From Candidatus Altimarinota bacterium (GTDB taxonomy: Bacteria; Patescibacteriota; Gracilibacteria; UBA1369; GCA-2718715), in contig JBESAV010000001.1 of the NCBI GenBank assembly GCA_041242255.1, forward strand, positions 576,001-640,000: a stretch of DNA of 64,000 bases, given 5' to 3'. The notes under the pieces were generated by a model, which worked only from the letters and a program-made list of their open reading frames with translations, was not told the origin of the DNA and searched no databases. Positions within the stretch are counted from its first letter, which is position 1; each line of letters begins with the position of its first letter. The position numbers and the translations under genes were made by a program. Positions 1 through 64,000 of the stretch are shown one piece after another.

Positions 1-153
1 GTCACAAAGCCTATTAGATCTATTCCTATATAAGAATTTAGTAACTCATTTCGAATCATAATATAGTGCGATTGTTAAAATAGATCTAGCTAGGGCTTTA
101 TAAATTTATAGTCTTTTTTGTACATGTCATAGTTTAAATTTTAATATCAAATA

Positions 154-1815
154 TTAAGTTAGCTTAATATGGTTAGCTTTAGCAATGATAGAGCAAATAT
201 TATCCATTTTATCTGAAACATCATACAGATCTTTAAGGTTATCCTTTGTAAAATATTCTACAAAATTCTTAGCATATTTAATTTTATTTGCTTTTAATTT
301 TTCCCCTTCTCCTTTCGATATTTTATCCAAAGTATTAGCTATTGGGGTAAATCGACGAGGCTGTTGGCTAATCAGCTTATCGTAAAAAGATTCGAGTGAT
401 TCTTTAGGAATGTAGTTTTCTGTTTCCTTACCATGAGTAATCCACAGATAAAAATTGTTTTCTTTTTTATATGCTTCTTTAATACTATTAACTCTTTTTT
501 TGAGAGGGTCATTAGTGTTTTTTTTATCGCTATCGCATATAACTATAGAATTTCGATTTGCTTTTAAAATCGAAAGTTTTTCGTCAGGTATTTCTTCATC
601 AACTCCGTAATGTGCAAGTAATGATCGAGCTGTAAATAAAAATTGATAATGAATATTCTCTATTAATTTACCATCAGAGAAAATATCTAACATTTTTTTA
701 TAGTAAATTCTATCGGATGGACCCTCAACCCATATAACTGCATTTGACTGTAATATATCACTAGCCTTTGCTCCAATATCATCTATCACTAAAGAGTGAC
801 TACTATAGTTTAATACATTTGATAGGATTGTCTTTGAACCTTCTTTATATAAATGAATTAGATTTGTATTTTTATCTCCAGAAAAGAAGTTAATAGTCAC
901 AGGTGAATGTGTTGTTAAAATGAAAGTACAACCTTGTTCACTTAGTTTTTTTATGTAATGCAGAATATTTCTCTCCAGGTTAGGATGAGTATTGTTTTCT
1001 AATTCCTCCAATAAAAAAATACAGTTCGTAATCTTCTTTTTTGTAATATCTGGACCTAAAATTGTCACTACCAATAAAAATAAAACAGTTTTTATTCCGC
1101 TACCTGTATTTGAAATGGGTATAAATTCGCCATTTTCTGTTTCCAGTCCTATTTCCCATAAATCAGTACCTTTTTGATTAAAAACCCTTATGTCAGTATA
1201 TTTAGAATCTGGCGAAACAATTTTATTTAATTCTTTTAAAAGAGTTTCTGTTACCAGTTTATACCTTGCACTCCCATATACTTCTTCCTGCAGGTACAAC
1301 CTTATAATATTTGTTATGCCAGTTCCGTTTGATTTGATTGTAAGTTTATTAAAATTTGGACCACTAACAGAACTAATAAAAATGTTATTTTTTTGTTCGC
1401 TTATGATGTTTCGGTCAGCATCAATTCTAAAACCTATTAAATTGTTTAGCTTATTATCTAATTTATTTAAGATTTTTTTTTGCTCATTATTCGTAAGTTC
1501 ATCAAATTTTATATTATTACCTCCATTATATAATTGAGATTTAACATAGTAGTTAACTGGTATAATATCATTCACAGAATTAAGTACTTTAACTGATTCA
1601 GAATCAATATCATCTTTTTGTATTGTTAAATAGAGTTTAGCCCCATTCGTCCTAATTTCTTTATCTAACAACTGTTCTATTGCATCTAGATAGGTGCTTT
1701 TACCTACATTATTTTTACCGATAATCAGATTTATAGGCAAAATACTTTGAATATTTTCTTCTTCAAAGTTTAACCCTTTGTATTTTTTAACTCCAATAGA
1801 AATTTGTAACGACAT
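154..1815 (-). CDS. OLD-family ATP-dependent endonuclease (ABC-type ATPase + TOPRIM)
   Basis: Walker A GKNNVGKS, Walker B LLEELENNTHP, TTHS motif, TOPRIM VIWVEGPSD and DSD. Confidence 0.85.
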   Translation of the reverse strand: MSLQISIGVKKYKGLNFEEENIQSILPINLIIGKNNVGKSTYLDAIEQLLDKEIRTNGAKLYLTIQKDDIDSESVKVLNSVNDIIPVNYYVKSQLYNGGNNIKFDELTNNEQKKILNKLDNKLNNLIGFRIDADRNIISEQKNNIFISSVSGPNFNKLTIKSNGTGITNIIRLYLQEEVYGSARYKLVTETLLKELNKIVSPDSKYTDIRVFNQKGTDLWEIGLETENGEFIPISNTGSGIKTVLFLLVVTILGPDITKKKITNCIFLLEELENNTHPNLERNILHYIKKLSEQGCTFILTTHSPVTINFFSGDKNTNLIHLYKEGSKTILSNVLNYSSHSLVIDDIGAKASDILQSNAVIWVEGPSDRIYYKKMLDIFSDGKLIENIHYQFLFTARSLLAHYGVDEEIPDEKLSILKANRNSIVICDSDKKNTNDPLKKRVNSIKEAYKKENNFYLWITHGKETENYIPKESLESFYDKLISQQPRRFTPIANTLDKISKGEGEKLKANKIKYAKNFVEYFTKDNLKDLYDVSDKMDNICSIIAKANHIKLT

Positions 1816-1832
1816 AATTGAGTTTTATATTG

Positions 1833-1861
1833 ATGACAGAATACCATTTTCCTGCTAGATT
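1833..1861 (+). promoter_or_regulatory. sigma70-type promoter for the structured leader and ORF 2030
   Basis: ATGACA-N17-TAGATT with an extended -10 TG; the predicted start is near 1868, where the conserved motif begins. Confidence 0.55.
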
Positions 1862-1867
1862 ATAAAT

Positions 1868-1996
1868 GTCGCACAACTAGGAATTTTAAGCCACATAAGG
1901 TGCTCCCTTGTTTATATGAACAAAGGTGGGCATCTAGCCATATAGGCATACCTTTGTGGTTACCTAGTTGGGCGACCTAGGTGCCCTCTTTTGGAA
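1868..1996 (+). ncRNA. Conserved structured leader RNA, copy 1
   Basis: Homologous to 59022-59151; nested stems show compensatory changes and G-U pairs. Confidence 0.75.
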
Positions 1997-2029
1997 TTAC
2001 CTAGCAGATCATTAATCTAATTTATAATT

Positions 2030-3334
2030 ATGTCACAACCTGTATTTACAAGTAAGTATTTTGATATCTACAAAGATAGGATAGAGATCAAAATGTTCTT
2101 AAATAAAGACACTATTTTTATTTCCTCTATACACAGTATGAGAAAAAGACTCGGTGGGATTAAAGTTCATACCAGTGGAAAAGATTATATTCTCCCTCAT
2201 AAAAATCCTGCAAAAGTAATTGAAGTAATATCAAAGCTAAAAAATGGCGAGGAAGTTATAATCGAAGAGAAAAAGAAAGTAAAAACTAAGAAGGTTCAAG
2301 AAGCTACAAATCAAGAAAGTAACCCAACAAAAGAAGATAATACAGTCTGGTACAAGACATGGTGGTACATGTGTATTCTTTTTTTCTTTACGATAGTATT
2401 ATGGTTTATTACCATACCAGTTTATACGTATTTGGCTTACTCAAATAAAGATAAAGAAGACGGTCCACACTACAAGAAAGTTTTAACTGCATTGGTAGTA
2501 TTTTCTATTTTAATAGTTCTACCTGTTAGTTGTAGTCAATCATTACAAGAAGATGAAGCTATGTCTTCGATTGAAGTTATGATACAAGAAGGACGACTAG
2601 ATGATGCGGCTGATAGTATGATTAGTACTCAGTATAAATACTCAGATAGATACAAGGCATTAGCTAAAGAACTTAATTACGCTGCACCATCATATGCAAA
2701 GGTTTTATTGCTATCTCTTACTGATGACCAGATTAAAGATTTAGAGTCTGGTACATTAGCTATAAATAAATCAAGTTACAGCACTATAAATGATAGATTG
2801 AAAGAGAACCTTAATACACTTTTACCTGATTTAGAGGAGATACAGAAAGAACATGATCAACTTGCCTTACTTAATAAATTAGGTGAAATAGAGTACAGTG
2901 TTATCCAAAAAGATGAATACAAAAATCATGATGTATATGTACTAGAAGTTCCTAATGTTATAAACCAAACAGTCCTGGAGTCCTTTGCTAGAAGCTTCGA
3001 GGAAAACCTTTGTGAAAGAGATTGTTTCATCAATCTATATAGTATTGAAGATGCATATTGGACCAGAGAAAAGAAAAGCGATTTAGGAAGTGCTTTTATG
3101 GATGAGTCAGCTGATTTGGTTATATCAGGGCAAATATCACAAGAAGAAGTTTTAATAAGAAATAGAAGGTATCTTCTGGAGTTAGATGAAGAATACTTAG
3201 AATATATAGCAACAAACCACATAGGAAGGTTGGAGCTAGATTTTAGTGGAGGGCCATCTATTTACTATCCATATCCAATAATATCTGATCTTGACTTACT
3301 CGATGAAAGAAGACAGGAATTAGAGAACTTATAA
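2030..3334 (+). CDS. Hypothetical membrane protein (possible N-terminal PH-like domain, 2 TM segments)
   Basis: 434-aa ORF with hydrophobic segments at about aa 107-137 and 150-168. Confidence 0.7.
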   Translation: MSQPVFTSKYFDIYKDRIEIKMFLNKDTIFISSIHSMRKRLGGIKVHTSGKDYILPHKNPAKVIEVISKLKNGEEVIIEEKKKVKTKKVQEATNQESNPTKEDNTVWYKTWWYMCILFFFTIVLWFITIPVYTYLAYSNKDKEDGPHYKKVLTALVVFSILIVLPVSCSQSLQEDEAMSSIEVMIQEGRLDDAADSMISTQYKYSDRYKALAKELNYAAPSYAKVLLLSLTDDQIKDLESGTLAINKSSYSTINDRLKENLNTLLPDLEEIQKEHDQLALLNKLGEIEYSVIQKDEYKNHDVYVLEVPNVINQTVLESFARSFEENLCERDCFINLYSIEDAYWTREKKSDLGSAFMDESADLVISGQISQEEVLIRNRRYLLELDEEYLEYIATNHIGRLELDFSGGPSIYYPYPIISDLDLLDERRQELENL

Positions 3335-3377
3335 GAAGTTAAACACATAATCTTAAATTGAATATAGCTTACAAAAT

Positions 3378-3409
3378 AAAGCACTCTGGCTTCATGCAGT
3401 GTGCTTTTT
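3378..3409 (+). terminator. Probable intrinsic terminator
   Basis: aaagcact...agtgtgctttt imperfect hairpin with T tract after ORF 2030. Confidence 0.45.
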
Positions 3410-3563
3410 ATCATCCACTTCTTATAACTTTACTTATACATAAGTATATATAAACACATATGTGCTCAATGCCATACAGTTGTACTTAAAATGCAATAAA
3501 TAGAGCCAAAATGGCCACTTATATATGCTACAATGCACCCATATTATTTAACTTTTACATTCC

Positions 3564-3728
3564 ATGTCAGATACCAATGACAACAATGTTTACAATGCTA
3601 TCGAAGTGATCCGCAATGCAGGAACAAATCCTGACGGTCCCGATGGTGTTGTTGATAGTAGTGGAGATTATGTGAAGTTCGACCAAAACAGACGTCGGAC
3701 CTCTATCTCCAGAGATCAACAATGGTAA
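3564..3728 (+). CDS. 54-aa small protein upstream of the recombinase (not in ORF track)
   Basis: MSDTNDNNVYNAIEVIRNAGTNPDGPDGVVDSSGDYVKFDQNRRRTSISRDQQW; extended -10 TGcTACAAT lies just upstream. Confidence 0.5.
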   Translation: MSDTNDNNVYNAIEVIRNAGTNPDGPDGVVDSSGDYVKFDQNRRRTSISRDQQW

Positions 3729-3764
3729 GCATAAAATGTAGAATTTAATTAGGTACAATCATCA

Positions 3765-5309
3765 ATGAAATGGGTAATTTATGTTAGAAAGTCTAGTGAG
3801 GACGCAAACAAACAGGTAAGGTCCCTCAAAGACCAAATCAAGGTATGCCAAGAACTAGCAAAAAGGGAAGGCTACAATGTTGTAGAGGTATTCCAAGAGA
3901 TAAAGTCTGCTAAAAAATCGGGTAATAGACCAGAGTTCAACAGAATGTTAGATGGTTTAAGGCAGAACAAATATCAAGGAATACTATCATGGGCACCCGA
4001 TAGACTTTCTAGAAACATGAAGGAAGCAGGGGAGATCATCGATATGCTCGACAATGAAGTTATCCTCGATCTAGACTTTGCAGCACACGCATTCGTTAAT
4101 GATTATAATGGGCTAATGACGTTAGGTATTTCCTTTGTGATATCAAAGCAATATTCTGATAGGTTAGCCCATAACATCTCCAGAGGTAACAAACAAAAAC
4201 TAAAAGAAGGTAAGCATTTAGGTCGATATGTACACGGGTATATAGCTGATGATGTTACACAGCATTACCAGATAGATGAACGTATTGCAGAGAATGGAAA
4301 GACATTTTATGAGCTGATAAAAGAAGGATTCCAAATGCGACTAAAAGGTAACTCCTTAGCAACCATCACCAAATACATCAATGATAATGGGTACTATAGA
4401 GAGACTAAGCAAAGCAAAACTATCCAAAAAATGACACAGGGAAAACTAAGCAATATGTTTAAGGACCCAATATACTATGGAGAGATTCATACATATGAAG
4501 AACCGATAGACCTTGTAGAGATACATTGCTTTTTACCAATGATCACAAAAGAGGAATACGAGATGCTACAAGACTATAAACCAACCGGTATCAGTTCACA
4601 TACACATAATTGGCCATTCATAGAGCTAGTTAAATGTGGAGACTGTGATTGCAATATGCGTGCAGGTAAATCTACATCAGGGACAGGGCAGAAGTATTTG
4701 TATTACTGGTGTGAAAATAAAGAGTGTGGAGATAAAAGAAAGAAACAAGGCAAGACAAAGTTCCCTACTATCAGAGCAAAGGTTGTTATAGAAGCCTTAC
4801 AAAATGCTCTAGCAGATCTAAATCTAGATAAAGCTATATACAAGAACTATGGAACACAATACGCAGAGGAGGTCCATAAGTACAAAACAAATATTGCCAC
4901 ACAAAAGAGAGCAGCTAGAAGAGCCCTTAATAACTTCGAGAAGAAAAAAGAAGAGCTAGAGTTCAAAAAGATACGTGATGGGCATTCATGGTCCAAATCA
5001 GAGCAAGCTAGATACAATAAAGAGATAAAGTTCTACAACAAAAAGATCAACACCTTAACTAGGAATATTGATGATCTAGAAAAATCTATGCCAAAAGAAG
5101 TAGACCTAAAAAGTTTCTTGAACTCGTTGAATATGGCTTCTACAAGGTTTCCTCGATATGATTTAGAGACGATGGACTCATTAGCCAAAAATGTGTTCTT
5201 GAACTTAGTTGTTAAGGACGGAAAAGTAGCATCAATAAGCTATAAAGAGCCCTTTGCAAGTATGCCAAAAACGGCTAAATCCAGACTTGGTGCACCAGAG
5301 AGGACTTGA
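3765..5309 (+). CDS. Large serine recombinase (resolvase + recombinase + Zn ribbon + coiled coil)
   Basis: YVRKSS catalytic motif, DRLSRN, CGDC...YYWC zinc ribbon; the last codons overlap the tRNA-Leu antisense strand. Confidence 0.93.
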   Translation: MKWVIYVRKSSEDANKQVRSLKDQIKVCQELAKREGYNVVEVFQEIKSAKKSGNRPEFNRMLDGLRQNKYQGILSWAPDRLSRNMKEAGEIIDMLDNEVILDLDFAAHAFVNDYNGLMTLGISFVISKQYSDRLAHNISRGNKQKLKEGKHLGRYVHGYIADDVTQHYQIDERIAENGKTFYELIKEGFQMRLKGNSLATITKYINDNGYYRETKQSKTIQKMTQGKLSNMFKDPIYYGEIHTYEEPIDLVEIHCFLPMITKEEYEMLQDYKPTGISSHTHNWPFIELVKCGDCDCNMRAGKSTSGTGQKYLYYWCENKECGDKRKKQGKTKFPTIRAKVVIEALQNALADLNLDKAIYKNYGTQYAEEVHKYKTNIATQKRAARRALNNFEKKKEELEFKKIRDGHSWSKSEQARYNKEIKFYNKKINTLTRNIDDLEKSMPKEVDLKSFLNSLNMASTRFPRYDLETMDSLAKNVFLNLVVKDGKVASISYKEPFASMPKTAKSRLGAPERT

Positions 5310-5374
5310 ACCTCCACCCAGCTAAGCCGGACTAGCCCCTCAAGCTAGCGCGTCTACCATTCCGCCACTGGTGC
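5288..5374 (-). tRNA. tRNA-Leu(GAG)
   Basis: Cloverleaf GCACCAG/CTGGTGC, anticodon arm CTAGC-TTGAGGG-GCTAG, long variable arm, encoded CCA. Confidence 0.97.
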
Positions 5375-5533
5375 ATTTCGCAAACATGCTAATCTATCAA
5401 TTGCCCTTTGGCAACCCGTTATCCAAACCAATCTTTCAAACACAACATCAAATCAACATTATCAACCTAATCCCAACAGCAAAAAGCCCCTCACCGCAAA
5501 CAAACCCCTAAAAATATCAAACCCAACTAAGAC

Positions 5534-5971
5534 CTAATTTTCTTCAAAACCTTCCACAACACCAACTACTTCTCCGATCCGCATACAAATTGAATCTTCT
5601 AGCTGACAAAGCTCTTTATACTTCTTCCTAGCCTTTATTAAGTTATTAATAGACTTTTGCATATTCCCATCAAATGATTCAAACTTTAAAATTAAGTTAT
5701 CAAACTTATCTGTTTCTACGACTCGCATAATCTCTTCTTTAAACGAACAAAGAAGCGCCCTCAACCTACTTAAATCCTTCCCAACTAAAAAAGGTATCAA
5801 GTCTATCTCTTCCTCCTTGAAAACACCCTCAATTTTCATCAAATCTTCAATACAAGCTTCAAACAAAGTCCGATATATTAAAAAATCACTTCGAAACTCA
5901 ACCAAATCAACCATTTCAACTTTTGGCTCACCTGTAATGTAACCAGTATTAGTCAAAATATATTTAGTCAT
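5534..5971 (-). CDS. Hypothetical protein
   Basis: 145-aa ORF, no recognised motif. Confidence 0.6.
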   Translation of the reverse strand: MTKYILTNTGYITGEPKVEMVDLVEFRSDFLIYRTLFEACIEDLMKIEGVFKEEEIDLIPFLVGKDLSRLRALLCSFKEEIMRVVETDKFDNLILKFESFDGNMQKSINNLIKARKKYKELCQLEDSICMRIGEVVGVVEGFEEN

Positions 5972-6104
5972 TTCATGAATTATAAACTAAAGAAATTATA
6001 TCACTAATGCCACTTTAGTAAACCAGAGCCCAAAAAAATCCTCCTAGATCAAATCCCCAAAAGATTGGCAAACAAACCCAATCCCTTTAATATATAAAAA
6101 AAAC

Positions 6105-7064
6105 ATGCCTCACCAAAACAATATCAACCAACAAACCCAAAACCTACCCCAAGACTTTCTCCAAAAAGTCCAATCTATTTTTCCAGACCCAAAAACCCAA
6201 GACCAGATCCTAAATAGCCTAACCAGCAAGCCAACCACATTCCGATTAAACCCACTTCAGAATAACCCAAAAGAAACTATAGCTTCACTCAGGTCCCAAG
6301 GATTTCAACCTAAAGAATCATCTTTTCACCCACATTCTTTTCACCTCACATTCAAGACCCAGAAGGATTTACAACATACTCAAGAGTACAAAAAAGGACA
6401 CATATACCTTCAAAGCTACGCCAGCCAGATCCCAGTAATAGCCCTTGATCCACAACCACAAGAAAAAATCCTAGACATGACAGCAGCCCCAGGTAGTAAA
6501 ACCTCTCAGATATCTGCCTACACAGACAATAAATCAGAGCTTCACGCCAACGATGTGAACACCATCCGCCTCGAAAAACTCAAACACAATCTCAAAAAAC
6601 TAAATGCCCAAGCCACAGTCCACAACCTCCCGGGCACAGACCTACATACTAAATTCCCAGATAACTATTTCCATAAAATCCTCCTAGATGCGCCATGTAG
6701 TGGAGAAGCTCGTTTTGATATTAATAATCCCAAATCCTATCACTACTGGTCAAATCACCGAGCAGAAGAATTCCACCAAAGACAACTCAAGCTCTTAAAG
6801 TCAGCCTGGCAACTGCTGGCTCCAGGGGGAATTCTAGTTTATTCCACCTGCACTTTTGAACCTTTAGAGAACGAAAAAGTCATCCAAAAACTATCCCAAG
6901 GAAATCCAGAATCCCTCAAAATTATCCCTATCAAAATCCCAGGCCTAAAAACACTTCCAACCCTCCAAGAATTCTCCAAATCCGAACTTTCCAAAACAAT
7001 CCGCATCTACCCAGACAACCACTTCGAGTCCTTCTACGTAGCCAAACTCCAAAAACAAAAATAA
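6105..7064 (+). CDS. RsmB/RsmF (NOL1/NOP2/Sun) RNA m5C methyltransferase
   Basis: LDMTAAPGSKT, ILLDAPCSG and YSTCT motifs. Confidence 0.92.
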   Translation: MPHQNNINQQTQNLPQDFLQKVQSIFPDPKTQDQILNSLTSKPTTFRLNPLQNNPKETIASLRSQGFQPKESSFHPHSFHLTFKTQKDLQHTQEYKKGHIYLQSYASQIPVIALDPQPQEKILDMTAAPGSKTSQISAYTDNKSELHANDVNTIRLEKLKHNLKKLNAQATVHNLPGTDLHTKFPDNYFHKILLDAPCSGEARFDINNPKSYHYWSNHRAEEFHQRQLKLLKSAWQLLAPGGILVYSTCTFEPLENEKVIQKLSQGNPESLKIIPIKIPGLKTLPTLQEFSKSELSKTIRIYPDNHFESFYVAKLQKQK

Positions 7065-7073
7065 ACCAATCAA

Positions 7074-7625
7074 ATGTACGAAATTATCCTCACAGCCATC
7101 TTCCTATTAGCCTACACTTTCTCTCCACAAGAACCGATCTTCCAGCTCTCAATTTTGACAGTATACCTCTGCCTCGTTGTCCCTGGACTAGTAACCTACA
7201 TCAAAGGCCCACCCTTCGTCCCATCCTCTGATAAAACCATTCAAAACGCCATCAAACTAGCTCAACTAAAACCAACCAACACCGTAATTGACCTTGGTTG
7301 TGGAAATGGAAAATTCCTCATAGCAGCAGCACCTCATTGTAAAAAAGCCATAGGCTACGAACTTTCCTTCCCAACCTACCTAATGGCTAAACTAAAAACC
7401 CGTAAACACAAAAATATTCAAATCAGATACAAAAATTTTTGGAAAGAGGACCACTCCCAAGCAGATGTAGTTTTCTGCTTTTTGCTACTAAGACTAATGC
7501 CAAAAGTTAAACAAGAAATCTGGCCCCAACTCAAACCAGGCACTCGCCTCATCTCCAACACTTTCTCAATCAAATCCCTACAACCAACCCAAAAAATCGA
7601 TTCAACTCTCCTCTACATAAAGTAG
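7074..7625 (+). CDS. Membrane-anchored class I SAM-dependent methyltransferase
   Basis: N-terminal TM segments, GPPFVPS, IDLGCGNG, LKPGTRLISNTF. Confidence 0.85.
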   Translation: MYEIILTAIFLLAYTFSPQEPIFQLSILTVYLCLVVPGLVTYIKGPPFVPSSDKTIQNAIKLAQLKPTNTVIDLGCGNGKFLIAAAPHCKKAIGYELSFPTYLMAKLKTRKHKNIQIRYKNFWKEDHSQADVVFCFLLLRLMPKVKQEIWPQLKPGTRLISNTFSIKSLQPTQKIDSTLLYIK

Positions 7626-7677
7626 CTAGGTTGACAAACCCTATTAAGGTGATAAGATAACATCTTTAATAGGAAAA

Positions 7678-8349
7678 ATGAAAAAAAGTCCTTACGTGGC
7701 ACCAGAGATTAATCTAGATAATATCGATTTAAGTCTTTCAGATAAGAATCGTTATCTATATGTTCTTCAAGTTATATATCTCGATCCAACCAAAAAACAT
7801 AACTGCACTCAGGATGAAATTATAACTGTAGGAATTCTAAAGTCACTTGCGATGCAAAGACCAGAGAAATTTACTCAAAAATTCCCAGAGTTCTTAAAGT
7901 TAGTACAAGCTTATTCAGCCAAAAAATCAATCAAAGACTATCAAGCCGATACCAATGATCAAGTTACTAATGTCTTAAAAATATCTGATGATAGAAGATT
8001 AGGTATCTTTGCGACCACTATACTTTTCCCAAATAGTACTAAAGGTCTCTTTCAAGAACTAGAATCATGGATTGATAGCACTAATCTTAATCATGAATCT
8101 GTAACTTTTGATTTGCCACCTGAATTAGTTTTTATAGACAACATATCCTGGAAAAGGCATCTCAAAAGCACAAGGATATTGTTTTCAAATTTAACTTCAG
8201 AAAGACAGTTAAGTTTAATACTCATCAGAATCAAATTATTACTCAACGAACAAATCATAAGTCTAGATCCTAACAACGCAGAAAATTACCCTCAACTATA
8301 TGAACTTCTCAATAAACTAGAGATGAAAAAAGTTGCCATATCAAAATAA
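7678..8349 (+). CDS. Hypothetical protein
   Basis: 223-aa ORF preceded by a TTGACA promoter-like element. Confidence 0.6.
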   Translation: MKKSPYVAPEINLDNIDLSLSDKNRYLYVLQVIYLDPTKKHNCTQDEIITVGILKSLAMQRPEKFTQKFPEFLKLVQAYSAKKSIKDYQADTNDQVTNVLKISDDRRLGIFATTILFPNSTKGLFQELESWIDSTNLNHESVTFDLPPELVFIDNISWKRHLKSTRILFSNLTSERQLSLILIRIKLLLNEQIISLDPNNAENYPQLYELLNKLEMKKVAISK

Positions 8350-8499
8350 ATACCATATTTTAGTTACACAAAATAAAAAATAGTATGACTAATTTAATCA
8401 ACTCATTTAGATTCTTTTTTTCCAAGAACTAAGTCTGAGTGTTTAAAGTATCATTCTATACCCAACCACTCAGCAGAGTGGTTTATTTAAATTCAAATT

Positions 8500-9531
8500 A
8501 TGAAAAATCTACAACAAAGAGATCAAATACTGACAGGTTTCGAGCAAGAAGGATTCGCTATAGATTCAGAAGGAAAAGCGCTTCGCTTACCATCCACAAC
8601 AAACCTATTAGAACGAATCAGATATGAAATAGGTCTAGTCTACGGTTATAAATTTTCATACAACCGCCCACAACAAATCAACGACATGGTTTCAGTAGAG
8701 GAGCACTGGTTCCACATTGAAAACAAGAACCCAAAACCACTAAATGGCTATAGATCAGCCTTAGATTTATTGAACTTCCAAAAGATCCTCATCCAAGACG
8801 CACTCCAAAAACTCAACGCTACTTACGAACTCACCCCATTTCTTTCTGATACTTCATATCAAAGTACACCAGCTGACTGGACTCCAAGAGGGCATGAACT
8901 CCATACTCATTACCAGTGGTCGCCTGAAAACCTACACAGCTCAATAATCTCAGGTCTACAGATCAACCGAGGTTTCCCAACGGAGATTTTAAATCAAGGT
9001 CTACAAACGGAATACGCAATGCATCTCTACAACGCCTACCATGATCAGTTCTCTCAAATCTGCACAAACTACAATTCAGACAACCAAAGAGTAGACCATA
9101 TCGCCTCACTTTTGATGCAAGCAGACTCTTCGATCTTCACGGCAGAAGACATCCATCAATCCTACATGCCAGGTCCATTTGAAAGTACTGAAGAACTGTT
9201 TGATTACATGATCACCAAGTCTAGATACAACCCTCAAGATGGTTTTGATCCAAAGTCACTTCATTCACTATCGATCAAGCTAAAAGGGCAACCAAAGCAA
9301 GACATCCAACAATTCTCTTCAACTCACTATGAAGTAAGAATCTTAGACACCTTAGATACATTTTCTCCAGAAGGTAGAGAAAAAGTTGAAGACTTCATAC
9401 ACACAGTAGTAATACCAATCGAAGAAGCAGCCCAAAAAGCTAGCCTGACTTCATCATTTGCTGTATCTCTTCCAGACTCAGAGGAACCTCAGACATCAGA
9501 TCAAAAACCTTCTGTCCCTGCAGCTGAATAA
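8500..9531 (+). CDS. Divergent glutamate-cysteine ligase (GCS2/GshA)-like protein
   Basis: TGFEQEGFAID, SGLQIN and YEVRILD resemble the GCS superfamily motifs G.E.E, G.H/Q.N and EvR.lD. Confidence 0.55.
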   Translation: MKNLQQRDQILTGFEQEGFAIDSEGKALRLPSTTNLLERIRYEIGLVYGYKFSYNRPQQINDMVSVEEHWFHIENKNPKPLNGYRSALDLLNFQKILIQDALQKLNATYELTPFLSDTSYQSTPADWTPRGHELHTHYQWSPENLHSSIISGLQINRGFPTEILNQGLQTEYAMHLYNAYHDQFSQICTNYNSDNQRVDHIASLLMQADSSIFTAEDIHQSYMPGPFESTEELFDYMITKSRYNPQDGFDPKSLHSLSIKLKGQPKQDIQQFSSTHYEVRILDTLDTFSPEGREKVEDFIHTVVIPIEEAAQKASLTSSFAVSLPDSEEPQTSDQKPSVPAAE

Positions 9532-10720
9532 CCACATCATTCTCCAGCCTGATCCCAAAACCTTCTTCAGGTATATAGATCCCAGGCTCAACCGTTACCA
9601 CAGCCCCAGCTGGAAGCCCTACATCATATCTTCCCACATCATGCGTATCTAAACCGATATAGTGTGATGTTCCGTGCATAAAGTATTTTCTATACAATTC
9701 TGAACCACCTTCCGCAGCCACATCTGAAGCCTCCAAAAGCCCAAGCCCAACCAACTGCTCAGTCATAAGCTCTCCAACTTGGACATGATACTCATTTAAA
9801 ACCACCCCTTCCTTCAACAAATCTTTAGCACCTTCCATTACTTTAAGCACAGCCTCATATACATCAGCTTGTCTATCAGTAAATTTACCATTCACCGGCA
9901 AAGTTCGAGACAAATCAGAAGCGTAACCATTTAGCTCACACCCAAAATCCAACAACAACAAATCTCCATCCTTACATTCTCGATTATTATCTTGATAGTG
10001 CAGCACGCAATTTTTCGAACCTGAAGCCACTATACTTCCATAAGCTGGTCCAGTCGCACCACGACTTCGGAAGCCTCTAAGTATCTCAGCCTCCACCTCA
10101 TATTCCATCACACCAGGCTTAAGCATCTTACAAACATCCTTAAAAGTCTCACCTGTTATCTGGCAGGCCTTTTTCATGATCTCGATCTCAATTTTAGATT
10201 TTTTCACACGCAACTCAGCCAATAGGGGAGCCGACCTCCTAAACTCATGCCCAGGGTAATCACGTCTCAATTCCTCAGCTTTCACTTGATTTTTATTCTT
10301 CACCGAAGACCTAAACCGATTATGTTCATTCACATTCACATAGATCTTTGAAACTTCAGTTACAATCCTCCTAAACAACTTCTCAAAAGCCGAAACAGGC
10401 AAAACCTTCTCAATTCCTGAACTCTCTCGAGCTTTCTCATCCGAAGGCTCAACACCTTCCCACAAAGCCTTCTCTTCATCAAAGTCAGCAATAAACAAAT
10501 ATTCCTTCACAACCCCAGATGGATTTTTACACAAAACCAACACAGCCTCCTCATCCAAAACCCCAGTCAGGTAATACAAATCCGAGTTCTGCCTATAATC
10601 AAAAAACATATCCGCCGACTTCGGAAACTTAAAGTTCCCCCAAAACACAGCCACCGAATCCTCCTCCATCTTCGAAGCAAACCTCTCTCTATTCCCTACA
10701 AATAAATCTGAATTAAACAT
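9440..10720 (-). CDS. pepP: Xaa-Pro aminopeptidase
   Basis: AMP_N YRQNSDLYYLTG; M24 motifs LLLDFG, YASDLSRT, HGTSHYIGLDTHD, TVEPGIY, GIRLEND. Confidence 0.95.
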   Translation of the reverse strand: MFNSDLFVGNRERFASKMEEDSVAVFWGNFKFPKSADMFFDYRQNSDLYYLTGVLDEEAVLVLCKNPSGVVKEYLFIADFDEEKALWEGVEPSDEKARESSGIEKVLPVSAFEKLFRRIVTEVSKIYVNVNEHNRFRSSVKNKNQVKAEELRRDYPGHEFRRSAPLLAELRVKKSKIEIEIMKKACQITGETFKDVCKMLKPGVMEYEVEAEILRGFRSRGATGPAYGSIVASGSKNCVLHYQDNNRECKDGDLLLLDFGCELNGYASDLSRTLPVNGKFTDRQADVYEAVLKVMEGAKDLLKEGVVLNEYHVQVGELMTEQLVGLGLLEASDVAAEGGSELYRKYFMHGTSHYIGLDTHDVGRYDVGLPAGAVVTVEPGIYIPEEGFGIRLENDVVIQLQGQKVFDLMSEVPLSLEEIQQMMKSG

Positions 10721-10936
10721 TCTATTTTCTAAATATAATTAAACACATCATACTAAAAAATTAGCACAAATATCTAGAAAGATATATACTTATCAGGCTT
10801 ACTGTAAGTTTTACTCCTCTTCTAAAAGTAAAGTGCTTTTTTGTTTAATCTCAAGCCCAGCTAAAGTTAATTTTATTTCCTTCTAAAAAACCCTTCTACA
10901 CTAATGTAGAAGGGGAATGTCATTTAGGAAAGTATC

Positions 10937-11215
10937 TCAGTTGATTACATCCGGGTCAAAGTCTTCGAGATATTCCTCGTAGACATCGGACTTCATGGCT
11001 TTAATTTCACGATCAATCTCGTCAGATTTTGCGAACTGCTTGTCGCTTTCCTTTCTTAAGTCCTCTATTTCTTCGTTCACGAGAAGAAAAAACAATGCCG
11101 TTTTCTCTAATTCCTCCCTCGACATTTTCCGAACTCTCTCTTGGAACTCGACTTTTTTGTCAGATTCCATCGAGTCAATTTTTCCTTGAAGGAATGCTTT
11201 TCTTTTCTCGTCCAT
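10937..11215 (-). CDS. Small coiled-coil hypothetical protein
   Basis: 92-aa ORF with strong SD AAGGAGGTG and a downstream hairpin near 10892-10915. Confidence 0.7.
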   Translation of the reverse strand: MDEKRKAFLQGKIDSMESDKKVEFQERVRKMSREELEKTALFFLLVNEEIEDLRKESDKQFAKSDEIDREIKAMKSDVYEEYLEDFDPDVIN

Positions 11216-11309
11216 GACACCTCCTTTGTAGTTATATTTAGCTCACCCAATGTGACTAATATATAAACTACTTTATGACTCAGGTATAATAGCCTTCAAT
11301 TCTCATTTG

Positions 11310-12365
11310 TCAAGCTCCAGCCTTCAACCTCGGCCTAACCCTGCTCTTATATACCTTCATATCCCCATCTTTACCTGAACCAGCCGCCTCTTTTCTCAAT
11401 TTTAATTGCTCTTCAAAAGGTAGCTCCAAAACAGCCTTACATTCGTCAGTACAACATCCATTCATCTTCTCGGCACATTCAGCACATTGTATAAACAAGA
11501 GGTGACACGCATCATTCTTACAATTCGTATGATCATCGCAAGGTTTCCCACATTGGTGACAATTACTCAAAATATCATCTGTGATCTTCTCACCAAGTCT
11601 TTCATCAAATACAAAGTTCTTACCCTTGTACTTACAATCCAAACCTTGCTCGTTTACTTCATGGGCGTATTGGATGATTCCACCTTTTAACTGATTCACA
11701 TCCTTAAACCCTTTATGCTTAAAGTAAGCAGATGCTTTTTCACATCTTATTCCACCAGTACAATATAATAGAATTTTCTCATCTTTTTTATCTGCAAACT
11801 CTTCCTCAACTTTAGGAAGCAACTCTCTAAAAGTATCAGCATCCGGACAGTGAGCACCTTCAAAATGCCCAACCTCAGTCTCATAATGATTTCTCATATC
11901 AATCACAATCGCACCTTCCTCAATAGCTTTATTATACTCCTTAGCGCTAAGGTGATTTCCCACATCAGTCACATCAAAAGTCTCATCATTAAGTCCATCC
12001 GCAACAATCTTTTCTCTTATCTTAATAGCTAACTTATAGAAAGATTTCCCATCATCCTCAACCGCAATCTTGAAAGGAATCCCTTTCATATCTTTATCTC
12101 CATCAAGATATTCACGCAACTCATCAACTCTATCAGACGGCAAACTTATCTGGGCATTTATCCCTTCATTTGCTACATAGATTCTCCCCAGCATTCCAAG
12201 TTTCCCAAAATCCTTCATCAATCTCTCTTGAAAAGCTTCTACATCTTCAACATGAAAATACCTATAAAAAGAAATTGTCGTCCGATCTTCCTGAGATTCC
12301 TGCATTCTTTGTTTTAATACCTCTCTGGGCACAAATTTTTCTTTCTTCTTTCTAGACATATACAT
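11310..12365 (-). CDS. trhO: Rhodanese-domain tRNA U34 hydroxylase (YceA/TrhO)
   Basis: GRIYVANEGINAQ, IDMRNHYE, YCTGGIRCEKAS, GKNFVFDERL, Cys-rich tail. Confidence 0.92.
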   Translation of the reverse strand: MYMSRKKKEKFVPREVLKQRMQESQEDRTTISFYRYFHVEDVEAFQERLMKDFGKLGMLGRIYVANEGINAQISLPSDRVDELREYLDGDKDMKGIPFKIAVEDDGKSFYKLAIKIREKIVADGLNDETFDVTDVGNHLSAKEYNKAIEEGAIVIDMRNHYETEVGHFEGAHCPDADTFRELLPKVEEEFADKKDEKILLYCTGGIRCEKASAYFKHKGFKDVNQLKGGIIQYAHEVNEQGLDCKYKGKNFVFDERLGEKITDDILSNCHQCGKPCDDHTNCKNDACHLLFIQCAECAEKMNGCCTDECKAVLELPFEEQLKLRKEAAGSGKDGDMKVYKSRVRPRLKAGA

Positions 12366-12421
12366 AAGTTATTAACTGTTGTCCAATATACACTATCGTC
12401 CATCAGAATCAACCAAACCTA

Positions 12422-13117
12422 TTAGCCTCCAATAATATTCTTATAGTTTAAAACCATACGCTCAAAGTAAATATCTAGTATCTTTTGCCCAACCTCTTTA
12501 TCAATTCTCCACTCTGGATGATTATCAGCAATCCCATCCTTAGACTTCAGAGATAAATCATCTTCACTAAAAGGTTCCTCTATCTTAACTTTTCTATAAT
12601 CATCCTTAGGTCTCACCACAAGTTTCTCATCGATAGCAAGCATATTACATATCTCAGTATTTCCAGCATGGTCATCGCATGGACCATCAATCAGTCCTTC
12701 AATTTTTTTATCATCTTGATCATCAAAAACTTCTAGCAAGAAAATATTTTTTAGTTCACTTTCCTTCATAAACTCTAATACATAAGGTTCGTTATGATGA
12801 AAAGTTGTGATAAGTATCTTATTAGCTACGTCTTTTAAAGAAAAACATATATCTCTTAAAACCAATTTTAATGTATTAGCCCTAAGGTAGACAGTTCCAG
12901 GAAAACCAGCGTGTTCTTCAGACCTTGAAAACTCCATTGTAGGCAAAACAACCAAGTCAGGATCAATCGATTCTAGTCGCTCTACCAAGTGGTCAATAAT
13001 ATAAGTATCAGTACCAAAAGGAATAAAAGGGCCATGTTGCTCAGTTGCCCCCAGCACAATCAAAAAATCAAATTTCTTATCGTTCATTTCAACTAGTCTC
13101 ATATCTTTCAACCTCAT
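12422..13117 (-). CDS. Creatininase-family amidohydrolase
   Basis: GATEQHGP, GTDT, SEEHAGFPGT, DHAG..E motifs. Confidence 0.85.
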   Translation of the reverse strand: MRLKDMRLVEMNDKKFDFLIVLGATEQHGPFIPFGTDTYIIDHLVERLESIDPDLVVLPTMEFSRSEEHAGFPGTVYLRANTLKLVLRDICFSLKDVANKILITTFHHNEPYVLEFMKESELKNIFLLEVFDDQDDKKIEGLIDGPCDDHAGNTEICNMLAIDEKLVVRPKDDYRKVKIEEPFSEDDLSLKSKDGIADNHPEWRIDKEVGQKILDIYFERMVLNYKNIIGG

Positions 13118-13189
13118 AGCAATAAATTATCAACATTAATACTAATCTACCAAAAAACTAAATATCTTTAAACAAACAACACCAACAAC

Positions 13190-14422
13190 TTATATCTTCC
13201 TCATTATACTCCTCACACTCTCCTCAGCCTTCTTATCGCCAAGCTTCTTAGCCAAAAAAAGTAATCGTTTATAAGTACTCTTATATTTCCTTGCTCCTTT
13301 GACTGTATCTACATCGTCAACTTTGGCATACAAATACTCAAACTCTTTCCCATATACGTACTTGATCAACTCTTTATCCCCAAGCTTGCGAGCCTCTGCC
13401 ATCCCTTTCTTCCAGTTCCTTTTTTTAGCCAGATCTACTATATATTCTCGACGAACCTGCTCTTCAATTTCTTCCAAACCACCTTTATGAGCCACACGAA
13501 TAGCTTTTTTATATTTCTTCAAACCCAACAACCAAACCACCTCATTGTGGTAAGCCATCCTTTCTAAGTCCTCAGCTTGAGCTAATCTAAAATGTTTCCT
13601 AGCCTGATCCCATTTCCTTGAATTCATGTAAAAAATCCCCATATTTTTGTAAGTAACAATCAAGTTTTTCTCGACAATCTCTGCCTCCACCTCAAACATT
13701 GCAGCTACAGCCTGCATTTTAGCAGTATTTACTTCTGATACATCCCATTTTTTCTCAGATGGATCAGTAATATCTAAAAGATTTATAGCTAATATATTCT
13801 CACAATCCACCAAATAACCTTTATCCTTATAATCCTTAAAGGTCCCGTTAGTCGCCTCATAATCCAACCCATGAATATGCAAGCAAACATGATTAGGTAA
13901 GACTCTTATCTCCAGATCCTCCACATCTCCTACAATAGCAAACATCCCCACATAGAATGTCACAATCTGATTACAGTCTCCAATCATCTTCATTCCTTCT
14001 TCTCCATACCTTGCTGGGAAAAGTTTCCAAAAAGCTGAAGATTCCCGGTATTTATATCTTCCTTTCAAAAACTCTCCTATCATCATCAGTTTCCATACAT
14101 CCTGCTCTTCTTTCTCATTCACCAGACGTTCAGGTACCGTCATTTCCACTTTCTCAGCATCGTATGGGTGCTTCTCCATCCATTCTAAAAAATCTTCTTC
14201 AATGAGCTCTGCCACCTCATACATTTTCCTTCGCTTTGACTTCTTCAAAAAACGATAACCTTTGTACTTATATTCCAGCCAGATTGCCGTCTCAAACGGA
14301 AACTCAAAAAACAAATCCACCAATCTCTCCCTATACCTACTATTCGATTTTCCAAGTTTAACTTTGCTCAAAACCTTATCAACTCTCTTTTCAATCTTAT
14401 TTTCATAAACCGACAAAAACAT
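13190..14422 (-). CDS. Transglutaminase-like cysteine domain + TPR-like protein
   Basis: GDCNQ...NHVCL...DYEAT putative Cys-His-Asp/Glu triad and a helical-repeat C-terminus; start moved to ATG 14422 to avoid overlap. Confidence 0.55.
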   Translation of the reverse strand: MFLSVYENKIEKRVDKVLSKVKLGKSNSRYRERLVDLFFEFPFETAIWLEYKYKGYRFLKKSKRRKMYEVAELIEEDFLEWMEKHPYDAEKVEMTVPERLVNEKEEQDVWKLMMIGEFLKGRYKYRESSAFWKLFPARYGEEGMKMIGDCNQIVTFYVGMFAIVGDVEDLEIRVLPNHVCLHIHGLDYEATNGTFKDYKDKGYLVDCENILAINLLDITDPSEKKWDVSEVNTAKMQAVAAMFEVEAEIVEKNLIVTYKNMGIFYMNSRKWDQARKHFRLAQAEDLERMAYHNEVVWLLGLKKYKKAIRVAHKGGLEEIEEQVRREYIVDLAKKRNWKKGMAEARKLGDKELIKYVYGKEFEYLYAKVDDVDTVKGARKYKSTYKRLLFLAKKLGDKKAEESVRSIMRKI

Positions 14423-14447
14423 ACAATCCAAAATTAAGTCATCCAAA

Positions 14448-14690
14448 CTACCGGTGCTTACACCCAGGCCAACAACATGGCCTCCTCTTTCCATTAGCAA
14501 GCTCTTCAATGCCCCAGTGCAATCTCTTCTCACGAGTCTCAGCCTTTTTAGCATCTGTCATCCAGCAAATCCACTCATTCCGAGCTAGGGGAGTGATGTC
14601 TTCCCAAGTTTTTAAAGCAAGTGGACTTCTAATCAAAGCCTCCTCAAGCGCCTCATACATATCATGTACCACTCCTCCTTCTAATTTCAT
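14448..14690 (-). CDS. YdeI/OmpD-associated family protein
   Basis: WEDITPLARNEWICWMTDAKKAETREKR...GKRRPCCWPGC. Confidence 0.85.
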   Translation of the reverse strand: MKLEGGVVHDMYEALEEALIRSPLALKTWEDITPLARNEWICWMTDAKKAETREKRLHWGIEELANGKRRPCCWPGCKHR

Positions 14691-14771
14691 ACTGATGATT
14701 ACTGAGTCTTATTATACATAAAATTTGTACAATAAAAAAAGAAGCTTTCGCTTCTTTTTCCTTCACATCAA

Positions 14772-15083
14772 TCATTCATCATTAGTTCCTTTGGTCTTTT
14801 CAAAATGAACCAATGGACCAATATCAATAACTGGTGAGTTATCTGACTTTGGTTCGTTCATGTTATCAGGCTTACTATATCCTTGAGAATCAGTTTGATT
14901 CTCAAAAGATTTTGCAATTAAAAGCAAAAACCAAGCACTGAGAATTCCCATTGTTACTAATAATACTGTTTTGATGAACGCCTTATACTCTGGGAAAACT
15001 CTCAGAGTAATGATTGCGCACACCAATACCACAATTAGTAAGGCCGCAGTACGCATGACCTTTGGAACGTTTAGTTCTTTCAT
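14772..15083 (-). CDS. Small 2-TM membrane protein
   Basis: Two hydrophobic helices; terminator hairpin near 14736-14759. Confidence 0.65.
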   Translation of the reverse strand: MKELNVPKVMRTAALLIVVLVCAIITLRVFPEYKAFIKTVLLVTMGILSAWFLLLIAKSFENQTDSQGYSKPDNMNEPKSDNSPVIDIGPLVHFEKTKGTNDE

Positions 15084-15232
15084 ACCAATGTCTCCCCATG
15101 ATGTTTAGGATCGCGACTCTCATGATCATAACCAATGCATGTCACAAGAATACAAACCTATTAAAGCGCTATAAGTGGAGTATGTCAAGTGTTGTGCTAA
15201 ATTAAAAACACCATCCTTGGTGCTAATTTGAG

Positions 15233-15309
15233 TGGTGCGCGATGAGAGATTCGAACTCCCGACCCCCTGGGTGTAAACCAGATGCTCTAGCCAGCTGAGC
15301 TAATCGCGC
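15233..15309 (-). tRNA. tRNA-Val(TAC)
   Basis: GCGCGAT/ATCGCGC acceptor stem, anticodon loop TTTACAC, GTTCGAATC, CCA. Confidence 0.97.
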
Positions 15310-15426
15310 ATTTGATATTTCAAACTGTTATAAACAGTGTTTGTATTTAATCAGAGCAACCTACAAAAATCAAGTCAAAAATAAAGACCACCTTTACCAG
15401 GTGGCCTTGTCGGTAAACTTATCTTC

Positions 15427-15528
15427 TTACCTCCTTAACTCTTTAACGATCTGAACAATTATCTCAAGTGGCACTTTATCCTCAAGCATAGCCACCACCA
15501 TACAGAAAATTGCTACTTCATCTTTCAC
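15427..15528 (-). CDS. 33-aa small peptide (not in ORF track)
   Basis: GTG start with SD GAGGTGA; MKDEVAIFCMVVAMLEDKVPLEIIVQIVKELRR; upstream TTGACA-N16-TATAAT; downstream hairpin. Confidence 0.6.
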   Translation of the reverse strand: MKDEVAIFCMVVAMLEDKVPLEIIVQIVKELRR

Positions 15529-15622
15529 GATAGGTTCACCTCAATGAACAGTTTTCACTTACTTGGAAAGAAAAACTCTTACCCAAGAATTATATTTTAC
15601 ATAAGTTATATGTCAAGTAGCT

Positions 15623-16705
15623 CTATTCAGCCAGCTGATACTTATCTTGCCCAACCCTCTCAAACTGAGGTTTATTTTTCAAGTTCAATAAAATTGTAAT
15701 TCTCTTAACTTGTCTCCTTTCTAAGACACGAGCTACAATCTCATTTCTACCAAGTGGAGCCTCATCTTTTAAGATGTTTTCAATAACATCAGCAACAGTT
15801 CCTTCTTTATAACCCCATTCTGATAGTGCATAGATACCTCTACCAATCAAAACAAACCCATCAAATCTAATCAACTCATTATGAACCGCTTGAGTATTGA
15901 TCTTCTTCTCATCGAAAGGAAGCTTCTGGATCTTTTCAGCAATCTCAACGTAATGCATAGGTTTTTCCATATCTCTCATTACATAGAAAATCTTATCTCT
16001 AAGTGTTTTCGGATTTATATGTCTCCAAGAAGAAAGCCCAACCGACTTATCACCAAGAACCAAAAGTCTTCTGTCTAAATCCAAAGCAGAAATAACAAAC
16101 TCAGGAGTAAGACTAAACCCCTCAATCTTAACTTCATTAATAATCGCTGAAGTAACCTCACCCTTAGTCATAACTTCTTTTCTCTTTTTCAGTAATTTAT
16201 ACCCAGCAGCACAAACCTTCTTAATGTAGGCGCCCTTAATACCTTTTTTCTTCCAATGCGGTTTGTATTGAATAGTGTTGTGTACTCTTACAAGTTCTTT
16301 TTCTAGATCAATAGTTAACTTTAAACTTTCTTCATCAGTATTTAAACATTCACCTTTTACTTTCATCTCTTCCACCATTCTTCTTTCAGAAACCAAACCA
16401 CCAAAGTTATCAATCAACTTTACTGCTAAATCAGTGACATAAAACAGGTCGGTATTATTTACATTTCTTTCTAATTTTCGGAGTGCATTTTTCTCAATCT
16501 GCCTTATTCTCTCTCTTGTTACGTTATATTTTTGTCCAATCTTTTCAAGTGTTTGTCTAGGGTTGTCATTTAAACTAAATCTATTTTCAATAATATACTT
16601 CTCTTTTTCAGATAATACGATCATTAAGCCATTTATAAGGTCTGAGACTTGTTCTAAACTATCGGAATAACTCATAATTTTTGTTTTCGTTAAACTATAA
16701 TTCAT
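15623..16705 (-). CDS. Sigma70 region-4 + HARE-HTH (RNAP delta-like) protein
   Basis: TLEKIGQKYNVTRERIRQIE, HNELI..FVLIGRGIYALSEWGY; an architecture typical of CPR bacteria. Confidence 0.85.
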   Translation of the reverse strand: MNYSLTKTKIMSYSDSLEQVSDLINGLMIVLSEKEKYIIENRFSLNDNPRQTLEKIGQKYNVTRERIRQIEKNALRKLERNVNNTDLFYVTDLAVKLIDNFGGLVSERRMVEEMKVKGECLNTDEESLKLTIDLEKELVRVHNTIQYKPHWKKKGIKGAYIKKVCAAGYKLLKKRKEVMTKGEVTSAIINEVKIEGFSLTPEFVISALDLDRRLLVLGDKSVGLSSWRHINPKTLRDKIFYVMRDMEKPMHYVEIAEKIQKLPFDEKKINTQAVHNELIRFDGFVLIGRGIYALSEWGYKEGTVADVIENILKDEAPLGRNEIVARVLERRQVKRITILLNLKNKPQFERVGQDKYQLAE

Positions 16706-16762
16706 TTGCAGTAACCATTATAAAAAACTGCCCCCTTTTCGCAATGCTGAAATGACGTCTAT

Positions 16763-17323
16763 TTATACATTTTGAAGAAAAAATTTCACCACATCTTCCT
16801 CTTTTTGCACATTTTTTGGAAGACTCGAAAGCACTTCTTTAACCTGTTTTTGAGTGTAGCCAAGTCCAATTAGGCCTGTCATAATATTGTCAGAAATATT
16901 GGAATGTTTCCTGCTTAAATTCAATGTTGACGGAAGAGTGTTTTGCAATTCTAAGATAATCCTCTCAGCACCTTTTTTCCCTAATCCATGGGCTTTACTC
17001 AGAAATTTGACGTCCTGAGCTTTGATTGCATCCATAACCTCCGCAACACCGAGTTGCAGTATTGACAAAGCTGTCTTTGATCCTACTCCTTTAACTGATC
17101 TCAATTTCACAAACAAAGTCTGCCCACTTTTAATAGCAAACCCATACAGATCAAATGCATCTTCTCGAATCACACTTTCAATAAAGAAGGCCTTCTTCTG
17201 TTCCTCGGCACATTCCACCAAATCACTTTGAATCAAATAAACCCTATAACCAATTCCATTCACTCCAAGAATAATAGAGTCTTCCTCCACAAACTTCACC
17301 ACACCCTCTAGATAAGCAATCAT
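16763..17323 (-). CDS. ruvA: Holliday junction branch migration protein RuvA
   Basis: MIAYLEG, VNGIGY, REDAFDLYGF, HhH VKGVGSKTA and GLGKKGAERI. Confidence 0.93.
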   Translation of the reverse strand: MIAYLEGVVKFVEEDSIILGVNGIGYRVYLIQSDLVECAEEQKKAFFIESVIREDAFDLYGFAIKSGQTLFVKLRSVKGVGSKTALSILQLGVAEVMDAIKAQDVKFLSKAHGLGKKGAERIILELQNTLPSTLNLSRKHSNISDNIMTGLIGLGYTQKQVKEVLSSLPKNVQKEEDVVKFFLQNV

Positions 17324-17393
17324 ATCCCATATTAAATCTGCTCAAATTCTATCACAAAAAAACTCCACCTAGAAAACAACCTCCTAACCAAAC

Positions 17394-17762
17394 TTAACTC
17401 TTTTTAATTCCCATCCTAACTTCATCCATAATCTTCATAATCTTATCTTCTCCCAACAATTCATACGATCTCTCCCAAATCTTCTCCTCACTTTCATCAT
17501 ATTCATAAAACCCTTCAAATTCGGTAAGTCTTTTCTTCCCATACAGACACACAGCTACCAAAAGCATTACTAAGAACCAACCATATTCCTGATATTCAAC
17601 CACTTCCTCCATCTCAACAAGATTCGCAAACAACAAGCTAGGCACAACCCCTAACCCAATCAATAAACATAAGTTAACTAACACTTCAAATATGAACTGC
17701 CTCTCCCCAATCTCAATCCGAACAACCTCCAATACCTCTTTCTCAAAATTCTCCATAAACAA
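17394..17762 (-). CDS. Hypothetical membrane protein
   Basis: 122-aa ORF with two hydrophobic segments. Confidence 0.55.
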   Translation of the reverse strand: MFMENFEKEVLEVVRIEIGERQFIFEVLVNLCLLIGLGVVPSLLFANLVEMEEVVEYQEYGWFLVMLLVAVCLYGKKRLTEFEGFYEYDESEEKIWERSYELLGEDKIMKIMDEVRMGIKKS

Positions 17763-17836
17763 AATTAAATCTCACAACAATATTCAAAATAAAAAGAAAA
17801 CCAACTCAGCAAATGCCCAGTTGGTCGCGCTCGTTG

Positions 17837-18076
17837 TCATACGGGAAATGAGCCATACTCTGGTTCTGGGGGAACCCGAATCGTATATCCGTTGACTGGA
17901 TCCCCCGACAAAACTTCTCCACCTGATACTATGATTGCTTCTAAGCAATTAGCAACACCATAGTAATCTTCTTCACTAAGGTAGTTTTGGAGGCTTCTGA
18001 AAACCTCCTTCCTTTCGTCAACTGGAAGATGTGAATGACCTTTTGTAACAATGTAGACAGCCATACAGGCCTCCAA
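17837..18076 (-). CDS. Small hypothetical protein (start probably ATG 18064)
   Basis: ORF with GGAGG just upstream of the second Met. Confidence 0.55.
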   Translation of the reverse strand: MEACMAVYIVTKGHSHLPVDERKEVFRSLQNYLSEEDYYGVANCLEAIIVSGGEVLSGDPVNGYTIRVPPEPEYGSFPV

Positions 18077-18214
18077 TTTTAGTGTTTTATTTTAGCACTG
18101 AGCCTACCTCAGACTAAAATATAAACATTTTTAATGAGCTCGTTTATCATACTGGTTAAGTTGAATATGTCAAGTTATAGTGAACAGCCTAAACATACAT
18201 ACTCATGCCTTCAA

Positions 18215-18733
18215 TCACTCATACATATCATTCCCAAATTTAGCATAAGCTAAACTCAAACTATGCCTAAAAGCATCCGATCTCGTAATCTTTCCATTTG
18301 TAAACAAACCCCAAGCACCTTCATTATTTCTTACATCTCGATCATGTAATTCATGAAGCAGTGGCCCAAGTTCTTTCCCAGCTTCTATTTCTTTACGAAT
18401 CTGCTGAGGCACTTCAACATGCCCACTACAACTTCTCGCAACGCTTCCATTTTTATCAACAATCACCACCCAACCACACAAAAACATTGTTCCACCTTTA
18501 ACTTCCACTCCACCTTCCATTCCAATCCCAAGCTCTGCACCTTCCACGGATTTTAGTGACCTCATAGCCCTATTCAGAGCACCTTCAAGACACTCAACAT
18601 CACTCATAGGCATATCACTAACTCCAGACTCAACAGAAACCCCTACGACTTCATATCTATCAAATTCCTGCGAAGCCCACTCTTCCACAGCTCTCTTCTT
18701 AGCTAAGTTCTTAGTCCCAAGTGCAATTTTCAT
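18215..18733 (-). CDS. Inosine/xanthosine triphosphatase (YjjX/DUF84 family)
   Basis: GTKNLAK, SGVSDMP, GALNRA, GIGMEGG, ELG, GAWGLFT. Confidence 0.88.
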   Translation of the reverse strand: MKIALGTKNLAKKRAVEEWASQEFDRYEVVGVSVESGVSDMPMSDVECLEGALNRAMRSLKSVEGAELGIGMEGGVEVKGGTMFLCGWVVIVDKNGSVARSCSGHVEVPQQIRKEIEAGKELGPLLHELHDRDVRNNEGAWGLFTNGKITRSDAFRHSLSLAYAKFGNDMYE

Positions 18734-18815
18734 AATTTCTTTTTTAATTTACAACAAAATACCACTCCCCAAAAAAAGACCCAACTTCAAAAGCTGAGTC
18801 TCCTTCTCAATGAAC

Positions 18816-19886
18816 TTATAAAGAGTAAGGCGAAAAGTTAAGTTCAACCTTAAACCTCTTAGATGCCTCAATTTTTCTTTTTTCCATGAAGTTAGTTTCA
18901 TCCCTTGATACGCCTGGCCAGCTTAGATAAAACTTATATTCATTATTCTCAGTAATATAATTAAATGAAACGTTATATAGGGCTCCATTATAGACATCAA
19001 TATCAGCTACATATATAGTGAAAGATTCACCATTTTCAGCAACTATTTGGAAAGTATCAACAACTCCTTCCATGTCACTTTTAGGATTAATAACAGTTAT
19101 TTCACCCCATGACTCAGGAATAGTAAGATCAAAGCCGTAGTCTGTATTTTCATAGGTGTCACCACCTTGAACTTGAGATGAAATAAACACGTTAATTTCA
19201 TACATCATTTTAGCAACTTCTTTACGTGTCATACTCTCAGCAGGGAGAAACTGTATCTGTTTAGAAGCACTTAAGTCATTCGAAACTGTTTGAGTATGTG
19301 TAGTTCCAACAAGTCTATTTTCAAACAAAGTTTTAGCGTAATCCGAATACCACTCATACCCAACCATATCAACTATCGTTTTATCATCAAAGTAAAGTGG
19401 TGCAGACTGATTCTCAATCATGTCACTATACATAAGAGTCTCCACAGCCACCTTCATAGCTTCAACTCTATTAACACATTGATTAGGTCTAAATGTTCCA
19501 TCACTATATCCTTCAACTATTCCTTGCTGTTCAGCAATTCCAACATACTCAGCAAACCAATCCGTTCCATTCACATCAGAGAAAGGAGATTGGTAATTAG
19601 ATAGCAAATAAGTTGAATCTTCATCAAACCTATACTCAACCATCATTTTAATGAGCTGAGCTCTAGTTATACATTCTTCAGGCTTCCATTCAGTGGGGTT
19701 ATACCCTTGAGTAATCCCATTTGAAAGTGTCCAAACTATCGCATTTCTATAATCAACTCCGTCCAAATCAGTATATTGAAAATAAGGCAACGGAGAAAGT
19801 GCACTTGCTCCTAATTGCAAAAACAAACTTAGCATCAATGCTAAAGAAATTCTTTTAATCATACAAAACTTTAAATTTACGGACAT
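18816..19886 (-). CDS. Secreted S-layer homology (SLH) domain protein
   Basis: Signal peptide; FSDV..TDWF, GIVEGYSDGTFRPNQCVNRVEA. Confidence 0.85.
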   Translation of the reverse strand: MSVNLKFCMIKRISLALMLSLFLQLGASALSPLPYFQYTDLDGVDYRNAIVWTLSNGITQGYNPTEWKPEECITRAQLIKMMVEYRFDEDSTYLLSNYQSPFSDVNGTDWFAEYVGIAEQQGIVEGYSDGTFRPNQCVNRVEAMKVAVETLMYSDMIENQSAPLYFDDKTIVDMVGYEWYSDYAKTLFENRLVGTTHTQTVSNDLSASKQIQFLPAESMTRKEVAKMMYEINVFISSQVQGGDTYENTDYGFDLTIPESWGEITVINPKSDMEGVVDTFQIVAENGESFTIYVADIDVYNGALYNVSFNYITENNEYKFYLSWPGVSRDETNFMEKRKIEASKRFKVELNFSPYSL

Positions 19887-19915
19887 TATAATATCCTAAT
19901 CTAAACTTTTGTAAA

Positions 19916-21061
19916 CTACCCCCACTTCGACCAAAAATCCTCCCTAAACTCCAAGAATCTATCCTCCATAATCGCCCTTCTCATCCTTTCAGTAAGATCA
20001 AACAAGAACCACAGATTATTCAAAGATAAAAGTCTCGCCCCAAGCATTTCATTCTCCTTCATCAGATGCCTAATATACCCTCGAGTAAATTTATCAATCC
20101 CAAGTACACTACATTTACTATTCAATGGAGTCTTATCATCCTGAAATTTTGCATTCATGATGTTATGTCGTCCATTCTCATCCCAAAAGCAACCATGCCT
20201 AGCCAAGCGAGTAGGAAGCACACAGTCAAACATATCTATTCCTCTATGCACATTCTCTACCAGATCCTCAGGAGACCCAACCCCCATCAAGTATCTAGGT
20301 TTATCCTCATCAATCTCTGGCACAACCACATCAACCATTCCATACATGTGCTCTTTCGACTCTCCAACACTCAAGCCACCAATAGCAACCATAAAAGTAT
20401 CCAGACTATTCATAAATCTAGCCGATTCTCTCCTAAGCTCAGGATAAACAACACCTTGCACAATCGGCACTAAAGTCTGCTTCAATACCTCTTCACCACC
20501 AAGTTCCTTAAAGTAATCCATCGCCTCCACAACCCATTTATGAGTCAGATTCATCGCTTTCCGAGCATACCTTTCTGTACTATCTCCAGGAGCACACTCA
20601 TCTAAAACCATCATAAAGTCCGACCCAAGATTCCTCTGAATATCAATTGTACTTTGCGGTGTGAATTTATGCTTAGATCCATCAATGTGAGAATAGAATT
20701 GAACCCCATCATCCATCAACTTCAATTTATTCATCCCTCCTTTTTTCGCATATTCCTTTAAAGAAAAAACCTGAAATCCACCAGAATCAGTCAAAATAGG
20801 CAAGTCCCATTGCATAAATTCATGCAAACCACCAAACTCTCGAACCAACTCCGACCCAGGCCTCAGATGCAAATGATAAGTGTTCCCAAGCAAAATCTGA
20901 CAACCAATATCTTTCAACTCTTTCGGATGCAAACCCTTCACTGTCGCTTTAGTCCCACAAGGCATAAAAACAGGAGTAGCTATTTCTCCACGAGGGGTGG
21001 AAACTACTCCTGCTCTTGCTTTCGAATCACTCGCTTGACCTTCTAATTTAAAATCAAACAA
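19916..21061 (-). CDS. tgt: tRNA-guanine transglycosylase
   Basis: TPVFMP, GNTYHL, LTDSGGFQVFSL, DMFDCVLPTR. Confidence 0.96.
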   Translation of the reverse strand: MFDFKLEGQASDSKARAGVVSTPRGEIATPVFMPCGTKATVKGLHPKELKDIGCQILLGNTYHLHLRPGSELVREFGGLHEFMQWDLPILTDSGGFQVFSLKEYAKKGGMNKLKLMDDGVQFYSHIDGSKHKFTPQSTIDIQRNLGSDFMMVLDECAPGDSTERYARKAMNLTHKWVVEAMDYFKELGGEEVLKQTLVPIVQGVVYPELRRESARFMNSLDTFMVAIGGLSVGESKEHMYGMVDVVVPEIDEDKPRYLMGVGSPEDLVENVHRGIDMFDCVLPTRLARHGCFWDENGRHNIMNAKFQDDKTPLNSKCSVLGIDKFTRGYIRHLMKENEMLGARLLSLNNLWFLFDLTERMRRAIMEDRFLEFREDFWSKWG

Positions 21062-21066
21062 ACCAA

Positions 21067-21336
21067 TTATTTAGAAGATTCTTCTTTCAGTGCTTTAGCT
21101 TTAGCCATTTTAGCTTGAAACTTCTCAACTCTACCAGCCGTATCGATAAGGTTTTGTTTACCAGTGTAGAAAGGATGACTATCGCTAGTTACATCAACTT
21201 TAATCACAAAGTACTCTTTACCATCAATTTCCATTTTCTCATCTGTTTTATGCGTAGAAGTAGACGTGAATTGTGCACCAGTTGATGCATCAACAAATAC
21301 AACATCGTAAACTTCTGGGTGAATTCCTGACTTCAT
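21067..21336 (-). CDS. rpmE: 50S ribosomal protein L31 (type B, Zn-free)
   Basis: [27 protein letters not shown]. Confidence 0.95.
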
Positions 21337-21410
21337 ATCAAGTATTATTAATTTACTAGTACAACATTTTTAGTACATTTCCCCTAAATATGCAAGTTTA
21401 AACCATAAGA

Positions 21411-21430
21411 AAAGCCCCCATCCGGGGGCT
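21411..21430 (-). terminator. Intrinsic terminator
   Basis: agccccc-atcc-gggggct hairpin with a T tract on the minus strand. Confidence 0.7.
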
Positions 21431-21449
21431 AGGTTATTCTAACTCTAGT

Positions 21450-21620
21450 TTACTTACTGCTGTACCTCCTTTCCTTACGACGACGTTTCGTCTTTGCATT
21501 ACGTGCCTTCTTGGCTGCTGCTTCTTTCAAAGCAGATTTAGAAGGCTTCCTCAGCTTATTAACACGTGGGTTCCTCCCACGTGGATGGTACTTAACGTAG
21601 AAAAAATTCCGGTTCTTCAC
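21450..21620 (-). CDS. 56-aa highly basic small protein
   Basis: GTG start after SD GGGAGG; MKNRNFFYVKYHPRGRNPRVNKLRKPSKSALKEAAAKKARNAKTKRRRKERRYSSK; has its own promoter and terminator. Confidence 0.6.
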   Translation of the reverse strand: MKNRNFFYVKYHPRGRNPRVNKLRKPSKSALKEAAAKKARNAKTKRRRKERRYSSK

Positions 21621-21849
21621 ACATCCTCCCGAGAGCTCAATGATACCTCCCCATGAGATATCAAGATATCCACAGTTTCCTGCAAACATTTCAATACCTC
21701 ATAGGTTTAGTAAGTAATACTAATAAGCAGAATATCTGATTTTTAATCCATCGAATTACCTGACACTTCCAAGGAAGATCAGAAAATATACAAAAAAGAA
21801 TAAATACCAGACAGATACTTATTAGTGATTTCAAAGATCAACTGCAAGC

Positions 21850-21877
21850 ATTATAATTGCACTCAGGCTCCTGTCAA
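21850..21877 (-). promoter_or_regulatory. sigma70 promoter
   Basis: TTGACA-N16-TATAAT. Confidence 0.65.
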
Positions 21878-21936
21878 ACCTAACAAAAAACCACCTATTG
21901 AATCATAGGTGGTTCATGGCTTTATATCTAAATTTA

Positions 21937-24498
21937 CTATTTAGCAGCTTTCTCTTTTTTCTCTTCCTCTTCAAACAAAGTCTCCATTTGCTTTTGAGTT
22001 TGTTCTTCCAGTTGTTCTTTATCAGGAAGCACTGACATTGAAGTTACTGCATCATCTTTATCTTTCATTCTCATCAAGTAAACACCCTTAGTCGACCTTC
22101 CTTGAGTAGGGATTTTCTCCGTACTCATTCTGATAGCCTGACCAAGTTTGGATAGAAGTAGTAAATCTGCTTTAGAACCTTCTTGTAAGATCATTGCCCC
22201 AACTATGTCACCAGTCTTTTTACTCAAGTTAGCAGTTTTTACTCCACTTCCACCTCTGTTTTGAGTTCTATAGTCACTCACCATAGACGATTTACCAAGT
22301 CCATTTTCCATAACAACAAACAGTTTTTCTCCTTCAACTCCCGATAGTACATCCATCTCTACTACTTTGTCGTCTTCTTTGATCCGGATACCTCTAACCC
22401 CTTGGGCAGTTCTACCCATTGGTCTTACATCATCTTGATCAAACCTGATGGATTTACCTTTTTTGGTAACAATCATAACTTCTTTACCTTCAGAAATTGG
22501 TTTAACCCATTTCAAATGATCTCCATCTTTCAGTTTGATTGCAATCAAACCAGATTTTCTTACATTTGAGAACTGTTCAAACTCAGTTTTCTTAACAGTT
22601 CCATGTTCAGTACACATCATCAAGAATGTATTTTCATAGTCATGATTTTTGTGAACTGTTAAAACTGAAGTAATGTATTCATCTCTTCCAAGCTCCAAAA
22701 GATTTACGATATTTGTACCTTTAGCAGTTCTTGATGCTTGAGGGATCTCAAACAATCTCAAAGAGAATACTTTCCCAAAGTTAGTAAAGAACAATACATG
22801 ATCATGATTATGTGCAAACTCAACCAGTTTCACCTGATCATCATCCTTCATAGAGAGTCCTGCCACACCTTTTCCACCTCTATTTTGGGCTTTGAAAGTG
22901 TTAAGTGGCATTCTTTTTATGTAGTTGTTCTCAGTCAAAGTAACAATCATTGGTTCATTTGGGACAGTATCAATTGCTTTGATCTTCCCAATTCCAGTAG
23001 GTACAACTTTAGTACGTCTTTCATCAGCATATTTTTCCAAAATCTCTTCAGTTTCTTCCTTGATTATAGTCATGATTCTTTCAGGTTTTGCCAAGATATC
23101 TTTCAAGTCAGCAATTGTAGCCATCAATTCAGCTAGTTCATCTTCAATTTTCTTTCTTTCAAGACCAGCAAGAGTTTGCAGCCTCATATCCAAGATAGCT
23201 TTGGCCTGAAGCTCAGAGAGCTTAAATTTCTCCATCAAAGCATCTTTGGCAATTTCTTTGGTTTCAGAAGCTCTAATCGTAGCAATCACCTCATCGATAT
23301 TATCTAGAGCTATCTTCAACCCTTCCAAGATATGCGCTCTAGCTTCGGCTTTGTTAAGCTCGTATCTAGTTCTTCTTTCCACAACCTCTTTTCTATGTTC
23401 AATGAAATAGTTAAGAACCTGCTTCAGGTTAAGAAGTCTAGGTTGAATCCCATCTACCAAGGCAATCATGTTCATGTTGAACCTAGTTTGCAATGGCGTC
23501 ATTTTAAATAAACTATTCAAAACTTTCTTCGGATAAGCATCTCTTTTCAACTCAATCACAACTCTTATCCCTTCACGATTGGATTCATCCCTAAGATCTG
23601 TAATATCAGTCACTTTCTTATCTCTAACCAACTGTGCAATCTTCTGCACCAAGCTAGCTTTATTCACTTGGTATGGAATCTCAGTCACAATTATCGCTGA
23701 TTTACCATGCCCAATTTCTTGAATCTCAGTTTTAGCTCTAACAGTGATCCCACCACGTCCAGTGGCATACATTTTCTTAATAGCTTCATTATCATAAATG
23801 ATCCCACCAGTAGGGAAGTCAGGTCCAGTCAAAAACTGCATTAAGTCATCAATAGATGCTTCTGGGTTCTCCATTAGATGAAGCATAGACTTACAAACCT
23901 CCCCAATATTATGAGGCGGAATAGACGTAGCCATAGCTACAGCAATCCCCATCACTCCATTCAATAGAAGCTGTGGTAAACGAGTTGGTAGAACTGTTGG
24001 TTCTTTTTGTTTACCATCGTAGTTTGGCTTAAAGTCAACAGTATCCTTATCAATATCAGAAAGCATAAGCTCGGCAATCGACTCCATTTTAGCTTCCGTA
24101 TAACGCATCGCAGCGGCATTATCTCCATCAATAGACCCAAAGTTACCTTGCCCATTTACGAGCATGTATCTCATAGAGAAATCCTGAGCCATACGAACCA
24201 TCGAGTCATACACAGCACTATCACCATGCGGATGGTACTTACCAAGTACTTCCCCGACCACGGTCGCAGACTTAGAAAAACTCGCAGAAGAAGTAAGACC
24301 AATATCCTTCATTGCATAAAGAATACGCCTATGAACCGGCTTAAGACCATCTCTTACATCAGGAAGTGCACGCGAAACGATCACACTCATGGCGTAATCC
24401 AAATACTTATCTTCCATTTGGTCAGAAATATTCTTAATTATGTCCCGAGTACGCTCTTCTGAATCAAAAAGATTCTCTTTATTGTTTTCGTCAGACAT
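21937..24498 (-). CDS. gyrA: DNA gyrase subunit A
   Basis: [32 protein letters not shown], GyrA box QNRGGKG. Confidence 0.98.
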
Positions 24499-24607
24499 TC
24501 AAAAAGATTAATTATTGTCGCAGACAATTTTACCAGTCCCACATCCAATTTCCAAAAAAAAGCTCCCAACCACACCGGAAGCCTTTTACAAAGACAAGAA
24601 TTATAAC

Positions 24608-25237
24608 CTAATCATTACTCCAAAGTCTCCTAACAGAAACAATTAAATTATGGTCAATCATATCACTAATTCTTCCACCATTTAAATAAGGTGATCTTCT
24701 AAGGTACAACTCAAACAAGTTTGGATCATCAAAATTCTCCAGCAAAAATTCAGTTTTTTGAAAGAATCTACCATAAGCCCTGGTTTTAGTATCGATTTCT
24801 CCTATATATTCATCAACAACTTCATCTGCTTCTGCAATCACCATGTTGTAAATACTCATGTCATTACATAACCCCAGCTCATATCCCCAAAAATTCCTCA
24901 TATTTTCTCTATATAAATCATTACTCTTTACTCTACTAACACAAGCTTTTCTAAGTTTATTAATTATATGGTTTTCGCTTATTCCATTCGACCAAAACTC
25001 AGCAGACAAAGTGAACTCAGGGTCTTCTACCAGGTAGTAAAAATCAAAACAAAGAATTGCATCCATAAGATCCCTTTTAACTTCATCTTTAATATCCCAT
25101 ATCTTTCTTGCAGATTTAATATTTGCAGAAAAACTCAAAATATTTTCACGATGAGATCTAAGATCTTTACTTCTTTCTTCTTTAATTCTTTCAAATCTTT
25201 TTAACCTATTCATCTTATTTATTAAACAAGATATCAT
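24608..25237 (-). CDS. Hypothetical protein
   Basis: 209-aa ORF. Confidence 0.55.
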   Translation of the reverse strand: MISCLINKMNRLKRFERIKEERSKDLRSHRENILSFSANIKSARKIWDIKDEVKRDLMDAILCFDFYYLVEDPEFTLSAEFWSNGISENHIINKLRKACVSRVKSNDLYRENMRNFWGYELGLCNDMSIYNMVIAEADEVVDEYIGEIDTKTRAYGRFFQKTEFLLENFDDPNLFELYLRRSPYLNGGRISDMIDHNLIVSVRRLWSND

Positions 25238-25351
25238 TATCAGGTTTTAACTCCATATGTCAAGCTCTGTAAGTCTACAAGAAAACATCGACCACTAACT
25301 TCCAAAAATGTATTATTTCTGATATAATAATAAGAATAAATAAAGTCACAC

Positions 25352-27490
25352 ATGGAAGAGAAAAAAAACGAGCAACAATTCCAAGAATTCGTATCCGACA
25401 ATTTCCCAGACAAAAAACCAAATTCTGACTCCAAAAATGAATCCTTAGCTGCAAATCAGATTCAAAATTCCTCACTTAAAAAGCAATCAGAAGAAATAAA
25501 CAGAAACCTACAAGAAAAGAAAACAGTTGTAGATTTAAAAGTTGAAAATAAAAAGAGCCAAGCCCCAAAAACCAAAAAGTCTTTAGTAGACATAGTCCTC
25601 GGGCCACTTAGAGACAAGTACGCAAAAAAACACGGTAAAGTGCCAGCTTCTAAGGAAACGGAACCTACTCAAGATACTCCGAAAACGCCAGAGAATGCTG
25701 ACAAAAAGTATGATGAAATTCCATTGAAGCTATCCGATAAAGAAAAAGCTGAATTACGTGAAGCAGAAAAAATTTATCAACAGGGGATTACAAGTCTAAG
25801 AGATTTGATCGCACCTTCTAGCATGAAAGTTGAAGTTAACGATTTAAACATCTCAGGGAAATTCTCTAGAAGTTTTTATGTTTTTTCATATCCACGATTC
25901 ATCGATACAAACTGGTTATCACCAATTATCAATTTCGATGCCAGCATGGATATTTCACAATTTATATATCCAACTGACTCAGCACGGATCCTTAAAGTTT
26001 TAAGAACAAAAGTTGCTCAGATGCAATCAAGTATACGTATTAACGCCGAAAAAGGGTTAGTTTCAGATCCTAAACTAGAAACACAGCTAGCTGATGCTGA
26101 AAGACTTAGGCGCGATATCCAAAAAGGGATCGAAAAGTTTTTCCAATTTGGTTTATATGTAACTGTTTACGCTAACGATAAAGAGAAACTTGATAAGCTA
26201 GTTAAGCAAATGGAAAGTCTACTTGGAGGAAAACTAGTTCTATCTAAAAGAGCCAGTCTCAGAATGGAACAAGCTTTCAACTCAACTCTTCCTTTAGCCC
26301 TCGACGAACTCGAAGTAGCAACCAACATGAACACATCACCATTGAGTTCAACTTTCCCATTTACTTCGTCATCTCTTACAACCAACGAGGGGATTCTCTA
26401 CGGACTAAACCGACACAACGATTCACTTATAATATTTGATAGGTTTTCATTAGAAAATGCCAATTCAGTAGTATTCGCCAAGTCTGGTTCTGGTAAGTCA
26501 TATGCAGTAAAGTTAGAGATTCTTAGATACCTAATGCTCGGAACTGACGTAATAGTTATCGACCCAGAAAACGAATACGAAGCTCTATCACAAACAGTAG
26601 GAGGTAGTTACATGAAAGTATCTCTAAACTCAGATAGACGTATCAACCCGTTTGACCTTCCTAAACCACTCAAGGATGAAGTTCTTAAGCCTGGAGATCT
26701 GCTTAGATCAAGTATCATCAACCTTCACGGTCTTATGAAGCTTATGCTTGGAAGCATGACTCCACTAGAGGAGGGGATTATAGATAAAGCCCTCAACGAC
26801 ACTTACGCCCTAAAAGGAATCACTATGGACCTTGTAGATCCATCAGATAAAGAGATGCCTACCATGGAAGATTTCCAGAGAGTACTTGAAGGAATGCAAG
26901 GAGCCGACAGCCTTGTCCAAAGAGTTAAAAAATATACTGAAGGAACCTTCTCAGGAATCTTCAATAAACCAACGAACATCGATTTAGATTCTGGTTTAGT
27001 AGTCTTCTCGATTAGAGATCTAGAAGATGCGTTAAGACCAATCGCCATGCACATAATCCTTAACTACATTTGGAATAAAGTTCGAAGCGAACTTAAGCAA
27101 AGAATGCTTGTTGTAGATGAGGCTTGGACAATGATGCAACATGAAGACAGTGCCAAGTTTATGTTTGGACTAGTAAAAAGAGCCAGAAAATATTACCTAG
27201 GAGTCACAACTATTACCCAAGATGTAGAAGACTTCTTAAAGTCAAACTATGGTAAACCAATTATTACCAATTCATCTATGCAACTTCTACTCAAGCAGGC
27301 ACCAACCGCTGCAGAAGTTCTAACAGATGTATTCAATCTAACTGAAGGAGAAAAATACCTACTACTTAATTCAGCAGTAGGTCAGGGATTATTCTTTGCA
27401 GGTAATAAGCACGTAGCCATCCAAGTTATAGCTTCCTACAACGAGGACAAGATCATTACCACAAATCCTAAAGATCTTATCAAGAATTAA
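25352..27490 (+). CDS. VirB4-like (DUF87/TraE) ATPase
   Basis: FAKSGSGKS Walker A, IDPENEY, INPFD, VVDEAW, RARKY, ITQDVEDF. Confidence 0.9.
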   Translation: MEEKKNEQQFQEFVSDNFPDKKPNSDSKNESLAANQIQNSSLKKQSEEINRNLQEKKTVVDLKVENKKSQAPKTKKSLVDIVLGPLRDKYAKKHGKVPASKETEPTQDTPKTPENADKKYDEIPLKLSDKEKAELREAEKIYQQGITSLRDLIAPSSMKVEVNDLNISGKFSRSFYVFSYPRFIDTNWLSPIINFDASMDISQFIYPTDSARILKVLRTKVAQMQSSIRINAEKGLVSDPKLETQLADAERLRRDIQKGIEKFFQFGLYVTVYANDKEKLDKLVKQMESLLGGKLVLSKRASLRMEQAFNSTLPLALDELEVATNMNTSPLSSTFPFTSSSLTTNEGILYGLNRHNDSLIIFDRFSLENANSVVFAKSGSGKSYAVKLEILRYLMLGTDVIVIDPENEYEALSQTVGGSYMKVSLNSDRRINPFDLPKPLKDEVLKPGDLLRSSIINLHGLMKLMLGSMTPLEEGIIDKALNDTYALKGITMDLVDPSDKEMPTMEDFQRVLEGMQGADSLVQRVKKYTEGTFSGIFNKPTNIDLDSGLVVFSIRDLEDALRPIAMHIILNYIWNKVRSELKQRMLVVDEAWTMMQHEDSAKFMFGLVKRARKYYLGVTTITQDVEDFLKSNYGKPIITNSSMQLLLKQAPTAAEVLTDVFNLTEGEKYLLLNSAVGQGLFFAGNKHVAIQVIASYNEDKIITTNPKDLIKN

Positions 27491-29241
27491 TTTCTTACCT
27501 CAAATATAGCTTTATTTAACTGAGCATCATTCCCAGATGCAATATCTTCATCAGTGATCTCAACCTCAAAATCAGGTCTTATCCCAACTTTATCGATTGT
27601 TCTGAATCCTAAATCAGAAGGAACCATCCATTCTGCAACTGTAATTTTTAGAGATGACTTATCAGTATAATTCACTAATTCTTGTACAGTACCTTTCCCA
27701 AAACTCTTTTTTCCAACCACAACAGCATCTAAATGATAATCCAAAGTCCCAGTCAAAATCTCTGAAGCTGATGCACTTCCTTCATTTATAAGTATTCCCA
27801 TTGGAATCCCACTAACTTTAGCAGAGGAGTCAGTTCTCAAAGTCTGAGAAGATCTATTATTGTAGTTTACTTGAACTACATCAGCACTTGGTCCAACAAA
27901 CAAATCAGCCACATCAACAGCCTCATTCACGAAGCCACCTGGATTATTTCTAAGGTCTAAAATTATTCCATTCAGATCTTCAGTATCGATACTATCAAGC
28001 ACAGACTCAATGCTATTTGCTAAACCAGACCCAAAAGTATTAATTTTCAAAATCAATATGTTATCAAGCGTCTGTTCAGCCGTAACAAATTCAACTTTCA
28101 CCATTGCTCTTACAATATTAAAGTTCAATTCACGACCGTCTCTTAAAACAGTAATCTGAACAGAGGTTCCAGCCTCACCCTTAATCAAGCTGATAGCCTC
28201 ATCTAAATTCATACCTTCAAGACTTTGACCATCTACTCTCGTAATGATATCTCCAGACTTGATCCCAGCTTTTTCCGCAGGAGAATTTAAAATAGGGGAT
28301 ACAACAATCACTTGACCATTTTCAAAATGCAATGATGCCCCAATACCTTCATAACTATCACTCAGTGTATTCTCTAGAGCTCTAGCCTCAGTCGGTATTT
28401 GAAAAGTAGTGTATGGATCATCCAAAGCTTCAACTAGACCATCAATTGCACCATATAAAAGTTGATCTTTTTTCACATCATCCGCGTACAAAAAGTCACT
28501 ATTAGCTCTCAACCATACATCTTCAAGTATCTTGAATTGCTCTACTCTAGCTAAGCTTGAGTTAACATTTGAACCTTGCTCCACATTTATAACTACCTCC
28601 TTGTCTGCTCCAACAGCAGCATCTACTATCGCAAACCTATATACAAGTTTAGCAAAATCCCTTCTAGTAAAGAAACCAAAGGTGTCATATCTTCTATTCT
28701 CAGCCTCAATTATACCAAGCTTAAGCCCACGATCTACAAACGGAGCATAAACAGATTTATAGTAAATATTATCTATTTGAGACTCCAGATAAGAGCTATC
28801 AGTTAGAACTTTCTGAACTGGTACACCCTTGTATCTAAAGAAATATCTCAATGCATTCCAATTTTTAAGTTTAACTTCTTGATTCGACAAGATGTCACCA
28901 ACTTGATAATCAAACACACCTAAATCATACATCCGCTCAAAGTAAGGTTCATATTCAGGCCCAAGATCTTGCAGGTCTAGTTCTATTGAATTTGGCGTAT
29001 TGATATCATATCCATCTGCTCTCAAAAGCATTTCAAAGAGCTCACCCTTAGTCATAACTTTATCAGGCATAAACTCATCATTTCCAAAAAGCCCTAAACT
29101 CTCAACGTAGCTAATGGCTTCAAAATCCTTATCTAGATTATTTATATCACTATAAGCAGCTGCTGAAAGGCCCCCGATTGAAGATAAATACACTCCTACC
29201 ATTGCTGAAACTAATAATTTTCTTTTAAACATTCTTACCAA
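27487..29241 (-). CDS. S41 carboxy-terminal protease with PDZ and SLH-like N-terminus
   Basis: LDDPYT, GIGA, PDZ, LDLRNNPGG, SASASEI, SFGKGTVQ. Confidence 0.92.
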   Translation of the reverse strand: MVRMFKRKLLVSAMVGVYLSSIGGLSAAAYSDINNLDKDFEAISYVESLGLFGNDEFMPDKVMTKGELFEMLLRADGYDINTPNSIELDLQDLGPEYEPYFERMYDLGVFDYQVGDILSNQEVKLKNWNALRYFFRYKGVPVQKVLTDSSYLESQIDNIYYKSVYAPFVDRGLKLGIIEAENRRYDTFGFFTRRDFAKLVYRFAIVDAAVGADKEVVINVEQGSNVNSSLARVEQFKILEDVWLRANSDFLYADDVKKDQLLYGAIDGLVEALDDPYTTFQIPTEARALENTLSDSYEGIGASLHFENGQVIVVSPILNSPAEKAGIKSGDIITRVDGQSLEGMNLDEAISLIKGEAGTSVQITVLRDGRELNFNIVRAMVKVEFVTAEQTLDNILILKINTFGSGLANSIESVLDSIDTEDLNGIILDLRNNPGGFVNEAVDVADLFVGPSADVVQVNYNNRSSQTLRTDSSAKVSGIPMGILINEGSASASEILTGTLDYHLDAVVVGKKSFGKGTVQELVNYTDKSSLKITVAEWMVPSDLGFRTIDKVGIRPDFEVEITDEDIASGNDAQLNKAIFEVRN

Positions 29242-29321
29242 TTAAATCATGCCAATTATATAGCCAACTAATTGTAAAACCTAATCAATTATTGTATAAT
29301 GATAAGATTTAATATTATGCT

Positions 29322-30839
29322 TTGTACACCAAGGATAGAAACCCAATAAAACCAATTCTAACTGGAGCCTTATGTCTAGTGTTTCTTATAGTTAGTCTCT
29401 TAGTCGAATCAAGCTTTGCTAACACAGTTCAATCCGAACCAGATTATATTTTTAAGATCGAGTCTCAACCATCAGATTTTACTCTAACATTCAAAGATTC
29501 CGAGCCAGCTCAACCAAGTTCAAATTTTATTTTCAATTTCCCAACCAGCCTAAAAGCCAACAACAATCTATCGGTCATAAACTCTTTTAAAGACACAAGG
29601 TATGTCCTCAGCCAAGACACAGAACTTTCTACTCTTATTGCTAGAAACGACGACCAAAGGCTTCATACCAAGCTAGAGTCAGGTCAGCTAATTCTTGATG
29701 CCAGGCAAACCTCTCAAAGCATCCAAACAATTCAAGTCGGAAATGTATTCTTGAAACCTTTCACAAACGGAATCTACTACCTTTCCAAAAGTGAAAACAA
29801 CACAACCATAGGATCGATCCAAGGTTCATTTGTGCTTGGAGTTTACGGTAGTAACGGTAGCCTTCAGAGCACCTTACTAATCCATAGATACCAAGAAGTA
29901 AATTTTGGTTCATTTCTTGATCCAAACTCAGTAGAGGTAAGCTCACTTTCAAGCAACAATTTCACTGACGATTTTAGATTCTCCCAATTTTACAACATAG
30001 ATCAAAGCGTACTAGAAGGAGAACTATTCACACTTACATTCAAAGGTAAAACATTAAAAGCAACCAACTCAAATCCAATCCAAGCCTCATTAAGCCCACT
30101 AAATTTTAATCAAAGAAAAGAAAATTTCCTTATTGTTTATCCTTTCTACAAAAAGCTAGAAGACGCTAAGCAACTAATAAAAGCCAACAACACAGAAAAT
30201 CTAAGTCAAACTTTAGCAGAAGCCCGTCAGATATATTCTGCAGCTATCACTGAAGATCCAACGGGCCAATCTCTCTTCCGAGAAACAGCGAACATGAACC
30301 TTCAGCTAATCTCTGGTTTAAACCCACTTTCAAAATACAACTCCTTGAAGATTTTTTTAGCAGACACTTTCAGTAATTCGTTAGATAGTGTCACTGCCTT
30401 GAAACTTTCCTTATCTTTATTGGAAGACATAAATTATGGATATGATAATTCTAAACCAGATATATCAGTTAGATCTGAGCAAGTTTTATTAAAAGTCATC
30501 TCTTCATCAGGTTTAAAAGAAATCCAAACCAGCGACAAGATCAATTTAGTCGTAGTTATGGATAATATTATTGATACATATCCCCAGTCACTAACCTCAA
30601 CACTTTTTAGAGCAAGAGAACAGGTGGTTCAAGAAATAATGTCAGAAACAGATGACCAGGATCTTATAAATCAATTTGAAGCCAGAAAAATAACTTTCAT
30701 TCAAGAAGTAATTAACCGTGCTCAATCCGGAGATATTGAAATTGAAAAGGCTAAGAATATAAGTTTTACAATTATTGAAACCCTTCCAGAAGACCTACAA
30801 GACACATACAGACTTCAACTTAATGAAATAGATCAGTAA
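29322..30839 (+). CDS. Hypothetical exported protein
   Basis: 505-aa ORF with an N-terminal hydrophobic segment; TTG start. Confidence 0.7.
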   Translation: MYTKDRNPIKPILTGALCLVFLIVSLLVESSFANTVQSEPDYIFKIESQPSDFTLTFKDSEPAQPSSNFIFNFPTSLKANNNLSVINSFKDTRYVLSQDTELSTLIARNDDQRLHTKLESGQLILDARQTSQSIQTIQVGNVFLKPFTNGIYYLSKSENNTTIGSIQGSFVLGVYGSNGSLQSTLLIHRYQEVNFGSFLDPNSVEVSSLSSNNFTDDFRFSQFYNIDQSVLEGELFTLTFKGKTLKATNSNPIQASLSPLNFNQRKENFLIVYPFYKKLEDAKQLIKANNTENLSQTLAEARQIYSAAITEDPTGQSLFRETANMNLQLISGLNPLSKYNSLKIFLADTFSNSLDSVTALKLSLSLLEDINYGYDNSKPDISVRSEQVLLKVISSSGLKEIQTSDKINLVVVMDNIIDTYPQSLTSTLFRAREQVVQEIMSETDDQDLINQFEARKITFIQEVINRAQSGDIEIEKAKNISFTIIETLPEDLQDTYRLQLNEIDQ

Positions 30840-30897
30840 AGAGATAAATTTTTGCAATCGTTCTAATAGTGCTATACTAGGCGGGACAAAAATATAA

Positions 30898-32820
<1,923 letters not shown>

Positions 32821-32880
32821 GAAAACCTTGAAAAAAACAAATAAATTCCTATAATACCACCAAAATATTAATTATTAGCA

Positions 32881-33090
32881 ATGACATTAGTTCACGTTAA
32901 AAGAGATCCGAAAGAAAGTTTCGAAAGAATGCTATCAAGATTCAAAAAACTTCTGCAAAGAAGTCACAAGATTCAAGACGCAAAAGAAAACCAATTTCAC
33001 CAAAAAAATCCTACTAAAAGGTACCAAAGACAAGCTGCAATCATGAGAGAGTACTACAGAGCTAAAAAAGCCAAAAGACAACTTTACTAG
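32881..33090 (+). CDS. rpsU: 30S ribosomal protein S21
   Basis: V.VK....ESFERMLSRFKK...FHQKNPTK pattern; small basic protein. Confidence 0.8.
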   Translation: MTLVHVKRDPKESFERMLSRFKKLLQRSHKIQDAKENQFHQKNPTKRYQRQAAIMREYYRAKKAKRQLY

Positions 33091-33096
33091 TCTATC

Positions 33097-33897
33097 TTGA
33101 ATAAAGCTCTATCCAAACTCGACCATATTATCCTCCTTCAAAAAGTAACCCAACTTTCCAAGGAGGATCTTTTTATGTGTAACTACAAACCAAGACTATC
33201 ATTCCTCCAAAAGGTAAAACTCAAACATTATACCAAGCAAAGACTCAATGGTAAGCCGATTGCGTACATAACAAATTCAAAAGAATTCTATGGAAGAGAA
33301 TTTTATGTAAACAAGAATACCCTTATCCCAAGACCAGAAACCGAACAAATTGTAAACAAAGCATTATCTATAGAAAAAAATCCCAAGTCTATTTTAGATA
33401 TTGGTACAGGCTCAGGGTGCCTTGCAGTTACTCTCAAAAAAGAATTCCCCAAAGCTAGTCTAACCGCTATTGATATTTCATCAAAAGCTCTAATTGTTGC
33501 TCGGAAAAATGCCAAACATCATAACGCCAAAATTAATTTCTTAAAATCAGACTACCTATCAAAAGTAGCACCAAAGACAAGTTTTGATCTCATTGTAACA
33601 AACCCACCATACATTGAAAAAAACAATACCAATCTAGTTAGCCCCGAAACAAAGAAGTATGAGCCACACCAAGCTCTTTTCGCAGATCAGAAGGGACTTG
33701 GAGCCTTCCAGGAAATTTTTAAGCAAATCCAGCAAAAAAACATTCAGTTTCATCATCTGATAGGCGAATTTGGCTTTGGACAAAAACCAGCACTTGAGTT
33801 ACTATTGCAACAAAATTTTAAAGGTTGCTCATTCGAGTTTTTCGATGACTTAAACCAAATACCCAGAATCTTCTTAATCACAAAACATGGAACTTGA
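33097..33897 (+). CDS. prmC: Release factor glutamine methyltransferase
   Basis: KPIAYI, LIPRPETE, LDIGTGSG, NPPY. Confidence 0.93.
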   Translation: MNKALSKLDHIILLQKVTQLSKEDLFMCNYKPRLSFLQKVKLKHYTKQRLNGKPIAYITNSKEFYGREFYVNKNTLIPRPETEQIVNKALSIEKNPKSILDIGTGSGCLAVTLKKEFPKASLTAIDISSKALIVARKNAKHHNAKINFLKSDYLSKVAPKTSFDLIVTNPPYIEKNNTNLVSPETKKYEPHQALFADQKGLGAFQEIFKQIQQKNIQFHHLIGEFGFGQKPALELLLQQNFKGCSFEFFDDLNQIPRIFLITKHGT

Positions 33898-34969
33898 ATC
33901 AAAACTACAAACCCTAGTCGATGAACTTAAAGAAATCGACCAAGAACTAATGAACCCTGATGTAGTCAGTGATCAAAATAAGTACAAAAATCTAATGGTC
34001 CGAAGGAGCGAGCTAGAACCAGTTGTTGAAGCTTTCCAAAAATACAAAGCATCATCCAAGAACCGCAAAGACGCCGAACAAATGCTGCAAAACGAATCTG
34101 ACGCAGACATGAAAGAGTTTTATCAATCCGAAATCGAATCTTCAACTCAAAAAATAGAAAAACTAGAAGAAGAGCTCAAAAAAGCTCTAATTCCAAAAGA
34201 TCCAAAAGATTACAAAAATTGTATCATCGAAGTAAGAGCCGGTGCAGGTGGAGACGAAGCCTCACTTTTTGCTGGTGAGCTAGCTAGAATGTACATGAGA
34301 TATGGTGAACAAAATGGTTTCACCTCAGAGATCCTTAGTCAAAGTGACAATGATACAGGAGGAGTAAAAGAAATGATCATTCAAATGTCTGGTCCAAAAC
34401 CATATGGAACCTTTAAGTTTGAAAGTGGTGTCCACAGAGTTCAAAGAGTTCCAGTAACAGAGTCACAAGGTAGAATTCACACATCAGCTGCTTCTGTAGT
34501 AGTTTTACCTGAGGTTGATGACATAGATATCAACCTTGATCCAAACGACTTACGTATCGACGTATTCCGCTCTAGTGGACCAGGTGGACAATCTGTTAAT
34601 ACTACTGACTCCGCAATTCGTATAACCCATGAGCCAACCGGTATAACTGTTTCTTGTCAGGATGAAAAATCCCAACATAAAAACAAAGACAAAGCCATGG
34701 CTATTCTTAAATCACGTCTTTTCGACCTTGAGGAGGCAAAGCGTATGAAAGAATTAGGTGCCGCTAGACAATCAAGTATTGGGTCAGGTGATAGGTCAGA
34801 AAAAATTAGAACCTACAACTTCCCACAAGATAGAGTAACTGATCATCGTATTAAGCAATCATGGAACAACCTTCCATCAATCCTAGATGGAAACCTCCAA
34901 GAGATAATCGAGGCAATCCAAGTTGAAGAACAAGCTAAGCTCCTTGCTGAAGCATCAAAGACTGAGTAA
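33887..34969 (+). CDS. prfA: Peptide chain release factor 1
   Basis: GGQ motif, PVT tripeptide, RTYNFPQDRVTDHR. Confidence 0.97.
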   Translation: MELESKLQTLVDELKEIDQELMNPDVVSDQNKYKNLMVRRSELEPVVEAFQKYKASSKNRKDAEQMLQNESDADMKEFYQSEIESSTQKIEKLEEELKKALIPKDPKDYKNCIIEVRAGAGGDEASLFAGELARMYMRYGEQNGFTSEILSQSDNDTGGVKEMIIQMSGPKPYGTFKFESGVHRVQRVPVTESQGRIHTSAASVVVLPEVDDIDINLDPNDLRIDVFRSSGPGGQSVNTTDSAIRITHEPTGITVSCQDEKSQHKNKDKAMAILKSRLFDLEEAKRMKELGAARQSSIGSGDRSEKIRTYNFPQDRVTDHRIKQSWNNLPSILDGNLQEIIEAIQVEEQAKLLAEASKTE

Positions 34970-35338
34970 CCAGTTCTTAAGTTCAGCATTTTCAATCTTT
35001 TTCTTAAAAACATGAGCCCCGCTCATTAGTTGTTTAAGCTTTTCTGGGTTGGCTGATGAAACAATACATCTTTTTGATATATCATTTTTTTCACATACTT
35101 TCATGACTTCATCACCATTCCTTATGGGCATATTAAAGTCAGAAATTACAACCCACTCAGAAGGTTCAAAGCTCCCCAAAGCTTTAGCTTCCAAAAAACT
35201 ACAAGCTTCGAAACCATTTATAAATTCATAAATTTTATTTTCTGGATATTTATCTCTGATTAATTCACGGTGCATTCGAATCCAATCAATATCGTCATCC
35301 ACCACAACAAACTTGATATCCAGGTTTATATCAACCAT
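34955..35338 (-). CDS. Stand-alone response regulator receiver domain
   Basis: VVVDDD, ISDFNMP..NG, IVSS, K; likely start ATG 35338. Confidence 0.75.
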   Translation of the reverse strand: MVDINLDIKFVVVDDDIDWIRMHRELIRDKYPENKIYEFINGFEACSFLEAKALGSFEPSEWVVISDFNMPIRNGDEVMKVCEKNDISKRCIVSSANPEKLKQLMSGAHVFKKKIENAELKNWLLSL

Positions 35339-35374
35339 ACTACAACTAATTATTTTTCCTAATTTATCACAAAA

Positions 35375-36118
35375 ATGTCTAATTCTCCATCTGTCCCAGA
35401 GATTTTCAAGTTTCAAAAGTCACCAACTAAAAAATCAGATGTTTTTTTCGACTCACACGCTCACATCCAGTATCCAGAATTTAAAGATTTAGATCCATTT
35501 ATACAAAGAGCTAAGCAAATTGGACTAAGAGGAGTTGTCTGTGTCGGAATTGATCATAAAACATCTCAACAAGCCCTTGAGATTCATAAAGCTAACTCAG
35601 ACTACATTTACCCAACTATCGGAAACCACCCATACAATGCCGATCAAGACTTCCAACCAATCTACGATCAAGCCCATCAATACAAAGATTCCTTTATAGG
35701 AATAGGGGAAACTGGACTAGATTATTTCAAAAACAAACTTTCAAAAAGCGTCCAAAAAGAATCACTCTTAAATCACGCCAAACTAGCCAAAGAATTAGAC
35801 CTTCCTATCATCCTTCATCTAAGAGAGCTAGATGATTGCTGGGCAGATTGTTGGGATATTCTAAAAAAAGCGCAATACCCCAAAGCTATATTCCATTGTT
35901 TTACAGGTTCATTAGACCAAGCTAAAGAAATCTGGTCACATGGCTACAAAACATCCTTTTCTCTACTTATTACTTATCCAAAAAACCAAGTACTAAAAGA
36001 AATCTATCAAAACTGCCCGCCAGAACATCTACTTATTGAGACTGACTCTCCTTACCTCCCACCACAAGATCTAAGAGGTCAAACAAACGAACCCTCTTAT
36101 CTCTCGAATCTATCCTAG
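35375..36118 (+). CDS. tatD: TatD-family nuclease
   Basis: DSHAH, IGETGLDY, PIILH.RE, FHCFTGS, IETDSPYL. Confidence 0.92.
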   Translation: MSNSPSVPEIFKFQKSPTKKSDVFFDSHAHIQYPEFKDLDPFIQRAKQIGLRGVVCVGIDHKTSQQALEIHKANSDYIYPTIGNHPYNADQDFQPIYDQAHQYKDSFIGIGETGLDYFKNKLSKSVQKESLLNHAKLAKELDLPIILHLRELDDCWADCWDILKKAQYPKAIFHCFTGSLDQAKEIWSHGYKTSFSLLITYPKNQVLKEIYQNCPPEHLLIETDSPYLPPQDLRGQTNEPSYLSNLS

Positions 36119-38336
36119 AGTGGATACTTAAAACACACGCAAATGTCTCCAAATCAGTCCTATCCTGAACTGATAAATTAACATTGTATAGGGCGGTAGA
36201 GTTATGGATACTCAAAACTGTCTCTATATGCCCAGGCTCAAATTCACATGAGGTTTCGATATACATATTCTTCATTTCATCTATTTCTTCAATCAGCCTT
36301 TTCCTTTCATTTAGAGCAGAGTTAAGAAGGATTTCCCTAATAATTGCAGTCTGGTACTGCTCTTCCATAAACTTATTAGAAAACTTTCGACATAGATTTT
36401 TCAATGCATCACATACACTTTGATCCTCTAACACAACTTCGCTATCTTCATTTACAATAGTTGCTACAATTGAGTTAAACCTCAGTATGTCAATCTCTGA
36501 AATCTCACCCTCAAAAGCATATTTCCAGCTTAAGTACTCAATAGCTTTTTTAATCTCAGCTTCTGCAGGAAGCAGTCCAAGTTTATTTCTGGTATTTTCA
36601 CATTGTCTAGCTTTATATGAAGAGTGATCTTCTGGATAAAAAAGTATCATCATAATTTCTAATGGTACTGTTTCACCATCAACATCAAGATCCACAATAT
36701 ATTTAAAAGTCCTAATATTCTTAGAAAATTTATTCAAATGTGGTTCATCATTCAGCAAAGAAGTCTTAACTTTTCTAATCTTCACTAGTGAAGCCCCAAG
36801 TTTTTTTACCAAAACATGAGTCATTCCTAAACAAAACTGTTTCAACTGCGCGTTATCTTGAGCAATCTCAATCTCATATGGTATTCCAACTCTACACCTA
36901 AAGGTATCATCAACTCTATCGCTACCCCTCAAGATTTTCTCTACTGCTGAGTACTTGGTCTTAGGCTGACCAAATTCAAGTACCACTGGGTTCGTATGGC
37001 CATTATGCCTTATTTTAGACAGATATACTCTATTGTTATCATTAGTTTTTACTTCGATCATCTGAGTTTCCACATTAGAGCTTAGTCTCCTTTCTATCTC
37101 TGAATCTATTTCTCTAATCCTATCTTCAGATCCATAGTATTCAGGTAGCTGTGTTTGAGCCATCATATGACGTAAAATATAAGAACAAACTGAAACATTG
37201 TTCCAATCGCAAAAACTCTCAATGATTTTCTTAGATTCCAAAAACTCCCTTAGCTCAACTAAAAGTTCTCCATTCACAGCTCGAGCAATATCCAGCTTAA
37301 AGTTACCACTTAAGATAGTTATCTTCTTATCAAACTTATCAAACATATTTGCGTAACCTTCTTCAAAGCTTAAAGTTTCATCTTCAAGGTATCTAAAGTT
37401 ATTAGCTAACCCTAAAATTGCATCCGCCAACATATTTCGGTTCCTTTCATTATCCTCCAGCATTGTTTCATGTAGCTCAGAATCATTCAAAAACTCAAAC
37501 TTATTTGCCTTAGGCTTATCAAATAAAAGGTTGATAATAAACCTAGTCTCAGCTTGTGTAAGGGCTCTACCAATAAAATCATTAAAAATCTCAGAAGTCT
37601 GAAAGTGATCCAAAGTATCTTCCAATGAGTTCAACCAATCATTTAAGATATAAGTGGCTTTAAACAAATCACCAAGCTCTTCATCAGCTCTAAGACCTAG
37701 CCTTTCACTTATTTGCTTATTTTTTTCAATTAAGTCCCTCCTTTCATTAGTGCTATATTCAAGTCCTAATCTAACACTATCAGTAAGCTCAACGAAAATC
37801 TCTACATACTTCCTAGTCTGCCCTCTATTCAGTTTGTCTAATGTATAGTTGTCTTGTTCAACAATGGCCGCAATAACTTTTTCAGCAATATCATCATCTG
37901 CTACAATTCCATACCTTTCATACAAGTTTTTTGCCCCAATCATATAAAACTTTGAGTGGATCGGCTCTTCTAATTCTTGTTCCTCTCTAGTCTCGGTAAT
38001 AATTTTCTCCTCAAGTTGCTTCATAGTAGCCATACTCAAAGGCCTATTAGAGCTAATATTTATGCTGTCATAAAGTTCTCTATACTTACTCATTGGAGCA
38101 TTTAAGTATGGGTGAGCTAATCTATTTTCAGAATACAATTCTAATTTCTCCAGCTCATGGCATAACCTTTCATGATCCTCAAGTGAACTACTAGAGTCCA
38201 AAACTCTAAGCACAGATGGATTAATACCCATTTGACTTACGATATCAGAATAACTAGATTCATCATCTAAACTACTAAAATCATCATCTTCGATACTCAT
38301 ATTTCTAAGTAATCTGTCGATATCTTTCTCAGTCAT
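36033..38336 (-). CDS. Large protein with a degenerate RelA/SpoT-like nucleotidyltransferase domain
   Basis: PKTKYSAVEKILR..DD.FRCRV...PLEI...DHSSYK parallels the RSH synthetase motif order. Confidence 0.55.
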   Translation of the reverse strand: MTEKDIDRLLRNMSIEDDDFSSLDDESSYSDIVSQMGINPSVLRVLDSSSSLEDHERLCHELEKLELYSENRLAHPYLNAPMSKYRELYDSINISSNRPLSMATMKQLEEKIITETREEQELEEPIHSKFYMIGAKNLYERYGIVADDDIAEKVIAAIVEQDNYTLDKLNRGQTRKYVEIFVELTDSVRLGLEYSTNERRDLIEKNKQISERLGLRADEELGDLFKATYILNDWLNSLEDTLDHFQTSEIFNDFIGRALTQAETRFIINLLFDKPKANKFEFLNDSELHETMLEDNERNRNMLADAILGLANNFRYLEDETLSFEEGYANMFDKFDKKITILSGNFKLDIARAVNGELLVELREFLESKKIIESFCDWNNVSVCSYILRHMMAQTQLPEYYGSEDRIREIDSEIERRLSSNVETQMIEVKTNDNNRVYLSKIRHNGHTNPVVLEFGQPKTKYSAVEKILRGSDRVDDTFRCRVGIPYEIEIAQDNAQLKQFCLGMTHVLVKKLGASLVKIRKVKTSLLNDEPHLNKFSKNIRTFKYIVDLDVDGETVPLEIMMILFYPEDHSSYKARQCENTRNKLGLLPAEAEIKKAIEYLSWKYAFEGEISEIDILRFNSIVATIVNEDSEVVLEDQSVCDALKNLCRKFSNKFMEEQYQTAIIREILLNSALNERKRLIEEIDEMKNMYIETSCEFEPGHIETVLSIHNSTALYNVNLSVQDRTDLETFACVLSIHSRIDSRDKRVRLFDLLDLVVGGKESQSQ

Positions 38337-38447
38337 TCTTGAATTTTAATATACAGCATCATAATAATCATTTCGCAATATGTCAAGTCTCATCAACATG
38401 TAAATTACTTCAAATTCTTGTTAAGATTAGATAAATAATTTCAAAAC

Positions 38448-39653
38448 ATGAACTACCACCAAATCCAACCAATAGGCGACAAAAAAAACTCAGAATTTTT
38501 CAACGAAACACTACACAAAATATACAAACATAGAGACAAAAGTGGACTCACTCAAAACATTCAAAAAATCCACAGTTTTCATATTCAAGTAGATCCTGGA
38601 ACAGCAGAACAATACATAAGCGAGCTAATTCTGATGACTCCATTCCAGTACCAAAACTCATACCTTTTAGAAAATTACAAATTTCACGTATTAAAAGTTA
38701 CAGACCAAAACCCTTTATATATCATTCGTGAACCACATAATTCAGACATAGATCAAACCACAGAAAGCTATCACCTTAACAACTTATCTAAAGTTGGCAA
38801 AACAAAATCCCACACTCGTTACTTAGGTGAAGTTTATCAAGTACATGATCTCCAAGAGCTTCAACAAAAACTTTTAGACCAAGAAGTATACTTTGAACCA
38901 CAATATGATCACACAAACGTTCTTTGGACCGAAGCCTCCCCATTTACATGGAACAAACTCGGTTATATCCAAGAAGGAGTAAGTATTTTTCCAGACAATG
39001 CAAAACCTTATGTGTTTGCAGAAAAAACCGTGAATCAATTTCATAAATCCAAACAGCTTCAACACAAGTATCAAATAGACCAGTATGTATTACCAATCGA
39101 CCACTTCGCAACCAGAGTCTACTCACACGATAGGGAACACGCCATCTTAGAATACCTAACTTTAACCAATTACTATTTCTGGGGAGCCTACAATATTGGA
39201 GACCAAAACTCCTCTACAAATATTTGCCGAAACACAAATTCACTCCCAGAATCAATCTCGCCAGCTAAAGTGTTCACAGCCAACAACACACCTTATTACA
39301 TAAATCACATCACAAAACTCCCATCGCCAACCGAAAATTTCGTCAGAAACTATGGCCGAAGACTTCATCACATAGCCTATGCAGTAAGAGATGGTTACAT
39401 TGGAGATGAAAAAGATGACATAAAAAATGTTGATTTCGTTGTGACTCAACTCCAAAAATGTGAAGCAGAATTCCTCCAACATGTAATCGGAAGCTGTGCA
39501 GAAGGTCTTAAGCAAATTTTCTCAAAACCATCAAAATATAGTTTGCTCATAACTGAATACATTCAAAGATGTGATGATTTTCAAGGATTCTTTACCAAAG
39601 AAAACGTTGCTGCCCTTACCGAAGCAGCAGGCCACGACGACCTTATAACTTAG
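38448..39653 (+). CDS. VOC-superfamily, 4-hydroxyphenylpyruvate dioxygenase-like protein
   Basis: IDHFA, RLHHIAYAV, LKQIFSKP, EYIQR, GF...NVAAL (His-His-Glu metal triad pattern). Confidence 0.7.
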   Translation: MNYHQIQPIGDKKNSEFFNETLHKIYKHRDKSGLTQNIQKIHSFHIQVDPGTAEQYISELILMTPFQYQNSYLLENYKFHVLKVTDQNPLYIIREPHNSDIDQTTESYHLNNLSKVGKTKSHTRYLGEVYQVHDLQELQQKLLDQEVYFEPQYDHTNVLWTEASPFTWNKLGYIQEGVSIFPDNAKPYVFAEKTVNQFHKSKQLQHKYQIDQYVLPIDHFATRVYSHDREHAILEYLTLTNYYFWGAYNIGDQNSSTNICRNTNSLPESISPAKVFTANNTPYYINHITKLPSPTENFVRNYGRRLHHIAYAVRDGYIGDEKDDIKNVDFVVTQLQKCEAEFLQHVIGSCAEGLKQIFSKPSKYSLLITEYIQRCDDFQGFFTKENVAALTEAAGHDDLIT

Positions 39654-40929
39654 TAGCAAGTTTAAAACCTAGCCTTTGCACTTCTAAAGATCTCTGATCA
39701 AAGTAGCTACACTTACGAGTCTCACCTGTCAAACTTACTTCACCTATAAAAACATTGTTTAGTTTCTGAGGTCTCTTCTTGTATGAGTTTATCAAGCTAT
39801 TCATCACAGCAAGGTCTGCAGCAGTATCTTTTATCTTAAATCCGCCAGAGATATTCACAAACACGTCCTGCTGAGACAAATCAACTCCATAATACTTCTG
39901 AAGCACCGCAATTATCATCGACAGTCTATTCGTATCAAATCCAACTGAAGATCTCTTAGGATACCCAAAACTACTCGGAGCTGTCAAAGCCTGAACCTCA
40001 ACTATAAAAGGTCTATTACCCTCCATTGTGCAAGTCAAACTAGACCCAATCAATTCCTTGGATCTTTCTTCCAGAAACTCCTTCGCTGGATCCTCAACTT
40101 GTCTTAATCCATTCGATTCCATGTGAAACAACCCAACCTCTTCAGTAGAACCAAAACGATTTTTTACTGATTTCAAAAAACGATACCTAGCTACTCTATC
40201 TCCTTCAATATACAAAACTGTATCAACCAAATGCTCTAGAACCTTAGGTCCAGCAAGCTCACCATCCTTAGTCACATGGCCAATTATCAAAACCGGAACT
40301 CCTCTTGATTTAGCCCAGTTTAGTATAGCTTCTGTTACATGGCGTATATTTGAAGTACTTCCTGCAAAACTATTCGAACTGGCAGTTTTAATAGTCTGAA
40401 TCGAATCAATTACCAAAAAACCAACTCGTTCTGAGTTTTTTTCAATGTCTTCCAAACACATCAAAACCTCTTCCAAAATATTAGATTCAATAAACTGTAA
40501 TCCATCCAGAGTACAGTCCATTCTATCAGCTCTTATCTTAATTTGCTCCATAGACTCTTCTCCAGCTACATACACCATGTTTGCAAGATTTAGTTTATCC
40601 AACACTTGCAGAGTTAAAGTCGATTTACCAATCCCTGGTTCACCCCCAAGTAACATCAAAGCTCCAGGCACAACACCTCCTCCTAGCACTCTATCAATCT
40701 CACGGATATTTGTAGGTATCCTTTTGTATGAAATCTCTCTTGCTTCAGCTAGAGTTCGAGGCGATATACCCCTTATGTTTGAGTTAGAAGCAATACCCCC
40801 ACTAGTCTTTTTAACCTTTTCTCTTTCCTCTAGGGTATGCCATTCTTTACACTCAGAGCATTGCCCAGACCATTTCAAATGTGTTGCTTGACAACTAACA
40901 CATACAAATTCCGTTTTAACTTTAGCCAT
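39643..40929 (-). CDS. radA: DNA repair protein RadA/Sms
   Basis: C4 zinc finger, GEPGIGKS, KNRFG, Lon-like tail. Confidence 0.96.
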   Translation of the reverse strand: MAKVKTEFVCVSCQATHLKWSGQCSECKEWHTLEEREKVKKTSGGIASNSNIRGISPRTLAEAREISYKRIPTNIREIDRVLGGGVVPGALMLLGGEPGIGKSTLTLQVLDKLNLANMVYVAGEESMEQIKIRADRMDCTLDGLQFIESNILEEVLMCLEDIEKNSERVGFLVIDSIQTIKTASSNSFAGSTSNIRHVTEAILNWAKSRGVPVLIIGHVTKDGELAGPKVLEHLVDTVLYIEGDRVARYRFLKSVKNRFGSTEEVGLFHMESNGLRQVEDPAKEFLEERSKELIGSSLTCTMEGNRPFIVEVQALTAPSSFGYPKRSSVGFDTNRLSMIIAVLQKYYGVDLSQQDVFVNISGGFKIKDTAADLAVMNSLINSYKKRPQKLNNVFIGEVSLTGETRKCSYFDQRSLEVQRLGFKLATKL

Positions 40930-40980
40930 ATAAAAGAATTAATTTGCTCAAATAATATCACAAATTATACATCCCTTAAA

Positions 40981-41478
40981 TTAACCAAATCTAAAATTAT
41001 CCAAACTCCCATCTCTTCCTACTTCATCTAAAAACTCACAATTCATTATTCTATTTCTCAAACTACCATGTGAAACCACATGTAATTTAAGTTTTTTATC
41101 TTTAGGAGCACCCAAAATATCCAAAAATTCTTCAGAAAAAATCAAATGCCATAAAACTATTTTTTCTGAACCATCAAGCGAGCATAAGAATTCATATAAC
41201 CATTCTAAATGGATCCTACGATCTAAAACCCAATTAACTTCTCTAACATTAGAAATAACTTCTTCAGGAATAAAATTAAAATTCTTGGCAATCTCAAAAG
41301 GCAAAACTGCACCATCCAATAAGCCAATAATTTCATCATTATATTTCCTCATTTCTACTTTAATTTCAGAAGCATTATGAGAAAAAGCCATTAGCTCATC
41401 TAGTTTCTGTTGGTAATCCGAAAAATCAAAACTATTTTCTTTCTGTCCAACGAATTGATTAATACCTGGTATAAACAT
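40981..41478 (-). CDS. Hypothetical protein
   Basis: 165-aa ORF. Confidence 0.55.
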   Translation of the reverse strand: MFIPGINQFVGQKENSFDFSDYQQKLDELMAFSHNASEIKVEMRKYNDEIIGLLDGAVLPFEIAKNFNFIPEEVISNVREVNWVLDRRIHLEWLYEFLCSLDGSEKIVLWHLIFSEEFLDILGAPKDKKLKLHVVSHGSLRNRIMNCEFLDEVGRDGSLDNFRFG

Positions 41479-41588
41479 TTTTTCACAAACCTAAGTCTAA
41501 ATCTTGAATATGTCAACAATTGACATGCAATCTTTTTAAGAAATCTCTTAAATAAATCTGTTAATATATTTAAAATAGCTCAAAGCAT

Positions 41589-42101
41589 ATGAAAAAATCA
41601 CTAATCTTACTAACTATCCCACTCTTGGCCGGATGCATAAGCTGGAATAATCAAGCAACCCTTACTACAAAGTACGCCAATACAACAAAATCAGTTCAGG
41701 ATTTAAATCAAAGTTTTGAGTCAGACAAAAGCCTAAAATTTCACGATAAAGAAGCAGGAACAGTAGTAGATTTCCACTATCAGGATGAGCCAACCATAGA
41801 GAACCTCCAAAAGGCAATAGTTACTTACCAACCAAATTTTGCCGAAAAAGAAATTACGCACATCTTTTTTGAAAAAGGAAAACCTGTAAAAGCAAAATTG
41901 GAAACTCACTCCATGGAATCAAACGAGACAAAACTCCATAACCATACTTTCAATTTTGAAGATAGCCAAATCAAATCTGTCTACTTCCAAAACTCACTCA
42001 TCCAGACAGAATCAGCCAACTCAGAGGAGATCGCGGCACTTACCCAAAAAGTCGAAGCAACCCTAGCTTATGTCACTAGCGCTTTCTTGTCTGAATCTTA
42101 A
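41589..42101 (+). CDS. Lipoprotein
   Basis: Lipobox LLAGC. Confidence 0.75.
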   Translation: MKKSLILLTIPLLAGCISWNNQATLTTKYANTTKSVQDLNQSFESDKSLKFHDKEAGTVVDFHYQDEPTIENLQKAIVTYQPNFAEKEITHIFFEKGKPVKAKLETHSMESNETKLHNHTFNFEDSQIKSVYFQNSLIQTESANSEEIAALTQKVEATLAYVTSAFLSES

Positions 42102-42884
42102 AACAACAATTACTAAGCCAATTAATATCAATCCAAAGCTTAAAAATTGACCTCTACTTAGGCCAAGAACTAGTCCCAAGTGCGAGTCAGGTTCTCTAAA
42201 AAACTCAACTAAAAACCTAGCTCCTCCAAACCACATCAATGCTACCCCTAAAAGCTTACCTTCAAGCTTTTCTTTATTGTACAAGAAGCTCAACACCACA
42301 AACAAAATCAACCCCTCCAAAACTCCTTGATACAACTGGGAGGCATACCTCAAGTTTTCAGGATCATCCAAAAACCTCATCCCAAAAGGGGAGTTAGTCA
42401 CCCGACCATACAGCTCATTATTTAAGAAGTTTCCTATTCTTCCCAAAAAATAACCAACCGGTGCCACACTTATTATTAGATCTGAAACTTTCCAGAAATC
42501 TACTTTGTGTTTCCTCAAAAACCACCATCCAAACAACAAGCAAGCTACCAGACCCCCATGAAAACTCATTCCACTTATTCCCACAAATTCACCACCACTA
42601 AAAGGCCAAACAATCTTCAAAGGATTTCTCAGATAGTAATCAAAGTTATAAAACAAAACATAGCCAATCCTCCCACCAACCACCACCGAAGCAATCAAAC
42701 CAAAAAACAAATCCTCTAGTTGTTTACTGCTCAAAATATCATTTCTTCTTTTGATCAACAAATAACAAACCAAAAAAGCAACCAAATACATAAAACCGTA
42801 GTACTGAACTTCAAATCCCAGAATACTAACCAATACTCCATCAAAGCTAAGAGGTAGATTCTGCCACCATTCAAAAAATCCCAT
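42063..42884 (-). CDS. lgt: Prolipoprotein diacylglyceryl transferase
   Basis: GGRIGYV, GMSFHGG, GRIGNF.N.ELYGR, RFLVEFFREPD. Confidence 0.96.
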   Translation of the reverse strand: MGFFEWWQNLPLSFDGVLVSILGFEVQYYGFMYLVAFLVCYLLIKRRNDILSSKQLEDLFFGLIASVVVGGRIGYVLFYNFDYYLRNPLKIVWPFSGGEFVGISGMSFHGGLVACLLFGWWFLRKHKVDFWKVSDLIISVAPVGYFLGRIGNFLNNELYGRVTNSPFGMRFLDDPENLRYASQLYQGVLEGLILFVVLSFLYNKEKLEGKLLGVALMWFGGARFLVEFFREPDSHLGLVLGLSRGQFLSFGLILIGLVIVVLRFRQESASDIS

Positions 42885-42914
42885 AAACCCATTTAAATTA
42901 GGTTTATTTTACAC

Positions 42915-43157
42915 TTATTCCACCTCCTTCCCAACTAATTCCTTCAATTCCATTTCATATTTCAGCTCCAACCTCGACACATCAGACTTAAATTTTTCCT
43001 CTTCCTGATGAAGCTTTATCACAGCATTCTTCAGCTGAACCATTTTCCATTCAGGCATATATCTCAAACGTTCTATCATAGACTTCTTTTCGTCTATATC
43101 CAGAATTTCTAGATTCTTTATAAGACTAACTAACTCATCAACTAATTTTCTATTCAT
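42915..43157 (-). CDS. Small helical hypothetical protein coupled to the upstream giant ORF
   Basis: ATG 43157 overlaps the end of ORF 43150-46764. Confidence 0.6.
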   Translation of the reverse strand: MNRKLVDELVSLIKNLEILDIDEKKSMIERLRYMPEWKMVQLKNAVIKLHQEEEKFKSDVSRLELKYEMELKELVGKEVE

Positions 43158-46100
43158 AGCTAATCTTAGTAAACTTATTGATGTCACCGGCAAAGATTCC
43201 GTAACCAAGCCCAGCAACAGCTACTCCAGACCCAGCTTTAGCAGCTTTTGAAGTGACTTTTGATACCTTCGAAAGATCAGAAGCACTACTCAAAATCGAA
43301 CCAAGTTTCTCTAGTTTCTTAAAGTCACCAGCTTTAGTCAAAAGCTTGGCAGCACCACCAGCAGTTTTCGCTCCGAGCAAGAAATCTGTGGCAAGACTGG
43401 ATACTCCAAACGAAACCTTCTCTGCCATTAATTCATCATTCCCAACCTTATAAGCATCGTAACCTTCAGAAAGATCTTTATAAGTTCCCACAAATGGCAC
43501 AAGCCCCATTCCAAGACCAGTATATCCTTCTTTTTGAAAGCGAGCCATAAAAGTCATATTATTTTCAAATACATCAGCTGTTTGACGACCAAGCTCTATA
43601 CTCCCATCTGGATTCTCAACTATCTGAATCGTTCCAGCCGCAATATTCAAAACCTTACGAGAACCCCCTAGCCACCCTTTCTCAACTTCAACTTTATACT
43701 GAGCTTTTGGATATTTCTTTTGTAGGGCCTCAACTACTAGATCCAAGTTACCTTCAAACTTAGACTTATTCTTAAATATAAAATTCATAAACTCGTTATG
43801 GGCACTCAAGTACTCTCCTTTCATAGACCTCAAAGTTTCTGCTCTAACCCCATGATCTTCATCCAGTATTTTATTTAGATTCTTCTTACTCATAAGCTCA
43901 AGGATCTTATTTTCTACATCCACCACACCATCCAAGATTTCTCCTGGCACTTCTGAGGCATTTTCTTTTCGCTCAATGTCTTTATCTTTCTGATAAGCTT
44001 CATTCAAAGCCACAGCCCCACCAAAAGCAAGTGCTCCTGCTGCTCCCATCTTAGCCATTTTGGCACCCTTACTTAGTTTGGCGATCCTGTTTGCCTCAGC
44101 GGCCCTTTGAGCTCTTCGAATATCACCAAGTTTTTGACCAACTTTAGTTCCTTTCATATATGTAGAGGCTTCACGTATACTCTCGACGATCTTCAGATTC
44201 TTCATAGAGGAAACAGGTTGTAATGCAGCTAAGATCCTTTTTTCCACATCCAAAGCTATCTCAAAACTTCCCAAGATAGCCCTTAGTTGATCTCTATCAA
44301 TTTCCTTAAGAGATTTCAAACTTGCATAATTCTCTACACCCATAATCTTTACCATTTCATCAGACAATCCTCCAACTTCAATCTTCTCAATAAGTCCTTT
44401 TATGACTTTCGGATCAGTCACTCCATCAGGATATCTATTAAGTACATTACTTGAAAATATCTTCCCATCTCTTAGAGCAATAACCTCCCTTCTACTTTTC
44501 AGAATTAAATCCATACTTTCTTTAGCTTTTGAACTCAAGAGTTTCGACTTATGCTGAGCTAATTTAAGTCTACTCGAATCATTAATATTCCTCATACTTG
44601 AAACAAGCTCTCCATAACTAGATCTTTGCACCAATTTCTTAAATCCATCCGCCCTCAAGTTTTGAAACATCTCCCTAGCAGACATAGCAGTACTTACAGG
44701 CTTAGTAATAGGGTATGTCACCTTACTTGCAAGACTTTTACCTTTATCAATAAGACCTTTCTGGGCCACTCGTTCGTAGCCCACTACATGTTTGTAAGCA
44801 TTATCAATTACAACCTTCCCAAGTGCCTTTCCACTTCCAATCACTGTCATCACAGCCAGCCCACCTGCATATACTTTAGCGACATCCATCACATCATAGT
44901 CTTCATCCACAGCTGCTCTATAAACTTCTCCCCATACTGTATATGGCAACAAGATATACTCTGTTCCAATACTCAAGAAAAAGTTTTCTCCATCACTCAC
45001 TAGTACAGCTTCACCAGACTTCATTTTTTCATTTATAGCTCCACTCAATTCTTCAGGACTTCCAGTTAAAAATTCTCCAGCACGCCCTAAAAGTTCTCGC
45101 ATTTTTTGCATATATGCATCTCCCAAACTGTATCCCTCTCCTAAGGTTGCAAGAAAATCTATAGTATTCATATCAGAATACATCTTCAACCCAGGTGCTA
45201 GTAATTCTTTATCAGCCTGGCTGAGCTCAGAGTTTAAACCAATTTTTCTGGTTACAATACTTTCTTCAGGATTAATAGGTTTGTATACAAGGTTCAAATA
45301 GTTGTCACTGATCACAATCTCATATCTACTAATTTCTTTAAACTTATTAAATGCTTCAATCTTTTCTTTACTAACCTCACCTAGCTCATCTTGTCTAGAT
45401 TCACTCAAGAGCTCATAAGTTACTTTGCTAAACTCTTTTGCTCCATCTTCCCCCATCATTTTCTCTAAATATTCTGAGTGTTCTTTGCTTAGCACCTCTG
45501 ACTCCAAAAGCTTAATCCCTTTAAAATTCTCATATTTCACCTTTTGCTTAGGTGTTTGCCCCACCACATCCAATGTTGACTTAGCCACATTGGTCAGAGT
45601 GATGCTTTCCAAAATCTCATCTAAGCTTTTCTCTAGTTTCTCTTCGGACTTCATAACTCCCATAGCCTGCTCAAATTCACCCTTACTAATAGTCATACCT
45701 TGCACTAACTCTTTGTACATAGGGTTAGTTGATATAACTTTATTAAATTCTTCATAATCTTTCGGAAGGGGAGTGTTATATAAAACCTTCTCACCAATCT
45801 CATCCCATCTAGTGTTTTGCTGCATCAATCTTCCTCCAACCAAAAGCAAGATAACCTTTTTAGGATTATTCTTTGCATATTTTAGAGGCGCTAAACCAGT
45901 AGTCAGCATAAGCTTACCTGTCATTCCCACCGCATTTAGACCCTTGGTTGGTCCCATTTTGTAAGCCATGTAAGCTGCAACAGTAGACGACATAGCTGGA
46001 TTATCTCGCAAGATAGCTATTGTTTCTTTAGAATAAGTTTTCACTTTTTTAGTAAATTTTCCAGCAGTTACTCCAAGCTTCTCTCCAGTAAAAGGCCATT

Positions 46101-46764
46101 CCTTATACATCTCCCCAGACTCAATTTTCTTATCAATTTTTTTCTCATATTTCTCTCCACTCACAGTTTCAACAAGATTATCCCTTATATCAGTCCAGTT
46201 CTTTCTTTTAGCCAAAAGCTCCAGAAGGTTCTTATGAACTAATTCTCCTTCATCCACACCCGCACTCCTCAAGATATCTTTCCACCACACTAACTTAGCT
46301 TTTTCATCTTCAGGCATCTCAGCAGCTTTGATGGCATTCTTAACCAAATAATCCTTCACCTTCACCGCAGAAGCCAACATCGATCCAGCCAAAGGAATCT
46401 TCTTCAAATCATCCGGAATACCATCTATAACTCCTTTTACTTGATCAACAGCAGTCTTAGACACTTCCATCACATTTTCTTTTGCTGCAGTAACATTTTT
46501 CTTAGCTTCATCCAACTCATACATGAATTCACTAATCTTTTCCCCAAAAAGCCTACTACTAAGATACTTAATACCTGCATAGGGATTTTCAAAAAAATCT
46601 TTAACCTTATCAAAAAAACTCAACTTCCATTCCTTGGTCTTACGATCTGCAATCTCTACCAATGAACCTTTTTCAGCTACAAAATCCTTTTCTATTGCTT
46701 CAAAAAAGTTCTCCCGCTCTTGAGTAACACTCTCATTTTTTACTTCAATATTTCTGGCAGCCAT
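43150..46764 (-). CDS. 1204-aa hypothetical protein with Gly/Ala-rich hydrophobic segments
   Basis: Long ORF; C-terminal GLVPFVGTYKD...ATDFLLGAK resembles pre-toxin TG-type motifs. Confidence 0.75.
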   Translation of the reverse strand: MAARNIEVKNESVTQERENFFEAIEKDFVAEKGSLVEIADRKTKEWKLSFFDKVKDFFENPYAGIKYLSSRLFGEKISEFMYELDEAKKNVTAAKENVMEVSKTAVDQVKGVIDGIPDDLKKIPLAGSMLASAVKVKDYLVKNAIKAAEMPEDEKAKLVWWKDILRSAGVDEGELVHKNLLELLAKRKNWTDIRDNLVETVSGEKYEKKIDKKIESGEMYKEWPFTGEKLGVTAGKFTKKVKTYSKETIAILRDNPAMSSTVAAYMAYKMGPTKGLNAVGMTGKLMLTTGLAPLKYAKNNPKKVILLLVGGRLMQQNTRWDEIGEKVLYNTPLPKDYEEFNKVISTNPMYKELVQGMTISKGEFEQAMGVMKSEEKLEKSLDEILESITLTNVAKSTLDVVGQTPKQKVKYENFKGIKLLESEVLSKEHSEYLEKMMGEDGAKEFSKVTYELLSESRQDELGEVSKEKIEAFNKFKEISRYEIVISDNYLNLVYKPINPEESIVTRKIGLNSELSQADKELLAPGLKMYSDMNTIDFLATLGEGYSLGDAYMQKMRELLGRAGEFLTGSPEELSGAINEKMKSGEAVLVSDGENFFLSIGTEYILLPYTVWGEVYRAAVDEDYDVMDVAKVYAGGLAVMTVIGSGKALGKVVIDNAYKHVVGYERVAQKGLIDKGKSLASKVTYPITKPVSTAMSAREMFQNLRADGFKKLVQRSSYGELVSSMRNINDSSRLKLAQHKSKLLSSKAKESMDLILKSRREVIALRDGKIFSSNVLNRYPDGVTDPKVIKGLIEKIEVGGLSDEMVKIMGVENYASLKSLKEIDRDQLRAILGSFEIALDVEKRILAALQPVSSMKNLKIVESIREASTYMKGTKVGQKLGDIRRAQRAAEANRIAKLSKGAKMAKMGAAGALAFGGAVALNEAYQKDKDIERKENASEVPGEILDGVVDVENKILELMSKKNLNKILDEDHGVRAETLRSMKGEYLSAHNEFMNFIFKNKSKFEGNLDLVVEALQKKYPKAQYKVEVEKGWLGGSRKVLNIAAGTIQIVENPDGSIELGRQTADVFENNMTFMARFQKEGYTGLGMGLVPFVGTYKDLSEGYDAYKVGNDELMAEKVSFGVSSLATDFLLGAKTAGGAAKLLTKAGDFKKLEKLGSILSSASDLSKVSKVTSKAAKAGSGVAVAGLGYGIFAGDINKFTKISYE

Positions 46765-46908
46765 TCATATAATTTATTTATCATATAATTATACAATAAA
46801 TAGCTGATTAAATAAACACTAACATGCATCGATTAGTATAAATCTATAGATAAGATTTCGCATCTGTAACCGAAGCATATATAATCAAGCAAAATCTAAC
46901 ACAATACT

Positions 46909-49542
46909 ATGAAATTAAAGTCTTATTTAAGTTTAATCATAGCAGTACTGGCTATGACTACTTCCTTGGCTTTAGCAGCCATCTCAGCAAACTATCCATT
47001 TGATGTTGCCGTAAACTACGTTATATCCAATGATGACCTTATTGTGGTTTCTGGTGGTACAGCTGACTCGCAGATCGTTGATGAGTATCAGGTAAATGAT
47101 ACTACTGCCAGTTTTCAAACCCCACAATCTGCTACCCTCTTAACTGATGGTAATAATTTTGTAACTTATACGAGCGGTGGAGATATATATGCAAAAGTGA
47201 TAAATCAAGATGGTGAAACAATTGTTGCAGAAACCATAGTTAACTCAGTAACAAATGCCACCCAGTTCGAAGCAAACTCATCCCTGATTACCACAGATAG
47301 CGGAGACGACATTGTTCTAGTTACTTGGACATCTTTTGATACCGCAACTGATACTTCTTTCGCTGGTGATACCCAGGATACTACTTTAAATCACATTGCT
47401 GCTAGAGGTTTTAGGTATGATGGAACATCACTAGCCGAAGAAATAGCTGAGTTTCAAGTTAATGAAAACGTTGACTCACTACAAAATGAGTCAAGCTCTA
47501 CATCTTATAATGACGGAGCAAATGATAAAATTCTAATCACATGGCACAGTGCTGATGACGCTCTAGAAGCAAATAATGGAAGTACAAATATCGCCGCTCG
47601 TACTTTTGATATCGATGGAACAAATCCCGGAACAGAATTTTTAGTAAATTCAATTTCAATCAATGACGAATACTATCCAGAAGTTCAAACTTTAGACAAT
47701 GGAGATGTAGCTTTTACGTACCAAACTAGTATTAACATTGCCATAAAAATCCTAGACAACGGAGACTTAAATGGAGCACCAGCACTAGCACAAACTATAG
47801 TAAATACGACAGCAACAGCCACAGATGCATACCCACAATTCGAACAAACATATGATGGCAATCTATTCATCACTTGGATTATGGAAGATGATGGTGACAT
47901 TGATGGTATAGCTAGAAGTGTATATCAAACAGATGGAACACAAGTAGCAGCAGAAGCTGTAGTTAATACACAAACTGACAGTGTTCAGGAGGCTCATTCA
48001 ACTGCACTATTAAATGATCCTAGTAATCCTGGTCAAGATATAGTGTTTATTGCTTACTACACTGAGTCTTCAACTTACAATGGAGGAACAGATTCCGAAA
48101 TAGTCGGTAAAGTATATAACCCAGATGGGTCAGCCTCTTCAGGTGAAGTCTTAATAAACCAAAACCTAACTAATTTCCAATACAGCCCAGTAGTTTCTCC
48201 AACCAATGATGGAGTAGTCCTAGTATTATGGGAGTCAGAGGATGTTGCCGCAGTCGTTGATGGTGATGGCTCTTATGTTGCAGCGATACCTCTAGGCGAT
48301 GAAGTAAATAACGTATATCCAACTACCAACCCTTACATTCAACCAGTAACAGCATATTCATACTCAGAACCATTAAGAGCCTTCATCGAAACTGAACTAG
48401 CCCTTGAAAATAGCGGTACAAATTATCAAATCTCAGATGATGCTGGTACGACTTGGTACTACTATGACGGATTTAACTGGGTGACAACTGAAGAGTTAGA
48501 CTCAGAGTTTAACTCAGCTTCAACAGTAACTACAAACATCTCAGACTTTACATCCAATGGTACATTCTTATGGAGAGCCTATATAAACTCAGATGATGCA
48601 GTAAGATTCGGTAATGCTGCTACTTCATTAGACAATATTGAAATTCAAGAAAATGAAGCTCCAGTTATCACTTCCGAAGCAGGTCAAGACACTGTAAACA
48701 AAACTTTAAATCCTGGAGATACAGAAGTATCAACTCTTGAATACACCACTGACTCACTTGCTAGTATGGTGTCCGAAGATCTATCTGGTGCAGATGCAGC
48801 ACTATTCCAGTTAGCAAGTGGTGGTCTGCTAAACCCTGATCCAGTACTTTCTTTCTTATCAGCAAGTCCAGCTGCAGATGCCAATGCTGATGGAACTTAT
48901 GAAGTTACGATCACTGTTACAGATGATGTAGGTTCAACAGACACCCAAAGCTTTTTGATATCTTTCGCATCAAGCGGAGGTAGTTCATCTGGAGGTGGGT
49001 CAGCTTCATCAAATGTTGACACTTCAAGCCCATTCGCAAACCAGACATCAACACCAAGTAATCCATCTTCGCCACAAGAACAAGCCGATGTTTGTGATAA
49101 AGAAGAAATGCTTAAAGACATCAATAAATTCAAAGACTTCGACAAAGAAATATCTAGATATGAAGCTGTTAAATACGTACTTCTAATTAACTGTATTGGT
49201 CTAGACGAGTTGCCAGCAGACGGAAGCTATCCTTTCTCAGATATCAATACATCTGAAGAAAACTTAGCTAGAGTCCTTTACACTGCCTTCAACCGCGGAA
49301 TAATCTACGGATACCCAGATGGAGAATTCAAGCCAAACAGAACTATCAATTACGTTGAACTTCTAGCTATTAACTCAAGAGCTCAAGGTCTTGCCGATGA
49401 CAATTCAGTAGGGGAGAACTGGTTCCAAAGTTACCTCTCACTAAGAATAACAATCGAGCTAGCAATTAGTGGGGTAGGTTACGAAGACCCAATCCTAGGT
49501 AGAAACTTCTATGTAATTACTAAATCTTTCTTAGAAAGTTAA
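46909..49542 (+). CDS. Secreted surface protein (acidic beta repeats, cadherin-like module, C-terminal SLH-type anchor)
   Basis: Signal peptide; EF.VN repeats; NEAPVIT...YEVTITVTD; GIIYGYPDGEFKP. Confidence 0.8.
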   Translation: MKLKSYLSLIIAVLAMTTSLALAAISANYPFDVAVNYVISNDDLIVVSGGTADSQIVDEYQVNDTTASFQTPQSATLLTDGNNFVTYTSGGDIYAKVINQDGETIVAETIVNSVTNATQFEANSSLITTDSGDDIVLVTWTSFDTATDTSFAGDTQDTTLNHIAARGFRYDGTSLAEEIAEFQVNENVDSLQNESSSTSYNDGANDKILITWHSADDALEANNGSTNIAARTFDIDGTNPGTEFLVNSISINDEYYPEVQTLDNGDVAFTYQTSINIAIKILDNGDLNGAPALAQTIVNTTATATDAYPQFEQTYDGNLFITWIMEDDGDIDGIARSVYQTDGTQVAAEAVVNTQTDSVQEAHSTALLNDPSNPGQDIVFIAYYTESSTYNGGTDSEIVGKVYNPDGSASSGEVLINQNLTNFQYSPVVSPTNDGVVLVLWESEDVAAVVDGDGSYVAAIPLGDEVNNVYPTTNPYIQPVTAYSYSEPLRAFIETELALENSGTNYQISDDAGTTWYYYDGFNWVTTEELDSEFNSASTVTTNISDFTSNGTFLWRAYINSDDAVRFGNAATSLDNIEIQENEAPVITSEAGQDTVNKTLNPGDTEVSTLEYTTDSLASMVSEDLSGADAALFQLASGGLLNPDPVLSFLSASPAADANADGTYEVTITVTDDVGSTDTQSFLISFASSGGSSSGGGSASSNVDTSSPFANQTSTPSNPSSPQEQADVCDKEEMLKDINKFKDFDKEISRYEAVKYVLLINCIGLDELPADGSYPFSDINTSEENLARVLYTAFNRGIIYGYPDGEFKPNRTINYVELLAINSRAQGLADDNSVGENWFQSYLSLRITIELAISGVGYEDPILGRNFYVITKSFLES

Positions 49543-49595
49543 TCCTAAACTACACACAACAAAAAAGCTTATCTTCACAAAAAAGGTAAGCTTTT

Positions 49596-50066
49596 TTAGG
49601 TACCTATTACAAAACCAGTTTTATCATGATCTCGAGCATAGTCATTCAGGATCTTATAAAGTTTCCATACTGAGTCCAAGTTTTTGATAACTATAGACGT
49701 ATTAATTGTCGGCGCACTAATCTTAAGATCTCCATATTTCAAGTATCTTCCAACTATACTTTGGCTAACTTCAATTTCCTGAATGTATTCCATCGAAAAA
49801 CTTTTTTTCTGTTGAAACAAGAACCCTTTATTTATCTCAAGAATATTATCTTTTACCTTAACAACATTGAAATGCCATAAAATACAAAGCCAACTCATCC
49901 CAATAGCCATAGTTCCTAAAAAGAAAAAGATCCCTGTCAAATCAGTCCCTGCATTTAGGAGGTAGGAAACTATTCCCAAAACTACAGCAAGTTTCATAAA
50001 ATCTCCCAAAAGACTAAACACACTTTTCCTAAACTTCAACGACGTTCTTATCTTAACTTCAGTCAC
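49596..50066 (-). CDS. Membrane protein with bacterial PH domain (bPH_2)
   Basis: 2 TM segments; IQEIEVSQSIVGRYLKYGDL. Confidence 0.75.
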   Translation of the reverse strand: MTEVKIRTSLKFRKSVFSLLGDFMKLAVVLGIVSYLLNAGTDLTGIFFFLGTMAIGMSWLCILWHFNVVKVKDNILEINKGFLFQQKKSFSMEYIQEIEVSQSIVGRYLKYGDLKISAPTINTSIVIKNLDSVWKLYKILNDYARDHDKTGFVIGT

Positions 50067-50117
50067 AATCTAAATTTAAACTACCAAAATTGTAACTGAT
50101 TTAATTAAAACCCACAA

Positions 50118-50663
50118 TCATCTATATAGATCCAAATAGTTAGCCACCAGCCTTCTATTCGTATTCCAGCTATACGTAAAGTCAGAAGTAGTCTCTAAGG
50201 AATTAAAATCCTCTAGATCCATTCTCTCATCAATCTGTGCGATAGAAACATTAAAATCACGTTCTTTTTTTCCTTGTAGTTCCAAATAGAAATCGTATTT
50301 TTTACCATCAATAAATCTAGACAGCTCTCCAGTTTTAAACTCTTCCAAGTCTCCAGCATGATAACAAATACTCAACTGACCCATGCTCACAACTCTAATT
50401 CCGTTAACAGTCGTATACTTTAGTCTTAACCTAATCGACATACCAAGTGCCGTAAAAATAACATAAGAAAGAGCCAACTTATTAAAGCACATAACAAATA
50501 TCAAACCAGTTATCAAAGTACTATCAATCATTATTATTTCAGATTCTTTTACAATTTCTTCATTTTGTCTTCTTTTTTCAGCTTTTTCACGATTAGCATT
50601 TTTACGTATCTCTAGCTGATCTTGATCTGGCTCATGACTTAAAAGCTTCCTTTCTACAACCAT
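50118..50663 (-). CDS. Hypothetical membrane protein
   Basis: 181-aa ORF; promoter TTGCCA-N17-TAAATT lies inside direct repeat 1. Confidence 0.6.
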   Translation of the reverse strand: MVVERKLLSHEPDQDQLEIRKNANREKAEKRRQNEEIVKESEIIMIDSTLITGLIFVMCFNKLALSYVIFTALGMSIRLRLKYTTVNGIRVVSMGQLSICYHAGDLEEFKTGELSRFIDGKKYDFYLELQGKKERDFNVSIAQIDERMDLEDFNSLETTSDFTYSWNTNRRLVANYLDLYR

Positions 50664-50715
50664 ATAATTCTTATTAACTCACTAAATTTACAAAACAAAT
50701 CCCTTTTTGGCAAGC
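50641..50715 (+). repeat. 75-bp direct repeat, copy 1
   Basis: Identical to 52494-52568. Confidence 0.95.
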
Positions 50716-50721
50716 AAGCCG

Positions 50722-50750
50722 TTGACAAAAGTAGAATCTGTAAGTAGTAT
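50722..50750 (+). promoter_or_regulatory. sigma70 promoter of the ABC-F unit
   Basis: TTGACA-N17-TAGTAT. Confidence 0.7.
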
Positions 50751-50770
50751 TTGAACATATAAACACAAAC

Positions 50771-50957
50771 ATGACAAACGTCCTAGAATTATATATATCA
50801 AAAACAACCAACCAAGCGTATTTAGCATGGAAGTCTAGGTCGTGTAGTCTTTGTCGAACTGTTGCTCATTTACAAGTGTAAATGAGGGTAATAAAACAAA
50901 GGTTTTATCATCTCTTTCACGCTTGTTAAACATTTACACCGTACTATAGGTGTTTTT
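50771..50957 (+). promoter_or_regulatory. uORF/attenuator leader of the ABC-F gene
   Basis: 36-aa uORF at 50771-50881; mutually exclusive pairings; terminator-like hairpin at 50936-50957. Confidence 0.65.
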
Positions 50958-50980
50958 ATTTATATGAGTAACTAAACAAG

Positions 50981-52423
50981 ATGTTAATTATCAAAAATTT
51001 AAACCTTAAAGTCCTAGACAACCACAAGGAAACCTTAATCAAAGAGGTGAATTTATCCTTAGATTCTAGTTCAAAGTCTAAGGTAGCCCTCATCGGAGAA
51101 AATGGCTCAGGAAAATCAACTCTCTTAAAAGCAATTTATAATAATCTAAACAGTTGTATAAATATTCAAAATGAAAAGATATTATACTTAGAACAAACAA
51201 AAAAATTTCCAGAAAATCAACTTTTTGGCGAGATTCTTGAACAGCACATTGATATTAATTCAGAATATTACAAAATTGATATAATTTTAGACGAATTTTC
51301 TCTTCAAGAAGATATAGTACTGAAGCCCGTGAAACATCTAAGTGGAGGAGAGCTTCTTAAACTACAGCTTGCTGAGCTAATGATTCAAGACCCTACTATA
51401 CTTTTATTAGACGAACCTACAAATCATTTAGATCAAGATGCAAAAATATTTTTATCAAATTTTATTAAAAATTTTACAGGTTCAATTCTACTAGTAACTC
51501 ACGATAGGGAATTTATTCAAAACACAACAAATCAAATTTGGGATATTGACCCTGTGACTAAGACTCTTCATAAGTTTACAGGCACTTTTAAAGATTGGCG
51601 TATTCAAAAAGCAAACAAAATACAAAAATCTAATCATATGCATAATAGTATTCAATCTGAGATTCAAAGCATTCAGAGTTGGTTAACTGCAAATCAATCA
51701 CATCCAAAGTACAGATTTAGCGCCATTGTAAAAACAAAAAAACAAAAAATTGAAAAGCTTAAGGCAAAATTAGATGATATTCAAAAATATAAAGATAAAA
51801 AAATAACTCTTACAAAAAATTCAAATCTAACTTATAAACAAAACCTACTTATCTCATACGAGTTCATAGAGCATCCTTTGTACGGTAATTTAAAAGGTAA
51901 AATTTACAACCAAGACCAAATTTTACTTACAGGTAAAAATGGTTCCGGGAAATCAACACTTTTAAAGTATTTATCAAATCCAGTTAATATCCAATCAGTT
52001 TATCCAATTAAAAATCCTAAAACTAGAGTTAACATATTTCATAATAAAGAATTAAAAATATTTACTTTGAGTCAGTCTTCAAAGCTTCCACAAAGTAAAA
52101 CTGTATATGAAATATTAGTAAGCAATAACAAGTTTAATCACACAAAGGTTTTCCAATCTATGGCAGATTTACGCCTAAAACATTTATTAAAGCATAAATT
52201 ATCTGATCTTAGTGGAGGAGAACAAAAAAGAGTTGAGTTAGCAATTTTAAGTGCTCATCAACCTGACATGATTTTACTGGATGAACCAACAAATCATTTG
52301 GATATCTATACGCAGGAACAAATTCAAAATTTCCTTAAAGACACACAAGTAACTTTTATTATAGCTTCTCACGACAATTTCTTGATAGACAATCTGAATT
52401 TCAAAAAATACATTCAATTGTAA
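50981..52423 (+). CDS. ABC-F family ATPase (possible antibiotic-resistance type)
   Basis: Two NBDs (GENGSGKS and GKNGSGKS; LSGGE and LLDEPTNHLD each twice), coiled linker, no TM segments. Confidence 0.88.
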   Translation: MLIIKNLNLKVLDNHKETLIKEVNLSLDSSSKSKVALIGENGSGKSTLLKAIYNNLNSCINIQNEKILYLEQTKKFPENQLFGEILEQHIDINSEYYKIDIILDEFSLQEDIVLKPVKHLSGGELLKLQLAELMIQDPTILLLDEPTNHLDQDAKIFLSNFIKNFTGSILLVTHDREFIQNTTNQIWDIDPVTKTLHKFTGTFKDWRIQKANKIQKSNHMHNSIQSEIQSIQSWLTANQSHPKYRFSAIVKTKKQKIEKLKAKLDDIQKYKDKKITLTKNSNLTYKQNLLISYEFIEHPLYGNLKGKIYNQDQILLTGKNGSGKSTLLKYLSNPVNIQSVYPIKNPKTRVNIFHNKELKIFTLSQSSKLPQSKTVYEILVSNNKFNHTKVFQSMADLRLKHLLKHKLSDLSGGEQKRVELAILSAHQPDMILLDEPTNHLDIYTQEQIQNFLKDTQVTFIIASHDNFLIDNLNFKKYIQL

Positions 52424-52435
52424 GAATTATTAATA

Positions 52436-52465
52436 CAAAAGATCGCCTTTTGGGTGATCTTTTTG
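52436..52465 (+). terminator. Intrinsic terminator
   Basis: aaaagatcgcc-tttt-gggtgatcttttt hairpin. Confidence 0.75.
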
Positions 52466-52493
52466 TAATGATTCATGTAGACCTATTTAACTC

Positions 52494-52568
52494 AAAAGCT
52501 TCCTTTCTACAACCATATAATTCTTATTAACTCACTAAATTTACAAAACAAATCCCTTTTTGGCAAGC
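52494..52568 (+). repeat. 75-bp direct repeat, copy 2
   Basis: Identical to 50641-50715. Confidence 0.95.
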
Positions 52569-52681
52569 TGACCCATCTAAACCAAGAAAACAATCCCATA
52601 CTTAGCCAAACTATATTCATCAAAAAAACTTGTTTGGACAAATATTTACAAATATTGTTGATACGAATTTAAGACAATTCA

Positions 52682-53086
52682 ATGTCCATACTAAAATTTG
52701 AAAACGCAACTAAATATCCATCTAAATATCCAGAGATTGAAGCTGTAAGTTTGGGAGAACCTATTTTCTCATCTCGCTCAGAAGAAATACAAGCAAAACT
52801 CTTAGGTGTCCTTATAAAAGACCTTAAGGCATTATACCCTGACAAAAATCCTGAACCGACCAATATAAATACTCAAGATCCAGAAAGTGACTCTACAGTT
52901 TTTTATGGTATAAAATCTGAAACAAATAATGATTCAAATTACGAGACAACAATAAGCTTTGACCATAAAGAAGACCCTCACAACCCAGGGCAGCAAATCT
53001 ACCGCACTTTAACAGCAACATTCAAGTCTAACCAAATTACCTCTCTAGGAGTATCTTGGTCCTGGGAGCCAAACCTAAAAGCCTAA
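52682..53086 (+). CDS. Hypothetical protein
   Basis: 134-aa ORF. Confidence 0.6.
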   Translation: MSILKFENATKYPSKYPEIEAVSLGEPIFSSRSEEIQAKLLGVLIKDLKALYPDKNPEPTNINTQDPESDSTVFYGIKSETNNDSNYETTISFDHKEDPHNPGQQIYRTLTATFKSNQITSLGVSWSWEPNLKA

Positions 53087-53118
53087 AAAAAGACCACCAT
53101 TCCAAGGTGGTCTTTTTT
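53086..53118. terminator. Bidirectional terminator
   Basis: aaaaaagaccacc-attccaa-ggtggtctttttt between convergent genes. Confidence 0.8.
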
Positions 53119-53133
53119 ATGATTAATTTGAAA

Positions 53134-54231
53134 CTAAACCTTATCAACATAGTCACCATAACCTCTTTCTTCCATCTCAGCTAAAGGTACAAATTCAAGC
53201 GCTGCACCATTCATACACCATCTTTCTCCAGTTGGTTCAGGCCCATCTTGAAACACATGACCTATATGATTATCTCCGTACTTAGATCTCACCTCAGTTC
53301 TAGGAAGAATAAGTTTATAATCAGGCTTAGTTACAACAAACTCATTCGAAATAGGGCGAACAAATGAAGGCCAACCAGTCCCTGAATCAAATTTATCCTT
53401 TGATGAAAACAAAGGCTCTCCAGATAATATATCTACATAAATTCCATCTTCATAGTTTTTATCCAAGTTCCCCTCACTGAAAGGTTTTTCAGTACTGTCT
53501 TTTTGTGTAACTTTATATTCAATCTCACTTAGCTCTTCTTTCAAAACCTCATCAGAAGGCTTTTGATAAGACGCCCAAACACTTTTACTATTCCCAAATT
53601 CATCTAATCGATCACCCCAAACCCCCTCGATAAAAGCATCTCTTCCACTAGCTCTTCTATAAGTATTGTATCTTCCAGGATTCTTCAGATAATAATCTTG
53701 ATGATATTCTTCAGCTCTGTAAAAGTCATACCCCATCTCTACAGCAGTAACTATTTCAGATTCAAAAACACCTTCTTCATTTATTTCATCAATGACTCTC
53801 AAAGCAATCTCTTCCTCTGATTCATTGTTTGGGTAGATAGCAGAAGTATAAGAGTACCCCCTATCTCTAAAAGAACCACCTTCATCAGTTGGATCGTGGT
53901 GTCTAAAGAAATACTGCACTAACGTTTCATAATCTACTACCTCAGGGTCATAAACAACTCTTACAGTTTCACGATACCCTTCATGAGATTTATATGTAGG
54001 GTTTTCAGCTTCTCCACCCATAAATCCTGAAATAGCTTCTTCAACTCCCACTAATTTTTCAAAGTCTCTCTCCACACACCAAAAACAACCACCAGCAAAG
54101 TAAGCACTTTCAAGTTCATCATAATCTTTCACCTCCAAAATAGAGGTATCTCTAGTTAAACGGTCGTGAGCATAAAACCCACCAACAAATACAATAAAAG
54201 CCACAATAATACCTATCAAAATTTTCCCCAT
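53134..54231 (-). CDS. msrAB: Fused methionine sulfoxide reductase MsrA/MsrB with N-terminal anchor
   Basis: FAGGCFWC, AEEYHQDYY, KFDSGTGWPSF, GHVF.DGP..TGERWCMN. Confidence 0.95.
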   Translation of the reverse strand: MGKILIGIIVAFIVFVGGFYAHDRLTRDTSILEVKDYDELESAYFAGGCFWCVERDFEKLVGVEEAISGFMGGEAENPTYKSHEGYRETVRVVYDPEVVDYETLVQYFFRHHDPTDEGGSFRDRGYSYTSAIYPNNESEEEIALRVIDEINEEGVFESEIVTAVEMGYDFYRAEEYHQDYYLKNPGRYNTYRRASGRDAFIEGVWGDRLDEFGNSKSVWASYQKPSDEVLKEELSEIEYKVTQKDSTEKPFSEGNLDKNYEDGIYVDILSGEPLFSSKDKFDSGTGWPSFVRPISNEFVVTKPDYKLILPRTEVRSKYGDNHIGHVFQDGPEPTGERWCMNGAALEFVPLAEMEERGYGDYVDKV

Positions 54232-54387
54232 ATACGCCTATTAAATTAAACTAAATCTAAAATAACAAATTTTCAGATAAAACTCCTTTATCAAGCTATA
54301 AGTTCTTGACCTGTAAACTAAAATGCAACTTTAGCCCTATTAAAAAAGGTTTTACTTTCATAAAATACAAAAAAATTAACAAAACAA

Positions 54388-57300
54388 ATGTTTTACACAA
54401 AACAAATCAAAAAAGGCTTAATGCTCTTTTTGTTTTTGGGAGTTCTTTCGCTTACTTCCATAGCAAGTGCCGCCACAATCACAGTTAATACCGATGCCGA
54501 TAACACCACAGCAGGTGATGGTGTATGTACATTAAGAGAGGCGATAAATAATTCTAATGGTGATGTAGACACCACTTCAAGCGATTGTACACCGGGAGCA
54601 GGCGCAGACACTATTGTATTTGATCTCCCAGGAGCAACTAGAATAACAGTAGCCACTGAATTACCAGCTATTACAGACACAGTTGATATTGTAGGTCAAT
54701 CTCAAGGAGCCTCTTCATGTCTAGATAAAAACACTTTAGAAATGGAGCTCACTACTAGTCAGCAGGGAATATCAGGTTTAATCTTTGACTCTGGTTCAAA
54801 TGGGAGTTCACTCAGTGGGTTTTACATTCATAATTTTACAGCTGCATCTTTTTCAGGTTTCGGAGCAGTCGAATTAAACACAGAGGTACAAGTTTCATGT
54901 AATGTTTTCGGTATAGACGCTACCGGATCTGTTTCAGAAAATATGTATGGGATAATTGTTGAAGGAGCAAATTCTGTAATCGGAGGGCCAAATCCAGAAG
55001 ATGGAAATGTAATTTCAGGTAGTGCTATAGATGGAGTCAGAATTTCTGGTGCTTCTACAACAAATGTAACCGTATCGAATAACTATATTGGTACTAACAT
55101 AGCTGGATCTTCTGAAATACCCAATCAAAGTCAAGGTGTAAGAACAGTTTTAAGTTCTCAGGCAGAGATAGGACCCAACAATGTTATCTCAGGTAACAAC
55201 TCATCAGGGATAAGAATTACTTCACCAAATGTAAATGTATTTGGGAATATTGTTGGTCTTAATGCAGCTGGAGATGCAGCTATACCAAACAGCACTGGAA
55301 TATTCTCAACTGCAGGTGACTTAATTATAGGAGGTGGTACTGAAGCTGATAGGAATATTATCTCTGGTAATGATGCGTCTGGTATATTTATTGACACTTC
55401 AGATTCTAACATCCAAATCCAAGGTAATTATATAGGAGTTAGTCAAGATGGCTCAGCTTCTATAAGTAATGGCGGTGATGGAGTTAACATCGAAGCTATT
55501 GCCCCAATTTTAATTGGAGGTGATACCCTTGGACAGGGTAATGTTATTTCAGGGAATTCCGGTAATGGTATTCATACTCAAAACAATAGTAATGGTGCAG
55601 AAATTAAAGGGAATATAATAGGTTTAAATGCTGCTGGTGATACTGCAGTTCCTAATTTATTTGACGGGATACTTGGTAGAGCTAACAACCTAGTTATAGG
55701 TGGAGACACTATTGCCGAAAGAAATATTATTTCAGGAAATGGTAGCGATGGTATTGAAAGTTCATTTTTCTACTCTGGTCATACAATCCAAGGTAATTAT
55801 ATAGGAGTTAGTCAAGATGGCTCTTCAGATATTGGTAATGGAAGTACTGGTATCACAGCAACAGATAGCCAAATTGGAGGTCTCAATCCTGGTGAAGGAA
55901 ACATAATTTCAGGAAATGGTGATGTAGGTCTAGACATTTCATCAGGTACGATTCAAGGTAATTTAGTTGGACTAAACGCATCTGGAACCTCTGCTATACC
56001 AAACGACACTGGTGGAATATCTGCATTTGGAACAGCAGTTGAAGAAAATATAATCTCAGGAAACACAGGTGTAGGTTTGGAGCTTGGAGGTGACAATGCA
56101 ACTATATTTGGTAATTACATTGGAACAAGTTCAGATGGTACATTTGCAGTACCCAACACATCTCATGGAGTAGTTTTATCAGGTGATTCTATTCAGGTAG
56201 GTAGTACTGTCTCAGGTGAAGAAAATATAATCTCAGGAAACGGAGGTTCAGGTATAGTTTTAGATGGTACCAACATTGATATAATAGGTAATCTGATCGG
56301 TGTTTCAATCACTGAAGACGCAACAGGAAACGAGGAGTCTGGTATACAGGTTATACAGCAGTCGGAACAAGTATTTGATGGTGACGGATTTGTTACCGAA
56401 TTTTCTCCATCAAATAACATCACTATCGGTGGATTAACTTCTGACCACTCTAATACAATATCCGCAAATAGTATTGCAGGAATTTTAGTAGATGATTCAA
56501 ACACTAATATTTCAATTTTAGGAAATAATATCGGAACTGATAGTTTAGGTAACGTAGTCCCAGGTGACTTGGTAAATGATGCATTAGGTAATGGGCAATT
56601 CGCTTCAGCAGGAGAAGATTTCGGAGGTATCATTGCTAGATCTTCTTCAAGTGTATCAATAGGTAACGCAGACGGTTCAGGAGCAAATGTAATAGCTGGT
56701 AATACTGGTCCTGGAATCTTAGTTTCGCAAAATCTAACTCTTGCCGAATCAACAGTTACAATATTATCTAATTCAATATTTAGTAATTCTGGTCTTGGGA
56801 TCGACTTAGCAAATGACAGTGACGGTGACGGATTCTCAGAGTTAGAACAGGATGCCACATTAAACGACGCTGGCGATGTAGATACTGGTGCTAACTCACT
56901 ACAAAACTTTATAGAATTAACAGCTAAAACCGACAACGGTGCCAACTACACTGTAGACTATACTTTGGATACAATCTCAGGTGACTATCTTGTTCAGTTT
57001 TACGAAAGTTCACAAGCAGATCCAAGTAATTATGGAGAAGGTGAAACTTTATTAACTTCAGAAAGCATTACTCATACAGGTGGTGGTTCTGAGTCTTTCA
57101 CTGCAACTTTCTCAGTTACTGAACCAACTACATTAGTAGCAACTGTAACTCAAGACCTAGGTGGAGGATCATACGGAGCGACTTCAGAGTTCAGCTCAAA
57201 TGAAATTATAGTAGAGGAACCAGCTCCTGCTCCAAGCGGAGGAGGAAGCAATGGTTCAGGTGTTGATGCAAGCAATACAAATCCATTTGGAGGAGAAGAC

Positions 57301-57822
57301 CAAGGTTCATCTGAGCCTGACCAAGAAACTCAACCAGACGTAGCCGACAATTTCTTACCAGATGAATGTAATTACGAAAGAGCCTTAAAAGAAATAGAAA
57401 AGTTCGACGGATTTGATCAAGAAATCTCAAGGTACGAAGCTCTTCAATATGTTCTTATCATTAACTGTATTGGACTTGATGAACTTCCACAAAACCCAGC
57501 TGACTATCCTTTCTCAGATATCAATCTAGAAAGCGAAAAACTAGCTAGAGTTTTATATACAGGATACAACAGAGGAATAGTAAAAGGATATCCAGACGGA
57601 ACATTCCGCCCAGCAGATCCAATTAACTACGTTGAGCTTCTCGCTATCAATGCTAGAGCTCAAGGCCTAGCTACTGACTCTCAGGAGGACGGTACAGAGT
57701 GGTATAGCTCATACTTAACTCTTGGTCTAACTATCCGTCTAGCCATCTCAGGAATAGATTATGCAGACCCAATCACAGGTGACACTTTCTACCTAATCAC
57801 TACAACCTTCCTAAACAGCTAA
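54388..57822 (+). CDS. CSLREA-domain beta-helix surface protein with C-terminal SLH-type anchor
   Basis: Signal peptide, CTLREAI, repeated N.ISGN/GN.IG coils, GATSEFS, GIVKGYPDGTFRP. Confidence 0.88.
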   Translation: MFYTKQIKKGLMLFLFLGVLSLTSIASAATITVNTDADNTTAGDGVCTLREAINNSNGDVDTTSSDCTPGAGADTIVFDLPGATRITVATELPAITDTVDIVGQSQGASSCLDKNTLEMELTTSQQGISGLIFDSGSNGSSLSGFYIHNFTAASFSGFGAVELNTEVQVSCNVFGIDATGSVSENMYGIIVEGANSVIGGPNPEDGNVISGSAIDGVRISGASTTNVTVSNNYIGTNIAGSSEIPNQSQGVRTVLSSQAEIGPNNVISGNNSSGIRITSPNVNVFGNIVGLNAAGDAAIPNSTGIFSTAGDLIIGGGTEADRNIISGNDASGIFIDTSDSNIQIQGNYIGVSQDGSASISNGGDGVNIEAIAPILIGGDTLGQGNVISGNSGNGIHTQNNSNGAEIKGNIIGLNAAGDTAVPNLFDGILGRANNLVIGGDTIAERNIISGNGSDGIESSFFYSGHTIQGNYIGVSQDGSSDIGNGSTGITATDSQIGGLNPGEGNIISGNGDVGLDISSGTIQGNLVGLNASGTSAIPNDTGGISAFGTAVEENIISGNTGVGLELGGDNATIFGNYIGTSSDGTFAVPNTSHGVVLSGDSIQVGSTVSGEENIISGNGGSGIVLDGTNIDIIGNLIGVSITEDATGNEESGIQVIQQSEQVFDGDGFVTEFSPSNNITIGGLTSDHSNTISANSIAGILVDDSNTNISILGNNIGTDSLGNVVPGDLVNDALGNGQFASAGEDFGGIIARSSSSVSIGNADGSGANVIAGNTGPGILVSQNLTLAESTVTILSNSIFSNSGLGIDLANDSDGDGFSELEQDATLNDAGDVDTGANSLQNFIELTAKTDNGANYTVDYTLDTISGDYLVQFYESSQADPSNYGEGETLLTSESITHTGGGSESFTATFSVTEPTTLVATVTQDLGGGSYGATSEFSSNEIIVEEPAPAPSGGGSNGSGVDASNTNPFGGEDQGSSEPDQETQPDVADNFLPDECNYERALKEIEKFDGFDQEISRYEALQYVLIINCIGLDELPQNPADYPFSDINLESEKLARVLYTGYNRGIVKGYPDGTFRPADPINYVELLAINARAQGLATDSQEDGTEWYSSYLTLGLTIRLAISGIDYADPITGDTFYLITTTFLNS

Positions 57823-57841
57823 AGCCAAAAATCAACAACTA

Positions 57842-57867
57842 AAAAAGCCCCGTGTGGGGCTTTTTTT
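57842..57867. terminator. Bidirectional terminator
   Basis: aaaaagcccc-gtgt-ggggcttttttt. Confidence 0.85.
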
Positions 57868-57931
57868 GTACTCTAAATTAAAATCAGTAAAAACTTAAAA
57901 GCAAGAATGATCTTCTTTATACAAATCACAA

Positions 57932-58090
57932 TTGGCAGGCGACCTACAGCAATGTCTAAACACCTATGTTGATCAGCTTATAGAAAAGCCAGAACTAATA
58001 GATGAGTACCAAGAGTTCTTCCAATCAGTACGCGAGGCTATTACTAAAGAGTCTCTGCATACTCGGAAAAAGTCATCCCTAATATACTAA
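57932..58090 (+). pseudogene. Putative split C-terminal fragment of the recombinase
   Basis: Frame LAGDLQQCLNTYVDQ...SSLIY* has no ATG, begins at the att core and is in frame with the remnant at 60827. Confidence 0.5.
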
Positions 58091-58120
58091 TCCACATCAG
58101 GTTCTAAACCCATTATGCAT

Positions 58121-58975
58121 TTATTGGTCTAGGAATTCTTGAAGATTCTTGTAAGGCTGTTCCCCTGATATGCTTAAACCATCTAAAAGCTGCCTTAAGA
58201 TATCTCTATTTTCATCAAACAAGTTAGAATAGGTAAATGTCATAGCCTGTATACTGCCCTCATCACCAGCATAATATCTGTTGTAGTAGGTAAAGTCTGT
58301 ACCATCGAGCTTAATCTTAGTAATTAGATCTACAAACGCTGTACCATCTTTGTTCACAATGCTTTCTTCTATTATTTCAAAACTCTCACTCTCTTCTTGT
58401 AGATTGCTTTTAGCTATGCTGACTAAATTTTCTAAACCTACATTAGGCTTTTCTGCAATAATGATTGCGTAAGAGTCATTACTTGAGTTTAGCTCATACT
58501 CGGCGTCACTATTAAAGCTTTCTCTTGATACAGACCACTCTGACGCATTGTATTTAAGTGAATAGTTTACTTCTTCCCCAATCAATGTATCTATTACATA
58601 CATTCCGGTTTCTTCGTATAAATTATCAAAATTTAATGTTGCATCTGTTTCATCGTATCCTTTCAAACTTAAAAGGACTGACAAAATAAGAGCAATTATC
58701 AGCCCAAACCCAAGAAGGAATTTTATCAATATCTCACTTTTTATACTTTTCTTTACTGCGTATATCACAAGACTTAATCCCATTATTGGGAAAAACAAAG
58801 TGGCAAAGTTATAACCCAGAGCTTCTGCATTATCTAATGTGACAAGTCCAAAGTTAGGTTCTTGAATGTTAGTTATTATTGAAAAGCTAAAAAACAAACC
58901 AATAACACCAGCTAGATCTCTCTTATTTAAAGACATAATAAAACTTATATTTAAAAATACCATACAGCTTTGCAA
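58121..58975 (-). CDS. Membrane protein with extracellular PsbP-like domain
   Basis: 3 TM segments followed by a soluble acidic domain. Confidence 0.65.
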   Translation of the reverse strand: MQSCMVFLNISFIMSLNKRDLAGVIGLFFSFSIITNIQEPNFGLVTLDNAEALGYNFATLFFPIMGLSLVIYAVKKSIKSEILIKFLLGFGLIIALILSVLLSLKGYDETDATLNFDNLYEETGMYVIDTLIGEEVNYSLKYNASEWSVSRESFNSDAEYELNSSNDSYAIIIAEKPNVGLENLVSIAKSNLQEESESFEIIEESIVNKDGTAFVDLITKIKLDGTDFTYYNRYYAGDEGSIQAMTFTYSNLFDENRDILRQLLDGLSISGEQPYKNLQEFLDQ

Positions 58976-59021
58976 CGGATAAAGTAATTGAAAAAAAACA
59001 AGTTGAGTGTATTATTTAAGC

Positions 59022-59151
59022 GTCTCTCAATTAGAATTTATGGCCAAGGGCTCGCTCACTTTTTGTCTGATATGGACAATGGTGGGCACCTAGCCATATC
59101 GGTAGCCCTTCGTGGATTCTGATTGGGAGACCTAGGTGTCCTCTTTTGGAA
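59022..59151 (+). ncRNA. Conserved structured leader RNA, copy 2
   Basis: Homologous to 1868-1996; promoter TTGAAA-N16-TATTAT at 58988-59015. Confidence 0.75.
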
Positions 59152-59174
59152 CTGTAATAGATTTAATAAATTTT

Positions 59175-60467
59175 ATGTTTAAGAAAGCTTTATCCAGTAC
59201 AATTGCTCTTATGCTTTTTGCTACTGCAATCCCTGTTCAAGCACAGCAGGCAAATGTGCTTAGTGATATCTCACTAGAATCAGATTATTTCGTATCAGTG
59301 AATCATCTATACGCCAACGGTGTAATTGGCGGTTATCCTGATGGAACCTTTAAGCCAGAGAAAACTATCAGCCGAGCAGAGCTCATGAAGGTTGTAGTTG
59401 AATCAAACACTGACAACATCGATGAAACCCAGTACCAAAATTGTTTCCCTGATGTTAAAGAGGACTGGTACGCAAAATATGTTTGCTATGCCCAAGAACA
59501 AGGTTGGGTGTCAGGTTATCCTGATGGTACATTTCAACCTGCAAATCCAGTAAAGAGAGCAGAGGCAGTTAAAATGATAGTAAACGCCTTTAAACTAGAC
59601 CTAACCTCTACAACAGAACTACCACTTGATGTCCCAGCAGATTCATGGTTTGCTCCTTTTGTAATTGAAGCACAGTCGAGAGGATCACTAGATCTAGTAG
59701 TTGATTCTTTTGGTCCCGCAGAGGATGCAACCAGAGGCTACGTATCAGATATTCTATACAAACTCCTCACTGTTGAAGAAACAGGCCTACAATCCTTCGA
59801 TGAGTACATGATAGAAGGACCTTACTTAGTTACTAGAGTTGTAGACGGAGATACAGTCGACGTCGAAGCAAACGGTGAGACCATGAGACTCAGGTTGATT
59901 GGTGTAGATACACCCGAAACAGTTCATCCCAACAAAGATGTAGAGCTATACGGTCCTGAGGCATCTGCGAAGGTAACAGCTGACTTACTCAATACTTACA
60001 TTCTGCTTGAATCAGACATCACTCAATCGGACAAGGATGTATACGACAGATACTTAAGATACGTTCGCCTGCTAGATGGAACCAATTACAACGAGCAACT
60101 CATTAAAGAGGGTTACGGATTCGAATACACATACGACAACAATCCTTACATTTACAAAGACCGCTTTGACGAGGCAGAGCTATTTGCTAACACAAACGGT
60201 ATCGGACTATGGAATCCTGATTTAGTTGAGGGACAAACCCTGGAAGACCTCATCGAGGAAGAGCCAACAGAGAAAAATGATGAACCAACAACTGACAGCA
60301 ACAGTAATGGTCACGTGTTCTATGTAAGTAGTAAGGCTAGAACTAAATATTACTGTGACACAGACCCATCATGGGAAGATCTCTCGAAGGATAATCTTCT
60401 TAGATACGAATCAGAAGCTGAACTAAAAGCTGATTTTCCGGGTTTAGAGCTTAATCAAGCTTGTTAG
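59175..60467 (+). CDS. SLH-domain + thermonuclease (SNase) surface nuclease
   Basis: Signal peptide from ATG 59175; three SLH repeats; VVDGDT, RLIGVDTPE, DVYDRYLRYV, GLW. Confidence 0.9.
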   Translation: MFKKALSSTIALMLFATAIPVQAQQANVLSDISLESDYFVSVNHLYANGVIGGYPDGTFKPEKTISRAELMKVVVESNTDNIDETQYQNCFPDVKEDWYAKYVCYAQEQGWVSGYPDGTFQPANPVKRAEAVKMIVNAFKLDLTSTTELPLDVPADSWFAPFVIEAQSRGSLDLVVDSFGPAEDATRGYVSDILYKLLTVEETGLQSFDEYMIEGPYLVTRVVDGDTVDVEANGETMRLRLIGVDTPETVHPNKDVELYGPEASAKVTADLLNTYILLESDITQSDKDVYDRYLRYVRLLDGTNYNEQLIKEGYGFEYTYDNNPYIYKDRFDEAELFANTNGIGLWNPDLVEGQTLEDLIEEEPTEKNDEPTTDSNSNGHVFYVSSKARTKYYCDTDPSWEDLSKDNLLRYESEAELKADFPGLELNQAC

Positions 60468-60518
60468 AAGACCGGAAATATACAATAATACTCCTAATTT
60501 ATAAATTAACCATCAATA

Positions 60519-60665
60519 ATGATAGATACAATAATGACAATAATATACTTAGTAGGGAAATTTATAATTGGGTTAGTTATTATTGTACTACTCATTTCTA
60601 TAGTACTTGGAGCAGAGGCAGAATATGAGGAGTCGATAAATAGAGATAGCAATGATAATTCTTAG
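60519..60665 (+). CDS. 48-aa single-TM peptide (not in ORF track)
   Basis: MIDTIMTIIYLVGKFIIGLVIIVLLISIVLGAEAEYEESINRDSNDNS. Confidence 0.45.
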   Translation: MIDTIMTIIYLVGKFIIGLVIIVLLISIVLGAEAEYEESINRDSNDNS

Positions 60666-60817
60666 ATTACTTACTTCGAAGAGCTTACCTTACAAATGGC
60701 CACATATTCACAGACAAAGAGGTTAATATATTAAGTAGCTTAAAAGACAAAGTAGAAAAATTAAAAGAAATAGAGACCACATACAGATACAACAAGATGA
60801 TTTAGTACCCTCATACG

Positions 60818-61063
60818 AAAGTTTTTTTGAACTCGGTGAAAACGTTATGTACATGGTATTCTGAGGCCGATGGAGAGTCCAGGATTGAATTAGCAGAAAT
60901 AATCATTTCGAACTTTTATGTACACGCCGGAGAGGTCTTAGCTGTCGAGCTAAAAGAACCTTTTCATCTCTTGATAGGCGAAAAATCTCGACTGGCAGGG
61001 CTATCAGGATTCGAACCCGACCTTGCGGTTTTGGAGACCGACGTGCTACCACTGACACTATAG
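60818..61063 (+). pseudogene. 3' remnant of a large serine recombinase running into tRNA-Trp
   Basis: KVFLNSVK...LAEIIISN...LKEPF...KSRL aligns with KSFLNSLN...LAKNVFLN...YKEPF...KSRL of ORF 3765-5309. Confidence 0.75.
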
Positions 61064-61067
61064 CCCT
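60993..61067 (-). tRNA. tRNA-Trp(CCA)
   Basis: AGGGCTA/TAGCCCT acceptor stem, anticodon loop CTCCAAA, CCA end. Confidence 0.96.
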
Positions 61068-61190
61068 TTCTGAACGCAACTAAACTAAACCATCCTGCCA
61101 CCAAATTCAAGCTAATTCCACACAAAACACAAACACATAACCTCATCCAATTCTCAACACCAAATACTCCGATCACAACCCCCACAACTC

Positions 61191-61649
61191 CTACTCAAAC
61201 CAAACAGTGATCTCATAAGCCTCATCATTTTCGACCATTCCACTCGGATTTGCCTTTTGAAGTATCAAGCTCCCTCTCTTGCTAAACTCTTCCTCCCAGC
61301 TAGGATTCTCAAATTCCAATTCACCCTCAAACCCCACAAATTCTTCCGTCATCCAGGTCTCTTCACCATCTGCCAGTTCCACGTAACCTTCAATGATGAT
61401 CAGCCCATCCCAATTGGTCAAACTAACCGGAAAACTCCCTTCAAAAAACCAACTACCTCTAGCCATTCCGCTTATCTGGAGTGGGGAAGTCACAGTATCC
61501 CCATCAGAAGGTTCTTCAAGGGTAAGAGTTGCATCACCCACTTCATCAGTAATTACATCAGTATCTCCATCTACCACAACATCCATTTCCTCTTGAGCAC
61601 AACCAGCCAATACAAAAGCAAAGATACTCAACAACAATAATTTTTTCAT
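61191..61649 (-). CDS. Lipoprotein with Gmad2 Ig-like domain
   Basis: Lipobox LAGC; VTSPLQISG.ARGSWFFEGSFPV, NPSG. Confidence 0.8.
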   Translation of the reverse strand: MKKLLLLSIFAFVLAGCAQEEMDVVVDGDTDVITDEVGDATLTLEEPSDGDTVTSPLQISGMARGSWFFEGSFPVSLTNWDGLIIIEGYVELADGEETWMTEEFVGFEGELEFENPSWEEEFSKRGSLILQKANPSGMVENDEAYEITVWFE

Positions 61650-61710
61650 AATAATATCAAATTAATAGCAACACGATTATATCATGCAACCACTATAAAA
61701 AGACAATCAA

Positions 61711-61784
61711 TGGAGGCGGCACCCGGAATCGAACCGGGGATAAAGGCTTTGCAGGCCCCTGCCTTACCACTTGGCCATGCCGCC
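61711..61784 (-). tRNA. tRNA-Cys(GCA)
   Basis: GGCGGCA/TGCCGCC acceptor stem, anticodon loop CTGCAAA, U73-CCA. Confidence 0.97.
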
Positions 61785-61897
61785 ATTGATAGAACGCAAA
61801 CAAATTAAACCAAAAACCCGACAAATTCAAGCCAATACTACCGCATTGACAAAATCTGTTAAAGTTCTTAAAATTAGCAAAAATAACTTCTCCAAAC

Positions 61898-62617
61898 ATG
61901 TCCAACCACAAAAAACCAAATTCACCTGACCACAGCCAATCAAGTGAAGATTTCTCTAGTGAAACTCACCCAAAAACACCAGATCAAAGAACTCAAAGAA
62001 GATTACCAAATAGAAAGGTGGACCAAGGCGGAGGAACATGGGTTGGAGGACCTAACCGAAGTACTACTACTCCTATTCCACAAAGAAGTAGCCTCGCCAA
62101 TAAAACTCTTGGTGGCTTAAGACATTTAGCCCAAGAGCTTGGTAAAGAAGAGCCAATCCTTTCAACACCAGAATTTGATTTATTTGATATTTCAGAACCA
62201 TCAAATGATCCAGTTGATGAAACTCAACTAATACCCGAAAACTACAAGAAAAGAATTCAAGCTATTTTAGATAATAATTATTACAAACCACTTCAAACAA
62301 ATACTGACCCAGAAACAGAATCGGTAATACCAGTGTTATATGACGTGGACAGCTACACAGCTTCACAAGTCCCTCATGCTCTTTTAGCTATCTCCCTAAT
62401 GCTTAACTATATCATAGAAGATATTGAAATATTCAAAGACTACAGTCAATTTGTTTCTTCACAGACTAACTACAAATTCAATACAAGCTACATTTTCCAT
62501 ATGGCATCCGAAGAAGAATCCGGTAAAGCTCTAATAAAACAAGTTTTCGATAACTTCCGATATCAAAACTCAGATTACGAAAACATTCAATACCTAAAAA
62601 AATCATCCAACAGCTAA
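61898..62617 (+). CDS. Hypothetical protein with disordered N-terminus
   Basis: 239-aa ORF; TTGACA element upstream. Confidence 0.6.
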   Translation: MSNHKKPNSPDHSQSSEDFSSETHPKTPDQRTQRRLPNRKVDQGGGTWVGGPNRSTTTPIPQRSSLANKTLGGLRHLAQELGKEEPILSTPEFDLFDISEPSNDPVDETQLIPENYKKRIQAILDNNYYKPLQTNTDPETESVIPVLYDVDSYTASQVPHALLAISLMLNYIIEDIEIFKDYSQFVSSQTNYKFNTSYIFHMASEEESGKALIKQVFDNFRYQNSDYENIQYLKKSSNS

Positions 62618-62630
62618 GCTGAATGATTTT

Positions 62631-62716
62631 TGGTACTCGGAGTGGGAATCGAACCCACACTCACTAGGTGAACAGGATTTTAAGTCCTGCGCGTCTACCA
62701 ATTCCGCCATCCGAGC
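62631..62716 (-). tRNA. tRNA-Leu(TAA)
   Basis: GCTCGGA/TCCGAGT acceptor stem, anticodon loop CTTAAAA, long variable arm, CCA. Confidence 0.97.
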
Positions 62717-62793
62717 AGAAACATCTAGAGGACAAGCCTGCTAAATGCACAGAGATATTACAAACCTTTTCCCAAAAACTCAAATCAAAATTT

Positions 62794-63372
62794 CTACTTC
62801 ACCGCCAAAGTCTTCAAAGCTTCCACCATTTCAGCAGATTGAGCCTCAGTATCAAGCTCATCAAAAGCTCCAGTTGCTAGCCAAGCTTCATTTTCAGCTA
62901 CCACCAAAGCTTGCAAGTAAACTAACACATCTCCTTCTAGTTTTCTTTTTCCAGTAAACTCTACCAACAATCCATTACTAACACTTCCATTTGCTACAGT
63001 AGTAAATCTTTCTCGACCAACTTCTTCAGCAATCAGCAGGGATTCTTCGTTATCTTCCCAAACCGACTCATATGTTTTTTCTAGGCCGCTACTCTCATCA
63101 ACTGAAAAACTCTCCACTACTATATTAGGTGTAAAAAAAGCATCCTTATCATCTTGAACTAAAACAAGCTTAGCACTGCTTTTGTATCTTTCCTGAACCA
63201 GCTCTCCATCCAGCAGGTCCCAATTTTTTGGATATTGCATCCTAAACTCTTCAGTATCATACAAATCATAACTCTCAATAGGTAACTCATTATAGCTTAC
63301 CAATGCCTCATCCGCTCCACCACATCCACTCAGAAAAACCACGCCTACTAATAAAGTCAAAAATTTTCTCAT
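62794..63372 (-). CDS. Lipoprotein (PsbP/DcrB-like)
   Basis: Lipobox FLSGC; FRMQYPKNW, PNIVV. Confidence 0.75.
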   Translation of the reverse strand: MRKFLTLLVGVVFLSGCGGADEALVSYNELPIESYDLYDTEEFRMQYPKNWDLLDGELVQERYKSSAKLVLVQDDKDAFFTPNIVVESFSVDESSGLEKTYESVWEDNEESLLIAEEVGRERFTTVANGSVSNGLLVEFTGKRKLEGDVLVYLQALVVAENEAWLATGAFDELDTEAQSAEMVEALKTLAVK

Positions 63373-63442
63373 TTCATAACATTAAAACACTCATATTATA
63401 CATGAGTAATACTCAATTTACAGAAAATCAAAGGCTCAACCT

Positions 63443-63604
63443 CTAAGCCAAACCTTTGATTCTATCCATCAAGTTTTCCGCTTGGTCATAGTCTTCACCT
63501 GCAACCGCCTCATTGTATTGTGCTCCAAGTAAAGAACTCTGAAAATTTTTATTGAGTTCGAAGTTATTATCACCCTCGAACACTATTCTGAAGTAAATAT
63601 CCAT
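63443..63604 (-). CDS. 53-aa stand-alone UVR (UvrB/UvrC motif) protein (not in ORF track)
   Basis: MDIYFRIVFEGDNNFELNKNFQSSLLGAQYNEAVAGEDYDQAENLMDRIKGLA; own promoter and a 3' hairpin with T tract. Confidence 0.75.
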   Translation of the reverse strand: MDIYFRIVFEGDNNFELNKNFQSSLLGAQYNEAVAGEDYDQAENLMDRIKGLA

Positions 63605-63618
63605 AAGGTAATATTAAA

Positions 63619-63645
63619 TTAGCACTCCAGATTATAGAGTGCTAA
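63619..63645. promoter_or_regulatory. CIRCE element (HrcA operator)
   Basis: Perfect TTAGCACTC-N9-GAGTGCTAA overlapping the minus-strand promoter TTGACG(63654-59)-N17-TATAAT(63631-36). Confidence 0.93.
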
Positions 63646-63669
63646 TTTGAATTCGTCAATATTTTAACT

Positions 63670-64000
63670 CTATCTACTTTCAATTATCTTATCTACCAAA
63701 CCATACTTTTTAGCAGCTTCAGCTGGCATGAAGTTATCTCTATCTGTGTCTTTCTCAACTTGAGAAATCTTCTGACCAGTGTGCTTAGCAATAATCCCAT
63801 TCAATCTATCTCTAGTCTTAAGAATGTGCTCAGCATGGATAGATATATCAGATGCTTGACCCTGAGCTCCACCAAGAGGTTGATGGATCATTACTTCAGC
63901 GTTTGGTAAGCAGTACCTCTTTCCGGCAGCACCACCACATAGAAGTACAGCTCCCATAGAAGCTGCAATCCCCATACAAACTGTAACTACATCGGGTTTA
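63670..64000 (-). CDS. clpP: ATP-dependent Clp protease proteolytic subunit (5' part outside window)
   Basis: [29 protein letters not shown]. Confidence 0.96.

Follow-up and report, generated by a model that had tools for sequence, protein, structure and literature searches.

Two short noncoding stretches of the window (the whole 64,000-nucleotide stretch of DNA that was analysed) resemble each other, and each lies between a promoter-like site and the start codon of a gene. Do they encode a functional RNA, and if so, what might it do? The original prediction took them for a cis-regulatory, switch-like leader RNA of integrative elements that fits no known family and can refold into a terminator-like structure. 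We find that the leader RNA is real and that its family is found well beyond the window. Comparative sequence analysis indicates that it is a new, previously undescribed RNA family of a known general kind, namely a candidate switch-like attenuator or riboswitch, though both its design and its setting are unusual.

Two copies in the window and a third in the genome

The window's own genome (G000) is 1.0 Mb long. Each copy can be read as a set of nested helices (P1 to P4) and an alternative helix (T) that lies next to a run of U. Both copies are present where the original prediction had placed them, and their features are as follows.

1833..1861, plus strand: promoter-like site of copy 1 (ATGACA, 17 nt, TAGATT, with TG before the -10)
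1867..1993, plus strand: leader RNA copy 1, full-length covariance-model match (92.5 bits with model R2, 78.2 bits with model R3; G000:C1:577867-577993)
1868..1881, plus strand: P1 5' strand of copy 1, from sequence and fold; the P1 pairs covary (helices 1-3)
1963..1976, plus strand: P1 3' strand of copy 1, from sequence, fold and covariation
1890..1900, plus strand: P2 5' strand of copy 1, partner at 1951-1960, read from the sequence; P2 of the family covaries (helix 5, 96.6% paired)
1899..1935, plus strand: P3 hairpin of copy 1, with conserved GGUGGGCAUC in its 3' strand, from fold and covariation (helices 6-9)
1928..1937, plus strand: T 5' strand of copy 1 (GGGCATCTAG), common to the base of P3 and the base of P4
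1937..1947, plus strand: P4 hairpin GCC-ATATA-GGC of copy 1, from sequence and covariation (helix 10)
1977..1986, plus strand: T 3' strand of copy 1 (CTAGGTGCCC), immediately 3' of P1
1987..1992, plus strand: U-run TCTTTT of copy 1, 3' of T
58988..59015, plus strand: promoter-like site of copy 2 (TTGAAA, 16 nt, TATTAT)
59021..59148, plus strand: leader RNA copy 2, full-length covariance-model match (92.0 bits with R2; G000:C1:635021-635148)
59084..59093, plus strand: T 5' strand of copy 2 (GGGCACCTAG), from sequence and the T tests
59132..59141, plus strand: T 3' strand of copy 2 (CTAGGTGTCC), from sequence and the T tests
59142..59147, plus strand: U-run TCTTTT of copy 2, 3' of T, from sequence

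Over 1868-1996, copies 1 and 2 are identical at 89 of 131 columns aligned by MAFFT. The 3' half (1925-1996) contributes 59 identities in 72 columns, exactly the number previously counted by hand, and the 5' half 30 in 59. The flanks are less alike, with 17 of 38 positions identical upstream and 16 of 44 downstream. The pairings named for P1, P2 and P4 were found in the sequence at the positions given for them, as was the alternative pairing of GGGCATCTAG with CTAGGTGCCC, followed by TCTTTT, in copy 1 and its equivalents in copy 2. Promoter-like hexamers precede both copies, and ATGs follow them at 2030 and 59175. Copies 1 and 2 fold at -49.1 kcal/mol (z -3.8) and -59.3 kcal/mol (z -5.9), and none of 200 dinucleotide shuffles did as well in either case.

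A third copy lies outside the window at G000:C1:86566-86692. It was found by BLAST and then by a covariance-model search of the whole genome, and neither search revealed a further leader RNA in G000. Its fold (-52.5 kcal/mol, z -7.7; 0 of 200 shuffles as good) is similar in shape, and its alternative pairing is kept by compensatory change (GGGUACGUAG/CUACGUGCCC versus GGGCAUCUAG/CUAGGUGCCC). A reverse-strand model match on copy 3 was dropped as false or doubtful.

A rare and patchily distributed family

The expectation that the RNA belongs to no known family holds for Rfam 15. At the gathering score the whole 64-kb window yielded five tRNAs only, the two copies searched at E<=10 gave only chance-level matches of 12-15 bits to snoRNA, miRNA and lncRNA families, and 20 related loci gave no match. 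Three covariance models were used to search for relatives. R1 was seeded from copy 3 alone, with copy 3's own fold, because a plain three-copy MAFFT alignment misaligned the 5' halves; the RNAalifold consensus on that alignment was wrong. R2 was built from 8 sequences and R3 from 51.

R1 matched five further genomes among 150 relatives. The search of Patescibacteria genomes that had been proposed as a check was carried further with R2, which matched 26 of 151 genomes of the same order, one of them judged false, in 12 of the 19 sampled families (f1 counted). In one family (f6), 9 of 28 genomes carry the leader RNA. A match at 22 bits (L033, genome G071) was rejected as a family member since it is without the core, and one at 20 bits (L034, genome G003) was kept as a probable member, having a T and a U-run of its own. 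The class-level sample (151 genomes) contained a single matching genome outside the order (G185), which has two copies. An IUPAC pattern hit 21 loci in all GTDB species genomes, 15 of them confirmed by the model, and 27 loci in a metagenome collection, of which 21 were confirmed. Of the 15 confirmed genome loci, nine are labelled Candidatus Peribacteria, three Peregrinibacteria, one Gracilibacteria and one, on a 5-kb contig, Pseudobdellovibrionaceae.

In 150 other genomes sampled across the phylum, R3 gave five weak matches (27-34 bits). Each of the five brings a promoter-like site, a T helix of 8-14 bp and a U-run of its own, and we accepted them as distant members because the model does not score promoter, T or U-run as pairs. 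Four of 16 genomes match in the small class that holds two of these distant-match genomes, and three were accepted; L147 (genome G435), only 59 nt long and without T, was dropped. The leader RNA is thus rare and patchy, with one to three copies per genome. Variants from other classes are of the 'GUUGACCCA' type.

Among IMG/VR viral contigs, the main pattern and a P1/T pattern found no loci, and a third pattern found 11, none of which matches R3 and all of which were judged on reading to be coding sequence; this negative covers three patterns and does not show that the leader RNA is absent there. Literature searches for structured or regulatory RNAs of Patescibacteria/CPR and Peregrinibacteria turned up no account of the leader RNA or of RNAs from this lineage. 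In Weinberg 2017 (PMC5737381), neither Peregrinibacteria nor a recombinase is named in the main text; the 224 motifs of its supplementary list may bear on novelty.

Covariation of the nested fold

The alignment of 51 sequences describes a nested structure in which an internal loop separates P1 from P2, and P2 leads into a three-way junction whose arms are P3, which is long, and P4, which is short. In this alignment, which was fitted to the model structure and thus leans towards it, 87.5% of the cells of nested pairs are paired compared with 65.7% in column shuffles, and double changes occur in 40 of the 45 nested pairs. The covariation score is 0.638 compared with 0.236 after shuffling, and none of 500 shuffles scored as high, a count that is not a probability since the sequences of a family are related. 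When the partners were slid by one to three columns, only 35-45% of cells were paired. A set of 33 sequences gave the same picture. The size of the effect and the slid controls make the nested helices convincing as covarying structure, despite the model-fitted alignment. The covariation among homologs that the original prediction had asked for was thus seen in the comparison with column shuffles.

The lowest part of P3 (helix 6) is paired in only 62.8% of cells. Part of the competition described below therefore rests on an invariant GGG, which cannot covary. The conserved motifs are GRYGGGC, AGCCA..U.GGCUA, UUGGG and C....G.CC.YUUUU, located respectively on the 3' side of P3, in P4, in the P1 3' strand and in the tail. 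Strong conservation is also seen inside the helices of P1 and the junction (GUCGC.CAA/UUGGGCGAC, GGYGGGC and AGCCA..U.GGCUA), and such conservation within helices would also fit a protein-binding or catalytic RNA.

Helix T and its competition with the junction

The 3' strand of T is the 10 nt directly 3' of P1. These are complementary to GGGNNNNNAG, which runs from the end of the P3 3' strand through the junction into the start of P4. Since T crosses P1 and P2, it could not enter any of the models, and its support is independent of them. With the 5' strand anchored at the aligned GGG, T forms at least 9 contiguous pairs in 53 of 56 sequences and at least 8 in 55, whereas pairing the T 5' strand of one sequence with the tail of another gives at least 9 pairs in 7.9% of 2960 combinations. 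The alternative pairing (GGGNNNNNAG/CUNNNNNCCC) is represented by 31 different 10-mers of the T 5' strand, and the U-run begins 0-2 nt after the T 3' strand in 54 of 56 sequences. The alternative, terminator-like fold foreseen from two copies thus covaries in 31 variants with the U-run next to it. On alignment columns, T is paired in 86.6% of cells compared with 72.9% in shuffles (0 of 500 as high), with 73 double-change cells compared with 21.8, though several rows are shifted by one column. An earlier test with a loose motif anchor gave a weak contrast (a mean of 9.5 pairs within sequences and 7.8 across them).

T is 10 bp long (range 8-12) with a mean duplex energy of -17.9 kcal/mol, and its strands lie about 37-50 nt apart. 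Its 5' strand is already in use elsewhere. The GGG at positions 1-3 also pairs with a YYC of the P3 5' strand, in helix 7, which is 96.7% paired. Positions 5 and 6 have further partners in P3 columns, with 22 double changes each, so that these positions covary with two different partners. The 3' strand of P4 likewise pairs with positions 9-10. When each RNA is folded to its energy minimum with P1 as its end, a mean of 78% of the T 5' nucleotides are paired. The sequence comparisons support the view that T and the junction are mutually exclusive, and the pattern required of an expression platform, mutually exclusive pairing, is seen computationally in the T 5' strand that is common to P3 and P4.

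The two states appear to be similar in stability. T forced into the nested model is about 16 kcal/mol worse, mainly since P1 is then forbidden. The sum of the T duplex and a free fold of the remainder has a mean of -62.7 kcal/mol, with any pseudoknot or steric penalty excluded, compared with -58.2 kcal/mol for the nested optimum. By this crude energy sum, only a few kcal/mol separate the two states. Were P1 and P2 both to stay formed, the full length of the stalk would have to be bridged by a linker of 12 nt. Judging by this geometry, the likeliest arrangement is one in which T and P1 exist together in an end-to-end stack and P2 has opened along with the bases of P3 and P4.

The same geometry bears on a different reading, in which the RNA is a constitutively folded, pseudoknotted functional RNA (a ribozyme, or a binder of RNA polymerase or the recombinase), T is a tertiary helix, the U-run is merely the 3' end and nothing switches. 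We consider this quite unlikely. T does cross P1 and P2 and abuts P1, so that coaxial stacking of P1 and T is possible, and the high conservation inside helices would suit such an RNA. Self-cleaving ribozymes are often found in mobile elements, which also counts for it. The nucleotides that T would use are nevertheless also paired with covariation in P3 and P4, and P1, P2 and T could coexist only if the 12-nt linker bridged the whole stalk, as judged from geometry. No Rfam ribozyme family matched the window, the two copies or the 20 related loci, and the promoter abuts the 5' end, so that processing there would not be needed.

Genomic context and cargo

The genes around the two copies in the window are as follows.

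2030..3334, plus strand: downstream gene of copy 1, a 434-aa membrane protein with two hydrophobic segments and no Pfam family
3765..5309, plus strand: large serine recombinase (Resolvase, Recombinase, Zn_ribbon_recom), co-directional with copy 1
5291..5374, minus strand: tRNA-Leu, the 3' end of which overlaps the end of the recombinase gene
59175..60467, plus strand: downstream gene of copy 2, a secreted SLH and staphylococcal-nuclease-like (SNase) protein

The cargo products are those anticipated, a membrane protein with two hydrophobic segments after copy 1 and an SLH plus SNase protein after copy 2. The claim that both copies belong to tRNA-integrated serine-recombinase elements stands in part. 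It is correct for copy 1, where the recombinase gene at 3765-5309 overlaps tRNA-Leu. It was not confirmed for copy 2, which has tRNAs downstream and for which no recombinase homolog was found within 9 kb.

Co-occurrence with recombinases, which the original prediction had proposed to tabulate, was counted at 37 loci, in flanks of up to 9 kb in either direction. A recombinase or terminase lies within 9 kb at 34 of them: a serine recombinase at 22 (all verified), a tyrosine integrase (Phage_integrase) at 9 and only a phage-type terminase module at 3. The three loci without either within that distance are copy 2, L102 and the short contig L125. As background, 5.9% of G000 lies within 9 kb of such a gene, and two of the three G000 copies adjoin three of the four recombinase genes found in that genome. 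From this context we take the RNA to be part of integrative, prophage-like elements. The tRNA-Leu region has no att direct repeats of at least 13 nt within 80 kb, which is uninformative because serine recombinases need none.

Two layouts recur. In one, to which copy 1 belongs, the order is RNA (plus), cargo, recombinase (plus) and tRNA (minus). In the other, a tRNA (plus) and a recombinase (minus) lie upstream and the RNA (plus) reads away from them into cargo. At seven loci the gene driven by the RNA faces a convergent block of Terminase_6C large subunit, HTH, DNA methylase and ParB_N-methylase. The downstream products at the first 32 loci include SLH (7), tRNA_anti-like OB fold (4), N6_N4_Mtase (3), SNase (3), Excalibur (2), N6_Mtase/MmeI type (1), VRR_NUC (1) and DUF4352 (1), along with many small zinc-ribbon or membrane proteins. 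By PHROGs, four of these products are Sie-like (superinfection exclusion) and others are nucleases or methyltransferases. At 25 further loci a zinc-ribbon-TM family, read from shared N-termini, is commonest. At four loci of other classes, namely three of the five distant members and L146, the ATG of a serine recombinase gene lies 8-16 nt after the RNA. The downstream theme is mobile-element cargo, and no metabolic pathway of the kind expected for genes associated with a riboswitch emerges.

Nearness to recombinase and tRNA genes, together with the fact that all helices are inverted repeats in DNA, could point to an element acting at the DNA level, i.e., an inverted-repeat site for recombination or protein binding, or an attC-like single-stranded structure. 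This is highly improbable. G-U pairs are frequent on the plus strand only (at single pairs, for example, CG 27 and UG 24, or UG 26, UA 18 and CG 7), and promoter and U-run bracket the sequence in one orientation to the next gene at 58 of 58 loci. When the RNA was compared with the nearest tRNA region (+/-60 nt) at 25 loci, the longest identical or complementary words measured 5-11 nt, no longer than in cross-locus controls. The same comparison gave no support to a role as a guide RNA for the recombinase. A TAACC upstream of the ATGs was rejected as part of the motif or as a partner of the P1 3' strand, since in G000 this word is also most frequent 12 to 16 nt ahead of other genes and, by eye, it does not track the sequence of P1.

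Position between promoter and gene

A TANNNT hexamer lies 3-13 nt before the start of the model at 56 of 57 loci (background 21%), and a full TT[G/C]NNN-N16-18-TANNNT pair is present at 39 of 57 (background 3.8%). The -10 hexamer ends exactly 5 or 6 nt ahead of the first model position, a spacing which implies that P1 starts at the 5' end of the transcript. On the other side, an ATG-started open reading frame of at least 40 aa follows on the same strand within 60 nt at 58 of 58 loci, compared with 20.5% of random positions, and one of at least 80 aa follows at 54 of 58, compared with 11.6%; the test covers the same strand only, and two of the frames are just 41 and 49 aa long. The U-run and the ATG are 2-51 nt apart. 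This is too short for a promoter of usual length, so that the downstream gene would depend on read-through. The RNA is thus a covarying structured domain in a 5' leader and is co-oriented with its downstream gene, as a riboswitch would be.

The need for read-through weighs against a reading as a stand-alone, trans-acting small RNA that always ends at T and the U-run, like the CI immunity RNA of satellite phage P4, with the variants of the T core as immunity groups. We regard such an RNA as unlikely, even though its own promoter, structured body and terminator-like end, its setting in prophage-like and integrative elements and the internal-versus-downstream complementarity in 31 variants are all as one would expect of it. 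It would act by the P4 mechanism outlined in parts of PMC4825925, and the T strands of copies 1 and 2 of G000 are cross-compatible. Genomes with two copies follow no rule in this respect, the cores of G062 and G022 being incompatible and those of G126 compatible. In the terminated RNA, moreover, each T strand would be tied up in pairing with the other and thus unavailable for action in trans. The 2-51 nt before the ATG leave no apparent room for a separate promoter, and the Rfam C4/CI family matched neither the window, the two copies nor the 20 related loci.

A proposed conditional terminator

We favour, as the most likely reading and with somewhat better than even confidence, a conditional, riboswitch-like intrinsic terminator, in which T would terminate transcription unless the junction fold is held. 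This agrees with the original prediction of a cis-regulatory, switch-like leader of integrative elements, which has the nested covariation, the 31 variants of T and the recombinase or terminase context at 34 of 37 loci behind it. The proposal, built on sequence comparison, runs as follows. Integrative, prophage-like elements of Patescibacteria carry the RNA as a 5' leader, about 125 nt long, whose structure is conserved. Transcription would start at the first nucleotide of P1, and the nascent RNA would form the P1-P2 stalk topped by the three-way junction of P3 and P4. The next 10 nt to be made, the T 3' strand, are exactly complementary to the P3 3' strand and P4 base that make up the T 5' strand. 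Formation of T would dismantle the junction and place a 10-bp, G+C-rich helix directly before the U-run, so that T and the U-run could serve for intrinsic termination about 20 nt short of the start codon. With the junction fold held as an antiterminator, RNA polymerase would read into the downstream gene. The genes gated in this way would be those for Sie-like membrane proteins, secreted nucleases, DNA methylases or the recombinase of the element itself.

An effector would presumably decide between the two folds. Since the junction fold is made first in the order of synthesis, read-through may be the default. A small molecule is a tentative candidate for the effector, and this version is weakened because the downstream genes indicate no pathway from which a ligand could be proposed. 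A protein or an RNA encoded by the element or the host is an equally tentative one.

Implications for mobile elements of Patescibacteria

With a putative stop signal that can form only when the fold is broken, the leader RNA probably switches genes of the element, including the integration enzyme, on and off. It would sit where the elements decide on expression of integrase, exclusion, nuclease and methylase genes. A more far-reaching and rather doubtful interpretation is that mobile elements of CPR/Patescibacteria carry an RNA sensor of their own, i.e., a riboswitch of a new class that responds to a new effector, perhaps a signal of host state or infection, and gates the recombinase together with lysogenic-conversion or defence genes. 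If this were true, excision and host protection would be decided at one leader RNA, and the 31 T-core variants could add element-specific, immunity-like cross-talk. With a small-molecule effector, the leader RNA would represent a new class of riboswitch and a rare example of a recombinase under riboswitch control. An RNA or protein effector would make it a new immunity or attenuation system of CPR prophage-like elements. Either way, the covariance model would be a practical marker for integrative elements in CPR genomes.

Comparison with known systems

Transcriptional riboswitches and attenuators share with the leader RNA a structured, covarying 5' leader with an open reading frame directly after it, and a strand that joins either the sensor fold or a helix flanked by a U-run. 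By architecture the nearest is the HMP-PP (thiS) riboswitch, with an aptamer embedded in the terminator, as described in parts of PMC6478431. Unlike riboswitches, the leader RNA has the 5' strand of its putative terminator inside a three-way junction core and the 3' strand next to P1, the genes are those of mobile elements and not of a metabolic pathway, and no Rfam sequence or model matches.

Bridge and seek RNAs of IS110/IS1111 are structured noncoding RNAs directly upstream of the recombinase gene at the end of the element, and the leader RNA resembles them in lying just upstream of a recombinase gene at a mobile-element end. The recombinases of IS110/IS1111 are DEDD enzymes, whereas those beside the leader RNA are serine or tyrosine enzymes, and unlike in the bridge RNA the variable 5-nt core pairs within the RNA itself. 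The complementarity expected of an IS110-type guide was not seen beyond cross-controls in the neighbouring tRNA region at 25 loci.

P4 CI RNA brings about premature termination by pairing with complementary sequences in the leader, as described in parts of PMC4825925. Like P4 CI and the c4 RNAs of P1/P7, as far as those parts describe them, the leader RNA belongs to a mobile-element leader and has an internal sequence complementary to the same leader. Unlike in those systems, the partners lie in one compact RNA and can pair in cis, the hosts are Patescibacteria and Rfam C4 does not match.

T resembles canonical Rho-independent terminators in its G+C-rich stem directly before a U-run (within 0-2 nt) and its GGG/CCC base. 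Unlike these, which have a short loop of about 3-8 nt, T closes a structured loop of about 37-50 nt, and another conserved fold already engages its 5' strand. The U-run is also short, with 4-6 U that often follow one or two other bases, which together with the structured loop makes T atypical as a terminator. A simple terminator scan picked up nothing in copy 2 and, in copy 1, only a weak local hairpin of 5 bp. In G000 as a whole, canonical hairpin-plus-U terminators number 16, compared with 10.1 +/- 2.7 in shuffles.

Genes Flanking the Leader RNA in the Window

Two genes near the leader RNA copies in the window are listed here.

154-1815, minus strand: AAA_15/AAA_21 ATPase of 553 aa (AbiEii/OLD-like P-loop protein), divergent from copy 1
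54388-57822, plus strand: protein of 1144 aa that combines a right-handed beta-helix with an SLH domain, shortly before the copy-2 region

The island that carries copy 1 may include the ATPase as a defence gene. Because the beta-helix/SLH protein lies just upstream, the SLH-nuclease gene that follows copy 2 is one of several genes for SLH surface proteins in this region.

Recurrent Genes at Other Loci

Several sets of genes recur among leader-RNA loci. The first is a protein family with a near-invariant N-terminus, found at L010, L015, L023, L030, L048, L056, L077, L084, L087, L088, and L093. The N-terminus comprises a zinc ribbon (CPKC...AKKCKHC.ADLRNWFVRHKI) and, after it, a single membrane helix, and the outer domains differ between members and include a tRNA_anti-like OB fold and others. 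Some members match the PHROG 'Sie-like' family. The second is a family that lacks annotation, with members of about 180-200 aa, and recurs near the recombinase at L106, L115, L119, L120, L130, and L133. Its gene adjoins the RNA directly upstream in L130 and L133, and the L130 member had no match in Pfam. Its members are candidates for a regulator of the element or a directionality factor. The third is a block of four genes that is convergent with the RNA-driven gene, the ORF starting shortly downstream of the RNA, and that recurs at L101, L108, L111, L112, L114, L116, and L129. It encodes a terminase large subunit (Terminase_6C), a small HTH protein, an N6_N4 DNA methylase, and a ParB_N-methylase fusion, and it resembles the packaging end of a small prophage or satellite.

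The short pattern of the basal helix P1 and the alternative helix T was also matched in eleven IMG/VR viral contigs (L135-L145). These were rejected as leader RNAs; on reading they were judged to be coding sequence, which is largely the same in most of them, and the RNA model had no match among the eleven.

Translation-Start Words and a Local Hairpin

By crude calls of ORF starts across the 1.0-Mb genome that contains the window, a Shine-Dalgarno-like word (GGAG, GAGG or AGGA) stands before only 44 of 820 long ORFs, and TAACC is found upstream of 41 of the 820. The position of TAACC is tight, with 29 of 43 occurrences at -12 to -16 relative to the ATG. TAACC may be a lineage-specific translation-initiation signal. 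TAACC(C) is also seen at this same place in many leader-associated genes of other genomes (loci include L041-L047).

The same scan that found no local P1/T 3' hairpin in copy 2 showed that the P1 3' strand (GGGCG) and the T 3' end (TGCCC) of copy 1 can form a 5-bp hairpin (window 1970-1986) just 5' of the U-run. The GGGCG strand is a third possible partner for the CCC end of T 3' in copy 1.

What the first reader, a model, noticed from the sequence alone, without database searches (positions are those of the whole stretch)
57923..61063. att site inside a serine recombinase gene: integration splits off an in-frame 49-aa C-terminus
Seen: the recombinase remnant reads aaa tct cga ctg gca ggg (KSRLAG) into the tRNA-Trp antisense strand. 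At the other end of the island, aaa tca caa ttg gca ggc (57923) repeats the junction (14/17 identical, core TGGCAGG = tRNA 3' end) and continues open, with no ATG, for 49 codons: DLQQCLNTYVDQLIEKPELIDEYQEFFQSVREAITKESLHTRKKSSLIY*. Circularisation at the core would join it in frame to the recombinase. Excision would also put tRNA-Trp about 65 nt upstream of the terminator at 57842-57867, whereas it now lacks an adjacent terminator. Known: attP-within-int is described for tyrosine integrases (SSV1-type, myxophage Mx8). Inference: a serine-integrase version in which the integrated and excised states encode different C-termini, possibly controlling directionality or stability.
Basis: partly seen in the sequence, partly recalled or inferred. 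Interest (0 to 1): 0.82.

Follow-up and report, generated by a model that had tools for sequence, protein, structure and literature searches.

The report
Serine recombinase gene crossing its att site
A worn-down mobile island sits at the end of a tRNA-Trp gene, and its serine recombinase gene reads straight across the insertion junction into the tRNA, so the enzyme's tail must differ between inserted and free forms, though nothing yet shows that the difference matters.

Summary
The recombinase remnant (60674-61063) matches residues 395-527 of two intact large serine recombinases. Both of these also end in the peptide read from tRNA-Trp antisense. The 17-mer at the junction recurs at 57923 (14/17), exactly 3060 nt away, so in phase. 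The frame there is open to 58090.

Contigs from two other runs lose likeness to the window at 57945 and 57931. These points bracket the core TGGCAGG, which supports a real junction.

The trait is family-wide. In 22 of 30 homologous loci from 205 genomes of the order, the recombinase ORF stops inside, or runs through, a convergent tRNA gene.

A functional 49-aa C-terminus is not supported:
- The tail has no credible relative.
- Its codon usage is ambiguous.
- An open run of this length has about 0.06 chance.
- The intact sister element in the same window would swap only 3-5 residues.

Verdict: this is a real, decayed serine-recombinase island with the att site inside the gene's 3' end. The different C-termini are most likely a by-product.

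The parts
57841..57866 (.). G+C-rich hairpin flanked by A and T runs. It is the terminator of the 1144-aa gene and would serve tRNA-Trp if the island were absent (about 65 nt from the core).
   Evidence: (I23). It is the only minus-strand terminator-like site in 57600-61300.
57923..57939 (+). Far junction (attL-like). It is a 14/17 copy of the tRNA junction, with core TGGCAGG at 57933-57939, which is the antisense of the last 7 nt of tRNA-Trp including CCA.
   Evidence: In one search, X5 record 10 fits up to 57945 and X7 record 23 fits from 57931, each running on unlike the window.
57941..58090 (+). Open frame of 49 codons plus stop, in phase with the recombinase frame. It would be read as the recombinase C-terminus in a circular form. 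No ATG and no relatives.
58121..58975 (-). 284-aa predicted membrane protein with no Pfam family; accessory cargo.
   Evidence: In one search, homologs occur in 10 of 204 other genomes of the order and 0 of 9 in its own family.
59136..60467 (+). 443-aa protein with S-layer-homology repeats and a staphylococcal-nuclease domain; cargo.
   Evidence: SLH 2.9e-27, SNase 2.6e-17. In one search, contigs of X6 and X7 lose likeness at 60467.
60468..60673 (.). A+T-rich spacer with no recombinase likeness. It is the likely scar of the deletion that removed the recombinase's first ~394 codons and other element genes.
   Evidence: no match to P0001 residues 1-394; breaks at 60467.
60674..61063 (+). Large serine recombinase pseudogene fragment (homolog of P0001 residues 395-527). 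It has a TAG at 60803 and a frame-shifted patch. Its last 20 codons are tRNA-Trp antisense.
60983..60999 (+). Junction at the tRNA (attR-like): AAATCTCGAC + core TGGCAGG, coding KSRLAG.
   Evidence: K-S/Y-R-L conserved in four recombinases.
60993..61067 (-). tRNA-Trp(cca), intact, with encoded CCA. It is the integration target.
   Evidence: It lies in a conserved Leu(taa)-Cys-Trp cluster in 7 family relatives.
3765..5309 (+). Comparator: an intact 514-aa large serine recombinase in the same window. It ends ...KSRLGAPERT and overlaps the 3' end of tRNA-Leu(gag) (5288-5374, minus strand) by 22 nt.

Best explanation
Window 57933-60999 is the internally deleted remnant of an integrative element. 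The element used a large serine recombinase (LSR) to insert at the very 3' end of tRNA-Trp.

In this LSR family the attachment site lies within the last codons of the recombinase gene, just after the last conserved protein motif (KxPF...K-S-R-L). In the integrated state the frame therefore runs on into the antisense of the tRNA until a stop turns up. For tRNA-Trp that is 20 codons.

In a circular, excised form the same frame would run into the other end of the element. Here that end is open for 46 more codons, up to 58090.

Shown:
- the remnant;
- the frame running into the tRNA in intact homologs;
- the family-wide pattern;
- the in-phase repeat;
- the breakpoints at the far junction.

Inferred:
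- the crossover lies within TGGCAGG;
- the residues beyond the junction are dispensable, so the two C-termini are a passive consequence of where attP sits, not a regulatory device.
For: 1. The remnant matches P0001 residues 395-527 at 67% identity. P0001 and P0003 carry Resolvase + Recombinase domains. Both end ...RLAGLSGFEPDLAVLETDVLPLTL, identical to the window's frame through the tRNA.

2. I examined 30 loci: 29 of the 30 loci one search listed for P0001 among 205 genomes of the order, plus the window's own intact LSR locus (L009, fetched). In 22 of them the LSR frame stops inside, or runs through, a convergent tRNA gene. Nineteen tRNAs were found by ARAGORN. Three are tRNA-Met genes split by a group I intron.

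3. The 17-mer repeat at 57923 is the only match of 13/17 or better in the window. It is one of three matches of 14/17 or better in 2 Mb of both strands, and it is in phase (offset 3060).

4. X5 record 10 fits 56892-57945 and then has 1686 letters that lie on nothing in the stretch laid. X7 record 23 fits 57931-58609 after 518 such letters. The two breaks bracket the core.

5. The intact sister LSR at 3765-5309 has its far end 12.4 kb away (the best genome-wide match). Read in phase there, it stops after ...KSKLGSPK, against ...KSRLGAPERT at the tRNA.

6. Beyond KxPF the LSR tails differ among family members.

7. The 284-aa cargo gene is patchy in the order: 10 of 204 other genomes.
Against: - No excised form and no attP-spanning sequence was seen.
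- The repeat alone is statistically marginal (3.5% of shuffles with the core, 30% without).
- A 16/17 match to the junction 17-mer exists elsewhere in the genome with no tRNA nearby. Near-matches therefore do occur outside att sites.
- The rebuilt attP and attB show no dyad symmetry above background.
- I could not read the contig letters beyond the breakpoints. They show a boundary of variable DNA, not what is joined there.
- The relatives are only family-level, and the 18 kb between lgt and tRNA-Trp is unshared with them. No exact empty site confirms the boundary.
- An open run of 46 or more codons has only about 0.06 chance in frames outside long ORFs. The tail's residues look protein-like. 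A function is therefore not excluded.
Confidence: 0.62

Rival explanations
1. The 46-49-aa frame is a functional, state-specific C-terminal extension of the recombinase. The free element makes a long-tailed enzyme and the integrated one a tRNA-tailed enzyme. The tail tunes direction, activity or stability, as C-terminal tags do in integration-dependent immunity of mycobacteriophages.
For: - The frame is in phase and open for 49 codons, with no start of its own other than a TTG inside the core.
- P(open run of 46 or more codons) is about 0.06.
- Its codon score (0.13) is in the top 10% of spurious open runs.
- X7 carries this stretch at 9 differences in 679 nt.
- Passages of PMC8092301 describe attP inside repressor genes with tagged C-termini. 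The abstract of PMC7253208 describes attP inside SSV-type integrase genes.
Against: - No relative of the tail was found in 205 genomes of the order (best foreign E 0.015).
- None was found among longer proteins of the 5.8-billion collection.
- Among 1.84 billion representatives there was one hit, E 7.6e-4, at 22% identity in an 870-aa protein with 4 stretches.
- The Atlas gave no usable hit.
- The codon score is only at the 12th percentile of real coding windows.
- The X5 variant loses likeness 6 nt past the core.
- The sister element would swap only 3-5 residues.
- Most family members stop within 12-22 nt of the tRNA end.
Confidence: 0.15
2. The repeat at 57923 is not the element's end. The true far junction was lost in the deletion that removed most of the element, or it lies elsewhere in the 18 kb between lgt and tRNA-Trp. 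The breakpoints only mark the edge of a generally variable region.
For: - The left arms alone are not significantly alike (30% of shuffles).
- A 16/17 match occurs elsewhere with no tRNA nearby.
- In relatives, lgt is the neighbour of tRNA-Trp. In this genome 18 kb of mostly large surface-protein genes lies between them.
- G007 also has large genes there and no recombinase.
Against: - Two independent contigs break at 57931 and 57945, within 8 nt of a 7-nt copy of the tRNA 3' end.
- The repeat is the single best match in 128 kb of both strands and lies in direct orientation and in phase.
- The spacing restores a tRNA-to-terminator distance of about 65 nt.
Confidence: 0.15
3. 57932-58090 is a stand-alone 52-codon gene of the element that starts at the TTG inside the core. 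An example would be a small recombination directionality factor placed next to the att site.
For: - ORF listing finds a 52-aa TTG-started ORF.
- From recall, not from a call: small directionality factors of serine integrases are diverse and often lack detectable relatives.
Against: - No purine-rich ribosome-binding stretch precedes the TTG (sequence).
- There is no other canonical start in frame.
- No relatives were found.
- Pfam gives only sub-threshold hits.
Confidence: 0.05

Closest known systems
Phage-type large serine recombinases (serine integrases such as Bxb1; names recalled, general properties from passages of PMC8092301)
   Same: - N-terminal resolvase domain plus recombinase domain in the intact homologs.
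- A short common core: 7 nt identical here, against 5-8 bp quoted for Int-S systems in PMC8092301 (passages read).
- An element bounded by short direct repeats.
   Different: - The passages read (PMC8092301, PMC6109161) say serine integrases typically insert within protein-coding genes and tyrosine integrases at tRNA genes. Here, and in 22 of 30 related loci, the target is the 3' end of a tRNA gene.
- The recombinase frame itself crosses the junction.
SSV-type tyrosine integrases of archaea (attP inside the int ORF; abstract of PMC7253208 seen)
   Same: The recombination site lies within the integrase reading frame. The target is a tRNA gene. Integration changes the gene product.
   Different: - Tyrosine versus serine catalysis.
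- SSV-type integration splits the gene into two inactive parts. Here only residues beyond the last conserved motif are exchanged, so an intact enzyme is expected in both states.
Integration-dependent immunity of mycobacteriophages (attP inside the repressor gene; passages of PMC8092301 read; PMC3694055 seen as search listing and start of abstract only)
   Same: Integration replaces the C-terminal residues of an element-encoded protein because attP lies in its 3' end. Integrated and free forms therefore differ in their C-termini.
   Different: - There the protein is a repressor (and the integrase carries a tag), the integrase is of the tyrosine type, and the C-terminal tag has a demonstrated role.
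- Here the protein is the serine recombinase itself, and no role of the tail is shown.

Membership tests
Large serine recombinase | N-terminal resolvase catalytic domain (PF00239) with the serine-containing motif | tested here: not met
   The window's copy at 60674-61063 lacks everything before homolog residue 395, so it is a pseudogene fragment. The domain is present in P0001 (8.2e-23), P0003 (7.2e-22) and the window's other LSR at 3765-5309 (2.2e-21). The alignment shows Y-[LV]-R-K-S in all three. That this serine is catalytic is recalled, not tested.
Large serine recombinase | Recombinase domain (PF07508) and a C-terminal zinc-ribbon/coiled-coil region | tested here: inconclusive
   PF07508 was found in P0001, P0003 and the 3765-5309 protein. 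The zinc-ribbon family PF13408 was found only in the 3765-5309 protein. The remnant aligns to the C-terminal 133 residues of P0001 at 67% identity. No structure was predicted.
tRNA-targeting integrative element | Intact target tRNA at one end and a copy of its 3' end at the other, in direct orientation | tested here: met
   tRNA-Trp is intact. A 7-nt copy of its 3' end sits within a 14/17 repeat at 57923-57939.
tRNA-targeting integrative element | Presence/absence or replacement polymorphism with breakpoints at the repeats | tested here: inconclusive
   Contigs of X5 and X7 break at 57945 and 57931. No contig joins the left flank directly to the tRNA, and the letters beyond the breaks could not be read.
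attP-within-gene systems (state-dependent gene product) | The reading frame of an element gene crosses the crossover site | tested here: met
   Integrated form: the frame of the remnant, P0001 and P0003 continues from KSRLAG/KYRLAG into tRNA antisense. In 22 of 30 related loci the frame stops inside or runs through a tRNA gene.
attP-within-gene systems (state-dependent gene product) | Excised-form product observed, and a functional difference between the forms | not testable with these tools
   Searching with P0001 residues 395-527 found no protein with the alternative tail; only two proteins came back, both tRNA-tailed. Searching with the tail itself also found nothing credible. Function needs an experiment.

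The most novel reading that the evidence does not exclude
A lineage of large serine recombinases in these small-genome (CPR-like) bacteria has its attP inside its own 3' end and targets tRNA 3' ends. Every integration or excision therefore rewrites the enzyme's C-terminus. In the tRNA-Trp subfamily the free form carries a 46-aa helical tail that is lost on integration. This would act as a built-in switch of recombination direction or protein stability, without a separate directionality factor.
Probability: 0.12. Interest if true: 0.8.

Novelty: new variant of a known kind. Interest (0 to 1): 0.5.

Why it matters
According to the passages I read, serine integrases insert into protein-coding genes through very short cores, while tRNA targets belong to tyrosine integrases. 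This is a whole lineage of serine recombinases that sit convergent with tRNA genes and whose own reading frame crosses the junction.

Three things follow:
- These short-core elements become easier to delimit in poorly known genomes, because the recombinase stop codon lies inside a tRNA.
- Such recombinase genes are annotated with odd tRNA-derived C-termini, and this explains why.
- There is a concrete, testable question: does swapping the C-terminus between the states affect direction or stability?

If the tail proved functional, it would be a serine-recombinase counterpart of integration-dependent switches. If not, the finding still documents an unusual target choice and att-site placement. 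Seven literature searches found no description of this arrangement for serine recombinases. That is not proof that none exists, and supplements were closed.

Tried and rejected
**Relatives of the tail**
- The genome search over 205 genomes of the order gave only chance-level hits.
- The search for homologous proteins for longer proteins found none.
- phmmer against 1.84 billion representatives gave one weak, repetitive hit that I do not take as a relative.
- The Atlas gave no usable hit.

**Close relatives of P0001 with DNA context**
- Viral contigs and genome contigs gave none.
- Metagenome contigs gave three loci at 24-27% identity, too distant to use.
- The cargo genes in viral contigs gave none.

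**Sequence tests that did not discriminate**
- Dyad symmetry of the in-silico attP and attB was at background level (best 10 of 22 pairs near the core; 68% of random windows do as well). It is uninformative.
- A short 15-nt near-palindrome that I saw by eye is not significant under that test.
- Codon-usage scoring of the tail sits between coding and spurious frames (likelihood ratio near 1).
- Alignment of the tRNA body against the tail region shows no decayed tRNA fragment beyond the 7-nt core (86% of shuffles score as high).

**Far ends of six other elements**
- G090 gave a credible far end: a displaced, degenerate tRNA-Met 3' fragment. There the recombinase stop lies within the repeated part.
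- G070 gave a partial one (8 + 11 nt).
- G056, G184, G044 and G189 gave nothing convincing.
- I dropped an early idea that long in-phase frames at these far ends are systematic. In G090 the frame I had read lies in displaced host sequence.

**Exact empty site**
- The relatives are only family-level. The downstream neighbour of tRNA-Trp (lgt) lies 18 kb away in this genome.

**Read laying**
- Parts without cover in X5, X6 and X7 (for example 58008-59009 in X5, and the flanks in X7) are not used as evidence.
- The joint 54376 to 58623 in X4 has a 21-letter side and was ignored.
- No joint from the left flank to the tRNA was listed.

The contigs of P0001 (71.9 kb) and P0003 (33.8 kb) could therefore not be read.
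Supplements of the prophage papers might list serine-integrase att sites at tRNA genes that I could not see.
Full report
**1. What is in the sequence**

tRNA-Trp(cca) lies at 60993-61067 on the minus strand. On the plus strand a frame reads ...KEPFHLLIGEKSRLAG. It then continues through the antisense of the whole tRNA (LSGFEPDLAVLETDVLPLTL) to a stop at 61061-61063.

I searched with the broken frame, using X at its TAG. This found P0001, a 527-aa protein with Resolvase and Recombinase domains, at 61% identity. A tblastn of P0001 on the region aligns its residues 395-527 to 60674-61060 at 67% identity. The remnant has a stop at 60803 and a patch that fits another frame. Nothing upstream matches residues 1-394.

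A second intact homolog, P0003 (532 aa), came from a search with the C-terminal 133 residues of P0001. Both intact proteins end ...RLAGLSGFEPDLAVLETDVLPLTL. That is the same tRNA-Trp antisense peptide as in the window. So the remnant is the 3' quarter of a large serine recombinase (LSR) gene. In intact relatives, too, the frame crosses from element DNA into the tRNA gene.

**2. The far junction**

- The 17-mer AAATCTCGACTGGCAGG at 60983 has one other match of 13/17 or better in the window on either strand: 57923, at 14/17.
- In the whole 1.0-Mb genome, both strands, there are two further matches of 14/17 or better (228701, and 16/17 at 462702 on the minus strand).
- The 462702 match lies antisense in a 105-codon frame downstream of a 727-codon gene, with no tRNA nearby. 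I cannot explain it.
- The two copies are 3060 nt apart, so they are in the same codon phase.
- Local alignment of the flanks shows that likeness is limited to these 17 nt. With the core, 3.5% of shuffles score as high. Without it, 30% do.
- There is no likeness between the tRNA body and the DNA right of the far core.

On sequence alone the repeat is suggestive, not compelling.

**3. Independent support from other samples**

I laid contigs of four public runs on 54000-64000.

- In run X5, a 2740-nt contig fits 56892-57945 with 25 differences. Its other 1686 letters lie on nothing in the stretch.
- In run X7, a 1197-nt contig fits 57931-58609 with 9 differences. Its first 518 letters lie on nothing in the stretch.

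The two breaks bracket the core TGGCAGG (57933-57939). One variant keeps the left flank and changes what follows. The other keeps the island's left end and changes what precedes. That is the behaviour expected of a recombination junction.

Contigs of X6 and X7 also lose likeness at 60467, the stop of the nuclease gene. This fits an internal deletion or replacement between that gene and the recombinase remnant in this genome. I could not read the letters beyond any break.

**4. The trait belongs to the family**

P0001 finds homologs at E <= 1e-10 in 89 of 205 genomes of the order. I examined 30 loci: 29 of the 30 loci one search listed for P0001, plus the window's own intact LSR locus (L009, fetched).

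- In 19 loci the recombinase frame ends inside, or in one case runs through, a convergent tRNA gene found by ARAGORN. The tRNAs are Met, Pro, Gly, Val, Leu, Ser and Arg.
- In 3 more loci the frame ends in a tRNA-Met that ARAGORN missed because it carries a group I intron in the anticodon loop (RF00028, about 70 bits each).
- That gives 22 of 30.
- Of the other 8: two run off the contig end with tRNA-like tails; one stops 92 nt short of a tRNA-Pro; one holds Ns; four are unresolved.

Most frames stop 12-22 nt into the tRNA. In tRNA-Met the stop is a TGA in the T-loop antisense. In tRNA-Trp that position reads TCG, and the frame runs on for 20 codons.

**5. The sister element in the same window**

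An intact 514-aa LSR (3765-5309; Resolvase, Recombinase and zinc-ribbon domains) overlaps tRNA-Leu(gag) by 22 nt and ends ...KSRLGAPERT.

- The best genome-wide match to its junction lies 12.4 kb to the left.
- That far end carries a degenerate copy of about 70 nt of the recombinase 3' end plus about 20 nt of the tRNA 3' end (score 69; 0 of 2000 shuffles as high). This looks like the relic of an earlier tandem element.
- Read in phase, the far end gives ...KSKLGSPK and a stop.

In this element the two states would differ by a handful of residues, so a long alternative tail is not a family feature.

The peptide K-S/Y-R-L just before the tRNA end is shared by the Trp- and Leu-targeting enzymes despite 34% overall identity. 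Gly-targeting members have K-S/T-R-F there. The far copy in the Trp island also reads KSQL. This could reflect half-site likeness between attB and attP, or a tiny relic of an older element. I cannot tell which.

**6. The 49-codon frame**

If the junctions are right, a circular form must read from ...KSRLAG into DLQQCLNTYVDQL...SSLIY. That follows from the sequence. Whether it matters is a separate question.

Against a functional tail:
- No relative in 205 genomes.
- None among longer proteins.
- One weak, repetitive hit among 1.84 billion representatives.
- No Atlas hit.
- The two intact homologs found are both tRNA-tailed.
- X5 loses likeness 6 nt after the core.

Neutral:
- The codon-usage score of 0.13 lies at the 12th percentile of real coding windows and in the top 10% of spurious open runs.

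Mildly for a functional tail:
- An open run of 46 or more codons has probability 0.063 in frames outside long ORFs.
- The frame has no start of its own apart from a TTG in the core.

I conclude that the different C-termini are real as a prediction, but most likely a by-product of attP lying just past the last conserved motif.

**7. Context**

- The Leu(taa)-Cys-Trp tRNA cluster is conserved in 7 family relatives.
- In three of them the gene downstream of tRNA-Trp is lgt, which in this genome lies 18 kb away at 42063-42884. The relatives are too distant to give an exact empty site.
- One relative (G003) has a distant LSR abutting its tRNA-Trp (23% identity to P0003 over 522 residues).
- The island's 284-aa gene has homologs in 10 of 204 other genomes of the order and in none of its own family. 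This fits accessory DNA.

**8. Comparison with what is known**

- Passages of PMC8092301 state that Int-S systems have common cores of 5-8 bp and integrate within open reading frames, while most Int-Y sites overlap tRNA genes. PMC6109161 says the same in a passage.
- The abstract of PMC7253208 describes SSV-family tyrosine integrases that carry the recombination site inside their ORF and are split by integration.
- PMC8092301 (passages) describes integration-dependent immunity, with attP inside repressor genes and tagged C-termini.
- My seven literature searches found no description of serine recombinases whose own frame crosses a tRNA-end att site. This is the result of those searches only.

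I therefore rate it a new variant of a known kind. The mechanism (serine recombination at a short core) is ordinary. The target choice and the placement of attP in the gene's last codons are unusual. The regulatory reading stays speculative.

Noticed in passing
window 3765-5374, with its far end about 12.4 kb to the left (window -7230 to -7140, genome about 568.8 kb): An intact LSR element sits at tRNA-Leu(gag). Its far end holds a degenerate ~70-nt copy of the recombinase 3' end plus ~20 nt of the tRNA 3' end. This suggests an older tandem element that decayed.
   Followed up: partly
L013 3078-3291, L019 3093-3329, L022 2696-2880: Group I introns (RF00028, about 70 bits) sit in the anticodon loop of tRNA-Met genes in three genomes of different families of the order. 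Each tRNA is also the target of an LSR.
   Followed up: partly
window 61068-61710 and 61785-62630: In family relatives tRNA-Leu(taa), Cys and Trp lie 7-160 nt apart in four of seven loci. Here a Gmad2-domain lipoprotein gene and a 239-aa ORF sit between them. The 50 nt upstream of tRNA-Trp and of tRNA-Cys are 74% alike (61072-61121 versus 61792-61841). Contigs of X6 and X5 skip these two stretches.
   Followed up: no
genome 462702, minus strand (outside the window): A 16/17 match to the tRNA-Trp junction 17-mer, reading KSPLAG in one frame. It lies antisense in a 105-codon frame downstream of a 727-codon gene, with no tRNA nearby. Unexplained.
   Followed up: partly
window 59070-59151 versus window 1914-1996: The region upstream of the SLH-nuclease gene of the Trp island is 82% identical over 83 nt to the region upstream of the 434-aa gene of the Leu island. 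This may be a shared leader or promoter of the two islands' cargo genes.
   Followed up: no
L054 4792-6306 (G003); also L053 and L056 left of tRNA-Trp: G003 has a distant LSR (23% identity to P0003 over 522 residues) abutting its tRNA-Trp. In G004 and G005 the DNA next to the tRNA reads like decayed recombinase C-termini; this is my reading of the sequence only. The tRNA-Trp 3' end looks like a recurrent target in this family.
   Followed up: partly
window 42884-57822: About 15 kb between lgt and the island is not syntenic with the family relatives. It holds three very large proteins (1204, 877 and 1144 aa, two of them with SLH domains), a bPH-domain protein, an ABC-type ATPase and a fused MsrA-MsrB.
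   Followed up: no
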